64,000 nucleotides of DNA. It comes from Nemertoderma westbladi (Eukaryota > Animalia > Xenacoelomorpha). Made by a program: the position numbers and the translations under genes. Of the stretch, positions 1 through 64,000 are shown piece by piece. How positions within the stretch are numbered: position 1 is the first letter of the stretch; the number at the start of each line of letters is the position of its first letter. The stretch lies in contig JAUCBJ010002054.1 in the NCBI GenBank assembly GCA_032718475.1, positions 1 to 64,000 on the forward strand, written 5' to 3'. The notes below the pieces were generated by a model. That model was given only the letters and a program-made list of their open reading frames with translations, was not told the DNA's origin and did no database searches.

Positions 1-26
1 TAGGATTAGACGGAACATGCTGCAGC

Positions 27-1192
27 TGTAAAAGCTTTTGCGTAATTAGCCGGTTATTTTCCCCGTAAAGTACTCTGTAGTTGGTTTACTGGGCATAAAA
101 AGGCCGTGTCCTTACTGTACTGGTGTTTTAGAGGACATAAAAGCCATTTCTTCTGTATTTGTACTTTAGAGGACATAATCCGCAATTTCGGGACGCAATA
201 AGCTCGATACTCTTGAAAACAGTGTCGCTACCATGACGACGGCTAACAGCTGATATTGCCACGTCGACATTTCTTTGTTTCTTTGTTCTCTCGTTGTTCG
301 GTCGACCAATCAGAGCGTTTTCTGTCTCTGTGTTGGAGGTGGATACAGAAACTCAGGAATTCAGTGTTATGTTTTTGCCCAGAGCCTAAGAACACCGGCT
401 TTTGGCACCTCCGTGTTTCAGTCTTTAGTCTTACATTAGTAGGCTTAATTATAGAACGTATATCTGTTATCGAGTTAACGAGTTACCTTATCAATGCTTA
501 CTAAACATATCATGCATATCTTACTTAACATTACTGCTTTTGCTGTCGGTTATTCATTATATTTGTTGATGGAAGATTATATTTGGAATACTGATCAATA
601 GTCAGACACCCAACCTTCTTGATATACTAAAGGTTAGAGAGACCGGTTACAGATAAACGATTGCGACCTATGTTAAGTGGTTTGAAGTGAATCTAATGCT
701 ATTTTATAGGCCCTACATGTATTGTCTGTTATTCTCTTTGTATGTGACTAAAATTAGTGAAGGTCGGCAGATTGGTGTGCAGCATTGTGCAGCATTGTGT
801 ATGATTGTGACTGATAACAAAGCATCTCCTAAAGAATGCGCCATATACGTGAATCTATAGCCATCTCATTGCGTCTGGTTTAAGTCATAACTCTGTTTAC
901 ATATTTAGAGCGCCACGTCCTAAAGGAACTGTTAATATTTCCCGAAAGTGAATAATATTTGTCAGAGATTATATATTACGATCAGTCGAATAATACAGTA
1001 GGCTTACACCATCAATCATTAAGCTTCCGAATTCAGTCTCCCGGGTATATCCAGCGGGTGAATGATTGCGCATAGACTGGCTTCGGCTAATGTAGTGTAT
1101 CAAATACTCGTCATAGGCTAAAGACTATCTATCATCTAAAAGACATCCTAATTTGGCAGGTTAAACTGTCAAAGGTCTTAAAAGCGCAAACA
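27..1192 (+). repeat. 5' LTR of E1
   Basis: Starts TGTAAAAGC, ends GCGCAAACA; I count about 6 substitutions versus the 3' copy by eye. Confidence 0.96.
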
Positions 1193-1203
1193 ATAACAGA
1201 TAT
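1193..1203 (+). other. Candidate self-priming primer-binding site of E1 (ATAACAGATAT)
   Basis: Directly follows the 5' LTR, has no TGG, and is the exact reverse complement of LTR 460-470 (ATATCTGTTAT). Confidence 0.7.
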
Positions 1204-1470
1204 TGCTTCTGGATTGCGGCGTAAGCAATCAAGTCGAAAGTACCGGTCGACCGGAAACCTGTAGGCCTGACTGCCTGATCACCCGAACCGGTACTTACAG
1301 TACAGGTACAGCAGTATTATTCGATTTTGATAATTATATACCGGTAGGCCTTAATAATTAATCAGGGACTGCAGCCCTGGTTTTTTATTGAGATTTTACT
1401 TATTTCTGTCAGTTTTATTTATTTGTAGGCCAGTATTGAGCAGAAGGCGTGTAAGCTTGCTCAGTCTATA

Positions 1471-2045
1471 CAGACAATTGTAGGCTGGACTGTTGTTGTC
1501 TGGCTGTTGTTGGGTCTGAACGGATTGCAGTGTGTGTAGAGTCTGTCCGATAAAGTACGGTTAGGAAGTAGGGGCAGCCAGAGCTGTAAGGTCAATCCCC
1601 ACCTAAAGAATAAGTCGTACTACCGTGTTAGAACGCATACTAACTAACCATTTTGGAATCTGCACATACTGTAGTTTATTTAGGCTTGATAGTAGTCTGC
1701 CAGCGTTTGGTCTGTACTTTGTTTGTGTAGTCTGTACGGGTAGCGTATAATTTTATTTAGATAATTTGTAGGCTGGATAGTTGTCTGACTGTTGTTGGGT
1801 TTGAGGAAATTTCGGTGTGTGTAGAGCATCTGTCCGATCAAGTGCTAGTTGGGAACGTAGGGGCTTCAAGTGCTGTGAGGTAAACCCCCTGTGAAAGAAT
1901 AAGTCGTACTACTGGGTTAGAACGCATACTAACTAATCATTTCGGAGTCTGCATATACCGTAGTTTGTTTAGGCTTGATAGTAGCCTGTCAGTATTTGGT
2001 CTGCATTTTGTTTGAGTAGTTTGTACGCGTAGCGTAATATTTATT
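1471..2045 (+). repeat. Two ~288-bp tandem units in the E1 leader
   Basis: Units start near 1471 and 1759 (..ATTGTAGGCTGG.. to ..GTAGCGTA..); the same duplication is in E2 at ~29455-30030. Confidence 0.85.
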
Positions 2046-3385
2046 ATTCAGAGTTTATGCTATTATTCGCAACATTCATTCCCCAAGTTTATTCCTACAG
2101 TAATTGTGTATGTTATACATACCGTTATAGTTAAACTAACCCCGGTACTACATCAGGGCTGCTCGGCGTAGGTAAAGACTGGAGATTTTGTGCTTTGGTC
2201 ACTCCGGCAGATACCGTGGTTCTTTTAGCTGTTCAAGTATTTTTAACTACTAATTATTTGTTGTACAAGTACTTGTACCTAATTTAGGGTTTAGTGTACA
2301 GTACTTTCCGAAGGTGATTAGTGTGTGGGCAGTATATTTGTGTTGTAAAGTGGTTAATAGGCACGTTGGTTCTGGTAGACCGCGGTAATTAATCTCTAGG
2401 TAGGAACACTCCGTGATACATAACGTAGTACCTATAGCGATACGGTTATAGGTCGTCAGGCGGTGGTATTTTCCTATCTGGACAACGCAGTATATTTACT
2501 ACTACTTATTATTTTCAAATACCGTAGTAACCTGTCCGTTGTAATAACCAGATATTCTAACCCTTTGTTAGGCTGGTTAGTAGACTTCTTGTAAAATTAC
2601 CCTAAAAATTCGTATTTGTGTATTTGTAATTAAATTTTTGTGTTTATTTAGAGATTGTAATCTCAACCCGAATTGTACGTAATTTGTAGTATTAAGTAAC
2701 TTAGGTAAATTAGAATTATTTGTTTTAGTGTCTAACAAGTAGCACTCCACTGAGAGCGCACAGCTTATGTGTAGTGACTCCCCCAGAAATAATAACATTT
2801 ATTTCAAACATTGACAAAACCCATTAAACGGGTATATATATATTATAAATCAACTCAAACGATTTATAAATAGTAGGCCTGCCATACAACAACTAGGTCT
2901 CAATATCAGTTGGACTACTGCTTAAATAACGGTAATAAAGTAAGTTAAAGTAACCAAGTAACCCTTAAAATTCAGAAATTCAATTATTCTAAAATAATTG
3001 ACATACCGGTATTTACAATAGGCTTATTATATTTATTTCTATAAATTTTAGGCTGAAATCATACCGGTATTCTGTAATTAATTCTAGTCTGTAATTATAC
3101 TTATATATATACATTATAAGTGTAAGCTGCATACCGGTATTCACGATAGGCCTATTATATATATATAAATTTAGGCTGAAATCATACCGGTATTCTGTAA
3201 TTAATTCTAGTTACTAATAATACTTATATATACTATAAGCATACCGGTATTCTAATATTATATATATATCACGCTACACTGAGTAGCAGTATCGGTAATT
3301 AATTACTAGGCTAGCAGTTAATGCTGAATTACTAGACTTGCTTAGACTGTAATATAGCAGTAGGCATTCAACTGTACAATCAAAC

Positions 3386-6300
3386 ATGTCTGACACAAAA
3401 CAAACATTGTCAGATAGCCTCTTAGAAAGTGCTAGAATGAGTGTTAGACAGGGTCTTAAAAAGATCTGGGACTCAGCTAAGAGTATAGAGCGTCTGAGAC
3501 CAAAGTCCAAGTCCCCTCCTACTGTAAGCAAGGTCATCCCTACAGTAGTAATATCAGAACCTAGGCTGGTCCAACATCGTAGGTCTATCATAGGCACTCG
3601 AGCGCAGGTCAAGCGGGACCAAGAAGCATCGGAACAGCAACAACCCGCGAGCCAAGAATTTATTCCTCAGCGGCCCGACAGCTCCAGTAGTGAGGATACT
3701 GTAGAGCTGACACCCGAGCGCGGAGCAAAGATGACGGATGCGATTTATTCGGATCCCCTTCTCATCCTTCCTGCAGCCGTACTCACTAGGTTATTGATTG
3801 CGGTGGAAGAACACCAGATCGATTGGGCGAGAAATAAACGATCGACTAAAGATAGTTATGCGGGATACACAAGGGAAGAACTGAAGTCTATTGTCAAGTC
3901 GCAATGGAACTTCCCCGGACCCGGACTCCCGTTTGATTTATCAGAAGCTGCCTGGGAAGACATACACCGGATGGGAGTAACCAAGGAAACCATCGATCCA
4001 GCTGTGCGGAAGAGGTCCGCAGCCGGATACGCACAGGGATTCTTCAGCTCTATGGAGCGACTAAAAGAACAACTGTTTCAACAACCACAAGGACCTCAAG
4101 AGCAGGGACAACTGCTTTATCAAGTTAGAGAAAGAATTCTGCGAATCAGGCTAATCTTATCGGCCTTTGAAGAGGCTTCTAAAAGAAGACAAGACACGTC
4201 GTTGCAAGTTGCCGTAAAGACTTGGTTTCGGCGGGTGAGTCTCCAGGTTCAAGGAACAGCTCAGTGGAAAGCTCAGCTGGAGGAGCGCTCAACCCATGGA
4301 GAATCAACAGACGCTACTTTTTCCCAAGTGGAAAGTGAAGCGACGGCAGAGAAACCGCATAAGAGGGATGCCATTGACATCTATCTGTCAGACTATCAGC
4401 GTTTTTTAGGAGATGAAGAGTTGAGGAGAAGGTTAGATGGACTTAGCCCTAATAGTGAAGGAGCCCAGCGTGTGTTGGACGCAATTGATGTGGATAGGAT
4501 AGCTGCGAACCAAGCTAAATTTGATGAAAGTATCCGCATCGCTAAGGTTCAAGAAGAACAAGTAAAGAAAAAACGTATAGAAGATAGAAAGACAGCAGCA
4601 GCGGCAGTGGCAGCGGCAGAAGCGGAAAGAAAGGCAGCCGAAGCGGAAAGAAAAATAGCAGTGGCAGAAGCAGAACGGAGGGCATCTGAAGAGACAACCC
4701 AACTAGAGTTGGAAAATCTTCAAGAGAGACAAGACAACTTTAATAAACAGTTAACAGCTAGTAATATGCAGATGATGAATCGATCTACTCCCAAAAGACA
4801 AGGTTATACATCATCTGAGGAAGGCGATACCACCGACACTGAAGGCGGAGGAAATCGATCTCGCCTAAGCAGACGTAAAAGAATGTCCCACCATCAGAAA
4901 TTGCCTGATTTGCCCCCAGCTGTTAGAAGGCAACTAAATAACACCAACTTAGGTAGTACAGAACCCACAGACCAAATAATTACAATAGAAAGACTCCCTA
5001 CTATAGTAGATGAGCCTGAAATAATTAGGCCTGTTCCCGAAGCCACCCTTTCGGTGGTAGAGACACCTGTACTCCCTGAACCTACCTCTAAATTCCCTTT
5101 GCACAGTACCAAGCTACCTGTGCCCAGCAGAACAGCCCATGAGACAGTTCATGCCCTGGACTCCGAGCGAAATATTCATGATTTGTCGCCCGTTGTCCCT
5201 CGTCCGCCCGCTACAACGTTGGCGAATCCCGCTTCGGCGGTCGAATGGGTGGATGAGAGACGACGGGGGATGGATCTCCTGCTCGGACAGATGCAGGAGA
5301 CCGTTCAGCAATTCAAGGGCACAGTAAGGGAAAGTAGGTTAGAGTTGCAAGAAGTGCAGCAAAGTATCGCGCTAGAACGCGATAAATTAGTAAATACACA
5401 AAGGGGTATACCACCACCCCCTGTAACAATGTGTCAACCTGTTAGGTCTGAAGTATCTCATGCGCAAGGTGTGGAGCCTACACGCATATATACTGCTAGC
5501 GAAGTAGAAACTCCTATAGTCAACCCTATTAAGGGTAATTATAGACCTGTTGATAATGATATTCCCTATAGACCGGATCATAATCCGAGAAATTTCTATA
5601 CCGATAACTCGATATTAAATAACACGATGGCCCAAGAAAGTTTTACGCGTCAAATGGCTAGAACCGAAGCCCGGCAAGCGGTAAAGGTTGGAGAGATAGT
5701 CAAGTTCAATGGAGATGAGATGAAATGGTTACCTTTTAATGAATATTACAAAGATAACATACAGAACTCTGTGCTATCCAACGGAGAGAAACTTAGATTC
5801 CTCATCGAGTGCTTGGAAGGATCTCCCAAGTTAATGGCGTCAAAGTTTATTGGACATCCAGATGGATTAAGACAAGTTTGGGATACACTAAACATCAGGT
5901 ATGGTAATAGGACTAACATAGCTAGGTATTTATATGCGAAATTAATGGCGCCCCGAAAGTTTCTTAGCAGCGGGATTATAGAGTTTTCCGACGAGATTCA
6001 GGAGATCTGTAGACAACTAGATTGGTTAGGTAAGTCTCATGAATACCAGAATTCTATGGTTGTAGGAGCCTTAGCATCTACTTTGCCCAAGGGTGGAGTA
6101 GGTACACGCTGGGACAAGAAAGTGTTATATATGATGGAACAACAACGACGAGACCCTACCATGGCTGATCTCATGTCATTCTTAGATAGAGAAGTGAAAT
6201 TACAGCTCCTAAGGCAGTCCAGAGAGAAGACACTGGAAAACAAGGTAAGTGAGAAACCCGTTTCTAGGAGAAGGGTAACACCAGTGTGTTATACAGACGA

Positions 6301-7969
6301 CGGCGAAAGCCAGACTTCTCAAGGAGAGGATAGCGGGAAAGACACTGAAAGATCTTATTATGTCAATAAAACGCCTAAAGACCAGGTAAGTAAATTCAAG
6401 TCTCGAACCAATGACAGGAGAGAACAGGTAAGAAAAACTCCTCCTACGTCTCCCAAGAGAATTCAGGTGAGAAAGCCCGAGGAAAGAACGAACGTGCACC
6501 ACACAGCACATGTTAAAGTAAGTAACATCAAGCCCAAATGTGTGCTGTGCGATGGGCCCCACCGTTTAAGTGCGTGTGATGAATTCCTGAGGAAATCACT
6601 AAAGGACAGACGTGAAGTCATGTGGGATAAGCGGTTGTGTTATAATTGCCTCAGACGAGGACACCAACGGCGAACCTGTTACTCCGACGCAAGGTGTGCA
6701 AAGTGCGGCGCAAAACATCATATCTTGTTGCACACGGAATTCGAACGAAACAGCCCGAGTCAGGTAAGTGAGTCCGAACTACATGTCCAATTCAGTGATG
6801 TGAACGACACTGACCAATATTCTGAGATGGAAGGATTCTATACGGACGAATTCTCCGACGAAAACGAATCCTGTTACCTGACAAATACCGCAGTGTATCG
6901 AGCACTTACGTATGAAAAGGACACCGACAGCGAGCTCCCCCTAACTACTTCTGACAGACAACCATCTTGGAAAGCGCCAACTTCCAATGTAGGAATCCGA
7001 GAATTTCCTGTAGTACAGGTAAGGGTCCACGGACCTAAAAGGAGTTATGTAGTGAACGCCCTCCTTGACTCCGGTAGTACAGGAACATTCATCGACAAAG
7101 AACTAGCCGAAGACATCTTTGCTGGACAACCCAAGTTCCGAACTAAGCTAAACATGTCAGGAATTATGCAGGTTTGGAAATCTACAGTAACAGCGGATTA
7201 TTATGTAGGTGCGTTGTCCACCCCCCAGGACGAACTAGGAGAACATAGCATAAGGTCAGTAAAAATGGTGGCAATAAAGAACTTCGCTACCACCCAAGTG
7301 GAACCTTATAACTGGGATGAGGACGATTTCACCCAGCAGTTTGAAATACCTAGATTCAACACCGATTACCCTGGAGTCCAAATACTCATCGGTCAAAATG
7401 CGCATGAAGCGCTCGAGACATTGGAGAAACGGCCTGCTCAACCGCAACCTCTACAAGTTTATGCGGGAAGAACTAGAGTAGGTTGGTACTTTACTGGCCC
7501 TTCTCGTAGAACCCTTATGGAAAGATTACCAAAAGAACAGGTATATCAATTAAGTGAACGGGAAGTGGAGAGCAGTGAAGTTGACGACCCAACTGAGGGA
7601 ACACCATACTCCTCAGATAATGACGACATCAACTCCAATGAAGATCAATGGAGACATTGCCCCGAGACGATCAATCTAGCCGACATCGCTTCCAGAGGAG
7701 CAACTCCTCAAGAACTTACAGATACTCCAAACCGGTTAGGTGGACCCGACTTCCTAAGTAAAGAAGATGAATGGCCTCCTCATCTTACCACGGTGAAGAT
7801 TAGACTGGCCAAGGGAGCGGAGAAAGTAACACAACCACTCAATCGCCCAGCTGGTCGTTTATGTTTACCGGAAAGAGACCGAAAACTGTCCGGAAACTAT
7901 GGAAGGCAAGATACTCTTCCCACGACCACCTCCCTAATCCAACAAATATCTAGGGACTCCATAACGTGA
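3386..7969 (+). CDS. BEL/Pao Gag-protease polyprotein with RT/RNase H/integrase deleted in frame (1527 aa)
   Basis: Pao Gag core (FNGDEMKWLPF..LSNGEKLRFLIECLEG), three Cys/His knuckles (CVLCDGPH, CYNCLRRGH, CAKCGAKHH), aspartic protease LLDSGS. Then only WRHCP..NLADIASRG (end of Pao RNase H region) and LNRPAGRLCL (integrase C-terminal tail). No YxDD motif and no DDE core. Confidence 0.92.
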   Translation: MSDTKQTLSDSLLESARMSVRQGLKKIWDSAKSIERLRPKSKSPPTVSKVIPTVVISEPRLVQHRRSIIGTRAQVKRDQEASEQQQPASQEFIPQRPDSSSSEDTVELTPERGAKMTDAIYSDPLLILPAAVLTRLLIAVEEHQIDWARNKRSTKDSYAGYTREELKSIVKSQWNFPGPGLPFDLSEAAWEDIHRMGVTKETIDPAVRKRSAAGYAQGFFSSMERLKEQLFQQPQGPQEQGQLLYQVRERILRIRLILSAFEEASKRRQDTSLQVAVKTWFRRVSLQVQGTAQWKAQLEERSTHGESTDATFSQVESEATAEKPHKRDAIDIYLSDYQRFLGDEELRRRLDGLSPNSEGAQRVLDAIDVDRIAANQAKFDESIRIAKVQEEQVKKKRIEDRKTAAAAVAAAEAERKAAEAERKIAVAEAERRASEETTQLELENLQERQDNFNKQLTASNMQMMNRSTPKRQGYTSSEEGDTTDTEGGGNRSRLSRRKRMSHHQKLPDLPPAVRRQLNNTNLGSTEPTDQIITIERLPTIVDEPEIIRPVPEATLSVVETPVLPEPTSKFPLHSTKLPVPSRTAHETVHALDSERNIHDLSPVVPRPPATTLANPASAVEWVDERRRGMDLLLGQMQETVQQFKGTVRESRLELQEVQQSIALERDKLVNTQRGIPPPPVTMCQPVRSEVSHAQGVEPTRIYTASEVETPIVNPIKGNYRPVDNDIPYRPDHNPRNFYTDNSILNNTMAQESFTRQMARTEARQAVKVGEIVKFNGDEMKWLPFNEYYKDNIQNSVLSNGEKLRFLIECLEGSPKLMASKFIGHPDGLRQVWDTLNIRYGNRTNIARYLYAKLMAPRKFLSSGIIEFSDEIQEICRQLDWLGKSHEYQNSMVVGALASTLPKGGVGTRWDKKVLYMMEQQRRDPTMADLMSFLDREVKLQLLRQSREKTLENKVSEKPVSRRRVTPVCYTDDGESQTSQGEDSGKDTERSYYVNKTPKDQVSKFKSRTNDRREQVRKTPPTSPKRIQVRKPEERTNVHHTAHVKVSNIKPKCVLCDGPHRLSACDEFLRKSLKDRREVMWDKRLCYNCLRRGHQRRTCYSDARCAKCGAKHHILLHTEFERNSPSQVSESELHVQFSDVNDTDQYSEMEGFYTDEFSDENESCYLTNTAVYRALTYEKDTDSELPLTTSDRQPSWKAPTSNVGIREFPVVQVRVHGPKRSYVVNALLDSGSTGTFIDKELAEDIFAGQPKFRTKLNMSGIMQVWKSTVTADYYVGALSTPQDELGEHSIRSVKMVAIKNFATTQVEPYNWDEDDFTQQFEIPRFNTDYPGVQILIGQNAHEALETLEKRPAQPQPLQVYAGRTRVGWYFTGPSRRTLMERLPKEQVYQLSEREVESSEVDDPTEGTPYSSDNDDINSNEDQWRHCPETINLADIASRGATPQELTDTPNRLGGPDFLSKEDEWPPHLTTVKIRLAKGAEKVTQPLNRPAGRLCLPERDRKLSGNYGRQDTLPTTTSLIQQISRDSIT

Positions 7970-9791
7970 CAACATACGGAGTGGGTGTGTGACTATATTA
8001 TTTTATATTTATTTTTATTATTTTATATTATGTATGTATTATTATGTAATTTTATTATAATCGTTTTCTTTAATTTTATTTAGTAGAATGTTATTTAGTG
8101 ATTATTTAGTAGATTAGTGCAATATATTAGTGTTTATTACTTAATTACTTATATATTATATTTAGTGCGACGGCGAGAAATAATTCTTTTTCTCCTTCCT
8201 TACTGTCCGTATTACATTACAAATACGTAACTACAGTAAGATGAAATGTCCGTACTTATTAAAGTACAATAAAGCCACTACTATATTCAAGTATTATTGG
8301 TAGGCAGAGTATTAGGAATGCAAAGTTCAGATCCTCGTGTCTCGGCTAAACCAAGCTCTGGGTAGACCTTGGAAACGACTTGCCTCTTCACACTGACATT
8401 GCTTCGTGCGATATTGCTCTCATACCGTATATTAAATAATACATATAGTAGCGTGATGTCCCTTTAACAGTAGCGTAAAACGCAAAATAAATCTGTTAAA
8501 CCCTTTGACCATCTGCAATTCTAGTCGATTAAGATATCGCGGCACCCACCGATATACTTGAAAGACAAAATTCTAGAATCAGTGGTTAACGTCCCCAGAC
8601 AAGTTCTGGAATAAATTGGTGCCCATCTCAAATATTAATTATTTAATATTTACAAATCTATAAATCAAAATCTGTAAAATTCAGATCCTTTAACAATTCT
8701 AGTCGATTAAGATATCGTAGCACTTACCGATACTCTTAAAAGACAATTTTCATAGAATTAAGGATCCTATGTCCCCAGACCTGCTCTGGAATCAAATTGT
8801 GTCAATTTAACTATCAAATAATAAAATTTCAGGGAATAAATTTAAATTCATACTTTAATGAATTTAATAAATTGCAATTTTATGCAATTTATAACATTCC
8901 CAAAATTCCATTAATTAATAGATCATGGGAGCGGAGATTCACTATATTCAGTGTATTTGTGTGTGAGAATCTCCAATGTATAGTCAATAGCCGATAAAAT
9001 TCATAAAATCACATATAGAGAGGATATTGACAATTAAAGAATTACTATTAAATAGCATCCCAGATCTGTATGCATGAGAATTACCCTAATTCTACCGCTA
9101 GCTTTCCATAATGTCACCATGGCAACAACCACGCTAGAATTAGAAGTGAGTTAAAAGAACAATAAAGGGCTTGCGTATTGAATAGCATACGGAATAAATA
9201 GCACACCGCTAGTATCCAAGGATACATAATAACAACGTGACATTCTGGAAGGCACTTGACTAACGGACAAATGACCCGAATGTGTGATAGAATGTGCACC
9301 ATTTGTGACAGTTACGTGGAATTTGTGCGTTTGTAGGTGAATGTTACTACTAAGGTGTGTTTACAGTAGCGAGTCGCAATTGTGAAAGTAACCCTAACTC
9401 TCCAGTAAGAACCTGAAGTATATCTAAGCCTTTGGGACGGACGGTGGAGTGGCTCGTGCTGGTTGTTGTAGTCGTTGTGCAGCTACGACGTTGGCGATAG
9501 GCACATCGGCGAAAGTACACCAGCGCTGAGGATCTCGCACTGTCCGGGGGCAGAGAGGGGTAGGCAGCGACGCCCGCTCGCCTAAATATAAACTCATTAT
9601 AATATGGATAAACTTATATAGCAGATATGATTGAGTTGATAGAAGATGATCTTGGTATCAGGGAGCGATATACTCTACCTTTACAAGCGTTTGTTGATAG
9701 CTTGATACGCGGCGACGCTGGTCCAACTACTACGGAGGACGATGGTCGTTATATCTAACCGCCAATCTCCCGGGAGCAACTTGCGCGTGGG

Positions 9792-11148
9792 TTGGACTGT
9801 AGAAAATTTACCGCTCGCTGTACGCATCGTAATGGTATGTATATGGACTTCTTAACTACTGGTCATCCTATCGACCTACACGATACGAACGATATAGACA
9901 CCAAAAGGGAAATGGTTTTATTTAAATATCCTACCCAGCGGAAGCGGAACGATAAACTGAAACTCGAACACGAAAATTCTATTCGAAACCGACTCGAAAG
10001 TGCAGATGTTGAAGAGCCGGATAAACGCAGCGACTTCACCAAATACGTGGAATTCTTGAGAGAAACCTATCTCGATATTACCAGTCAACAGAATCTAGAA
10101 ACTCGATATCCTCAAGGTATACCTCATGACCGCATGGTGGAACTCAAACGGCTCTATTCCACTATGATGTATCTTACCGCCGATCGATCGCTACCTGTTG
10201 TACCGGATGGCTTCGAACGGATGGAGGAATATTGTAAGCTGGAGAAAGATCACTCGCGTTTCCCCTACAAGACGTGCGTTTTTGGTATTATTGCGATGAA
10301 TGCCCAAGACCCAACCAACAAACGGAAAGACATAAACATCCGCGGAGACGTTGCTTTAAACACGGTTTTACTCGCTATACTTACGAGAGTTTCGAGCGAA
10401 ACTTGTTCGATGTATCACCTACGCTCGTTCGACTCAGACGATCCTTAAATAAACCAATGATCAGAGTTTCGGAATACTCGATCAGAACTCCTCATTCCCT
10501 AGTGAGACTTCAGACTCTTGATCCTATTAGTATGACGGATCCTCCCGAGCTGTACTCACTGCTCAAAGATCTAGTGTTACCTGAACAATTAGTCGGTGGC
10601 ACCCCAGTTGTGGGCTTCCTAGATATTAGCCCATTCTACCTAGCCGGATTGGGACGCGGACATTTAATATCGCCGTTTAACCCTTACCATCGTCCCGGCT
10701 TAACACGATATAACCTGTCACCAAAGTGGCGGAGAACGTTGTACCAAACGAGTTAAACGCTATTCTACAAAGATCAGAAAGGAAACCTGCGTTTGTTCAG
10801 ATAAACGTAAGTTGTAACAGCAAGTCCAAGCGATAAACGAATTGTCTTTATCTCAGTTCGATTGTGAAATCCAGAATCTCTAAGAAGATATCGAACTTAG
10901 ACAACCCCATTCTCTGCGAGAGTTTTGGATGGACGTATCCAGCTACGGGCGGAGGAAAATCAGCTCGAGGAGAAGCATATCGAAACGGCGGATACCCCGA
11001 CCATAATCCTACACCTTCTGATGCAATCATATTGCACCCTTCACCCAGGATTTATAGCCCTCCTAGTAAAGTGGCTCGCCCCAAAGAGAAAAGGACTCTT
11101 GCTAGCCTCAAAAAACTGCGTAAACGCCGTCTGCGTAAGAAAGACTAA
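9792..11148 (+). pseudogene. Decayed extra ORF between pol remnant and 3' LTR of E1 (possible inactive DEDDy-exonuclease homologue)
   Basis: Fragmented ORFs 9792-10448, 10274-10756 and 10864-11148. Segments GIIAMNAQ, NTVLLAIL..MYHL, PPELYSLLKD and GFLDISPFY occur in the same order as the exonuclease motifs of the E4 extra ORF. Confidence 0.5.
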
Positions 11149-11226
11149 CTGTTTAGAGTATCTTTATATTTTAGAAACTGTGATTTGTTATATTTTATAG
11201 ACTTAAATCCCATTTTCTGGGAGCGG

Positions 11227-12392
11227 TGTAAAAGCTTTTGCGTAATTAGCCGGTTATTTTCCCCGTAAAGTACTCTGTAGTTGGTTTACTGGGCATAAAA
11301 AGGCCGTGTCCTTACTGTACTGGTGTTTTAGAGGACATAAAAGCCATTTCTTCTGTATTTGTACTTTAGAGGACATAATCCGCAATTTCGGGACGCAATA
11401 AGCTCGATACTCTTGAAAACAGTGTCGCTACCATGACGACGGCTAACAGCTGATATTGCCACGTCGACATTTCTTTGTTTCTTTGTTCTCTCGTTGTTCG
11501 GTCGACCAATCAGAGCGTTTTTTGTCTCTGTGTTGGAGGTGGATACAGAAATTCAGGAATTCAGTGTTATGTTTTTGCCCAGAGCCTAAGAACACCGGCT
11601 TTTGGCACCTCCGTGTTTCAGTCTTTAGTCTTACATTAGTAGGCTTAATTATAGAACGTATATCTGTTATCGAGTTAACGAGTTACCTTATCAATGCTTA
11701 CTAAACATATCATGCATATCTTACTTAACATTACTGCTTTTGCTGTCGGTTATTCATTATATTTGTTGATGGAAGATTATATTTGGAATACTGATCAATA
11801 GTCAGACACCCAACCTTCTTGATATACTAAAGGTTAGAGAGACCGGTTACAGATAAACGATTGCGACCTATGTTAAGTGGTTTGAAGTGAATCTAATGCT
11901 ATTTTATAGGCCCTACATGTATTGTCTGTTATTCTCTTTGTATGTGACTAAAATTAGTGAAGGTCGGCAGATTGGTGTGCAGCATTGTGCAGCATTGTGT
12001 ATGATTGTGACTGATAACAAAGCATCTCCTAAAGAATGCGCCATATACGTGAATCTATAGCCATCTCATTGCGTCTGGTTTAAGTCATAACTCTGTTTAC
12101 ATATTTAGAGCGCCACGTCCTAAAGGAACTGTTAATATTTCCCGAAAGTGAATAATATTTGTCAGAGATTATATATTGCGATCAGTCGAATAATACAGTA
12201 GGCTTACACCATCAATCATTAAGCTTCCGAATTCAGTCTCCCGGGTATATCCAGCGGGTGAATGATTGCACATAGACTGGCTTCGGCTAATCTAGTGTAT
12301 CAAATACTCGTCATAGGCTAAAGACTATCTATCATCTAGAAGACATCCTAATTTGGCAGGTTAAACTGTCAAAGGTCTTAAAAGCGCAAACA
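11227..12392 (+). repeat. 3' LTR of E1
   Basis: Near-identical to 27-1192 (offset 11200), followed by TSD GCAGC. Confidence 0.96.
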
Positions 12393-12709
12393 GCAGCTTT
12401 AATTAAAACAAATGTAAACCTGATATATAATTATAATATTATGGAATTCTGCGAAATTTGTTATAGCTATGATGCTTGAGTAGATGTTATTTTGAGGTGA
12501 AGACAAGAAAATAATGCTACAGCCGCCGCCACTATACTGTGATCAGAATAATATTTGGCCTAAATAATGTATAATAAGTATTGCGGCACAAGAGAGTAAT
12601 TTTCATCTTTCAAGGGAAACTCAATTACATAATTACAAGCACAACCTTAAATCAATATTTGGGTTTAACAGACACCATCAAAATAATGTTGATGATTATT
12701 AAGATTTGC

Positions 12710-13030
12710 TCAGAGAATCATATGCACTGTGTTCCTATTGGGTAGTATGTTTTGATACTTCGATTCTGATATGAAGAGATAATGTACAATATCACTAATG
12801 GCAAATAAAGGCCATTGAATTTTGTAAATAATTCCGGACCTTTTCAGCATTTCATGCTGATGATGAACAGCTTTGCGAATAACACAACAGTGAATAATTA
12901 GAAGACCGTTAGGACTTCTTACTGTAAAAGTATTCACTATCTTTCTATGTATCTATATTGGTGAACTCATCCGAACCTATAGCTCGTCCATCATATTCTT
13001 GCTTTTCACCGTTATACTGGTAGCAAGTAT
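12710..13030 (-). pseudogene. Possible highly decayed hAT-like transposase fragment
   Basis: Frameshifted peptides QEYDGRA..DEF and PNGLLIIHCC loosely resemble the hAT YDG and P..IHC motifs. Weak. Confidence 0.25.
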
Positions 13031-13776
13031 GCAGTATGTGGTTGTTTGTGGTGTATGCCATGTAATTCGTTAACAGGCAGAAGATATACATACTACATGG
13101 CAATGATACGGATGGGGCGAAAATACACTTTTTTTAAAACGCTTATAAAAAAAATTTAAAGGCGAAATCGAAAATTCCGGCTTCATGGTAACAACCACGG
13201 TGAATTGAACTAGTTGTGTTTCAAATTTCAAGCAATATGATAAGATTTGTAGAAAAAAAAATTTTTTTTGGGGGGGGGGTCCGTGTCATCAGAAAATGGC
13301 ACAATATTACGGGACATGGTGTAATCAATTAATATTTGCAATTGCGTTTTAACAACAAGATTTTCAGCAATTATTTAGTGCGGAGGTGATCGAAAATAAC
13401 TTCAGACGATGACACCACAGCGTTGGTGCCATATCGAACACCCAATGGAATGTTTGTAATACATAACGAGATTGGGAATGGGAATACACTACAGGTAGAT
13501 ATTGTCGCCGTTAATGGTATATAACACCAGCGGGATTAAATAGCAGAAATGGAACAAATGCGGTTGCGGATAAAATGGTAAAAGGTGTTCATGCGGTACA
13601 GAAGAAACGTGGTCATTATTAGGAAAATATTTGCCAATTTATTTTTGAAAAGAAAATAAATTGCCTTTGTTTAACTTCATCCATAAGCGAGAGCCTTTCT
13701 CACCCTTCTGCTTCATTTCCTAAACATCTCATTAATAATGTATTGATTAGTAAATAAAAATAATAGTTTAACCTAC

Positions 13777-16700
13777 CTCACTCGTATTGCCTTCATAGGA
13801 CACCGCTATGTTGTCGTCGACAACCTCAGTAACAGACTCATCTACTGAACTCCATGTAGTGGCGGTGGCCGCCGTCTGGGGTCTATGTGAATCACCGGAA
13901 CGACCGCTAGATGGCAATGCAAAGGTAACGTCTCTTTCGGCTCGACCCAACGGACTAGCTGTCTTACATTGGATATCCTTAGTAAACCTGTAAAATATTG
14001 TAGTCTATTGTAATAGGCCCACTGTAATATTGTAACAAACCTCATTATTTTTTACCAATCAGTACATCCATCCATCCACTGTAATATTGTAACAAACCTC
14101 ATTATTTTTCAACCAATCAGTACATCCCTTCTTTGTACTACTGTAACAAACCTCATTATTCTTTGACCTATTAGTACATCCCTCCACTGTAATACTGTTA
14201 CAAACCCCTTTCTATTTTGACCAATCAGTACAATAGTACATCCCTTGTAAAACTGTAACAAACCTCCTTATCGTTTGAGCAATCAAACCATCTTTCCATT
14301 CCAAAGTATTTGGGTTAACTTCACCGTATAGCTCATTAAGTTGCACGCATTTGGGATTAATAACAACACAGTCAACGTGTCCCTTCTTTCTAGAATGCTG
14401 AAACGGAAAATAATATTTTGGATGGGACCAGCTTTTCTATTTTAGAAATTTCGATTGGAATTTTTCGTTTTACATGTTGGTTTTAATTTATATGTACGTA
14501 ATACATATATTAATTAATTAATGTTAGTCATTAGGGTGTAATAATATTACAACACACAAATACAATATCAGACATAATGTAACTTTTTTGCATTAAGAGC
14601 TTTCGCATAATTTTGTATAAAGTGTTGAACATGTTGGATCAGTTTTTTCGAGTTTGATACTCACTCAACATAATTGCACTATTCACAAATTCATGCAATT
14701 ATTGTTACACAAAAACTTTAATTGGCCATCATATTATTTTAATAACAAATTAAATCATTCGTTAAATTATCTTACCTTTTTTAATGTAGAATAATGAAAG
14801 CTGAAAGAAATAAAACTATTCATGTGGGTAGACTTACTAAATGGGCCAATGTTTCTGAGCTGTCGTCGGCAGTGACTGCCGGTAGGAATGTTAACGCCCG
14901 TTGTAGAATTGTTCGCACTGTGGACTTGCCACCACATGTAGGCCCAACCATCATGATACCGTGGCGAACCAATATCTGACTGTACAACTGCTTCACTTTA
15001 TCTTTCTGAGTTTTCCATTCTTCTAGACGTAGATCATGTATAGCTAGGTCGATCGCTTTCTATATTGAATACATTAGGAATAAAAACTTCCGTCTGAAAT
15101 AGGTTCTTAATTGCAATATAAGTATTATATTATTTACGCGGCTATATAATTAGTATTAGTAATTATATAACAAAGCGGCGAAAAAAAAAAAATAATCAAT
15201 AATAATGAAATAAAATAAAATAAAAAACTTAAAGTATAAATAAATCAATTGCGACCTTTGCTTAATTTCAGTATAACTGTCATTACTAATTATCCTTCAA
15301 TACCGGTAGCTACGCTATCACCCGTGTAGCACTGACGTCTAATTCTTATTTCTCCGACGGGTTTCGTAGTGTAGTGGTTATCACATCTGCCTAACACGCA
15401 GAAGGTCCTGGGTTCGAGACCCAGCGAAACCATTGGTTATAATTTTGTATCGAGACAATACATGTTTTGTTCACACGTTTTTGTTGTTAACAGGTCGTTT
15501 TAAAAAAAATATTATTTTATTATGTATATAAAAAAATTAATTACATTTAAATAAATGATATAAATCTTTAAAGACGTACATCTAATAAAGTTGTCTCCTC
15601 CAAAGGAATGTCGACTCCCGGAAACAAATCATCCATGATTCTGTCCATAAGAACCACATCGTCAGCTATCATCTTTGGTACATTGCTTTCTCTAAGGGCC
15701 TTGATCAATAAATGCACCTCGTCTACCCCTTTGTCGCCTCGCGATTTCGCTTTCAGTTGCCCGGCTAATACCAGAACGCTCTTTACCGATCTCATCCCAA
15801 AGTCGTAGTGATCCTAAGTAAAACATAAGCGTTTCCTCATTATTATTATTATTCAGGTATCGTTTGAGCATAATTCTCAGTAATTTTCGAGTCATTATTT
15901 TGATAATGACAACTTTTGCTGTTTCATTTAAAAGGTATATGACTTTAAATAATATATATTTATTTAATTTAAGTAGGGCCTAGGGTAAATAAATACATTT
16001 ATATCAACCTGACCAATACAACGCCGCAATATTACTGATAATATTTACATTCTAGAACTAATGAACAATTATTTACAGATGTTATTATTATTAATTTCTA
16101 CTCTATTTCCGATACTACACCTTTTACAATTACGATTTAGTATTATTGTTCTAATAGGCCTAATATTCAATATAATTGCGGAAACTAAGTACTTAATAAC
16201 TATAACAATGTTTATTGTCAATATTATTCAGAATTACTACTACTACTAGGTCGAGCGAACTCGGACAGTGGAAATGAGATCCTTTCAGGCTTCCCGATTC
16301 TGCATAGTTGTAGCAATTTCGTTTCTGCCAAGTTCAGTATCCCTTTCAAGTTGATCTATATATGTTATGGTCGGTCGTCCACGACTACGCTTTCCATGAG
16401 TTGGTTGCCAGAGAAGTAGATCTGGTATGACCTCGTCTTTACTTCGCCAGCAGTGTCCACTGAATCTTAATCTGCGTTCAAGGAGGTGGTTGATACAGGT
16501 GGTATTGTACCATAAAGCTCGGCGTTGGTCATGTGTTGTCTCCAGCTGATGTTTAGGGCTGCCCTTAGTAGTCTTGTGTAGCAACCATCAATTCGGTAAG
16601 CAATTTTGTTATTGTCTCACACCGTAATATCCTTGATTCATAATATTAATGAATATTCATTGCTTGCATGAACTTCAAACAGGAAATATGAAAAGCCTGC

Positions 16701-19700
16701 AGAATCAGTGGTTCTCTTAATCTCCATAATCCCATAGTTATCTCTCGAATCGTGAATAACAATTTTAAATTCAACTAAATTTTTAAACTCCGCGCAGAGA
16801 CAGGTTTATCAATCTAAAAATGTGCTCACCTTATTTACCATGTCCAAGGTGTATCTATTAATATTATAATATATATTTTATTAATAAAATCATTTATACC
16901 AACTCACTTGTTTGGATAGTTGATTGCTCGCCAGATGGTAGAGATTTACGTATAATATTTATTTTATTAATAAACTCATTTTTACCAACTCACCTGTTTG
17001 GACAGTTGATTGCTCGCCAGATGGTAGAGATTTACGTATAATATTTATTTTATTAATAAAATCATTTATACCAACTCACTTGTTTGGACAGTTGATTGCT
17101 CGCCAGATGGTAGAGATTTACGTATAATATTGATTTTATTAATAAAATCATTTATACCAACTCACTTGTTTGGACAGTTGATTGCTCGCCAGATGGTAGA
17201 GATTTACGTATAATATTGATTTTATTAATAAAATCATTTATACCAACTCACTTGTTTGGACAGTTGATTGCTCGCCAGATGGTAGAGATTTACGTATAAT
17301 ATTTATTTTATTAATAAACTCATTTATACCAACTCACTTGTTTGGACAGTTGATTGCTCGCTAGATGGTAGAGATTTACGTATAATATTTATTTTATTAA
17401 TAAACTCATTTATACCAACTCACTTGTTTGGACAGTTGATTGCTCGCCAGATGGTAGAGATTTACGTATAATATTTATTTTATTAATAAAATCATTTATA
17501 CCAACTCACTTGTTTGGACAGTTGATTGCTCGCCAGATGGTAGAGATTTACGTATAATATTGATTTTATTAATAAAATCATTTATACCAACTCACTTGTT
17601 TGGACAGTTGATTGCTCGCCAGATGGTAGAGATTTACGTATAATATTGATTTTATTAATAAAATCATTTATACCAACTCACTTGTTTGGACAGTTGATTG
17701 CTCGCCAGATGGTAGAGATTTACGTATAATATTTATTTTATTAATAAACTCATTTATACCAACTCACTTGTTTGGACAGTTGATTGCTCGCCAGATGGTA
17801 GAGATTTACGTATAATATTTATTTTATTAATAAACTCATTTATACCAACTCACTTGTTTGGACAGTTGATTGCTCGCCAGATGGTAGAGATTTACGTATA
17901 ATATTTATTTTATTAATAAACTCATTTATACCAACTCACTTGTTTGGACAGTTGATTGCTCGCCAGATGGTAGAGATTTACGTATAATATATATTTTATT
18001 AATAAACTAATTTATACCAACTCACTTGTTTGGACAGTTGATTGCTCGCCAGATGGTAGAGATTTACGATCTTTCTGGAAAGTACTTTAGCCGCTTCGAA
18101 CCCCACGGAGAACAGCATAATCTCTGCGATAAGGTTGTAGTCAGGCATTGTCATAGCAACCGGCCGAAATAATGACTTTAAGTTGTCTGGAAGTTCAACT
18201 CGACCAGCGTATCTGTAAACATGGTAAATGTTTTGTGAAATAACAAAAAAATAGAGCTTAAAAATACGATTGCCTGTTAGCATTGTAATGGAGAAGAGTT
18301 CCGGAATGTAATCAAGTTGTAATAGATTGAGATTTGGAGTATGAAATTTCACTTGAAAATTGACATTAAAGTAAAAATTTAAAACGTCAAATTGATTATT
18401 AAATGTTAAACAGAAATGTTCATTACTCGTCTGATTGTTTGCAACGAGTAGATTGGTTTCGAACTCGGGAACTGAAAGTAAATATTGAACCATCTGTACC
18501 CCCTTGTACAGTGTACCGGTATTGGGCTCAAACTGCCCATGCTCCATTCCTACAGAAGCTACTGGATTATGGGTCAGAGTAAAACGCGGATCCGGATCCG
18601 TATTCTAAATTTAACATTGTCCCAACGGAAGTAGATTTTTTTTACATTTTTATAACTCCCAAAAATAAAACTATAACCTGTTCTAATGACTTAGTTTATT
18701 GCTTTGGTTAAAATAACGTGCCATTGTAACCTGCTCCTTTCCCTTAATTAATAATTTTGGGATCCGGATCCGGATCCGTGTTTTATTCCTGGATTATGAC
18801 CCACATCATAATGTTACCTGTAGCAACATAATCTACATTATGTTCTGCCAACGGATAGAATATATATTATGTCAATTTTCTAATAATAATATAAATTAAC
18901 ATTTTTAAGTTTCATTAAGCCAGACCAAATGTAATATTTGAAATAAAACAAAAACACTCACCCTGGATTCATTGTAACAAATACCCCACAGGAATGGTTG
19001 AGTTTAATGTCCTTGGACTCGAATATAAACCTCGAGCTGCCCAGCTCTTTGGCCGCCTTTATCGATTGAACCTGCTGGGCGATTACCGACAGAACTTCCT
19101 GATCTATCCGATTAAACTCATCGAAACAACACCAGTTCCCAGACTGAGCCAACCCACTCAGTAACTTACCCATCATCTGGGGAAAACATTTAAGGTATTG
19201 TTAAGATCAGAGACGATACGAGGTACAGTTCTAAATATAAATCTAAATAAAAGCATTAAAAAAACATGCAGTATTTAACTACTTAATTAATATATATTTA
19301 TTTAAGAAACTTAAACCTACCGACATTTCAATTTTACGAAATATCACAACCTTGTGTCTTTACTTACCTTGTAATCAACCCCTTCAGAGCAGTTATAAAC
19401 AACACAAAGTTTGCCCACCGCCTTGGCAAGGTCTTTTACTGTTTCAGTTTTCCCGGTACCAGCAGGTCCCGCCGGTGATCCTCCCAGATTATGGTATAAA
19501 GCGCCTACAATGAATTTAAACAGCAGCGAATATTATCTTTACATGACAATTATAAAAGATGTGCAAACTTACATGGGGTGTGACAATCAATTTGGGTGCT
19601 AAGGAATAGGCGCGTAAGTGCCCATTGCGTGAATAACTAACCCGTTAAGGTCAAATAACACCTGTCGGTTAGTGGTGTAACAACGAGTCTGGAAGAGCAC

Positions 19701-21117
19701 CCCAAGTACTCGTAACCATACTGAAACCTCCAGAAACTCTGACAGACATTCAATAAGTGATCCTTGTCGTTCCATTCGTAACGAAGTTGTCTGAAACAAA
19801 ACATAATCTTAGCCACCTAAATTGTGTTCATACAGTACAGTATGAACCGGTGACTGTTGTTACTGTAGTTTGGTATGTTGTAGGCCTACAGCATGTTTAG
19901 TAGCAAACCACTCACCTCGTCCAGTTGAAATCATTATAGTCAGACACTTTGCTATCGATGAGGTTGCTTATCACATCGCGGTTGTGTACCGAAATCGTTA
20001 GAAGTGCCTCTACTTTCATTCTCTAAATATTTAAAATAGTAAACAATTAAATGAGTTTGAACAACAACAATAAGGGTAGGTGTAAAACGCGGATCCGGAT
20101 TCCAAAATTTATCATTTAAGGGAAAGGAGCAGGTTACAGCGGCACGTTATTTTAACCAAAACAATAAACTAAAGTAAATAGAACAGGTTATAGTTTTATT
20201 TTTGGTAGTTACAAAAATGTTATAAAAATCGACTTCCGTAGGGACAATGTTAAATGTAGAATCCGGATCCGGATCCGCGTTTTACTCTGACCTCAACAAT
20301 AATATTAAGTAAAAAGAAAACACATTAAATCGAGTGACAACCCAAAATTATTTAGAAGGAATTGCTATACAAGAAAATTATTTTAGCGAATTTGACAAAA
20401 TCTATTTATTATATTTTATATTATTGACAAAATTATCTCCTAAGGAAGAAAGGGAAATGTAGGGGGGAGCATCACAAAGAAAGATAACCGGAAAACAGCG
20501 ACCGCAAAAATTCAAAGTTAGCAATTTATTGAAATTGACCGAAAAACAGCAACCGCTAAAATTAAATGTTAGCATTTATTGAAATTACAGTAACATTTAA
20601 CACAATGTTTCCCATAATAAAACATCATGTAAAACATCATGTTTTACATTTCGCCAAGCAAATTGCGATTTCTCCAATAAATATGCACTTACGGCATGTA
20701 GCACTAAAGGTTCTAATACCAGAGCAGCTAGTCCAGTCAGAACTGATCTTATATGATCAAACTCTTCCTTCATCTGCACCTCGGAGTCATCGGCTAACAA
20801 CGCTGACGTCACACTTCCACTGAAGGTCAGCTGAGTCTAAACAAAGTAAATATTATAGAAATGTTACAAAGTCATTGTGGATGTTAAACTGCAATCTAAT
20901 ATTGTAATAGAATTTAATAAAGACAAAGGGCTATATTAATGAATGATAACTTACAATCGCAATTACAATTTGACCATGATTGTTAAGTACCCATTGTATA
21001 TATTCTTTGTTGTCGTAGGAGTGCAGACCTTGACGTGTCGATTTCTTAATTGCATCAAACATGGCGTTCTCTGTGTTTAATAACCACTGTTCCACTGGTC
21101 CACGCGCTCGCACATTC
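13777..21117 (-). CDS. DNAH14: Axonemal dynein heavy chain (DNAH14-like), internal exons only
   Basis: Phase-consistent exons with GT/AG ends: 20955-21117, 20693-20836, 19916-20022, 19642-19790, 19368-19504 (P1 Walker A GPAGTGKT), 18962-19176 (CCFDEFNR), 18026-18212, 15580-15813 (DHYDFGMR), 14838-15059 (P2 GPTCGGKS), 14264-14397 ([13 protein letters not shown]), 13777-13987. Dynein identity is firm; the DNAH14 call rests on recalled similarity ([14 protein letters not shown], insertion after TIRRF) and is less certain. Confidence 0.88.
14018..14270 (-). repeat. ~55-bp degenerate tandem repeat (about 5 units) starting at a dynein exon donor site
   Basis: Repeated GAGGTTTGTTACA..GATGTACTGATTGG on the minus strand; the first copy spans the AG|GTTTGT donor at 14264/14263. 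Confidence 0.8.
15360..15432 (+). tRNA. tRNA-Val (AAC)
   Basis: 73 nt; acceptor stem GGTTTCG/CGAAACC, anticodon arm TCTGC-CTAACAC-GCAGA, T arm CTGGG-TTCGAGA-CCCAG; TTTT about 10 nt downstream. Lies in a dynein intron. Confidence 0.95.
16234..16610 (-). mobile_element. 5'-truncated RTE-type LINE 3' end
   Basis: Frameshifted C-terminal RT-region peptide ([27 protein letters not shown]) followed by a (TAG)n tail. Confidence 0.85.
16864..18068 (-). repeat. 86-bp tandem array (14 units) made of a dynein exon 3' end plus its donor site
   Basis: AACTCAC recurs every 86 bp from 16901 to 18019. Each unit is about 43 nt of exon end ([14 protein letters not shown]), then GTGAGT and AT-rich intron. Confidence 0.95.
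18571..18788. mobile_element. MITE with 9-bp TSD (Mutator-like)
   Basis: Terminal inverted TAAAACGCGGATCCGGATCC motifs; TSD CTGGATTAT at 18562-18570 and 18789-18797. Confidence 0.85.
20074..20293. mobile_element. Second copy of the same MITE, inverted relative to the first
   Basis: Reverse-complement match to 18571-18788; TSD CAACAATAA at 20065-20073 and 20294-20302. Confidence 0.85.
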
Positions 21118-21628
21118 CTAAAATTGAATTATTAATATTTATTGTTTATAGTGGTCAATTTTCCAGAAGAGTCTGTGAGAGCATACTCAAGCATTAATCA
21201 CATACAAGGCAAAAAAACATAAAAAAACTTAGGATAAAAGTTTACATTCAAAAAATACTTCATGAAGAGAAAGATCACGAGAAATATCTCAACAAAATAC
21301 AGGAAACATACTCCAAATAAAATAAACTCCAAATAAAATTATTACTCGGTAATTAGGCTGGTTATGCATGCTAAAGATTAAATGCAGTGCAGTGATAATG
21401 TAATATCCTGTTTGATTAATTGCCTGGTGGGTATAATTCTCGCCCCCAAATTGAATGGCTCAAATAATCCCCATATATATGTAATAATTAAATAAATTAG
21501 AATAAGATGACAAATTCCAACATCATGATGTCCTTCACACAACACTCAGCAGGGAACGAATGCAATGAGAGCTAATTAGTGGATAATAACATTACAAAAA
21601 TTGAGAATAGTTTGCGAAATTAAACCAG

Positions 21629-21704
21629 CCAATGGCTGCGGTTTGTGATGGCAGATTTTTTATATACCGACTCGTTATTGGTTAATGGTAACTAATCTCA
21701 TTGG
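21629..21704 (+). promoter_or_regulatory. Cluster of three CCAAT boxes upstream of the engrailed-like ATG
   Basis: CCAAT at 21629-21633, ATTGG at 21677-21681 and 21700-21704; 170-240 bp upstream of ATG 21871. Confidence 0.45.
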
Positions 21705-21870
21705 TCAAAGGCACTGAAGCCAAAAAAGTTTTAGAATTGATCAAAATTAGTTGTTAGGAAAAAGTTGTGAGATTGTATTTAAAACTCTGAAAGGTTGCTA
21801 TTTTTTCCGATAGTGGAAAAGGGTTACGGAATTAATTGAAGACAAGAAACATGCAGGTTTAAGTTTCATT

Positions 21871-22051
21871 ATGGAGAGAGAAACGTTGATTTATAAGGAA
21901 TATCCACCGATCCAGTCGCCATGTGAAGAGGATCCGGATCATAACGATGGAATAAATTCTTGGAAATACATCGACAAAACAGAAAGAGAAAGTAACTGCT
22001 GCGGTGATGAGCTTCCTTATTCAATTGAGAGTATCCTTCGTCCGGACTTCG
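21871..22051 (+). CDS. en: Engrailed-class gene, coding exon 1 (EH1 repressor motif)
   Basis: Ends in PYSIESILRPDF-G, matching engrailed EH1 (F.IdnILRPdFG), followed by a G|GTAAG donor in phase 1. Confidence 0.85.
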
Positions 22052-23069
22052 GTAAGATTATTGATTCAAACGACATACTATAAACGAATAAAGATTTCAG
22101 GACCGAAAAAGTATCCAAAACTATTTAAAACGTCAATGAATTAATAATTAATAAAGTAAATAAAGGACAAGTGAATAAAAGTATCATCCCCATGTTATTC
22201 TTGTGTCTCTATCCTATTTGACCTGCGTAATCAATCTTTTCTAATAGATTTTGCCAGTTATTTTGTGTATAAGAAATACTCTGCACCTGTTACTGTTCTA
22301 TAATTTGATTTGACCGTGATAAATTATTTCCGAGAGAAATGCGTGCGAAAACAAGGAACTTGGACAATTACCGCCCGATATCCGATTTACAGAATATATT
22401 TTTAACCCTGGTAATCCTTAGAATGTTTTCCTAATGTTTTTTGAAATTCAAAAGTTATAATATTAACTTTGATTACCGTTTGTAAACTTTTAATTCTAGG
22501 GCTTTTTAAAATATCCAAGATTGTTTCTAGAACAATTTGATTGACCTTATGCTAGCTAAATCTTTTTTATGACTTGATTTAATGGCTTCAATCATTTTAT
22601 TTATATTGTAATGAAATACAATAAAATAATACAATAAATACAATATAAATGGTTGTTGCATTAATAATTGTTTACTGTGTCGGGACAATTTCCCCCCGAG
22701 CGCAAATACCCTAAAGATACCCCAAAAAATACCCCCCCCCCCCCCCCCGATCATTGCACCCCAATGAAACTCACTCACCAAACAATTACCGCCGAGGAAA
22801 ATTTCAAAATAAATGTGATCGTTCCTAACGAGCAAGTTAGTCAAGTAACTTGTTAGAAAATTAAAAAAATTATATTGTCGAACCCCTATCATAGAATTTA
22901 ATAAATTCATGTTTGCTTATTTTTCATTGCGATATTTTACAACTGAAGTACACCATCTCCATTAATAAATAGGCCTACCAATGTCCGTGAATAAAACTAT
23001 AAAATGACACGAATTATTCTCGATATTTTTGTATATTATTCATAATTATTTGTCATTTTGAAAAAACAG

Positions 23070-23234
23070 GAAAAATCGCGCTAAATAGGGCGAGAATTAG
23101 GGAAATTATCATTAAACAACGAGCGCAACGAGCGATGTTCAGAGAAATCCTAACTAATGATTCCGAGAAAAGCGGAAGTAATGTGTGGCCGGCGTGGATA
23201 TTCTGTACCAGATACTCGGATAGACCTTCATCAG
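23070..23234 (+). CDS. en: Engrailed-class gene, coding exon 2 (EH2 motif)
   Basis: CAG acceptor, open in phase with exon 1, encodes VWPAWIFCTRYSDRPSSG (diagnostic EH2), and ends at the conserved G|PR intron position with GTAAG. Confidence 0.92.
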
Positions 23235-23244
23235 GTAAGAACAG

Positions 23245-23473
23245 AATAATATTTGTATATTCTGTTATTAAATAATATTTGTATATTCTGTTATTAAATA
23301 ATATTTGTATATTATGTTATTAAATAATATTTGAATAATATCCTGTTATTAAATTATATTTGTATATTCTGTTATTAAATAATATTTGTATATTCTGTTA
23401 TTAAATGATATTTGTATATTCTGTTATTAAATAATATTTGTATATTCTGTTATTAAATGATATTTGTATATAT
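23245..23473. repeat. 26-bp tandem repeat (about 9 units)
   Basis: ATAATATTTGTATATTCTGTTATTAA repeated, starting about 10 nt after the engrailed exon 2 donor. Confidence 0.9.
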
Positions 23474-24067
23474 TGTTTGTACATTATGTATATTTGTTAC
23501 TAGTATTCAAGTCCATAAAATGTCTTTATCCTAAAACTGTTCATAGGTTAATGATTAAGTCGCACAGTCAGCACATCGCAGCTCCTCAACTCCCACTATA
23601 GTGCTGTACTGCACAACATGTACAGCATTTTGTTTACAGTACCTACATTACAACTACCTTACAAACAGGTTGTCAGTAGTAATGTACCACGATTGGTTGG
23701 GTCAGCAGTAACATTACTTACATTGTATAGTATACAGTAGGTTGTAGGAGGCAAATAATGAGTGAAAGATGATCTTTGAAGTTTCTGTATGGCTCAGTGC
23801 CGGAAACAAATAACATAGAGCTACAACTGAAGTGCATGAAATGGTAAGCCACGCCTCATAATTGCGATATATATTCCTATCCATATATCCAGAATATTTA
23901 TATCATTTTCATGCGTTAAAAATACGATATTACTTTAATATACAGTATTTTATTTGACAGAAATAAATATTGGATTTCTTACAAACACACATACTGAATT
24001 GGACATTCTACCATTGGAGGTTTTATGGTGCTGAATAATTATTAACTGCCGGTAAAATACTTTAAAA

Positions 24068-24625
24068 ATGGCTGAAATAGAGATGTCTAGGGGAGAATTT
24101 GCCATGTTGTGGTTCGCCATACTAAATATGTTGGTTTTAATGGTAACCTACCTATTCGTTATTGCACGACTTTCGGACCTTGACGAAAATTCAATGCACA
24201 ACTCGTCTGCAGTCCGTCGAATCAATAGGTTAGCCGATTACCAGGTGATATCGCATGCTCTGGTGCTGATTGGTCTAGCGGTCTATAAGCGCTATTGGCT
24301 TCTACTGGTTAACAGCCCCGTCTTCGTTTGGGAACTATACGAACTGTGGTCTGTTCCAAAGCGTAATCATGGACCTTACTCCACATTCAACCTTACAGAA
24401 GATCGCATTCTAACCTACATGCGAAACAACGCAATAAAGTTGGTATTTTCTATTGTAATTCTCGTTGTCTACATATGCTGTCTCATTTTGGATACTGGCC
24501 ACGGAAATGCGCTGAATCACGCTGCCTTTATCCACGACTACTACGGCGGAATCAGTCATCATAGGTTCCAAGAAAACCCAGGGGATACTGAACATTTGAA
24601 GATTCTTCAACCATCTGTTAAATAA
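24068..24625 (+). CDS. Intronless cornichon family protein (CNIH4-like, divergent)
   Basis: 185-aa ORF with hydrophobic segments and cornichon-like motifs LSDL, LLVN.P...W..Y....VP..N.G and M...IKL.F, plus a hydrophilic C-terminal extension. Confidence 0.78.
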   Translation: MAEIEMSRGEFAMLWFAILNMLVLMVTYLFVIARLSDLDENSMHNSSAVRRINRLADYQVISHALVLIGLAVYKRYWLLLVNSPVFVWELYELWSVPKRNHGPYSTFNLTEDRILTYMRNNAIKLVFSIVILVVYICCLILDTGHGNALNHAAFIHDYYGGISHHRFQENPGDTEHLKILQPSVK

Positions 24626-24999
24626 CTCAAAATTATTTGTTAACAATATCAAATAACAGCAACAATTGAAATTGAAAATATATTTACTTGTTTCGGTGTT
24701 CACCCACCTTTTTGTAAACGTGAACAATTCTGCCCTCCTAATTCTAATAATTCATAATTATTGCACATCATTCTGAAAAAACTAGTGGCTCATAATAGTA
24801 CAATAAATTGGCCTATAATTACGGAAAAATTGCACAAAACGGATTTTTGTAATTTTAACCATCCCATTGTCTCGTTTATCATTGCTATAGTATATTGCAT
24901 TGAGTTACCATTATTAGAGGGAAGTCCTATTGTATACGCCCAAATTAACTCGCATGTGTATCCTTGTCTGTGCCGCTATAATGAACCGGATACACCCCA

Positions 25000-27938
25000 T
25001 GTTCCCATATACTTGGCTGCAGGGGTATATGGCCTGGCCAGGCAGATGGTGATCTACCAATGGCTGGTCCGGAGTGCAGTGTTCTCATGTCCACTCTGAG
25101 TGCACTTCACTGCGACCTGCACCTGGCAGCAGGGGTACAGGGCATGACCCAGCAGATGAGCTGCACAGCCAATGGTGGGTCATGTGCGCCAGAGTAGATA
25201 TGGGTGATGGGCCTCAATCTGACTCCACTGCGACACCCACCTTGTGGAATGGCAAACCCAGGGTGTGGTATTTGCCCCGAGAGCTGACTCGGCAAAAAAG
25301 CACCCCCCAACCCCCACTATGTAATACATTAGTAATGCGGAGGTCCAGCCACTAGAGGCCAGTGGAATGACTGGATGGACACAATCGGCCTCACGGGCGT
25401 CAGTTATCTCCTAACAGGCTGCCTGTCTCACCACCTACTGGAGAGAGAGCGGCAAACGATTCTTTGAGTCCCTTTCCTGATGACCTTTCTGGCCCAAACC
25501 CTGGGTCACCAGGGAGGCCAGATTGTGAGGGGCAGAGGGATTCTGGAGTTGGAGGCTACTCTCATGTTCCACCCTGACCAACAAAGCCATTGGTGAATCT
25601 GAGGCAAGTCACTAGACTAGCCTCAGTACACACCCTAACACTCGGGTCCCCAATGCGACAAGGTGAGCTGACTGCCTTGGCAGATAAGCTTTCTCTTAGT
25701 GCAGTGGGTGTTCAAGAGCACCGAATGCAGACTGGACAGACTGATGAGGTTCTGATTAAGGACATGGGGGCGGTTGGCGACTCGCCCTCGCTTCAGCAGA
25801 TGATAGTGGCAATGGTGAAATTTGTCTATTGATGAATCCAACTGCACATGCAGCATTGGACAAAATAGACCAAATCTCTAACCGCATCATCCGTTGCCAC
25901 TTCTCATGTTCTGGAAGACTAGCTAAGAAGTTTCCTAAGGTGGTTCTGATTGTGTGCTACTCTACAACTAGTGTTGCCCCTGTAGAGAAGGTGGAAAATT
26001 TCTACCAGAATCTACAAGCAGCTACTGATGGAGTGGATCAGCATGCATTCTTAACATTCCTGGGAGAGTTTAATGCATTTCTGCATCAATCACCTACATC
26101 GCCCTGGGTCTATAGCAATAGTGTTAACCGAAATTCCGTCCATCTTCAGGATTTTATCTCTGGAAATGGATTGTTTTCGGCTGGAACCCAATTCAAGAAG
26201 CGAACTGGAAAGCTATGGACTCATAGTGGACCCAGTGGTCACAAGTCCCAGATAGACCATATCCTGTTTCGTAGGAAATACAGGAGCTCTATACAAGACT
26301 GTAATGCATTTACACTACGACCCTTCTCCAGTGATCACCGCCTTATTGTGGCCAAGGTAAGACTTAGTCTGCGTGCTAGAAGAACGACGAAATCTGCCTT
26401 GCCGCGGCATGACTGGTCCTCTCTGTTGCAACAGCCAAGTGTGAGATCCAGCTTCACACTACAGCTGAGCAACAGGTATGAGGTTCTTGCCTCTGAGGCG
26501 GCAGATCACTGTGAGGGCTATACTGCCTTCAGCCAGGCAGTAAGTTAGCAGCTGCAGAAACAGTTCCTGTATACCCCCGAAACAGGAAACGGGCCCCCTG
26601 GACTGACAACAAAATTCAGAAGTGCCGAAATAACTTCTACAAGGCGCAGAAAGAGTCCCGACTCAAACAGACTACAGCGGCCAAGAATGCAGTTAAGGCT
26701 GCATCTAGGTCCCTGAACAGGCAGTACTCTGTTAATTTAAAGGAGCTAATAAACCAACAGGTTGATGCCATCAATGATGCTGACGACAGCAGGCAATCAC
26801 CCTATGCATGGAGATCGATCAACTTGCTTGATGGTCGAAAAAGCCAACCAACCACCAAGGTTAAGGCTGAATCACAAGCCGATCGCCTCAATGGTTGGAA
26901 GGCCCACTTTGAAAAGCTCCTCAATAATGACAGGGTATTGCCTGATAACTTTATAGAAGTAAAAGTGTCTGAGTCTGTACTCCCAGATATTCCCATTGGT
27001 GATATCTCCTTTGCAGAAGTGAAGGCTGCTGCAAAGAGCATTAAGACCAATCATGCCAGTGGAGTAGATGGTGTTCCCCCTGAGGTCTTTAAAATACCTG
27101 AGTGTTTAAAGCTTATCTATCCCATCATAGTAGACATGTACCGAACAACAAGAGTCCCACAAGAAATGAAAACAAATAAGTTGGTGCCAGTTCCCAAGAA
27201 GGGCAATCTAACACTCTATGGTTCTTTTCGGGGAATCTCATTGATCTCGATTGCTGCAAAGCTATACAATATAATTCTATTAAATCGCATCAGGGATCCC
27301 ATTGAGAGACTGCTCCGTTGAAATCAGAATGGGTTCTGTAAAGGTCGTGGGACCATGGAGGCTCACGTATGTTCAGCATACTTTCATTATATGGGATTCC
27401 TGATGAAATTATTGCAGCAATCCGATCAGTATACGATGGTTCGATAACATTTGTGTCTACTGTTGACAGTGACACAGAACCATTTGAAGTGTTATGGGGC
27501 GTCCTCCAGGGAGACACACTTGCACCATTCTTGTTCATAATTATTGTTGACTATGTTCTACGCATGTCCTTAGATCATCATAATGATGATGGGGTGATGA
27601 TAACTCCACCCACTGGCTCCAGAAGTCGAGGAAATTCTACCAAGTACCTAACTGATCTAGACTTTGCTGATGACTTAGGAGTACTCTCAGAATCACTAGA
27701 GGGAGCCCAACGGCTCCTCAGCTCATTAGAACATGCTGCTTCTAGTGTTGGTCTTTTTATTAACTCCAGAAAGACCAAACTTTTGACAGTTAACTTTGAA
27801 AGTCCTCAGCAAGTCTCTGATCGGATGAGCATAAGCTCAAAAGATGGTATGCTTGAGCATGTGGATGACTACTGTTACCTGGGATCATGGATCCGGAAGT
27901 CAGGTGAGGATCTTCGTATACGTAAGGGAAAGGCATGG
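25000..27938 (+). mobile_element. Decayed RTE-type LINE (APE endonuclease + RT), 5' part
   Basis: VGVQEHR, QIDHIL, SDH (APE); RGISL, GVLQGDTLAP, LDFADD (RT); contains stops, frameshifts and an internal deletion. Interrupted by E2 at GKAW. The 5' boundary is approximate. Confidence 0.9.
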
Positions 27939-29174
27939 TGTAAAAGCCTTTGCTGAATTGCCCCGTTATTTTTATTATCTTTTACATTAAAATACTCTGT
28001 AGTTGATTTAATAAGTGTAAGAGACCGTATTATTGCTGTATCGGTGTTTTTAGAGGATCTAAGACCTATTTCCTCCGTATGTGTACTGTGAAAGGCATAT
28101 TTTATGATTCTATGGCAATTCGTGACGCAAAGGGGTGATAGCTACTCTTGAACAGTAGTTACTATGACTACGGTTAACAGCTGACATTCATACGTGTTGA
28201 TTTCCTTTGTTCTACGGCGTCTCTCAGTTCAGTCAGCCAATTAGAGCGTTTTTGTGGCTCCTTGTACAGAAAATTTCCGAGAAATGACGCAATGCCTATG
28301 TGCAGTGTTTACATTCAGTCCTGAGCCAAAGAAAGAACGGCTTGGAAGTATTTTGTGCTTTACTGTTTTAGCCGTACACTAGTAGGCTTAATCATAAGGA
28401 CATATATCCGTTATCTAACTTGACTAACCTAACTCAATGCAATCAATGCATACTGCAGTACTGCATACACTGCATACTGTGTAACACTGTGCATACTTTA
28501 TATTGTTATACTGCTATTTGCTGTCTGTACTTCATAATTTGGTTGATGAATTATTATATTTGGAATAACGATAAATAACCCCGAAAACCCAATATTCTTG
28601 ATATACTGAAGGTAAGAGAGAAAGGTTATACATAACGATTGTGACTTATGTTAAAGTGGTTTGAAGTGAATCTAATGTTATTTGATAGACCCTACATGAG
28701 TCAGTCCGTGTTCCTTTTATATGTAACTAAAATCAGTGAAGATCGGCAGATCAGTGTGCAGTATTGTGCAGCATTGTGTGCGGGTGATACTGATAACGAA
28801 GCATTTCCTAAAGAATGCGCCATATATGTGAATTATAACTAAGCCATATCGTTGTGATTAGTTTAAGTCATAACTCTGTTTATATAGATAGAGCGCCACG
28901 TCCTAAAGGAACTGTTAATATTCCCCGAAAGTGAATAATATTGTCAGAGATTATATAATACTGTCAGTCGAATAATACATTAAGCTTACATAGCACTAAA
29001 ATTAAGCCGTCGAACCCAATCTCCCGGGAATTATCCAGCGGGTGAATGATCGCGCACAGATTGGTTTCGACTAGTGTAGTGAATCAAATATTTGTCATCG
29101 GCTAAAGTGATTTATTATCTAACAGACATCCTAATTTGGCGGGTTAAACTGCCAAAGGTCTGAAAGCGCGAACA
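27939..29174 (+). repeat. 5' LTR of E2
   Basis: TGTAAAAGCC...GCGCGAACA, repeated at offset 11416. Confidence 0.96.
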
Positions 29175-29185
29175 ATAACGGATAT
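29175..29185 (+). other. Candidate self-priming primer-binding site of E2 (ATAACGGATAT)
   Basis: Exact reverse complement of LTR 28404-28414 (ATATCCGTTAT). Confidence 0.7.
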
Positions 29186-31343
29186 TGCTTCTTTATTGCA
29201 GTAGGCAATAAAGCTGAAGTACCGGCAACCGGTACCCAGTAGGCCTGACTACCTAACCACCCGGACCGGTACCTACAGCAGTACAGGTACAGCAGTATTA
29301 TTCGATTTTGATAATTATATACCGGTAGGCCTTAATAATTAATCAGGGAGGGCCCGCCCTGGTTTTTTATTGAGATTTTTACTTATTTCTGTCAAGTTTT
29401 ATTTGTTTGTAGGCCAGTATTGAACAGAAGGCGTGTAAGCCTGATCAGATTGTACAGACAATTTGTAGGCTGAGCTGTTGTCTGATTGCTGTTAAGTCTG
29501 AACGGATTGCAGTGTGTGTAGATCACCTGTCCGATTAAGTACGATTAGGCAGTAGGGGCAGCGAACGCTGTAAGGTAAACCCCCAACTAAAGAATAAGTC
29601 GCACTACTGGGTTAGAGCGCATACTCCCTAATCATTTCGGAGTCTGCATGTCCTGTAGTTTATTTAGGCTTGAGAGTAGTCTGCCATCGTTTGGTCTGTA
29701 CTTTGTTTGTGTAAGTCTGTACGGGTAGCGTATAATTTTATTTAGATAATTTGTAGGCTGGATAGTTGTCTGGCTGTTATTAGGTCTGAACGGATTGCCG
29801 CGTGTGTAGATCATCTGTCCGATTAAGTACGGTTAGGCAGTAGGGGCAGCGAACGCTGTAAGGTAAACCCCCAACTAAAGAATAAGTCGCACTACTGGGT
29901 TAGAGCGCATACTCCCTAATCATTTCGGAGTCTGCATATACCGTAGTTTGTTTAGGCTTGATAGTAGTCTGTCAGTGTTCGGTCTGTATTTTGTTTGAGT
30001 AGTTTGTACGCGTAGCGTAATATTTATTATTCAGAGTTTATGCGATTATCCGCAACATTCATTCCCCAAGTTTGTTCCTACAGTAATTGTGTTTGTTATA
30101 CATACCGCTATAGTTAAATTAACCCCGGTACTACACGGGCTGCTCGGCGTAGGTAAAGACTGGTGATTTTGTGCATCGGTCACTCCAGCAGATGCCGTGG
30201 TTCTTTTAGCTGTTCAAGTATATTTAACTACTGATTATCTGTTATATAAGTACTCGTACCTAATTTAGGGTTTAGTGTACAGTACTTTCCGAAGTAATTA
30301 TTGTAGACATTATATCTGTGTTGTAAAGTGGTTGATAGGCACATTCGATTAGCTCTATTAACTTCTAGGTAGGAACACTCCGTGATACATAACGTAGAAC
30401 CTATAGCGATACGGCTATAGGTCGTCAGGCGGTGGTATTTTCCTATCTAGACAACGCAGTGTATTTACTACTACTTATTATTTCAAATACCGTAGTACCC
30501 TGTCCGTTGTAATAACCGGTTATCTAACCCTTTGTTAGGCTGGTTTGTAGACTTCTTGTAAAATTACCCTAAAAATTCGTATTTTGTGTTTTTGTAAATT
30601 TTTGTGTTTATTTAGAGATTGTAATCTCACCCGAATTGTACGTAATTTGTAGTATTAAGTAACTTAGGTAAATTAGAATTATTTGTTTTAGTGTCCTATA
30701 CGTAACACTTCACTAAAAGCGCACCGCTTTGTGTAGTGATTACCCCAGAAATAATAACATTTATTTCAAACATTGACTAAACCCATTAAAACGGGTATAA
30801 ATACATTATAAATCAAATCTAACGATTTATAAATAGTAGGCCTACCATAAAACCATTAGGTCTCAATATCAGTTGGATTACTGCTTAAATAACGGTAATA
30901 AAGTAAGTTAAAGTAACCAAGTAACCCTAAAGTTCAGAAATTCAATTATTCTAAAATAATTGATATACCGGTATTTACGATAGGCCTATTATCTTATTTC
31001 TATAAATCTAGGCTGAAATTATACCGGTACTTGTAATTAATTCTATTCCAGAATTATATATACTACAAACTGTAAGCTGTATACCGGTATTCCGATAGGC
31101 CTATTATATATTTATATATATTTGTGCTAAAATTATACCGGTATTCTGTGATAAACATAGTCTGTAATAATACTTATATAGTTATATATACTATAAGTAT
31201 ACCGGTATTCTAATATATTATATATATCACGCTACACTGAGTAGCAGTACCGGTAATTAATTACTAGGCTAGCAGTTAATACTGAGTTATTAGACTTACT
31301 CAGACTGTAATACAGCAGTAGACATTCAACGGTATACATAGTC

Positions 31344-34300
31344 ATGTCTGATACTAAGCAGAACCTGTCAGACAGTTTATTAGATGTAACTATCTGCGAC
31401 TCAGATAGAGACGTACAACCGTCTGGTCGTAAATCCAGTTCACCTCCCACTGTGAGGAAGGTCATCCCTCCAGTAGTAATAACAGAACCTAGGCTGGTCC
31501 AACATCGTAGGTCTATCATAGGCACTCGAGCTCAGGTCAAGCGGGACCAAAAGGCAGCGGAACAGCAACAACCCGCTAGTCAAGAACTTATTCCTCAGCG
31601 GCCCAGCAGCTCCAGTAGTGAGGATACTGTAGAGCTGACACCCGAGCGCGGAGCAGAGATGACGGATGCGGTTTATACGGATCCCCTTCTCATCCTTCCT
31701 GCAGCCGTGCTCGCTGGGTTATTGATCGCGGTGGAAGAACACCAGATCGATTGGGCGAGAAGTCAACGGTCAACTAGAGATAGTTACGCGGGATACACGA
31801 GTGAAGAACTGAAGTCTATTGTCGAGTCGCAATGGAACTTCCCCGGACCCGGACTCCCGTTTGATTTATCAGAAGCTGCCTGGGAAGACATACACCGGAT
31901 GGGAGTAGCCAAGGAAACCATCGATCCAGCTGTATGGAAGAGGTCCGCAGCCGGATACGCCCAGGGATTCTTCAGCTCTATGGAGCGAGTAGAGAGACAA
32001 CTGTTTCAACAACCTCAAGGACCTCAAGAGCAGGGATCGCTGCTTTATCAAGTTAGAGAAAGAGTTTTGCGGATTAGGCTAATCTTATCCGCCTTTGAGG
32101 AGGCTTCTAAAAGAAGACAAGACACGTCGTTGCAAGTTGCCGTAAAGACTTGGTTTCAAAGGGTGAATCTCCAAGTTCAAGGAACAGCTCAGTGGAAAGC
32201 TCAGCTAGAGGAGCGATCAAACCATGGAGAATCAACAGACGCCACTTTTTCCCAAGTGGAAAGTGAAGCGACGGCAGAGAAACCACATAAGAGGGATGCC
32301 ATTGACATCTATCTGTCAGACTATCAGCGTTTTTTAGGTGATGACGAGTTGAGGAGAAGGTTAGAGGGACTTAGCCCTAATAGCGAAGGAACCAAGCTTG
32401 TGTTGGATGCCATCGATGTGGAAATGAGGGCTGCGAATCAGGCTAAATTTGATGAACAACTCCGCCTGACACGAGTCCAAGAAGAACAAGTAAAGAAAAA
32501 ACGTATAGAAGACAGAAAGAAAGCAGCAGTGGTAGCTGCAGAAGCAGAAAGAAAATTGGCAGCGGCAGAGGCAGCAGCAGAGGCAAAAGCGGCAGCGGCA
32601 GCGGCAGAGGCAAAGGCGGCAGAGGCAGCAGCAGAGGCAAAAGCGGCAGCGGCAGCGGCAGAGGCAAAGGCGGCAGAGGCAGCGGCAGAGGCAGAGGCAA
32701 AGGCGGCAGAGGCAGCAGCAGAAGCAAAGGCGACCTTGGCAGAAGCAGCAGCTGAAAGAAAGGCGGTAGAGGCAGTGGCAGAAGCAGAACGGAGAGCGAC
32801 TGAAGAAACCACCCAGTTAGAATTGGAAAACATTCAGGAGAATCAAGACTGCATAAATAAACAGTTAACGGCTAGCAATATGCAGATGATGGATCGATCT
32901 ACTCCCAAAAGACAGGGATATACATCATCGGAGGAAGGCGATACCACCGATACTGAAGGCAAAGGAAATAGATCTCGTCTAAGCAGACGTAAAAGAACAT
33001 TCCACCGTCAGAAATTGCCTGATTTGCCTCCAGCTGTTAGAAGGCAACTAAATAACACCAACTTAGGTAGTACAGAGCCCACAGACCAAATAATTAAAAT
33101 AGAAAGACTCCCTACTATAGTAGATGAGCCTGAAATAATTAGGCCTGTTCTTGAAATCACCCCATCGGTAATAGATACACCTGTGCTCCCTGAAGCTACC
33201 TATAAATTCCCTCTGCATAGCACTAAGCTACCTGTGCCCCGTAGAACTGCCCCAGAGACAGTTCAGGTCCTGGACCCCGAGCGAAATATTCATAATTTGT
33301 CGCCCGTTGTCCCTCGTCCGCCCGCTACAACGTTGGCGACTCCCGCTTCGGCGGTCGAATGGGTGGACGAGAGACGGCGGGGGATGGATATCCTGCTCGG
33401 GCAGATGCAGGAGACTGTCCAGCAATTCAAGGGCACAGTAAGGGAAAGTAGGCTAGAGTTGCAAGAAGTGCAGCAAAGTATCGCGCTTGAACGCGATAAA
33501 TTAGTAAATACCCAAAAGGGTATACCACCACCCTCTGTAACAATGTGTCAACCTGTTAGGTCTGAAGTATTGCATGCGCAAGGTGTGGAGCCTACACGCA
33601 TATATACTGCTAGCGAAGTAGAAACTCCTATAGTGAACCCTATTAAGGGTAATTATAGACCTGTTGATAATGATATTCCCTATAGAACTGATCATAATCC
33701 GAGAAATTTATATACCGATAACTCGATATTAAATAGCACGATGGCCCAAGAAAGTTTTACGCGTCAAATGGCTAGAACCGAAGCCCGGCAAGCGGTAAAG
33801 GTTGGAGAGATCGTTAAGTTCAATGGAGATGAGATGAAATGGTTACCTTTTAATGAATATTACAAAGATAACATACAGAACTCTGTACTATCTAATGGAG
33901 AAAAACTTAGATACCTCATCGAGTGCTTGGAAGGATCTCCCAAGTTAATGGCGTTAAGGTTTATTGGACATCCAGACGGATTAAGACAAGTTTGGGATAC
34001 ACTAAACATCAGGTATGGTAATAGGAATAACATAGCTGGGTATTTGTATGCAAAGTTGGTAGCGCCCCGAAAGTTTATTAGCAGCGGGATTATAGAGTTT
34101 TCCGATGAAATTCAGGAGATCTGCAGACAATTAGATTGGCTAGGTAAGTCTCATGAGTATCAGAGTGCTATGGTTATTAGAGCAGTGGCTTCTACTTTAC
34201 CGAAGGGTGGAGTAGGTACACGCTGGGATAAGAAAGTGTTATATATGATGGAACAACAACGACGAGACCCTACCATGGCTGATCTCATGTCATTCTTAGA

Positions 34301-36389
34301 TGGAGAAGTGAAATTACAGCTCCTAAGGCAGTCCAGAGAGAAGACATTGGAAAACAAGGTAAGTGAGAAACCCGTTTCTAGGAGAAGGGTAATACCAGTA
34401 TGTTATACCGACGACGGTGAAAGCCAAACTTCTCAAGGAGAGGACAGCGGGAAAGACACTGACAGATCTTATGTCAATAAAATGCCTAAAGATCAGGTAA
34501 GTAAATCCAAGTCTCGACCCAATGACAGAAGGGAACCGGTACAAAAAACCCCTCCTACGTCTCCTAAAAGAATTCAGGTGAGAAAGCCCGAGGAAAGAAC
34601 AAGTGTGCACCACATAGCACATGTTAAAGTAAGTAACATCAAGCCCAAATGTGTGCTGTGCGACGGGCCCCACCGTTTAAATGCGTGTGATAAATTCCTG
34701 AGGAAATCACTAAAGGATAGACGTGAAGTCATGTGGGATAAGCGGTTGTGTTATAATTGCCTCAGACGAGGACACCAACGGCGAACCTGTAACTCCGACG
34801 CAAGGTGTGCAAAGTGCGGCGCAAAACATCATATCTTGTTGCACACGGAATTCGAACGAAACAGCCCGAGTCAGGTAAGTGAGTCCGAACTACATGTCCA
34901 ATTCAGTGATGTGAACGACACTGATCAATCTGAGATGGAAGGATTCTATACGGACGAGTTCTCCGACCAAAACGAATCCTGTTACCTAATAAACACCACC
35001 GCAGTGTATCGAGCACTCGTGTATGAGAAAGACACAGACAGCGACCTTACCTTAACTACTTCCGATCAACAACCATCTTGGAAAGCGCCAACTTCCAATA
35101 TAGGAATCCGAGAATTTCCTGTAGTCCAGTTACGGGTCCACGGACCTCAGAAGAGCTATATAGTGAACGCCCTCCTGGACTCCGGTAGCACAGGAACATT
35201 CATCGATAAAGAACTAGCCGAAGTCATCTTTGCTGGACAACCCAAGTTCCGAACCAAGCTAAACATGTCAGGGATCATGCAGGTTTGGAATTCTACTGTA
35301 GCTGCCGACTATTATATAGGTGAGTTGTCCACCCCACAGGATAAACTAGGAGAATACAGTATAAGGTCAGTGAAAATGGTGGCTATAAAGAACTTCGCTA
35401 CTACTCAAGCAGACCTTTATAATTGGGACGAGGATGAGAGCATCCAACATCTTAACATACCTCGATTCCAGACTGATTATCCTGGAGTGCAAATACTCAT
35501 CGGCCAAAACGCGCATGAGGCGCTGGAGACATTAGAGAAACGACCTGCTCAACCGCAGCCACTACAGACCTATGCGGTAAGAACTAGAGTAGGTTGGTAC
35601 CTTACTGGACCTTCCCGTAGAACGCTCAGGGAAAGACTGCTTCAAGATCGCGTCTGCCAGGTGAGTGAATGGGAAGATGATACTAGTGAGGGAGACGACC
35701 CAACTGAGGGAACACCACACTCCTCAGATAATGACAATCTTAGCTCCAATGTAGATCAATGGAGATATTGCCCCAAGAAGTTTAATCCAACGGACATCGC
35801 TTCCAGAGGAGCAACTCCTCAAGAACTGACAGATACTATAGACCGGTTAGGTGAACCCGACTTCCTGAGTAAGGAGAATGAATGGCCTCCCCATCTTACT
35901 CCGACTGAGATTAGACCAGCCAAGGGAGCGGAGAAAGTCGAACCTGAAACCCGGACGGGTGGATCGGAGTTATTTGAACCCGGGATAGATCTGTCGGTAT
36001 TACATGTTGCCAGGGACGACGCCGTGGATCTGGGCCTCCCCACCGCGAGTGGATCCTTCATGAAGATCAGAGAGAGCGATTGGAGCTCTGGAACATCAGA
36101 CGTCTCGCAGGGACTCTCACCTCTCCTGCAGAGAGCGACGGACCACTATAGCTCCTGGAATCGGCTTTGTGACGCCGTCATATACTTTGAGCGATGTTTC
36201 TATCGTCACTATTCCAGGACGAAGAGGAAACCTGGAATTGTATTCAGGATGCAGCGACTCAATCACCCAGTCGGTCGTTTGTGTTTATCGGAAGGGAATG
36301 GAGGACTCTCCGGAAACTGTGGAAGGCAAGATTCTCTTCCCACGACCACCTCCCTAATCCTTCAAACATCTAGGGACTCCATAACGTAA
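31344..36389 (+). CDS. BEL/Pao Gag-protease polyprotein with RT/RNase H/integrase deleted in frame (1681 aa)
   Basis: Colinear with the E1 ORF; adds an A/E/K repeat expansion and retains SSWNRLC..IYFERC from the RH-IN linker. No RT or integrase core. Confidence 0.92.
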   Translation: MSDTKQNLSDSLLDVTICDSDRDVQPSGRKSSSPPTVRKVIPPVVITEPRLVQHRRSIIGTRAQVKRDQKAAEQQQPASQELIPQRPSSSSSEDTVELTPERGAEMTDAVYTDPLLILPAAVLAGLLIAVEEHQIDWARSQRSTRDSYAGYTSEELKSIVESQWNFPGPGLPFDLSEAAWEDIHRMGVAKETIDPAVWKRSAAGYAQGFFSSMERVERQLFQQPQGPQEQGSLLYQVRERVLRIRLILSAFEEASKRRQDTSLQVAVKTWFQRVNLQVQGTAQWKAQLEERSNHGESTDATFSQVESEATAEKPHKRDAIDIYLSDYQRFLGDDELRRRLEGLSPNSEGTKLVLDAIDVEMRAANQAKFDEQLRLTRVQEEQVKKKRIEDRKKAAVVAAEAERKLAAAEAAAEAKAAAAAAEAKAAEAAAEAKAAAAAAEAKAAEAAAEAEAKAAEAAAEAKATLAEAAAERKAVEAVAEAERRATEETTQLELENIQENQDCINKQLTASNMQMMDRSTPKRQGYTSSEEGDTTDTEGKGNRSRLSRRKRTFHRQKLPDLPPAVRRQLNNTNLGSTEPTDQIIKIERLPTIVDEPEIIRPVLEITPSVIDTPVLPEATYKFPLHSTKLPVPRRTAPETVQVLDPERNIHNLSPVVPRPPATTLATPASAVEWVDERRRGMDILLGQMQETVQQFKGTVRESRLELQEVQQSIALERDKLVNTQKGIPPPSVTMCQPVRSEVLHAQGVEPTRIYTASEVETPIVNPIKGNYRPVDNDIPYRTDHNPRNLYTDNSILNSTMAQESFTRQMARTEARQAVKVGEIVKFNGDEMKWLPFNEYYKDNIQNSVLSNGEKLRYLIECLEGSPKLMALRFIGHPDGLRQVWDTLNIRYGNRNNIAGYLYAKLVAPRKFISSGIIEFSDEIQEICRQLDWLGKSHEYQSAMVIRAVASTLPKGGVGTRWDKKVLYMMEQQRRDPTMADLMSFLDGEVKLQLLRQSREKTLENKVSEKPVSRRRVIPVCYTDDGESQTSQGEDSGKDTDRSYVNKMPKDQVSKSKSRPNDRREPVQKTPPTSPKRIQVRKPEERTSVHHIAHVKVSNIKPKCVLCDGPHRLNACDKFLRKSLKDRREVMWDKRLCYNCLRRGHQRRTCNSDARCAKCGAKHHILLHTEFERNSPSQVSESELHVQFSDVNDTDQSEMEGFYTDEFSDQNESCYLINTTAVYRALVYEKDTDSDLTLTTSDQQPSWKAPTSNIGIREFPVVQLRVHGPQKSYIVNALLDSGSTGTFIDKELAEVIFAGQPKFRTKLNMSGIMQVWNSTVAADYYIGELSTPQDKLGEYSIRSVKMVAIKNFATTQADLYNWDEDESIQHLNIPRFQTDYPGVQILIGQNAHEALETLEKRPAQPQPLQTYAVRTRVGWYLTGPSRRTLRERLLQDRVCQVSEWEDDTSEGDDPTEGTPHSSDNDNLSSNVDQWRYCPKKFNPTDIASRGATPQELTDTIDRLGEPDFLSKENEWPPHLTPTEIRPAKGAEKVEPETRTGGSELFEPGIDLSVLHVARDDAVDLGLPTASGSFMKIRESDWSSGTSDVSQGLSPLLQRATDHYSSWNRLCDAVIYFERCFYRHYSRTKRKPGIVFRMQRLNHPVGRLCLSEGNGGLSGNCGRQDSLPTTTSLILQTSRDSIT

Positions 36390-37689
36390 CAACATATGGA
36401 GTGGGTGTGTGACTCTATTATTTTATATTATTTTATTATTTTTATATTTATGTATGTATTACTATGTAATTCTATTATAATCGTTTTCTTTAATTTTATT
36501 CAGTAGAATGTTATTTTAGCGATTATTTAGTAGATTAGTGCAATATATTCGTGTTTATTACGTACGTAATTACTTATATTATATTTAGTGAGACGGCGAA
36601 GAAATAATTATTTTTCTCTTTCCTTACTGTCCGTATTATATTATAAATACGTAACTACAGTAAGATGAAATGTCCGTACTTATTAAAGTACAATAAAGCC
36701 ACTACTATATTTAAGTATTATTGGTAGGCAGAGTATTAGGAATGCAAAGTTCAGATCCTCGTGTCTCGGCTAAACCAAGCTCTGGGTAGACCTTGGAAAC
36801 GACTTGCCTCTTCACACTGACATTGCTTCGTGCGATATTGCTCTCATACCGTATATTAAATAATACATATAGTAGCGTGATGTCCCTTTAACAGTAGCGT
36901 ATAACGCAGAATAAATCTGTTAAACCCTTTGACCATCTGTAATTCTAGTCGATTAAGATATCGCGGCACCCACCGATATACTTGAAAGACAAATTCTAGA
37001 ATCAGTGGTTAACGTCCCCAGACAAGTTCTGGAATAAATCGGTGCCCATCTCAAATATTAATTATTTAATATTTGCAAATCTAATAAATCAAAATCTGTA
37101 AAATTCAGATCCTTCAACAATTCTAGTCAATTAAGATATCGTAGCATTTACCGATATTCTTAAAAAAGACAATTGTCATAGAATTAAGGATCTTGTGTCC
37201 CTAGACATGTTCTAGAATCAAAATATGTCCATTTAATTATCAAATAATAAAATTTCAGGGAATAAATTTAAATTCATGCCTTTTAATGAATTTAATAAAT
37301 TGCCATTTTACGCAATTTATAAAGTTCCCAAAATTCCATTAATTAATAGATCAAGGGAGCGGAGATTTATCTTATCATGCGTATGAGAGTGTGAAAGTCT
37401 CCCAAACATAGTCAATAGCCGATAAAATTCATAAAGTCATGTATAAAACAGAACATTGACTATTAAAGAATACTATTAAATAACATCCCAGATCTGTATG
37501 CATTGGAATTACTCTAATTCTACCGCTAGCTTTGCATAATGTCACCATAGCAACAACCACGCTAGAATTAGAATTGAGTTAAAAGAACAATAGAAAGCTT
37601 GTACCATTGAATAGCATAGGGAATAAATAGCGCACTACTAGTATCCAAGGATACATAATAATACAGTGACATTCTGGAAGGCATTGACT

Positions 37690-39276
37690 AACGGACAAAT
37701 GGCCCGAATGTGTGTAATTTGTGACAAGTTGTGTGTGTGGTATTTGTGAGTTTATAGGTGAATGTTACTGCTAAGGTGTGTTTACAGTAGCCAGTCGCAA
37801 TCGTAAAGTAACCTAACTCTCCAAGGAATACCTGAAGTACATCTAAGCCTTTGGGACGGACAGTCGAGTGACTTGTGCCGGTTGTCGTTGTCGTTGTGCG
37901 GCTACGTCGTTGGCGAAAGTACGGCGGCGACGACACATCGGCGCTGAGGATCTCGTCCTGTCCGGGGGTTGATTGGGGTAGGCAGCGACGCCCGCTCGCC
38001 TAAATATAAACTCCTTATAATGTGGATAAACTCATATATAGCAGAAATGACGGAGTTGATAGAAGATGGTCTTGGTATCGGGGAGCGATATACTCTACTT
38101 TTACAAGCGTTTGTTGATAGCTTAATACGCGGCGACATATACGCAGCGTAATGGTACGTATATGGGCTTCTTAACTACTGGTCATTCTATCAATTTACAC
38201 AATACGGACTATGTCGACTATATATCCTGCCCAGCGGAGTCGGAACCATAAACTGAAATTCGAATGCGAAAATTCTATTCGAAATCGGCTCGAAAGAAAA
38301 GACATTAAAGAAACAAATAAACGCGGTAACTCCAACATATATTTGGAATTCTTGATAGAAGCATTGTAACAACAATTAAATATCATCCGCGTTTCCCCTA
38401 CCAGACGTGCGTCTTTGGTATTATTACGGTAAATGCCCTAGATCCAGCCAATAAACGGAAAGACATAAACATCCACGGAAACGTTGTGATAAACACAGTT
38501 GTGTTCGTTATATTTACTGGAGTTTCGAGCGAAACTTGTTTGACGTATCACCTATGCTCACTCGGCTCTAACGATCCTAGAGTAAACCTACGATCAGAGT
38601 CCCGGAATACTCGGTCAAACCTCCTCATTCCTTAGTTGGACCTCAGACCTGCGATCCTGGTGGTGTCGCGGATCCTCTTGGACGGTATTCACTGTTCAAG
38701 ATCTAGTGCTACCCTAACAATTAATCGGTAACACTCCGACAGTGATTTCTAGCTAGCCGCCCATCTTACCTAGCTGGATTATGACGCAGACACCTAATAT
38801 CACTATCCAACCGTATGGTCGTCCCGTTTAACGCGATACAACCCTTCATCAAGGTGAAGGAGAGCGTTGTACGAAACGAGTTAAACGCTATTTTATAAAG
38901 ATCAAAAAAGAAACCTGCGTTTGTTCAGATAAACGTAAGTTATCACAGTAAGTCCAATCGATAAACGAATTGGCCTTATCTCAGTTCGATTGGGAAACCT
39001 CGAATCTCTAAGAAGATATCAAGCTTAGAAAACCCTATTCTCTGCGAGAGTTTTGGACGAACGTATCCCATGACAAGCGGAGGAAAATCAGCTCGAGGAG
39101 AAGCATATCGAAATGGACGAGACACCGACAGTAAACCCAAACCTTCTAATGCAATCATATTGCACCCTTCACCCAGGAGTTATGGCCCTCCTAGTAAAGT
39201 GGTTCCCCCCAAAGAGAAAAGGACTCTTGCTAGCTTTAAAAAACTGCGTAAACGCCGTCCGCGCAAGAAAGACTAA
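37690..39276 (+). pseudogene. Decayed extra ORF of E2, homologous to E1 ~9260-11148
   Basis: Colinear with the E1 region but with more stops and internal deletions; ends in the same basic tail (KKLRKRRPRKKD). Confidence 0.55.
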
Positions 39277-39354
39277 CTGTTTAGAGTATCTTTAGGTTTT
39301 AGAAACTGTGATTTTTATATTTTATAGACTGAAAATCCCATTTTCTGGGAGCGG

Positions 39355-40590
39355 TGTAAAAGCCTTTGCTGAATTGCCCCGTTATTTTTATTATCTTTTA
39401 CATTAAAATACTCTGTAGTTGATTTAATAAGTGTAAGAGACCGTATTATTGCTGTATCGGTGTTTTTAGAGGATCTAAGACCTATTTCCTCCGTATGTGT
39501 ACTGTGAAAGGCATATTTTATGATTCTATGGCAATTCGTGACGCAAAGGGGTGATAGCTACTCTTGAACAGTAGTTACTATGACTACGGTTAACAGCTGA
39601 CATTCATACGTGTTGATTTCCTTTGTTCTACGGCGTCTCTCAGTTCAGTCAGCCAATTAGAGCGTTTTTGTGGCTCCTTGTACAGAAAATTTCCGAGAAA
39701 TGACGCAATGCCTATGTGCAGTGTTTACATTCAGTCCTGAGCCAAAGAAAGAACGGCTTGGAAGTATTTTGTGCTTTACTGTTTTAGCCGTACACTAGTA
39801 GGCTTAATCATAAGGACATATATCCGTTATCTAACTTGACTAACCTAACTCAATGCAATCAATGCATACTGCAGTACTGCATACACTGCATACTGTGTAA
39901 CACTGTGCATACTTTATATTGTTATACTGCTATTTGCTGTCTGTACTTCATAATTTGGTTGATGAATTATTATATTTGGAATAACGATAAATAACCCCGA
40001 AAACCCAATATTCTTGATATACTGAAGGTAAGAGAGAAAGGTTATACATAACGATTGTGACTTATGTTAAAGTGGTTTGAAGTGAATCTAATGTTATTTG
40101 ATAGCCCCTACATGAGTCAGTCCGTGTTCCTTTTATATGTAACTAAAATCAGTGAAGATCGGCAGATCAGTGTGCAGTATTGTGCAGCATTGTGTGCGGG
40201 TGATACTGATAACGAAGCATTTCCTAAAGAATGCGCCATATATGTGAATTATAACTAAGCCATATCGTTGTGATTAGTTTAAGTCATAACTCTGTTTATA
40301 TAGATAGAGCGCCACGTCCTAAAGGAACTGTTAATATTCCCCGAAAGTGAATAATATTGTCAGAGATTATATAATACTGTCAGTCGAATAATACATTAAG
40401 CTTACATAGCAATAAAATTAAGCCGTCGAACCCAATCTCCCGGGAATTATCCAGCGGGTGAATGATCGCGCACAGATTGGTTTCGACTAGTGTAGTGAAT
40501 CAAATATTTGTCATCGGCTAAAGTGATTTATTATCTAACAGACATCCTAATTTGGCGGGTTAAACTGCCAAAGGTCTGAAAGCGCGAACA
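39355..40590 (+). repeat. 3' LTR of E2
   Basis: Near-identical to 27939-29174. Confidence 0.96.
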
Positions 40591-40950
40591 CATGGGCAGT
40601 CTTGAATAGGCTTTCCAGGATTTGGAAGTCACCGAGAATTAATCGGACACTTAAGGTCCGATTATTTAGAGCAGCATTAGTTCCAGTACTCCTCTATGGG
40701 AGTCCATGCTGGGCTCTAACCTGCTGCGGACACCAAATCTCTGGATGGCACATTCACAAGAATGCTACGCCGGGTTCATTGTGTCAAGTACAATGCACAC
40801 ATCTCCAACCAGACACTATATAACATTGGAGGTGTCTCATTGGTTCCCCCAAGCTTGACACTTGAACAAAATCGCCTCCGCTTTGCAGGACATTGCTTTC
40901 GCCGTGAGGACCAGCCAGTGCATAATCTTGTACTTTGGTAGCCTTATGGA
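40591..40950 (+). mobile_element. RTE-type LINE, 3' continuation after the E2 insertion
   Basis: Reading frame resumes with AW-AVLNRLSRIWKS..KVRLFRA..VLLYGS..W, then RLRFAGHC. Confidence 0.88.
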
Positions 40951-41659
40951 GTGAATAAGCACAATAGTATCTACATCATTGTCCAGAATAGGGTGTTTCC
41001 CTTCACTTCTATGGGGCTTTCTATTATTCCTACCTGTCCCAAATACGTTGTCTAATGATTTCCAACCTGTCCAATATAGGGGCATCCAATCAAATCATCA
41101 TATGAGCCAACTCCTCTTCATCGGACCAATACCAACATTCCTAAAGTTAGGCATCCTCCTTATTGGCTATATAATGTAAAGGTTAATGGAAAATTCCACT
41201 GATATATAATCCAAGTGTCAACTACGAATCCAGGGCTCATTATAACAACCTATACTGGACAGAGCAACGTATTTGGGACAAGAGCTGGTTGAGGTATATG
41301 TACAGTGGAAATTCCCATTCTAAATAAGGGCATTTGGAATACTTGTTCCCTAGTTATGGTTAAAGATATACTGTGGGTGCCTTGCAAATGGCCTGTAAGA
41401 CTGTGATGCATTATAGGCTATAGTGTCATCATAGTCACGTTATTTAATTTCATGTTGTACAATTTATTCATATTGTGCAATTTATCATGTTGTGCAATTT
41501 ATTCATTATGCAATTTATTCATTGCGCAATTTATTCATTGTGCAATTTATTCATGTGGTGCAATTTATTCACTTATAATAAATCTAAATACATTCGTATA
41601 TTAATAATTAAATGACAATCAAATTAGTGATATCGCAACCTCCTCCCCCGGACTCAACT

Positions 41660-43776
41660 TCATCCCAAATAGTCCTTAATAAGTCTTAAATTTGAATCAA
41701 ATAGGTTGTTAGTGTCCCATATAGGGTGTTTGTGTCCCATATAGGTTGATTTTGTCCAAAATAGCCTGTAGCTTTATCAAAATTATTTCAAATAGTTTAT
41801 AAATGTAAAGGAATACTGAAAAGAATATTGACTTCATAATCATAGCTTTAATTCCAATTTGTCCCAAATAGGTTGTTTATGTCCCATATAGGGTGTTTGT
41901 GTCCCACACAGGGTGTTTTTATACCAAATAGCATGTAACTTTCTCAAAATGATTTTACATAGTTTATAAATATGATGGAAATACTCAAACGAAAATAGAA
42001 TCCACTATCATATATAGCTTTAATTTAAATTTGTCCCAAATAGGTTGTTTGTGTCCCATATAGGGTGTTTGTGTCCCAAATTGCGTGTGACTTTCTCAAA
42101 ATGATTTTACATAGTTTATAAATATAATGGAATAGTTAAAAGCAAATAGAATTCACTATCATAGCTTTAATTTAAATTTGTCCCAAATAGGATGTTTTTG
42201 TCCCATATAGGGTGTTTGTGTCCCGTATAGAGTGTGAATTGCTTATAATAATTTCAAGTAGTTTCTAAATGTAATGGAATAATAAAAAGAATATAGAATT
42301 CACTATCATAGCTTTAATTTCAATTTGTCCCAAATAGGTTGTTTTTGTCCCATATAGGGTGTTTGTGTCCCGTATAGGGTGTGAATTGCTTATAATGATT
42401 TCAAATATTTTCTAAATGTAATGGAATACTCAAAAGAATATAGAATTCACTATCATAGCTTTAATTTAAATTTGTCCCAAATAGGTTGTTTATGTCCCAT
42501 ATAGGGTGTTTGTGTCCCATATAGGGTGTTTGTGTCCCAAATTGCGTGTGACTTTCTCAAAATGATTTTACATAGTTTATAAATATAATGGAATACTCAA
42601 AAGAAAATAGAATTCACTATCATAGCTTTAATTTCAATTTGTCCCAAATAGGTTGTTTTTGTCCCATATAGGGTGTTTGTGTCCCAAATAGCGTGTTACT
42701 TTCTCAAAATGATTTTAATTAGTTCCTAAATCTCATGGAATACTCAAAAGAATATAGAATTCACTACCATAGCTTTAATTTCAATTTGTCCCAAATAGGT
42801 TGTTTTTGTCCCATATAGGGTGTTTGTGTCCCGTAAAGGGTGTGAAGTGCTTATAATAGATTTCAAATAGTTTCGAAATGTAATGGAATACTCAAAAGAA
42901 TATAGAATTCACTATCATAGCTTTAATTTAAATTTGTCCCAAATAGGTTGTTTTTGTCCCATATAGGGTGTTTGTGTGCCAAATAGCGTGTGACTTTCTC
43001 AAAATTATTTTACATAGTTTATAAATATAATGGAATACTTAAAAGAAAATATAATTCACTATCATTTTTTCTTTAATTTAAATTTGTCCCAAATAGGTTG
43101 TTTGTGTCCTGTATAGAATGTTTCTGTCCTGAATAGGGGAATACAGCTTGCCAACACATTGTTGCTGAATAGGGTGTACATTTCTTATAATGATTTTAAA
43201 TAGTTTCTAAATGTAATGGAATACTCAAAAGAATATAGAATTCACTATCAGAGCGTTAATTTAAATTTGTTCCAAATATGTTGTTTGTGTCCCAAATTAG
43301 GTGTTTGTGTTCCATATAGGGTGTTTTTGTCCCATATAGCGTGTGACTTTCTCAAAATGATTTTAAATAGTTTCTAAATCTCATGGAATCATCAAAAGAA
43401 TATAGAATTCACTACCATAGCTTTAATTTCAATTTGTCCCAAATAGGTTGTTTTTGTCCCATATAGGGTGTTTGTGTCCCGTATAGGGTGTGTTTTGCTT
43501 ATAATGATTTCCAATAGTTTCTAAATGTAGGGGAATACTCAAAAGAATAGCGAATTCACTACCATAGCTTTAATTTCAATTTGTCCCAAATAGGTTGTTT
43601 TTGGCCCATATAGGGTGTTTATGTCCCGTATAAGGTGTTTGTGTCCCAAATAGCGTGTGACTTTCTCAAAATGATTTTAAATAGTTTCTAAATCTCATGG
43701 AATCCTCAAAAGAATATAGAATTCACTACCATAGATTTAATTTCAATTTGTCCCAAATAGGTTGTTTTTGTCCCAT
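41660..43776. repeat. Satellite-like array, ~147-bp unit with internal ~19-bp subrepeat
   Basis: AGCTTTAATT recurs at 42163, 42310, 42457, 42624, 42771, 42919 and onwards; subunits TGTCCCAAATAGGTTGTTT and TGTCCCATATAGGGTGTTT. Ends at the E3 insertion. Confidence 0.92.
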
Positions 43777-46053
43777 TGTTAAACTCTGTACGTACTGCAG
43801 TAGCAATACAGGAAAAAACTCATTTATTTTGTGCCAATACATTTCTACCTAAACGGGTGGCCCTTCTAAATTGATTTAGATACTGTTCAGTTATGCGCAT
43901 GCGCCAGGCCCATTCCATGTAGGTGATAAGAAGGGCGCTGTGATTGGCCATTTATCTGTTTGCTGGACGAATAAGAAAGCTAGTAGCTTCTCATATCCAA
44001 GTAAAAACCGGTTTACTGAATTTTATGCAATGTCAACGAGAACTTACTGGAACCGGTAAAAACCAGTTTTGTTATTATATGGTTGCAAAACAGACCTATA
44101 TTTTTTTTTACTCTTTAAGATTTTATATTGAATTTTGTTTCAGATTATTGTATTGAATTTATCTTATATCCAAGTTCTGATTTTTGTACCGTTAAATGTA
44201 TTCGTACCTATAGATATGTATTAACCCAATTATTTGTTTGTGTTGGTAATTTTGCAAATCAGTATGCGATAAAGACATCCAGCGATCGGTTCGGAATTAA
44301 AACCCCATTGTTTTAACATGAGAGGCGCATTCTCCGTCTAATATAATTATGGAGTGAGGAGGTCGAGCCGTACCGGCCGACTGCAGGAGCCCAAAATGGA
44401 TGGATGATGTTACACAACACGAGTGAAACATAAGTAAGTTCGTCTGGGCAAGCCACAAGGGGAGGGGGGTCTCATTAGGTTGATGTACACAATTCCATTA
44501 GGTTAACTGGTGCTTTAACTATTTCCTGTACTTGGGTTTGGGCCAAATTAAACCGGGATACCCCATCATAATAAACACACAGGCAGCACGGAAGTGCAAA
44601 GGGGGGAGAGTGTTGATATATATTTGGTATCAGTGCTCATCGTTTTGGCTTAGGTTTGGGTCTCATTGGGATACTAATATTCATTTCACTTCATCTTAAA
44701 TTATTTTGACTTTGTTGGGGGTGAGTAAGCTTATATACCAAGTTTCAGCTACAGCATTATCCACAGTCCAGAAATAAATGTATTTGGGTATTTAGATAGC
44801 TAATCATCTCTCTCTCACAATCATTAGTTTGACACTCTTACAGTTACTTTACAGAGTAGAAGTGAAAATTAGAGAATATCGGCAATTGATCCACGAGATA
44901 ACCAGGTTTAGTATTGCGTATAGTTTCCTTCCTTTTACTACCGTCGACAGCGGTGCGGTGTATAGAAATATACAGAATTTGTTATAGCGGGAAAATTTAA
45001 GATAAATTGTTATTTATATTTGTTTGTTTATAAATTGTACTCGATACAACCCTTACCTATCGGCAGTTTAGCTTGCAGTATACGTGGTGGATAAGGGGCC
45101 ATCACGCTAGTAAATTGTATTAAAGGTTGATAATATTAGCAGGCAGGCAGGGATTCCCCACCAACTGGAGTTTCCTTGTTGAGCTTTATATAGACCGGTT
45201 TATTGTTTTGTTTTCTTTAGAAACTGATACGTATTGCGATAATTTGATACGTATTCTACAGTGGTTATTATGTTAATAAATCTGCAATGTGCTTTAGCGA
45301 AATCTTTTTAACAAATTCTTAGCTGATTTGCGTTGTAAAAATTATAAATAAATCACAGAGTTGCTATAGCGCCGCCGTTGAGTAAAGTTTGTATCGAGTT
45401 TGAAAGTTTGTAGAGCCAAAAGGGTTGCATTATAAGATTTCTAAGAAATTAAAAAATTTCGCTCGAAATTGTTAGGATAAAATTAGGGTAAATCTACCAG
45501 ACAGCCATCTAATTCTCTAATACAACTTACAGGAACATCACTTTCGTCACCGCAACCAATCCGGGATCTGGGGACGTTTGACTTGGTACGCAAGTGAACT
45601 GATCATTCACGAGGTTGGGACGTGGGACGGCGTCGTTTAGCAGCAATCACAGGTTGGTCGTAGTGTCGATAGGATTGTGCTTGTGGGATCTATAGTTCAT
45701 TTGTGGCTGTTTGAAGGTTTGTTAAAATACTTATGCACAGTATTTGTGGCATACTTGTGCATACAAAATAAATTTGGTGTTGTAATTTTTTAAGTAAAAA
45801 ATTTAAATTACTTCCTTTGTTGTGTCTTATTGTCCCACCATCCAGGGTCTCCTAAAGTCGAGCCAAGGCTATATTTATGAAATAAATAAAATATAAGAGA
45901 ATTTGGAAATTATTGAGTTGTAAAAGTTGTTTTATTTGAATTCACATTTGAATTGGTGTAATAATTTGTAAACTATTACAAGCAAAGAATTTCATTAAAT
46001 TAAATTAAAATTAAAAAAAAATTTTAATCTATATAAAATATAAAATCCCAAAA

Positions 46054-49000
46054 ATGAGTCAAACAACAAATACCGACGTTCCGGTAACAGAACAATATGA
46101 GACTGCTGACGAGTCCAGTCAGCAATTAAACGTCACCACACCTGACGTAATTGAGACTATTAGTGCCCCTACCACACAGACAGTAGGTATCGTCCCTGCT
46201 TCTGGGTTTATAGTTCAGGGTGCTGCTCGACACCCTGATGATGAAATCCCTGATGCTGACAGCAGTGACGATAGTAACACATCCTTGAGGCATCCTACAA
46301 TTAATAAAAGTGCAGGTGGTTACATGGGTAAGGTAACCAAGGCGACAAATAAATTAACCAAATGCCTAGACAGTGGATCCTATGACCCGGCAGATTTAGC
46401 CAGAATGCTAGATGAATATGATCAGCTGTTACACGTGCAAACAATCAATTTACAGAAGTTGGTGAGTATAGCGACCAAAGAGAGACAGTTTAGAACTCTG
46501 ACATCCCTATATGATAAGTTGCAGGTAATTCGTAACCATTTTATAGATATGAATAAGCGTATAAATGTGCTTAGAGTAAATTACCGAGCTAGTTTGGAGG
46601 AGGGACCCGAAACCGAAACATTTGACTCTGAAGATTTTGAGCTAAATGAATGGTTTCAGGGTTTCAAGGGTAAGTTGGAGATATATCTTCATAAGAAGGG
46701 AGTGGTAGTACCTGGACTACCATTACCAACAAAGGAGAACGAAAAAACAGGTAAGATAACTGCTCATGTAGATGATAGTGTACCATCTCAGGTAAGTGGA
46801 AGGTGGTATCGACATAGCGAGTCAGTAAGTTCGCAGTCAATAACTGCATCGCAGCTGGACACAGTTAGAAGGTTAAGCGAAGATGGTCGCCGAACCGAGA
46901 TGGAGAAGTTACATTTTGAACAGAGCGAAGTGATACGAATAAGCACCGAGCTTGCGGAAGCTGAGTTGCAGACGATCACCCAAGATATTTCGCGCTTAAG
47001 TTTAGCAGGAGGCAGTAATATTTTGGACACCACAACTCGAGATGAAGCCACCAGGCGGGAGAGGGAAGCAAATGATCGTTTGCTAGAAATCGAGTGCGAA
47101 AGTGCCGAACGTGAGGCTCAACGCGCCCGAGCGGAAGCCGAAATTGAACACGCCAGGGCAGAGGCAGAACGTACCAAGGCAGATAAACTTGCAGCCATTG
47201 AACGGAGACGAATTGAGCGTGACACCAATGCTCAATTACAGCGTATTGCTGATGAGAATAAACGTCACGCACATGAACGGGAGATTGCCCGCCAAAGATT
47301 AGAGTTGAAGGAAAAACAAGAGGCATTGATCATCGATCAACGTCGAAAATTAGGGGAGCAGGAGCGCCACCGCAAAGCGAATGAATTAGAGGATAATCGC
47401 CGTCGCATAGCCATGCAGTTAGAAGAAGCCAAGACAGCTCTTCGATGTCAGCGCGCCGAGTCATTGTTAAGTGGGATAGACCATGTTGCATCTTCCATAG
47501 AACGATACAATCAAACTCACGATAAGAAGGGAATGGAATCTAAAGTCCATTTTATTGAATCTTTTCATCGCCAGTTTGCAGGGAAGGGCTGGGTTAACCC
47601 AGAAGACGATTCTCCACCCAGCGCAATTTTGGAGCAACGACAGACCAGTGGGTCTGCGAGGATATTGAACTCCACCAATAGTAAGTGGCCTGACTACCAG
47701 CAACACCCTCGTGACCCCAAACACATGGACCAGTTATCTCCACACCATTTGTTAGGTTGTAAGTGCATAGAATGCCAGCACATTTCACCCATTATAAGGG
47801 GCATTATAAATCCGGCAGATAATGGTGAGTCACGCGAGAATTTTAGGATGAAGGAGGACGAACAACTGGTGGATTGGGACTGTTCCCATGGTAACCGTAA
47901 CTTTAGACCCAACGAAACAACAGAACAACGTCAAGTTGGAATGTATCAATTACAACAAGCCATCCAAGAAGGCAACCAGAGGATGATACAAGAGGTAAGA
48001 GACATTAAGGATCAGGTTCAACATATTGAAGGTAAAGTAAATCAAGAGTTTGAGTCTGTAAAGTGGTCGGTTCAGGAAGTGCAGGATAAAGTAGATAGTA
48101 CTCAAAGAGAGCGTGAAAGGGTAGATATTCACACTCGAGAATTATCCGAGAATCTCCCTGAAGTAAACCCAACCACACTACCAAAATCCAAGGTTCAATT
48201 TCAAGCGATGGAATGTAACACAGATTCGGAGGAAGTATATGATCAATCATCGACTGCAAAAGGAATGTATCCGGGATCGAGACCGCACTTTCAATCTAGA
48301 ATATTTAAACCCGGCATGAAGTTTAACCAACAACCAAGAAATATTCGAGGTTCTTCAAATGTAGAAGGGAGTGGCTCAACGCCAGTATCAGTGATCGCAT
48401 CAGAGTTATCTAAATTTGGTGCGAGACAGAGTCTCCCTCCACAGCAACCACCTTGTTTCACTGGATTACCGAAACACTGGAGAAGTTTCATTCATTATAT
48501 AGATTCCTGTGTAGCGTCACAGGATTTTACATCACATGAGAAATTTTGTTATCTATACCAATTCTTAAAAGGGGAACCCAAGGAACTAGTAAGTACATTT
48601 GTGGGAGACGATAATGCCTTTGAATCTGCCTATGAGCGGTTAGTAACCACCTATGGTGGTAATGTTAGAATGGCTCGCTCAGTAGTTGAAGAATTGACAA
48701 AGGGAAATCCAGCCGTAACACCCATAGAAGTAGTGAAACTAGCCGATGCTATAAAATCAGCAATCAAGATTTTGCCAATATATGGGTGTGAGCATTACGG
48801 ATCCAGACCGGATATTCTACGAGACATTATGAAACGACTTACACTGCGCCATAGGCGAAAGGTAAGGGGCCTAGAAAGCCGAGTAGAAGCTAGGGGGGAA
48901 TCACTATCTATTAAACATATTTACGATGTAATATCAGCAGAAGGTGAGGCCGAGTTGAGGTCTAATTACCCTGAAGAGTATTTAGGAGTAGAAAGACGTC

Positions 49001-52000
49001 AGCAACTCAAATTTAAGAGCACAATGGTAAGTGCTGGTAACCCAGCATCATCATACACTTCCTTATCTGACCAAGAAATGACAAAGGTGAATTCGGCTGC
49101 GGGATATAGCGCCAAAATTAAAGTAGCGCCACCCATTGGACCCAAGGTAACTACAGTGCAACAATTGCCACCAGATTTTCGTGGATGTCAATATTGTCAT
49201 CAATTGACTCAGAAATCAAATGACCACAAGCTGGTAGGGTGCAACCTGTTTTCCAAACTCGATGTAGAGAAACGGCGTTTAGCCATTCGGTCGCTAGACG
49301 CTTGCTGGAAGTGTTTAGGCACTGGGCATAAGCGGCGGGACTGTACCACCTCTAGCGTAAGTAAGGGATGCGTTGACTGTGGTCGATTGCACCACAGATT
49401 ATTGCACACATCTCAACACACGCCTACTAAAAGATATCTACAGGACCATCCTAGAGTATTGACTAGACCTGCTAATACCACCAAGCGCAACGTAACGTTT
49501 GCCCAAACAACCGATTTTGAGACTAATTACCAATCAGGTTCATCAAGTGAAGGTGAATACGAGTACAGTGAAACTTCAGAACCAGAAATTTATGCAACTG
49601 ATTCGGAACCCAGCACCACCCTGCTAACTCGAACGCAGTCCGCTGCTTTCAGCATAATTCAAGTCAAAATTCAAGGTGAGTTTGGTTCTAAGCGCATATA
49701 TTGTCTATTAGATCATGCATCTAACCAAAGTTACGTTGATGAGGAAGTGGCAAGTGTGGTCGCAGACATGGAAAAAACCAAGTCGACACTAATGGAAGTT
49801 GGATCATTACATGGACAAAAGGAAATTCCCATCAAGTATGTGAGATTGACAGTAGATTCGTTGCTACCAAGAACCAAACAGACTACCACAGAACAACGTA
49901 TGTTACCAATGAAACATTTAAAATTTGCGGCTATACGTGATTTCACCCAACTATTGGGATCTGTGCCCATACCTGATAAGAAACAAAGGGAGTACTTTAA
50001 AGACTATAATATTCCCGAGTATCGCATAGATTATCGTAATGTATCAATGATCATTGGAACGGATCATTTCGATGCTCACAGAGTCCTAGAGAGTAAGCCA
50101 ACAAAGTGGAAGCCAGGTGAGCCATATTCTTGTAGAACATTGTTAGGATGGTACACTAGATTTCCTTTAGAATGGTTAGCTAACACTAATAACAAATCAT
50201 TTGAAATAGATGACTATCAAACTAACACAATGACGTCAGAAGTGAAACACCCTTCCGATTTTAATGATGAAAATGTATCCGAGATAGACGTAACTACAGT
50301 AGAGGAAAGTTGCTTGTTGACTAACCCACTCGGATTTCCGTCAGACACAGATTTCTATCACATTGATTCCCTGAAATTAATGGATGAGGATCCCAAGGAA
50401 GACGCAGAGGAAGAGGTTGGAAGGATGCATCAGGTGTTATTCGACCCTGATGAATATAAGAGGGACCATACTATATTGACCCTTTTTTGCAAAAATATAA
50501 CTGCCATAACCAAGCAGGAAGTATTAGAGACAATTAGAAATCCTAACATTATCGAGGATAGGAAACAATTAGCATATGATTATATTGATGAAGAAAGGAT
50601 GATGAATCATAAAGTATTACAATGGTTAGACCAAGATGCCGCAGAGCGAAATTGTTATGACAAAGCCCTATCCGCAGACGACCAACGGGCGATAGACATA
50701 ATGAACAGGACAACTAAACTATTAGATAATGGACATTATGAGGTAGGTATGTTGTGGCGAGAAGAACCACCTACACTGAAAAATAACTACCCACTAGCAC
50801 TAAAGCGGATGTTAGCAGTACGAAAGCGTCTGCTACGGGATGAGGAAATTCACAGACAATATCGTGCACAAATAGACGATTACTTGGAAAACGGATACGC
50901 AATAAAAATGGAACACCCTGAAGAGACAACACCACAAACTTACTACCTACCTCATCACTTTGTAGTTCACCCAGATAAACCGGGTAAGTTAAGGGTAGTA
51001 AATGACTGCAGGGAACAATACCTAGGAATGTCCTTAAATAGTGAACTGCTGGACGGACCCAATTTAAACAACAATTTAATTGGGATTCTCATCAGGTTCA
51101 GACAGCGAAACGTAGCTTTCACGAGTGATGTGTTAGCGATGTTTCACCAAGTGTTTGCACTAAAACAAGACCAAGACAGTCTACGTTTCCTGTGGTACCC
51201 CACTAAGGACTTGTCTGGAGAACCTGCGGTCTACCAGATGACCCGAAGAATATTCGGTGGACGAGACAGCCCCAATTGTACCTTACACGTTTTAAAACAA
51301 ACAGCTATCAATCAACGAGATAAGTTTAATGACATTGTTGTAGAAACAATTAAGAAGGACTTCTATATGGATGATGGGTTGAAGAGCATGGACACTGTAG
51401 AGAGCGCAATAGCACTGGCGCATGGGCTACAGGATTGTCTAGCAGGAGGAGGATTTAAACTTACCAAGTTTACTTCTAACTCCTCAGAACTCATAAACTC
51501 ATTCCCAGTGGAAGAACGAGGGGCAGGGAATATCGAACTAAAGTTCGAACCCATACCCACAGCAAGAGTCTTAGGTTTGGCTTGGGACCCAAACAAAGAT
51601 ACATTCTATGTAAGAGTTAAAGCACCCGTATATGAAGGGACTTTGACAAAGAGAATATGTCTATCGATGATGAGTCGATTGTTCGATCCACTGAGTTTTT
51701 TAAGTCCTGTGATTTTACAAGCCAGGCAGTATCTGAGGGAGATCTGGATTGCGGGTACTGACTGGGATGAACCCATTAGCGAGAGTTCAGCAAAGTTGTG
51801 GAGGAAGTGGGAAGAACAGCTCCCAATCCTCACAACATTACATATCCCAAGGGTCTACTTCCCTAGCCAATCAATATTCCCCACATCATTGGAGCTTCAT
51901 TGCTTCAGCGATGCGAGTGATACGGGCTTGGGGGTAGTTCTATATTTAAGACGAGAGGTGAGTAAAGGAGTTTTCGAGACATCATTTGTTACTTCAAAGG

Positions 52001-54471
52001 CCAAGACTGTGCCTTTGAAATACTTGGATGTTTCCCGTAGCGAATTACAAGCAGCAACCATCTCTGTAGGAGTAGCTAGAACCATCAAGAGAGAATTGGA
52101 AGCTGAATTGGAAACATTTTATTGGACGGACGCCACGTTAGTTTTATATTACATAAAAAGCGACAAAGTACAGTTTAAAACATTCGTAGCTAATAGAAGG
52201 GTCGAGATATTAGACACATCCACCAAGGACGATTGGAGATACTGCCCAGGTAACCAGAACCCTGCTGATAAAGCGTCACGTGGAATGATGCCAAGGGAAT
52301 TTTCTGATCCCAAGGTTACAGATTTCTGGTTACATGGTCCGGACTTCCTACAACAACCAAGAGAACGATGGCCACCAATATTCGATTGCAACGTTGGAAG
52401 TCTTCCTAAGGAGGCAGAAGTAAAGGTAGTGAAAGTAACTAAGTCAAAGGCTAAGGCTGAGAAAGTGATTAAACCTAGGAAGACGTATCATAAACGCGTC
52501 CGAGTAAACACGGATGTAAGTGAGTCCCAAATTAAAAATTTGGGGCGGAAAATGTTAGCAGATGCTAGAGGTATCATGATCGCTGAGAAAACCCAGGATT
52601 TTCTGGGAGACGTGGACAGGACCGATCTTTTGACCCAGTCAGCGCTTGTAACCCTACGGAGTTCACTCAGTACTGATCCAAAGCCAAATCAACCGGTGAG
52701 TTTGTCCAGACCAGTAAATGTTATATCAAGACCAATAGTAAATCAGTCTAGACTTCCATTGACCATAACCGAGACAAAAACAGACATTGACAATCCAAAT
52801 CTGATGGAAAATAAAATAAATATAGAAATTCCTAAAATTGTTCAGGTATCAGCTCCAAGACTATCGCGCAATGTTGTAAAACCATCTTTAGAAACTTCAA
52901 GGTCGGTTTATGACAGATTGCTTGTACTAAGTTCATCCTGGTTAGACATATGTCGTAAAGTAGCGTGGATTCGACGATGTATAAAGGTATTTCAAACTTG
53001 TAAAAACCCAATAAGCGAACGAATAAAGTTAAGGCCCGGTTTAACTTTACAAGAGATAGATTGCGCTGAACATCATTTATTAACACATTTCCAATGGAAA
53101 CACTTTGCGGGAGAATTCCATTTGATCTCCAGTGGAAAATCCATAAAGTCTTCTTCAACATTAATAAAATTTAGTCCAACAATCCATCAAGGTCTTTTAT
53201 GTCATAATTCAAGACTTCAGTCAACCAACTTCAAGACTGGATTTTTATTCCCAATCATTATTCCACCAGATTTCGAATTGCAAAGAGCAATAATACTAGA
53301 CGCACATCTTCGACTAAGACATGCAGGGCGATCACATTGTCTGTCGGACATTCGACAGCGGTTTGTCCTAATTAAACCGACAAATGCCCTCACTTCTGTT
53401 CTATCCAACTGTTTCGCCTGCAAAAAATTGCAAAGACGGTTGATGGAACAGGAAATGAGCAATCTACCGTTGGCAAGAGTGGAGGCTTATCAACCTCCAT
53501 TCACAAACACCGGCCTGGATTGTTTTGGACCAATTGAAACCAAACGTGCTCGCTCCATCGTAAAACGATGGGGTCTGATATTTATATGTATGGCCTGCCG
53601 CGCCGTCCATATCGAGCGTGTTGCAGATTTGTCGACAAATGCCCTGTTACTAGCCATAAGACGATTCATGGCAAGACGGGGTCAGGTAAAGGCATTCTAT
53701 TCGGATAAGGGTACCAATTTTGTGGGAGGCAATAATGAGATAAAGAAAACCTTTGACAAGATCGATTGTGACCAGATATCAAAGGAATTATTGCCCAACA
53801 GAGTCGAATGGCACTTTAATACAGTAGACAGTCCCTGGCGAGGTGGCAGCTGGGAAAGAATCATTCGATCTATCAAGCTTGCCATGTATAAGACTGTTCC
53901 TGTAAACAAAGTGCTAAACGACGATGAATTTGTTACCTTATTGGCCGAAATCGAGTCGATGTTGAATTCTAGACCCTTAACCATTATCACAGACAAGAAT
54001 GACAATAAGGTGACATTGACGCCAAATCACTTACTTATGCAAGCACCTACACCCTTACTACCAGTGTCTGTACATGACAGGAGAGATCTCTACAGTAAGA
54101 AAAGTTGGGAGGTTAATCAATATCTGACCAATAACTTCTGGGAGTTATGGATCAAATACTACCTACCGACTCTTTCACAAAGATCAAAATGGTATAAACA
54201 AACTCGAAATCTGAAGCGTGGTGACATGGTCCTCATCGCAGATGAGGACATGAAACGGCGCGAGTGGTTAACAGGGGTCGTTGTGAAAACACATCCATCC
54301 CAAAATGGAATAATAAGAACTGTTTCAGTTAAAAGTATCAAAAATGACCTTCTACTGCGGCCAATCCAACAATTAGTATTGTTGGAAGAAGCACGCTACG
54401 AACACGGGGACTATATCATCCCTAAGAAAAAGAAAGTTCAAAATGAAGCGGGCAAAGCGCCCACAAATTAA
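46054..54471 (+). CDS. BEL/Pao Gag-Pol polyprotein (2805 aa)
   Basis: Gag core and knuckles, protease LLDHAS, RT FYMDD, RNase H FSDAS..FYWTD..NPAD, integrase H/C zinc finger, GLDCFGP, YSDKGTNFVG, WERII, and C-terminal RPIQQLVLL, all in one uninterrupted ORF. Confidence 0.96.
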   Translation: MSQTTNTDVPVTEQYETADESSQQLNVTTPDVIETISAPTTQTVGIVPASGFIVQGAARHPDDEIPDADSSDDSNTSLRHPTINKSAGGYMGKVTKATNKLTKCLDSGSYDPADLARMLDEYDQLLHVQTINLQKLVSIATKERQFRTLTSLYDKLQVIRNHFIDMNKRINVLRVNYRASLEEGPETETFDSEDFELNEWFQGFKGKLEIYLHKKGVVVPGLPLPTKENEKTGKITAHVDDSVPSQVSGRWYRHSESVSSQSITASQLDTVRRLSEDGRRTEMEKLHFEQSEVIRISTELAEAELQTITQDISRLSLAGGSNILDTTTRDEATRREREANDRLLEIECESAEREAQRARAEAEIEHARAEAERTKADKLAAIERRRIERDTNAQLQRIADENKRHAHEREIARQRLELKEKQEALIIDQRRKLGEQERHRKANELEDNRRRIAMQLEEAKTALRCQRAESLLSGIDHVASSIERYNQTHDKKGMESKVHFIESFHRQFAGKGWVNPEDDSPPSAILEQRQTSGSARILNSTNSKWPDYQQHPRDPKHMDQLSPHHLLGCKCIECQHISPIIRGIINPADNGESRENFRMKEDEQLVDWDCSHGNRNFRPNETTEQRQVGMYQLQQAIQEGNQRMIQEVRDIKDQVQHIEGKVNQEFESVKWSVQEVQDKVDSTQRERERVDIHTRELSENLPEVNPTTLPKSKVQFQAMECNTDSEEVYDQSSTAKGMYPGSRPHFQSRIFKPGMKFNQQPRNIRGSSNVEGSGSTPVSVIASELSKFGARQSLPPQQPPCFTGLPKHWRSFIHYIDSCVASQDFTSHEKFCYLYQFLKGEPKELVSTFVGDDNAFESAYERLVTTYGGNVRMARSVVEELTKGNPAVTPIEVVKLADAIKSAIKILPIYGCEHYGSRPDILRDIMKRLTLRHRRKVRGLESRVEARGESLSIKHIYDVISAEGEAELRSNYPEEYLGVERRQQLKFKSTMVSAGNPASSYTSLSDQEMTKVNSAAGYSAKIKVAPPIGPKVTTVQQLPPDFRGCQYCHQLTQKSNDHKLVGCNLFSKLDVEKRRLAIRSLDACWKCLGTGHKRRDCTTSSVSKGCVDCGRLHHRLLHTSQHTPTKRYLQDHPRVLTRPANTTKRNVTFAQTTDFETNYQSGSSSEGEYEYSETSEPEIYATDSEPSTTLLTRTQSAAFSIIQVKIQGEFGSKRIYCLLDHASNQSYVDEEVASVVADMEKTKSTLMEVGSLHGQKEIPIKYVRLTVDSLLPRTKQTTTEQRMLPMKHLKFAAIRDFTQLLGSVPIPDKKQREYFKDYNIPEYRIDYRNVSMIIGTDHFDAHRVLESKPTKWKPGEPYSCRTLLGWYTRFPLEWLANTNNKSFEIDDYQTNTMTSEVKHPSDFNDENVSEIDVTTVEESCLLTNPLGFPSDTDFYHIDSLKLMDEDPKEDAEEEVGRMHQVLFDPDEYKRDHTILTLFCKNITAITKQEVLETIRNPNIIEDRKQLAYDYIDEERMMNHKVLQWLDQDAAERNCYDKALSADDQRAIDIMNRTTKLLDNGHYEVGMLWREEPPTLKNNYPLALKRMLAVRKRLLRDEEIHRQYRAQIDDYLENGYAIKMEHPEETTPQTYYLPHHFVVHPDKPGKLRVVNDCREQYLGMSLNSELLDGPNLNNNLIGILIRFRQRNVAFTSDVLAMFHQVFALKQDQDSLRFLWYPTKDLSGEPAVYQMTRRIFGGRDSPNCTLHVLKQTAINQRDKFNDIVVETIKKDFYMDDGLKSMDTVESAIALAHGLQDCLAGGGFKLTKFTSNSSELINSFPVEERGAGNIELKFEPIPTARVLGLAWDPNKDTFYVRVKAPVYEGTLTKRICLSMMSRLFDPLSFLSPVILQARQYLREIWIAGTDWDEPISESSAKLWRKWEEQLPILTTLHIPRVYFPSQSIFPTSLELHCFSDASDTGLGVVLYLRREVSKGVFETSFVTSKAKTVPLKYLDVSRSELQAATISVGVARTIKRELEAELETFYWTDATLVLYYIKSDKVQFKTFVANRRVEILDTSTKDDWRYCPGNQNPADKASRGMMPREFSDPKVTDFWLHGPDFLQQPRERWPPIFDCNVGSLPKEAEVKVVKVTKSKAKAEKVIKPRKTYHKRVRVNTDVSESQIKNLGRKMLADARGIMIAEKTQDFLGDVDRTDLLTQSALVTLRSSLSTDPKPNQPVSLSRPVNVISRPIVNQSRLPLTITETKTDIDNPNLMENKINIEIPKIVQVSAPRLSRNVVKPSLETSRSVYDRLLVLSSSWLDICRKVAWIRRCIKVFQTCKNPISERIKLRPGLTLQEIDCAEHHLLTHFQWKHFAGEFHLISSGKSIKSSSTLIKFSPTIHQGLLCHNSRLQSTNFKTGFLFPIIIPPDFELQRAIILDAHLRLRHAGRSHCLSDIRQRFVLIKPTNALTSVLSNCFACKKLQRRLMEQEMSNLPLARVEAYQPPFTNTGLDCFGPIETKRARSIVKRWGLIFICMACRAVHIERVADLSTNALLLAIRRFMARRGQVKAFYSDKGTNFVGGNNEIKKTFDKIDCDQISKELLPNRVEWHFNTVDSPWRGGSWERIIRSIKLAMYKTVPVNKVLNDDEFVTLLAEIESMLNSRPLTIITDKNDNKVTLTPNHLLMQAPTPLLPVSVHDRRDLYSKKSWEVNQYLTNNFWELWIKYYLPTLSQRSKWYKQTRNLKRGDMVLIADEDMKRREWLTGVVVKTHPSQNGIIRTVSVKSIKNDLLLRPIQQLVLLEEARYEHGDYIIPKKKKVQNEAGKAPTN

Positions 54472-55923
54472 TCACAAAATAATAACAAATTACATAATTG
54501 TGTATATGCAATTCCATGTAAGTTTAAAAAATACGAGTTCAACGTATATTGGGGCGGTGTATTCTGGAACCTGTAATTCCACTGCCTCATGTGTTATATT
54601 TGAAAAAATAAGTATGTTTTTTGTTGAGAATTCGTAAGCATTTAATTTTTTGAAAATTTAATTTATATTTAATTTATATAAAGTTTTCCGAAAATTAAAG
54701 TCTCTCCCTGAAATAAAGAAATAACAAACCTGGAACAAACAACACCAAAGTTATGTAGCGGTATAGCAAAAATTCAAACCAGCCATTAGATTCCCATATG
54801 TACAATTGGTCGATAATGCGACTGTCCAGAGTAGTGCGTGCTGTCGCGGCGTTGTTGAAACGGACCATGGGGCGGACCAACATGCGCACAGATCTTATAT
54901 TGGTTGTTTCATTCATAAAGTTGTGAAACATAATAATATCATATTCATCCATTCTGGCGTTTATTTTAATTGGGAGGGAAATTAGGTGTTCCCAAATTTA
55001 ATTTGACGTTAAAGGCTGACCTACCGAAAAAATTGTATCGACCAAGGTTGGGAAGGGAAATAAATTAACTTTGGGATTGATGATTCACAGTTAAATTGTA
55101 ATAAACCTATATCTCTACTTGGAATGTTATATACTACGTAATGATATGGCTGGCTACTATGTCTCCATTGTTAGCGACCATTATAATGAAATCGAACCGC
55201 TATTTGGTTGGAATTACCATAATTGTGTAAAGAAACCCTTCAATAGATCGGGATGTAGGAATGAAATTCTATATAAACATAAACAGCTCGTTGATTCTTG
55301 CGTCGAAGAAGTCATTGAGAAATGCGCGGCGACGGTTAAACCGGGAGCTGAATCCTATCCGAAGAAGGTTATTCGAAATGTACGGTCAGGACGGTGGTTG
55401 GCGCAACACAGAGACTTCCGGGGCCAAGTCTTGGGGCGTGGTAAAGCACAAAGGGATAGAACGCCATCTGCGGCGGCAGGTATAGCGATTGGTCATTGCC
55501 GATGTCGTAAACCTGCACGGGAAAATTTCCATATCTAAGAATCAAGTAAACTCTGAGACTCAAAGACATGTTTGCCCGATGCCCACCCAAGACCTGAAGG
55601 TGATACGATTTGCTCTATAATCAAAAAAAAAAAGGGGGGGGGGATATGTAAAGGGGATCCTGTTATTACATAATTATTGTGCATTCAGTAAATTTGCTTT
55701 ATTTTCAATGATAGTATATATTTTGTAAACTTGATTGCACTGTACAACAAATATGTGTTATTTCTTTGAATCATTTTCCTCCAACATATCATTATAGTGT
55801 TATTGTTTATAGTGTTACTAAGCAACCAGGCAATATGTTTGTCACCCGAAAGAAGATAAAATTATTATATTGAAAGAAAGGCTTTATTATCTTCATACTA
55901 TATTTAACACTTTATCTTGCGTA

Positions 55924-55985
55924 GCATGATAGCTCATTCGGTAGAGCGCCGGACTTTGAAAGTAATATGTCCAGGTTCGATTCTG
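55924..55985 (+). pseudogene. tRNA-derived (Lys-like) sequence within the E3 3' region
   Basis: GATAGCTCATTCGGTAGAGCG (A box/D arm), GACTTT, GTCCAGGTTCGATTC (B box); the acceptor and anticodon stems do not pair. Confidence 0.6.
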
Positions 55986-56306
55986 TAAGAAAGATAATTT
56001 TTTTTTTTTGCAAATTCAGCAGAAACTTTATTTTTTGATTTTTTATGATAGTCATTATGAATGAAGTATTTAAGTATATTTTAGAATTATTTTGTGTTCA
56101 TACGTCAAGACCCACCCGTCATGTTATGATAGTTTAATTTGGAATAAGTATTTTTAGTTAATTGAATTGTGCTTAATATAGGTCAGTTTAATTTGGAATA
56201 AGTATTTTAGAATTGAATTGTGCATAATATAGGTTATATGAAGGTTATATTTGGGGAAAACATCTTGCGACAATCATAATATCGCTGTTGATGTTTTCCG
56301 GGGCGG

Positions 56307-57139
56307 TGTTAAACTCTGTACGTACTGCAGTAGCAATACAGGAAAAAACTCATTTATTTTGTGCCAATACATTTCTACCTAAACGGGTGGCCCTTCTAAA
56401 TTGATTTAGATACTGTTCAGTTATGCGCATGCACCAGGCCCATTCCATGTAGGTGAAAAGAAGGGCGCTGTGATTGGCCATTTATCTGTTTGCTGGACGA
56501 ATAAGAAAGCTAGTAGCTTCTCATATCCAAGTAAAAACCGGTTTACTGAATTTTATGCAATATCAACGAGAACTTACTGGAACCGGTAAAAACCAGTTTT
56601 GTTATTATATGGTTGCAAAACAGACCTATATTCTTACAGTATTACTCTTCAAGATTTTATATTGAATTTGTTATTGATTGTATTGAATTTATCTTATATC
56701 CAATTCTGATTTTGTACCGTAAAATGTATTCGTATCTATAAATATGTATTAACCCCAATTATTTGTTTGTGTTGGTAATTTTGCAAATCAGTATGCGATA
56801 AAGACATCCAGTGATCGGTTCGGAATTAAAACCCCATTGTTTTAACATGAGAGGCACATTCTCCGTCTAATAATTATGGAGTGAGGAGGTCGAGCCGTAC
56901 CGGCCGACTGCAGGAGCCCAAAATGGATGGATGATGTTACACAACACGAGTGAAACATAAGGGCAGTAAGTTGGACTGGGCAAGCCACAAGGGGAGGGGG
57001 GTCTCATTAGGTTGATGTACACAATTCCATTAGGTTAACTGGTGCTTTAACTATTTCCTGTACTTGGGTTTGGGCCAAATTGAACCGGGATACCCCATCA
57101 GAATAACCACACAGGCATCACGGAAGTGCAAAGGGGAGT
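56307..57139 (+). repeat. Partial 3' LTR of E3
   Basis: Matches 43777-~44609 with several substitutions and indels. Confidence 0.9.
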
Positions 57140-57202
57140 TGTTTGTACTGGTCTGTCCATGTGGTGCCTTCCAAGCACATTGACATCACTTGTCCTAGAG
57201 TT

Positions 57203-59730
57203 CTACATCATTCCTCCCGCACCCTCCGGGAACCATCTAAGTTCCTTGCCCCTATCGTCGTCCTGTCTGGGTCGCTTCCTGCCTTCCTGTTTACCCTTGA
57301 GGCTACTCATCCTTGCTGACACCGTCTTACCAAGCCCCGTTGTTGGTTCGTTGTGTGTTATTAACTCACGGTATCGCTTCACAGGTGGTCCCACTGAGTG
57401 TCCCTCCTGTCTCCCGCTGGTAGCATCCCACAAGATCATCTTCATCGCATGCGGCACGTGTTCCACCAGAAAGTCCCTGAATTCGATCCTATTTTCTGGT
57501 GACCATCTGTGCAGATATCTTTGGGTTTTGATGACCCCTCCGTATGATGCCGCTGTCGCTACCTCCTTATATGTGAATGGTAGTCTCCTCTTGGTGATCT
57601 GCTTGTGGGCTTCTATATTAATGTTGAAGAAATCCCACCGAAACTCCTGGGCCTTCATTCTTTGTCATGTCATGACCCCTACGTCGGCCCACTCCTCGAA
57701 AATGCGGAATTTCTCCTTATCAACCATCCAGTCGCACTGGCGCTCAAAGTGCCCCCTAAACTTGCACTTTGAACACCTGTTGTGCAACCTCAAGCACTCG
57801 CCCATCCTGTGTGTAGACTCGCGGCAGTAAAGACACGCCATCCCCTTTTGGTAACGGTATAGACAGTTCTTTTGCTGATGGGTTAATCTCCCACAGTAAT
57901 CGCAACTGTGTATCATTGTCTCTCGCCCCAAGTCGTCCTTGGCTCCACATCGCCTCCTGGGTCTGTGGAGCCGCTGGTAGGTAAACACCTGGACGTTGTC
58001 TTCCCTACCCATATCGATGTCCTCCTCCACCCTCGGCATCGTTTCTCCAAACACTACCCGTGTTGCCGTCACCGGTTGCTCGCCAAGTCGGATCGTACTC
58101 GCCGTGAAGTCCATTGCTGGCTCCCCGTGCTCCCAGGTCCGCTTACCAGGTTTGTCCCAGAAGGCTCTCGCCCCGCTGGCTGTCACCACTCTTCCATCCA
58201 CCCAGTCCGTGTCCGAGTGGCCGATTCTCGCTATCGGTGGCATCGCCCCAAACTCGTCCTCCTCCTCTTCCCCTGCCGGGGGCGCAATCCTCGCTATCGG
58301 TGGCATCTCCCCAAACTCGTCCCCCTCCTCCTCCCCTGCCGGGAGCGGATCCAAACCCGGGATCCCAGTTAATCCCCTGTGTCCCTTCCTGCCCTGGTAT
58401 CCACCCATGGCCTTCCACCCTTCTACCTCCATCGGTCTCTTCCTTCCGATGTCTCCCTCAGAGCCTGCAGGCATGGGCATTCTTTGCAGCCCCGATGTAG
58501 ACTGTGTCGGTGTCTCTTCCATCCAACCCAGTTCGTCCCCCAGCCGAAACTCGCCCGAGGCCTCCGATCCCCACCTCAGCTCGTACAAATCATGGGCTTC
58601 GAACTCATACTCCTCTCCCCTTATATCTGCCTCTCTGACCGCTGCCTCCCTGGTGTATCTACCTCTCTGTCCACCAGATGTCGGGTATTGTAATATAACA
58701 ACTCGCCCTTCAGCCCCAGGTGGTCTACAAGACCTTCTAGGGCCACCTTAAAAACTCTCCTGTGGTTCAGAGGTGATCCCGATAGTAGCAACGCCGTCGG
58801 CTCCCTCCCGATAGTTACCGTGATGAATAGGTTTAGTAAACCTATCATTATCCAGTCATCTTGTAGGATATATCTCTTCTGACTATATCTTTATCGCTCC
58901 CTTCCGGAAGTGATATAGTTCCTCCTTCCCCAGTCTCGCTCCCCACTTGAGCGAGTTCGCAAGTTCCGCTCGGTATTCCTCCCAGAACTTGTTCCAGTCC
59001 ATCGGCTTGTGGCAGACGAGTTGGCCCATCACCACAGCTCCGTAATGTCCCGTGTTGTCCACCAATCCCAATCCCTCTGGTTTTGTCATAGCCATGTAGA
59101 CTACCTGCATGTCCAGAAAATTGGGGATGCCCGGTCCAATAATTCTGACCGTGTCGCCGCGTATCGCCGATCCCACTTGACTGTAGTCTTCAGTCTTACT
59201 AGCTCCTGCACAGCGTTCGGCAACCGGTTTAACTTCGGCTCGCTCTTCTTTCCGTAGGTCCCTAGGTCGAATAGAAAGATATCTCTGTTCGGAGCTGCTA
59301 AGTGCAGCAATATGGTTCTAGCCGATCCTCCCGACCCCCTTCTCGAGCCCTCGTCGTCCTCCACAGTCCCTTCATCATCTAGGACCATGTATCCACCCTT
59401 CTCCATGGAATCTACAAATGTCCTCCACTCCTTCCTCGGTGGTTTCCTCGGGTACTTTGGTATCTCGAACTTAGCTTCGTCCCCCTTTACAACATAGCGA
59501 AGATGCTCGTCGATCGCGTTGTCCAATGACGGCGTCCCATAGGTCTCGACTAGTCATCGCTCGTGCATCTCTCTAAACTGATCCAGTAGCGCGTGCGCTT
59601 TGTGACCCTTCGGGAGTGGTTTGTAGTATCCCTTCATCTTGTTCTCCGGATGCCTCTGCATGAAGTCCACTAGCAACTCCTTTCTACTCTTCTCCGATTT
59701 CCTCTTCTTCACTAGTTTCTCCGCCATCAT
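57203..59730 (-). pseudogene. Extra ORF downstream of E4 pol: DEDDy 3'-5' exonuclease (WRN-exo/EXD/Mut-7 type) plus three CCHC zinc knuckles, disrupted
   Basis: Joining the minus-strand fragments gives ExoI YMVLDDEG, RTILLHLA..IFLFDL, LPNAVQELV..K/VGSAIRGD (ExoII), FLDMQ and ExoIII SQKRYILQD, then CDYCGRLTHQQKNC, CLYCRESTHRMGEC and CSKCKFRGHFERQC. Confidence 0.72.
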
Positions 59731-60199
59731 GAATCTACTCACTCTCACCGAACTGGTGGGGCCTTAGAAAGGCTCAGTTAGGTAAGAGGGTTACTAAATA
59801 GAATCTTATTAGTCCCGATCAGCGATGGCCTACATCCTATCTGTCCCTTTTACTACGTTTTGTACAAATATTCCCCTTATGTGCCAATTTTTTCCTTAAT
59901 TTACAATTTTGTCCGTTGCTTTTTATTAATGATTCTAGAATTTTCTTCCCCAGTTGCTATAATTTGTTAATTTTGTTATTATTTATATTCTCCCCTACAT
60001 GTGCTATTATCCTATCTGCTACTTGATCACTACCTAAGCAATCCGTTCCTACTTGTATACAGAGAAGACTAGCTACAGTTTTCTTATTGTCTTGCTAGCT
60101 TCCTACCAGACAATTTCCTGGCTCTGTAACAATACCCTAAGTCTGTACTACGGGCTATGTGCTACAGTAATCTAGTTCATGCGGCCTACACGGTCTATT

Positions 60200-60710
60200 C
60201 TACTATGCATACATACCCCCCTCGACTCCTCACGTGGTGCCCTCAGTGCCCACAATAGTACGTATTACGTGGTATTGGTCCCATTGACCCGGCTTATGTT
60301 GGTATTTATTACGTACGTTGGCACATTGTGCCCATCAGACGTATGCAATATATATATACCCCTCCTAATCCTCATTATGGTACTGTGTACGCTTCTGCTA
60401 CAGTATGGGTACATACCCCCCCCCCCCCCCCCCCCAACTCCTCACATGGAGCCCCCAGTGCCCACTATTGTATGTATTATGTATTTATGGTACTATGTAC
60501 CCTTCTACTATGGTATGCGTATATACCCTCCCACAAATCCTCACATGGTGCCCTCAGTGCCCACAAATTTACGGTACTATATACCCCTCTACTACGGTAT
60601 GCGTACATACCTCCCCTTCAACTCCTCATGTGGCACCCTCAGTGCCCACAATAGCACGTATTACGTACTTATGGTACTGTGTACCCTTCTATTATGGTAT
60701 GCATACATAA
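60200..60710 (-). repeat. Degenerate ~80-105-bp tandem repeats between E4 pol and the extra ORF
   Basis: About 4-5 copies of CTCCTCACRTGG..CCCTCAGTGCCCAC..GGTACT.TGTAC. Confidence 0.8.
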
Positions 60711-60746
60711 GCAAAAAATCAGTCCAATATATTGGACGACTCAAGT

Positions 60747-63700
60747 TTAGGGCGATCCCTCCAATAGGCAACACTTCCCTACCGCCCTCCTGTAGGTCTT
60801 CCTATCTTTGGCCCCTATCTTCCCTCTGATCCTCACTTCCACAGATCTAATTCTTCCGTCTTTGGCGGGGTAGGTCTCCACTACCCTAGCCAACCTCCTG
60901 TGATTGTTGATAATCATATCATCTATGACGATTATCAAGTCACCCTTCCTTAGCTCCCTCTGGTTGTTCCTCTATTTACTCCTTTTGTGCAGTGTTGGAA
61001 GGTACTCTCGGATCCACCTTGCCCAATACTCTGCACTTATCGCCTTAGCCACCTTCCAGCTTTGACGCGAATGTATATCATCTGGATCGACGTTTCGCAT
61101 GTCAATCGTCGCTGGTCTCTCCATCAGCAGGTGTGCTGGTGTTAGGACGTCCAGCGATTCTGGATCGTCATTCTCGGATACAGCGGGCAGCTGTTGATAA
61201 TTCCCTCGCATTTCGCCAGCACTGTCCTTAGTACATCCTCAGTGACCATATGGTTATTCATCAGCTTGGGCATAAGTTGTTTGGAGCTTCCCAAAAGTCG
61301 CTCTACACATCCCAGTGTATGTGGCGCGTATGGAGTTCTCCTCTCCCACCTCATTAGGTGTTTCCTCATCGCCGCCTTGACATCTTTGCCCTCCAGAATG
61401 TCAAGGGCCTCCGCTAACTCGTTTTCCGTGCCCACGAAGTTAGTGCCATTGTCTGAGTAGGGTACCTCCACTGTTCCTCCTCTGCGGGTCACGAACCTCC
61501 CCAGCGCATTAATAAATGCCGACGCCGTGGCGTCTTGAGCAAGTTCTATCCCCACATAGCCCTCGTATTATTGCAGACGAAGATAATGCCGTAGCGTTTC
61601 TCCGTATGCCGCATCACCTTTATTTTAATCGGCCCAAACATGTCCATGCCGCCGTGTGTGAACGGTGGGTCGTGATGCCTTACCCTATTGGTCGGCAATG
61701 GCGCCATCTCCTGTATGGCCCTCTCCTTCTTCATCCATCGGCAGGTCTGGCATTGCCCCACTACCGTCTTCACCATCTTTCTGAGCTGGATTACCGAGAA
61801 TATCTTCCGAATCTCTGTCAGGGTATGGTTGGTACCACTGTGTAGTATGGACTTATGGGCATCCCATATGATCTGGTGGACTATTGGTGACTTGTTGGGG
61901 ATTATTATTGGTTTTGGTGGGATCACGGGGCTGATGTTGTTTTCCACCCTGGAGTTCATGACTAGGATCCCATCCTTATCTAATTGTGGTGACAGCGTGT
62001 TGAGCTCGCTGTTTTGACGAATGCGTTGTTGTTTGCTGACGCAGTTTACTTCGTCTCCGTATCCCTTCCTTTGCTCGTATTGTATCAGGGCTTTGGCCGC
62101 TCCTTCCAGATCGATGGTGGGTCTCGTTTTGGCATCCTTACCAGCTCCCCTAAGGAATTCTCCTCAGATATGCTACTAGCTTCTTCGTCTTGTACCAGCT
62201 GGAGCTGTAACTGAGCAACCTATCCATTGGGTTATTGCACGACTTTATCGGGTTTGATCGCAGTGGCGCCTCCTTAACCTCCCTCACTAGTTGACTAAAT
62301 ATTTCCTCCCCCTCTGATTCCTCTCCCGACTCCCCCACTGTCACTTCCTCTGTAGTTGGGTCTACCTTTCTCATCGGCAGCCAGCTCAACCTATCATTAA
62401 GGAAGTGTGGGCCATGCTGCCACAACTCCTGCTTCCATGAGAAAGCGTGGCGTACAACGCCCCTCGATAGCAGATCCGCTGGATTGTCGTCAGTTGGGCA
62501 GTAGTGCCATTTCTCCAAGTCTGACGTTGCTCTTATCTCATCCACTCTGTTCGCCACAAATATGGGATAACGCGTCTTCTCGTTAGGCAACACTACCATG
62601 GAATCTGTCCAGTAGTGCGTCTCTACTATATTTGGTATCGTGTCCACCAAGTATGCTGTCGCTCTCACTCCTAATCTTGCATCCATTAGCTCGAGTTTCG
62701 GCACTGATGCTGAATATGGTGGCGTCGACCTCGCTTTACTAAATGCAAGCCTGGGCTCATGAGTCCCCTTCCGCTGTACCAAATAAAGTGCCGCACCATA
62801 TGCTTCCAGGGATGCATCGGAGAACGTGTGTAGTTCTAAATCGGTCATGTCCCCATCTGGGAAGTATACACGTGGCATACTATAAGTCCCCATTTCTTCG
62901 AGGCTCCCTTTCCATTTTTCCCACTGTTTCCTTATCTCCACTGGACCTCCGCTTCCCAGTCATCTTTTATCTTATAGACCTTCTTCAATACTTGTTTCCC
63001 CGTAACTAATAACGGGGACGCTAGACCTAGCGGATCATAAATCCTCGTTATGTATGACACATAGCCTCGTATAGTATGGATCCAGGCACCCTCCTGACTT
63101 AGTTGATACTCCAACTCATCTGTTTCCCACTTTCATACGATCCCTAGTGACTTCTGCTGCGATTCTATCCTCTTGACCGCCATAATCTGTTCCTTTAATG
63201 TCATAGGTTTATCTATCTTTACCTCCGGTAGTTTATCTTATATGGCTTCCATAAATTCTCTAGAGTTGGACTGGAATTTTGTAAGGTTAAATCCTGATCC
63301 CTTCAGGATGTCGCGAACTTTGAGCCCTATATCGAGGATCTCTTTAACCAAATTTCCAGAACCCATCCCATCGTCCACGTAGAACCCACGTCGAATCATA
63401 TTGATCGCCTTCACACTGTATTCACCCTCTTTGCCCTTCACCGTGTGTCTTACGGCTGTAGTTGTGGTAAATGAGGACGACTTGGCCCCTATATTCTGCA
63501 CTACCATCTTATACATTGGTATCTCCAACGGTTCTTTGTCGCCGTTGTACCACAGGAAGTGCTGACTATCGCTATCCTCCTCTGTCACTCGCTCTTGGTT
63601 AAACATGCCATCTATATCGCACATGAAGGCGTGTTTTCCACTTCTGAACCTTAACAGGACCTCTATCCCAGAGTTGTAGATATTGAGGCCATCCAGTAGG

Positions 63701-64000
63701 TAGTCATTCAGACTCTTGCCATTTGTCTTGGCAGATGCGTCGACCACCATTCTTAACTTGCCCTTCTTAGGGTCCAGAGCCACATGAAGTGGCAAATAGT
63801 AGGTCCTATTGGTATTTGGTTCATCCACCGGTAGTTCCACAGCCCATCCTCGATCCACGTACTTCTTGATGGTCTTGTGGATGTATTCATTCTTTTCGGG
63901 GCTCCATCTAAGCGTTTGCTTTAATTTTCGAAGCCTCGTCAAGACCATCCTTTTATTGTCTGGTAGGGGCAACTTCGGCTGCTTCCATACCATCCCTATG
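60747..64000 (-). pseudogene. BEL/Pao pol (RT, RNase H, integrase) of decayed element E4, runs off the window
   Basis: FYVDD, FSDAS, HYWTDS, NPADLLSRG, GMDMFGP, YSDNGTNFVG and YRRAVGKCCLL, split by several frameshifts and stops. Confidence 0.93.

Follow-up and report, generated by a model that had tools for sequence, protein, structure and literature searches.

A candidate self-priming site at the LTR edge of BEL/Pao retrotransposons in Nemertoderma westbladi and their relatives

Two young sister retrotransposons, E1 (27-12392) and E2 (27939-40590), lie in a 64,000-nucleotide stretch of Nemertoderma westbladi DNA (assembly GCA_032718475.1, contig JAUCBJ010002054.1, positions 1 to 64,000; hereafter the window), and in both the first 11 nt after the 5' LTR are an exact complement of an 11-mer inside the same LTR. 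The feature is real, and it appears to represent a known priming mechanism in a superfamily officially described as tRNA-primed. Element RNA of one kind or another very probably serves as primer, and the form that this would probably take is Tf1-like self-priming from the 5' copy of the element's own RNA, with RT and RNase H supplied in trans. Three observations carry the proposal, namely a complement of 11 nt directly beside the LTR end, the retention of such a complement in altered sequence by many related families, and the loss of RT and integrase; the transcription start site, splicing, cleavage, priming and the helper are what we infer.

Two young BEL/Pao elements and the 11-nt complement

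E1 and E2 are non-autonomous BEL/Pao elements encoding gag-protease only. Both have a BEL-type Gag (Pfam DUF1759, E 1e-12 in E1 and 3e-11 in E2), a protease, TG..CA LTRs, a polypurine tract and a target-site duplication; the triple Cys-His box and the protease motif are visible in the translated frames, and Pao Peptidase_A17 is carried by five of five database hits used as a test of BEL/Pao membership. The single PR-RT-RH-IN pol is absent from E1 and E2 and present in a third element of the window, E3, the former two being deletion derivatives. E1 cannot be placed on an RT tree, and its gag-PR scores are low and uninformative; a search of low power found no longer autonomous partner protein and no helper for E1/E2, and positions 1-3400 of the window contain no Rfam match. 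The features of the two elements are as follows.

22-26 and 12393-12397: E1 target-site duplication, GCAGC (5 bp)
27-1192, plus strand: E1 5' LTR, TG..CA, 1166 bp, with 6 differences from the 3' LTR (99.5% identity)
460-470, plus strand: E1 candidate self-primer, 11 nt, predicted duplex with the PBS of -10.5 kcal/mol
1153-1172, plus strand: predicted U5 hairpin, in the folds of E1 and E2, with one-sided changes only
1193-1203, plus strand: E1 non-tRNA primer-binding site (PBS), offset 0 from the LTR end
1209-1233, plus strand: hairpin predicted immediately downstream of the PBS, in E1 and E2 alike
3353-7969, plus strand: E1 open frame with Gag (DUF1759, three Cys-His boxes), protease and a short stretch similar to the RNase H end, without RT or integrase
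11216-11226, plus strand: E1 polypurine tract
11227-12392, plus strand: E1 3' LTR, with the second copy of the 11-mer at 11660-11670
27939-29174, plus strand: E2 5' LTR, 1236 bp, with a 5-bp target-site duplication, CATGG
28404-28414, plus strand: E2 candidate self-primer, predicted duplex with the PBS of -12.0 kcal/mol
29175-29185, plus strand: E2 non-tRNA PBS
31311-36389, plus strand: E2 gag-protease open frame, without RT or integrase
39355-40590, plus strand: E2 3' LTR, 99.8% identical to the E2 5' LTR

Further features of these elements include a 229-aa frame without Pfam match between the RNase H remnant and the polypurine tract of E1 (9759-10448), whose E2 counterpart is open in part only; a duplicated unit of ~289 bp in the leader of both elements (window 1472-2052); and a donor-like site at the equivalent place in both LTRs (633 and 28612), 3' of the primer site.

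In both elements the longest reverse-complement match between the sequence following the LTR and the LTR itself lies at offset 0 and measures exactly 11 nt, and base 470 of E1 pairs with base 1193, the LTR-adjacent base, as the sequence-only reading had claimed in describing a perfect complement with primer geometry; its claim that a TGG-type tRNA PBS is missing also held, no TGG being present in the first 17 nt after either 5' LTR. An 18-nt PBS for the 3' end of a host tRNA, as described for BEL/Pao, is thus not found in E1/E2, and what is found is a PBS of ~11 nt complementary to the element's own LTR, as in the Tf1/sushi group. When internal element positions were taken as mock PBS, an 11-nt match occurred at 4 of 9,940 in E1 and 2 of 9,940 in E2, rates that are not independent because the elements are related. 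The best match of the PBS to the one tRNA compared, the only one in the window, is 5 nt.

A single difference separates the 11-mers of E1 and E2, and it does occur on both sides (465 T/C with 1198 A/G), so that pairing is kept. Taken alone, this compensatory pair is weak evidence, with a rough expectation of ~1 in 20 given one change per 11-mer, and under self-priming one mutation would suffice for a two-sided change, since the PBS would be copied from the primer. The further claim that the LTR around the 11-mer is clearly diverged stands for the 3' flank (471-520, 30 of 83 columns identical between E1 and E2) but fails for the 5' flank, which is conserved (433-459, 23 of 28 identical).

The host carries this family in great abundance: 10,816 and 2,693 contigs from two independent host DNA runs of two studies (X1 and X3, respectively) align to window 1-1470, although their depth is not a copy number. 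Many copies share a block at 433-471 (plus strand) and diverge after 471-472 with discordant loose ends, and summed contig depth falls more than tenfold, from 82,495 at 470-472 to 6,780 at 473-475 in X1 and from 48,760 to 3,648 over the same boundary in X3. The depth drop after 472 indicates that sharing among the copies stops where the 11-mer has its 3' edge, which is not the same as invariance of the 11-mer. Neither is the lack of any listed substitution in 428-500, where variants near contig ends were left out and E2-like contigs were possibly missed; positions 465 and 1198 are likewise absent from the variants listed (40 of 288).

E3 belongs to a family different from that of E1/E2, and a helper role for it is not supported by the data. 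It spans window 43777-57139, with a 3' LTR that is cut by another element, E4, and an LTR end that is hence unconfirmed.

45261-45272, plus strand: E3 candidate PBS, following CA and starting GT, complementary at 11 of 12 positions both to 44567-44578 and to its counterpart in the 3' LTR at 57099
46015-54471, plus strand: E3 intact BEL polyprotein, 2818 aa, with RT-RH-IN present

The candidate PBS and its LTR site are ~680 nt apart, comparable to the spacing in E1; there is one other CA-adjacent candidate at 45762, and no convincing splice-joint site was found in E3. E4, nested in the E3 3' LTR, is a broken BEL element on the minus strand (57140-64000), with a 360-aa minus-strand frame (57665-58747) that has Cys-His knuckle-like motifs and no Pfam match. 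Elsewhere in the window, E2 is inserted into a broken non-LTR element (25760-27956) with motifs of a putative LINE-like endonuclease and RT; a tRNA-Val(AAC) gene is located at 15360-15432; tandem arrays of 86-bp and 147-bp units occupy 16779-18196 and 41679-43900, E3 starting at the edge of the latter; and frames at 17999-18604 (minus strand) and 24056-24625 (plus strand) presumably resemble a dynein heavy-chain exon and a cornichon-family gene, respectively.

Self-complements and predicted splice joints in BEL relatives

The RT-RNase H region of E3, aligned with 31 relatives from databases, served to retrieve 80 BEL loci from metagenome contigs, 12 of which have a repeat with distinct flanks; 11 were kept, L049, in which the repeat is a duplication of coding sequence, being dropped, and the LTR ends of L040 and L046, which are not clean CA, were placed by inspection. 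All 11 loci with both LTR ends have an LTR complement of 10-13 nt at offset 0-4 after the LTR when any GT..AG pair is permitted, against 146 of 10,868 (1.3%) in the pooled control under the same permission; the donor list was picked after inspection of the data, so this any-GT..AG control is the fair test. The complement is contiguous in two loci (L045 and L046), as in E1/E2, and in the other nine forms only via removal of a GT..AG segment, the best joints combining strong donors (mostly GTAAG) with acceptors rich in pyrimidines. In eight of the nine joint-type loci the acceptor is followed by an AATAAA-type signal at a distance of 13-104 nt, which would place the intron in R.

LTR ends were predicted blind at nine further loci, of which five were positive without adjustment, three of these agreeing with sister copies of known end, and four only after relaxation of offset, intron length or acceptor. 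The PBS of 17 family representatives, 10-15 nt long and located at offset 0-5, comes in 16 different sequences, which argues against a host tRNA, and their uniform start (GT in 15 and AT in 2, a feature not imposed; E1/E2 start AT) points to a defined primer 3' end. Joint-only complements are found in the LTRs of 15 loci (L002, L011, L014, L022, L035, L040, L063, L076, L077, L007, L039, L004, L010, L021 and L026), with predicted introns of 66-426 nt, 4-8 nt contributed by the upstream exon and a PBS starting GT or AT; in most relatives the primer sequence would accordingly exist only across a predicted splice joint. A tRNA PBS is lacking in 16 of the 17 relatives and ambiguous in L022 (56-75), where TGG at offset 1 accompanies a 10-nt splice-joint complement at offset 3, such that L022 could be an intermediate between tRNA priming and self-priming.

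This evidence from relatives is much stronger than the single compensatory pair. The tRNA-independent priming, with RT and RNase H in trans, that the sequence-only reading proposed gains support from it (11 of 11 loci versus 1.3% in the control) and from the loss of RT in E1/E2.

A survey of the 60 remaining loci, which was used for tree labels only and had no control, gave ~10 convincing matches and several ambiguous ones, most contigs lacking the region. In a quick RT-RH tree of 82 rows, five contiguous-type loci are placed among 25 joint-type loci, requiring at least two label changes, which fit repeated intron loss with the direction unproven. The distance from site to LTR end is ~90-270 nt in the 11 relatives versus ~722 nt in E1, and a TATA at -31 from the site is present in only one of the 17 relatives. 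Searches of metagenome contigs for the U5 pattern gave no match, and a search with the E3 RT for viral contigs found none.

A predicted rival helix and the proposed route of priming

In E1 and E2 the 11-mer has a second predicted partner, the arms of which are as follows.

813-819, plus strand: arm 1 of the predicted rival helix, pairing with 465-471, two-sided change at 465/819
843-859, plus strand: arm 2 of the predicted rival helix, pairing with 450-463, two-sided change at 458/848
28792-28836 (28792-28798 and 28822-28836), plus strand: predicted E2 rival helix arms

RNAs of ~800 nt, running from 460 to a point 60 nt beyond the first base of the PBS, were folded, and the predicted probability of pairing between site and PBS is 0.86 in E1 and 0.94 in E2 with a start at 460; it is 0.65-0.96 with 0-14 extra 5' bases and drops to 0.01 and 0.09 with 20, the competitor fold pairing 450-471 with 843-859 and 813-819. 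The rival helix is thus predicted to mask the 11-mer unless the 5' end of the RNA is no further than ~14 nt from 460. A total of 109 helices with a length of at least 7 bp can form in E1 as well as in E2, and just three of them are fully Watson-Crick with a two-sided change (primer-PBS, 456-463/843-850 and 465-471/813-819), all of which use 456-471; 12 column shuffles each gave none or one such helix. Comparison of the E1 and E2 folds adds a further two-sided change in the rival helix (454/855), and a fourth helix, 432-440 with 1086-1094, has one two-sided change and one G-U. The changes at 819 and 848 cannot arise from primer copying and may therefore point to selection on the rival helix, evidence that comprises two sequences only and long-range fold predictions that are fragile. 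A U5-IR-like stem-loop beside the PBS is reportedly required in Tf1.

In the proposed route, genomic RNA would start at 460 or slightly upstream of it, its 5' copy of 460-470 would fold back onto 1193-1203, and the RNase H of a helper element, acting in trans, would cut just after 470, as in Tf1. RT would then extend the 3' end through U5 and R and jump to the 3' R copy; the removed 5' bases would be restored from the 3' LTR, and the PBS would be recopied from the primer, so that the two sites stay matched. Supply of RT and RNase H in trans would be required because E1/E2 are without RT, most of RNase H and integrase. Since the 3' copy of the 11-mer, with its upstream bases attached, is predicted to be locked in the rival helix, only the 5' copy would be free; in most relatives a predicted LTR intron splits the primer sequence, and splicing would give the same exposure of one copy only, the intron surviving, we propose, because the unspliced R copy passes it on.

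A start near 460 fits the folding result, but several points count against it. A canonical TATA ~30 nt before 460 is absent, and the start site could not be pinned down by TATA position; the weaker 432-440/1086-1094 helix would suit an RNA that begins 5' of 432, for which folding predicts the loss of PBS pairing; and the implied R plus U5 of ~730 nt is unusually long, with no AATAAA downstream of the E1 site.

The primer could also be element RNA of another origin, either the 3' R copy, with the RNA circularised, cut or ending there, or a short LTR-only or co-packaged second RNA in trans. The 11-mer is present in both LTRs, and sequence alone cannot tell which copy pairs, while the AATAAA-type signals 13-104 nt past the acceptor in most relatives make short spliced LTR RNAs plausible; in E1/E2, however, the rival helix is predicted to mask the copy that has bases attached upstream, and the site is 722 nt away from the end of the LTR and lacks a poly(A) signal in its vicinity, and we regard such a primer as unlikely. 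Slightly less probable again is that the pairing is a structural switch of the leader (for PBS masking, packaging or translation control) and that a host RNA, such as a tRNA half, primes. The two mutually exclusive partners of the 11-mer, with their two-sided changes, would suit a switch, although the match sets in 0-5 nt from the end of the LTR, the place at which priming has to begin. Priming by half-tRNAs is known from copia lineages (excerpts of PMC6317226), and the E1 site reads like an Asn anticodon loop, with which the E2 G could wobble through a U; yet 16 different PBS in 17 relatives, each matching its own LTR over 10-15 nt, need no shared host RNA, and a PBS set by a tRNA would not track changes in the LTR. 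Chance complementarity, or a functionless relic of an inverted duplication, might be entertained for an AT-rich 11-mer seen in just two related elements of the window, with a single compensatory pair that is weak alone, but the mock-PBS controls, the convergence of all three clean covarying helices on 456-471 and the recurrence of the feature across the tree leave it with very little probability, and the controls and the 17 representatives have already largely refuted it.

Known priming systems and significance

Self-priming from the 5' copy of the element RNA, the reading preferred here, has its model in Tf1, which primes with its first 11 bases and RNase H cleavage (excerpts of PMC7175516), and the Ty3/gypsy self-primers include Tf1/Tf2 of S. 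pombe, Tj1 of S. japonicus, Tf1/sushi elements and Tcn1 chromoviruses (PMC7175516, PMC4600332 and PMC5341516, each in excerpt), self-priming of Tcn1 being predicted also in PMC6317226 (in excerpt). E1/E2 share with Tf1, Tf2, Tj1, sushi and Tcn1 the lack of a tRNA PBS, a stretch of ~11 nt, following the LTR, that is complementary to a sequence within it, and primer geometry; they differ in being BEL/Pao elements (Gag DUF1759, Pao RNase H region) rather than members of the Ty3/gypsy chromovirus clade, in that their primer comprises the first 11 nt only as a folding-based prediction (start within 14 nt of 460), in needing RT and RNase H in trans, and in a very long R-U5. Neither a rival masking helix, as in E1/E2, nor an intron-split primer, as in the relatives, appears in the excerpts of the Tf1 literature consulted. 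E1/E2 would thus work like Tf1 yet stand outside the Tf1/sushi group.

The sequence-only reading had placed the precedent in Ty3/gypsy, which is right for Tf1 and its relatives but too narrow, as self-priming is also predicted in the copia TAR lineage (Houba, Osr-1) from LTR complements of at least 10 nt (excerpts of PMC6317226). The complement in E1/E2 is of the same kind; the TAR lineage, by contrast, is plant Ty1/copia, and a splice-joint primer is not mentioned in those excerpts. In the half-tRNA-primed group (copia, Osser, Bianca) the PBS matches a tRNA 5' half, compared with the 5 nt matched by the window's one tRNA.

The ICTV profile of Belpaoviridae describes tRNA-primed replication, with a PBS of 18 nt for host tRNA-Arg or -Gly, and calls BEL/Pao replication poorly understood (PMC8742986). 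E1/E2 resemble that description in a Gag with three Cys-His boxes and DUF1759, protease, TG..CA LTRs, polypurine tract and 5-bp target-site duplication, and E3 does so in its full RT-RH-IN order; unlike it, E1/E2 and 16 of the 17 relatives (L022 being the ambiguous one) lack the tRNA PBS. Term look-up found no discussion of PBS or tRNA in the excerpts of a BEL survey (PMC3118150) and the Sinbad paper (PMC554778), BEL self-priming goes unmentioned in those of PMC3601003, PMC8220671, PMC2864245, PMC6934838, PMC12440569 and PMC8672886, and no report of it was found in a literature search, partly of excerpts, whose scope excluded subscription journals, Repbase Reports and supplements.

It is tentatively suggested, at somewhat less than even confidence, that across a broad marine-invertebrate branch of BEL/Pao tRNA priming has been replaced by a self-primer exposed in one R copy, mostly via splicing of an LTR intron, and that intron-free families such as E1/E2 gate it by the rival helix, with start-site choice switching replication on or off and the signal acting on RT-less RNAs. 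The prediction for the primer end is exact to the base. If self-priming holds, it would extend to each of the three LTR superfamilies and could be frequent in one BEL branch; LTR finders demanding a tRNA PBS would miss such elements, which may also escape control by 3' tRNA fragments, and the initial step of their reverse transcription would be gated by host splicing or by RNA folding.

What the first reader, a model, noticed from the sequence alone, without database searches (positions are those of the whole stretch)
57203..59730. BEL retrotransposon cargo gene: DEDDy 3'-5' exonuclease fused to three CCHC zinc knuckles
Seen: about 1 kb downstream of E4 pol, on the same strand and with no LTR between, the fragments join (a few stops and frameshifts) into a roughly 800-aa protein. 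It has a basic N-terminus, all DEDDy catalytic positions (LDDEG, IRGD, YILQD) with WRN/EXD-like spacer motifs, an acidic linker with a duplicated PAGEEE.DEFG.MPPIARI, and three C-x2-C-x4-H-x4-C knuckles. Established: this exonuclease family includes the WRN exonuclease domain, EXD2 and Mut-7/Nibbler (small-RNA 3' trimming); retroelement RTs lack proofreading; CCHC knuckles bind single-stranded nucleic acid. Inference: an element-encoded nuclease in the env position, possibly a counter-defence against piRNA/siRNA, a primer or cDNA end-processing enzyme (relevant to self-priming), or a trans proofreader.
Basis: partly seen in the sequence, partly recalled or inferred. Interest (0 to 1): 0.85.

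Follow-up and report, generated by a model that had tools for sequence, protein, structure and literature searches.

The report
BEL retrotransposon carrying exonuclease-knuckle gene
A broken copy of a many-copy BEL/Pao jumping gene carries, where related elements can keep an envelope gene, an extra gene for a likely RNA-trimming enzyme joined to three zinc knuckles; similar enzyme cargo is known from rotifer elements, and its job is untested.

Summary
On the minus strand, 1 kb behind a decayed BEL/Pao pol, five pieces (two stops, three frameshifts) span about 840 codons. They carry the three DEDDy motifs, an acidic linker with a 63-nt duplication, three exact CCHC knuckles and a small helical end domain.

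The frame ends at a polypurine tract and a TG start like those of the neighbouring elements' 3' LTRs. Only about 72 nt of that LTR survive, fused to the next element's LTR. Contigs of two independent studies (a third sparsely) show the gene is multi-copy like pol, and most copies lack two of the breaks.

The nuclease call has moderate support. Pfam, local HMMER, hhalign, single-sequence folds and four homologue searches give nothing. An ordered eight-block test gives z 5-6, and the best frame-free chain in the window. WRN/EXD-like and RNase D-like blocks fit about equally; PolA proofreading blocks do not fit.

DEDDy cargo is published for rotifer LTR elements; I found no paper for BEL/Pao or for the knuckle fusion. 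Most likely an accessory single-stranded-RNA 3' exonuclease acting on silencing RNAs (inferred). New variant of a known kind.

The parts
57203..59730 (-). Decayed third gene of element E4, about 841 codons in five pieces: stops at 59554-59556 and 57665-57667; frameshifts near 59180, near 58885 and between 58750 and 58620
   Evidence: codon-position GC pattern of all five pieces like that of pol
59581..59730 (-). Basic N-terminus (14 K/R, 6 D/E in first 50 residues), two tandem ATGs
59368..59382 (-). ExoI motif (D-x-E in LDDEG)
59263..59310 (-). Two strand-like blocks LLHLA and FLFDL matching the blocks after ExoI in the reference proteins
59153..59164 (-). ExoII motif (VG-x5-D; IRGD)
58994..59119 (-). 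Spacer blocks FLDM and KPMDW between ExoII and ExoIII; about 35 extra residues follow compared with the reference proteins
58858..58881 (-). ExoIII motif (Q-x2-Y-x3-D-x-W; QKRYILQDDW)
58227..58347 (-). 63-nt tandem duplication in the acidic, Gly-rich linker
57734..57904 (-). Three CCHC zinc knuckles (57904-57863, 57835-57794, 57775-57734)
   Evidence: weak Pfam zf-CCHC_4, E 0.024, under cut-off
57455..57637 (-). Predicted small helical domain after the knuckles; no fold match
   Evidence: (blocks of pLDDT 62-81)
57208..57225 (-). Polypurine-tract-like stretch before TGT, like the 3' LTR junctions of E1 and E3
57136..57207 (-). Likely remnant (72 nt) of the E4 3' LTR; the gene's stop codon lies in its first five bases; other copies run on past 57135
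   Evidence: loose ends at 57135 in X2 and X3, at 57142 in X3
59763..59781 (-). Branch-point and splice-acceptor-like motif 33 nt before the first ATG (weak)
   Evidence: only hit in the E4 minus strand; 150 of 5000 spacer shuffles give one as near
59731..60746 (-). Non-coding spacer between pol and the third gene, with imperfect internal repeats and no LTR copy
60747..64000 (-). Decayed BEL/Pao pol of E4 (RT, RNase H, integrase, DUF5641), running off the window
56307..57136 (+). 3' LTR of neighbouring element E3, cut short and fused tail to tail with the E4 LTR remnant

Best explanation
The stretch is the broken third gene of a multi-copy BEL/Pao retrotransposon family, lying between pol and the likely start of the 3' LTR, and it likely encodes a DEDDy 3'-5' exonuclease joined to three CCHC knuckles that would trim single-stranded RNA. 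Shown: position, motifs, multi-copy state, absence of a membrane segment. Inferred: intact copies would make the protein from a spliced or subgenomic RNA, separately from Gag-Pol; the knuckles would hold single-stranded RNA and the two-metal site would remove nucleotides from free 3' ends. The target I think most likely is host silencing RNA directed against the element (small-RNA precursors before their 3' ends are methylated, or antisense transcripts), which would make the gene a counter-defence accessory that replication itself does not need. Odds: element-encoded gene 0.93; DEDDy domain 0.85; this target, given a nuclease, about 0.5.
For: BEL/Pao identity: Peptidase_A17 E 3e-23, DUF5641 E 2e-9. 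The frame ends at a PPT-TGT junction like those of E1 and E3. All 30 bins of 55500-64000 are covered in runs X1, X2 and X3 (two studies), 20 of 30 in X5. At the listed variant places X1 shows 10-48 contigs in the third gene and 6-59 in pol. The frameshift near 58885 is absent from 5010 of 5028 depth in X1 and from all depth in X2 and X3; at the stop near 57666, 67-83% of depth reads otherwise. Block-chain tests z 5-6, in the range of true DEDDy proteins of other subfamilies (37.9-57.6 bits for 21 of 23). D, E, D, Y, D are all present. The reference group is WRN/EXD2/Mut-7-like. PolA blocks do not fit. No hydrophobic segment above 1.34. E1-E3 show no such chain, nor does a metagenome BEL element show a long frame in 1.9 kb behind pol. 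Nibbler trims pre-piRNA 3' ends before Hen1 methylation (bioRxiv 2020.07.08.193029, passages).
Against: Pfam, NCBIfam and PDB sequence searches of the pieces give no nuclease hit. Local HMMER on the X-read domain: 97 of 2000 shuffles reach it. Ordinary glocal alignment only z 1.7-2.1. hhalign: 61 of 208 shuffles and 2 of 25 decoys reach it. The block test was designed after I had seen the motifs, uses bacterial references only, and with the widest spacing it chose another ExoI block. No contig spans pol to the third gene. Selection evidence is thin: 12 of 23 variable sites at third codon positions, p 0.048. The rotifer study found no clear link between ORF3 and copy number and no departure from neutrality (PMC5408684 discussion). 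Nothing here bears directly on substrate.
Confidence: 0.45

Rival explanations
1. Same gene, but it works on the element's own nucleic acid: the knuckles bring it into the particle, where it would trim the primer, the RNA 3' end or cDNA ends.
For: Knuckles are nucleocapsid-type (established knowledge). Rodriguez et al. propose 3'-end processing of element RNA for rotifer DEDDy ORFs; Dada transposons carry a DEDDy domain proposed to process 3' ends (PMC3706591, passages). WRN-like blocks fit best by a small margin, and WRN acts on DNA.
Against: Separate frame 1 kb behind pol, not part of Gag-Pol. E3 has a complete 2818-codon gag-pol frame and no such gene, so it is not a core need. The E4 primer site is outside the window, so the self-priming idea could not be examined.
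Confidence: 0.25
2. A trans-acting proofreader for reverse transcriptase.
For: DEDD nucleases proofread in DNA polymerases and nidoviruses (PMC7968707, search listing only).
Against: PolA exonuclease blocks score z 0.2 (only 4 references). The element is of ordinary size as far as seen. Copies differ widely (2015 of 8067 contigs under 90% alike in X1), though this also reflects age.
Confidence: 0.07
3. The N-terminal half is not a nuclease, or is an inactive one, and the protein is an RNA-binding scaffold; the motif chain is coincidence or relic.
For: All standard profile and fold tools failed. EXD1 and Maelstrom are inactive DEDD derivatives in the piRNA pathway.
Against: All five catalytic positions are present in order and spacing. 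The frame-free chain is the best in 128 kb of strand.
Confidence: 0.15
4. A host gene or the first gene of another element that happens to sit behind this pol.
For: No single record links pol, the gene and both LTRs. Three-knuckle clusters also occur in ORF1 of non-LTR elements (recalled).
Against: Many divergent copies, as for pol. No introns needed. Ends at a PPT-TGT junction. Decay like pol, which has 4 frame changes in 3.2 kb. One deletion joint in X2 and X3 ties 58322 to 60625, next to the pol end, but with only 23 letters on the short side.
Confidence: 0.05

Closest known systems
DEDDy ORF3 of Juno and Vesta LTR retrotransposons and Athena/Terminon elements of bdelloid rotifers (PMC5408684; abstract, passages, sections 3.1, 3.2 and discussion read)
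   Same: Enzymatic third gene downstream of pol in place of env; DEDDy type; no transmembrane segment; function unproven.
   Different: Carrier here is BEL/Pao (Juno and Vesta are gypsy-like, recalled). Rotifer motif is DEED, here DEDD. No knuckle fusion is described there ('CCHC' occurs 0 times in the text; knuckles are described for gag and pol). Orthology not tested.
WRN exonuclease, EXD2, Mut-7/Nibbler (DEDDy, PF01612)
   Same: Order and spacing of eight blocks, including VG-x5-D and Q-x2-Y-x3-D-x-W.
   Different: No HMM hit; about 35 extra residues before ExoIII; RNase D blocks fit nearly as well; fused to knuckles rather than a helicase or Mut-7 domains.
env-bearing BEL/Pao elements (Tas, Cer13, Atlas; PMC8742986 whole text, PMC9094657 passages)
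   Same: Same family, same third-gene position before the PPT.
   Different: Their third gene is an envelope-like protein. Neither text mentions an exonuclease. I recall that the 2000 paper on Cer elements may mention an exonuclease-like extra domain; it is not held, so this is unverified.
Dada DNA transposons with a DEDDy domain (PMC3706591, passages)
   Same: Mobile element carrying an intact DEDDy domain.
   Different: Inserted inside a DDE transposase, not a separate gene of a retroelement.

Membership tests
BEL/Pao (Belpaoviridae) element | Pao-type pol domains (Peptidase_A17, DUF5641) | tested here: met
BEL/Pao (Belpaoviridae) element | RT, RNase H, integrase order | tested here: met
   collinear tblastn to E3 and L124 polyproteins, 30-40% identity
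BEL/Pao (Belpaoviridae) element | Polypurine tract directly before a 3' LTR | tested here: met
   motif like E1 and E3; LTR cut to 72 nt, other copies run on; boundary rests on motif, not on a second LTR
BEL/Pao (Belpaoviridae) element | Two matching LTRs, primer-binding site, target-site duplication | not testable with these tools
   5' end lies outside the window; no genome held
env-like third gene | Signal peptide or transmembrane anchor | tested here: not met
   highest 19-residue hydropathy 1.34, on the ExoIII helix
DEDDy 3'-5' exonuclease | ExoI D-x-E, ExoII D, ExoIII Y-x3-D in order | tested here: met
DEDDy 3'-5' exonuclease | Match to a family profile (PF01612 or own HMM) | tested here: inconclusive
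   no Pfam hit on pieces, but the domain could only be given in parts; own HMM on the whole X-read domain p about 0.05; hhalign not significant
DEDDy 3'-5' exonuclease | DnaQ-like fold | tested here: inconclusive
   single-sequence model of the first half, pLDDT 38; best Z 4.2
DEDDy 3'-5' exonuclease | Metal-dependent 3'-5' activity | not testable with these tools
   needs bench assay
WRN/EXD2/Mut-7 subfamily | Closer to this group than to RNase D | tested here: inconclusive
   z 4.3 against 3.7; four-sequence subsamples overlap, 3.1-4.4 against 1.9-4.8
WRN/EXD2/Mut-7 subfamily | Clade membership with eukaryotic EXD1/2/3, WRN or Rrp6 | not tested
Juno/Vesta DEDDy ORF3 | Third gene downstream of pol in an LTR element | tested here: met
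Juno/Vesta DEDDy ORF3 | DEED in place of DEDD | tested here: not met
   ExoII residue is D here; paper text
Juno/Vesta DEDDy ORF3 | Sequence relationship to the rotifer proteins | not tested
   rotifer sequences not fetched

The most novel reading that the evidence does not exclude
An independent capture of a WRN/EXD-type exonuclease by BEL/Pao elements, fused to three knuckles as a self-contained RNA-targeting nuclease that destroys piRNA precursors: an enzymatic anti-silencing factor encoded by an animal retrotransposon, and one case of a repeated pattern of nucleases filling the env slot.
Probability: 0.25. Interest if true: 0.8.

Novelty: new variant of a known kind. Interest (0 to 1): 0.5.

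Why it matters
What the non-env third genes of LTR retrotransposons do is open. A catalytically complete exonuclease with its own RNA-binding knuckles, in a family with many copies, gives a defined enzyme to test: does an animal retrotransposon attack small-RNA silencing enzymatically, or groom its own ends? It would also extend nuclease cargo from rotifer elements to BEL/Pao.

Tried and rejected
Homologue searches found nothing: 5.8-billion set with the ExoI piece (longer proteins only), the ExoII-III piece (longer only) and the knuckle-to-end region; 1.84-billion representatives with the ExoI piece; phages. These are weak negatives.

ESM Atlas gave only unnamed clusters at 0.92-0.93 for the ExoI piece and nothing above 0.83 for the C-terminal piece; the ExoII-III part was not searched there.

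Pol-based locus scans: nothing in viral contigs; 3 metagenome loci, of which I read only L124.

Single-sequence folds: first half uninformative. C-terminal piece has no match at E 0.001 and best Z 5.4; WRN HRDC is at rank 40, Z 4.0, which is not evidence.

No RNA holder listed. Rfam gave one sub-threshold match. The idea that the E1/E2 third frames are the same nuclease was rejected. My first idea, that E4 inserted whole into the E3 LTR with its LTR end at 57140, was rejected because other copies run on past 57135.

In the codon-position count I used 35 of the 40 rows shown: three rows outside the frame and two at the PPT were dropped, and 119 rows were not shown. One search timed out and one search gave no answer; they were repeated. 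Paper search failed.

Full report
Setting. The window is a cluster of BEL/Pao LTR retrotransposons. Self-comparison gives LTR pairs for E1 (27-1192 and 11227-12392), E2 (27937-29174 and 39353-40590) and E3 (43777-44604 and 56307-57136). E4 lies on the minus strand and runs off the right end. Its pol carries Peptidase_A17 (E 3e-23), an integrase zinc domain and DUF5641, and aligns in order with the E3 and L124 polyproteins, changing frame four times. No whole genome is held.

The observation. Pol ends at 60747. After a 1016-nt spacer, five reading pieces span about 841 codons from 59730 to 57203, broken by two stops and three frameshifts. All five show the low-GC2, high-GC3 pattern of pol. The named motifs are all present, the linker duplication is 63 nt, and three exact CCHC knuckles start at 57904, 57835 and 57775. 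There is no transmembrane segment. A piece after the knuckles folds as a small helical bundle without a recognisable match.

Does the gene belong to E4? The frame ends at a purine-rich stretch followed by TGT, like the 3' LTR junctions of E1 and E3, with the stop codon in the first five bases after it. Only 72 nt follow before the E3 LTR. Contigs of other copies run on past 57135 with different sequence (4 contigs in X2, 3 in X3), and one E3 contig runs on like the E3 5' LTR. The two 3' LTRs therefore appear fused tail to tail by a deletion (inference). The remnant does not recur in the spacer.

Copy evidence. Four runs of three studies were laid on 55500-64000; X1 and X3 are one sample, and the best holder may be the source of the window. 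All 30 bins are covered in X1, X2 and X3, and 20 of 30 in X5, which has pieces on both the third gene and pol. In X1, 8067 contigs were laid, 762 of them at least 99% alike, and listed variant places show 10-48 contigs in the third gene and 6-59 in pol. The gene is thus multi-copy like pol. The frameshift near 58885 is absent from nearly all depth, and at the stop near 57666 67-83% of depth reads otherwise. The other three breaks are not among the rows shown. No contig spans pol to the gene. Third-position enrichment among variable sites is weak, 12 of 23, p 0.048.

Is it a DEDDy nuclease? Standard tools do not say so: Pfam, NCBIfam, PDB sequences, four homologue searches and single-sequence folds. 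I collected 40 bacterial PF01612 proteins; one member of a group of 17 has WRN, Mut-7, NrnC and EXD2 as its best PDB matches. Against that group, the domain read with X at the breaks gave p about 0.05 by local HMMER, z 1.7-2.1 by glocal alignment and nothing significant by hhalign.

Block-chain test. Those methods penalise long loop insertions, so I scored eight ungapped blocks in order with free spacers. The result was 51.7 bits, z 5.1-6.2 over three spacer settings, with 0 of 1500 shuffles and 0 of 168 decoys reaching it; 21 of 23 true DEDDy proteins of other subfamilies score 37.9-57.6. To remove my choice of frames I repeated it on DNA with frames free: the best chain on both strands of the window ends at 58881 on the minus strand (56.9 against 49.4 for the next), and 0 of 600 triplet shuffles reach it. 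The test is post hoc and uses bacterial references, so I put the domain at about 0.85. WRN/EXD2-like blocks (z 4.3) and RNase D blocks (z 3.7) fit, while NrnC-like (1.05) and PolA (0.2) blocks do not (group names partly recalled).

How it likely works. Shown: a separate, soluble, multi-copy third gene with complete catalytic positions and three knuckles. Inferred: expression from a spliced RNA, for which there is one branch-point and acceptor-like motif 33 nt before the ATG (p about 0.03, and 7-13 such motifs occur in each other element). Also inferred: binding of single-stranded RNA by the knuckles and 3' trimming by the nuclease. E1-E3 show no such gene and L124 shows no long frame behind pol, so it is an accessory. 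I favour action on host silencing RNAs, by analogy to Nibbler, which trims pre-piRNAs before methylation. End-processing of the element's own RNA or cDNA is the main rival, and proofreading is least likely. No result here tests substrate.

Comparison with what is known. DEDDy third genes are described for rotifer Juno and Vesta elements and Athena elements, with a DEED motif and no shown function (PMC5408684); two reviews repeat this (passages). Dada transposons carry a DEDDy domain. The ICTV profile lists only gag, pol and env for BEL/Pao (whole text), and the BEL/Pao survey PMC3118150 has no occurrence of 'exonuclease' in its main text (its supplements, which hold all element sequences, were not examined). 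Searches listed no paper on a BEL/Pao exonuclease or on a knuckle fusion. The library lacks most subscription papers, and I recall, unverified, that an exonuclease-like domain may have been noted in a Cer element in 2000. Unchecked notes of this scan report Rrp6-like cargo in Gypsy elements of other genomes, once with a knuckle; these are leads, not support, and they lower the surprise.

Verdict. A real accessory gene, probably a DEDDy exonuclease with knuckles, in a BEL/Pao family: a new variant of a known kind, interest 0.5.

Noticed in passing
window 9759-11146 and 38200-39300 (+): E1 and E2 also carry a decayed reading frame between pol remnants and the 3' LTR, 80-83% alike between them; no Pfam hit for the two E1 pieces tested and no similarity to the E4 gene.
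   Followed up: partly
window 55095-55538 (+): E3 has a 147-codon frame between its complete 2818-codon gag-pol and its 3' LTR; only a sub-threshold Pfam match (C19orf84, E 0.28).
   Followed up: partly
window 3353-7969 and 31311-36389 (+): By eye, the E1 and E2 polyproteins pass from the protease region straight to the end of RNase H, so both seem to lack RT: a possible non-autonomous family with nearly identical LTRs (99.5% and 99.8%).
   Followed up: no
window 1193-1230 and 29175-29210: The 5' LTRs of E1 and E2 are not followed by the usual TGG primer-site start, whereas E3 has TGGTATCAG about 25 nt past the shared part.
   Followed up: no
window 25760-27956 and 40590-40950 (+): A non-LTR retrotransposon remnant (endonuclease and RT by eye) appears interrupted by E2.
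   Followed up: no
window 41680-43776: E3 is inserted next to a 147-bp satellite with 20-bp subrepeats; an 86-bp array lies at 16779-18196.
   Followed up: no
window 55917-55985 (+): tRNA-like stretch in the E3 3' untranslated region, not called by ARAGORN, which finds only tRNA-Val at 15360.
   Followed up: partly
window 17999-18604 (-) and 24056-24625 (+): Frames resembling a dynein heavy chain exon and a cornichon-like gene (recalled resemblance, untested).
   Followed up: no
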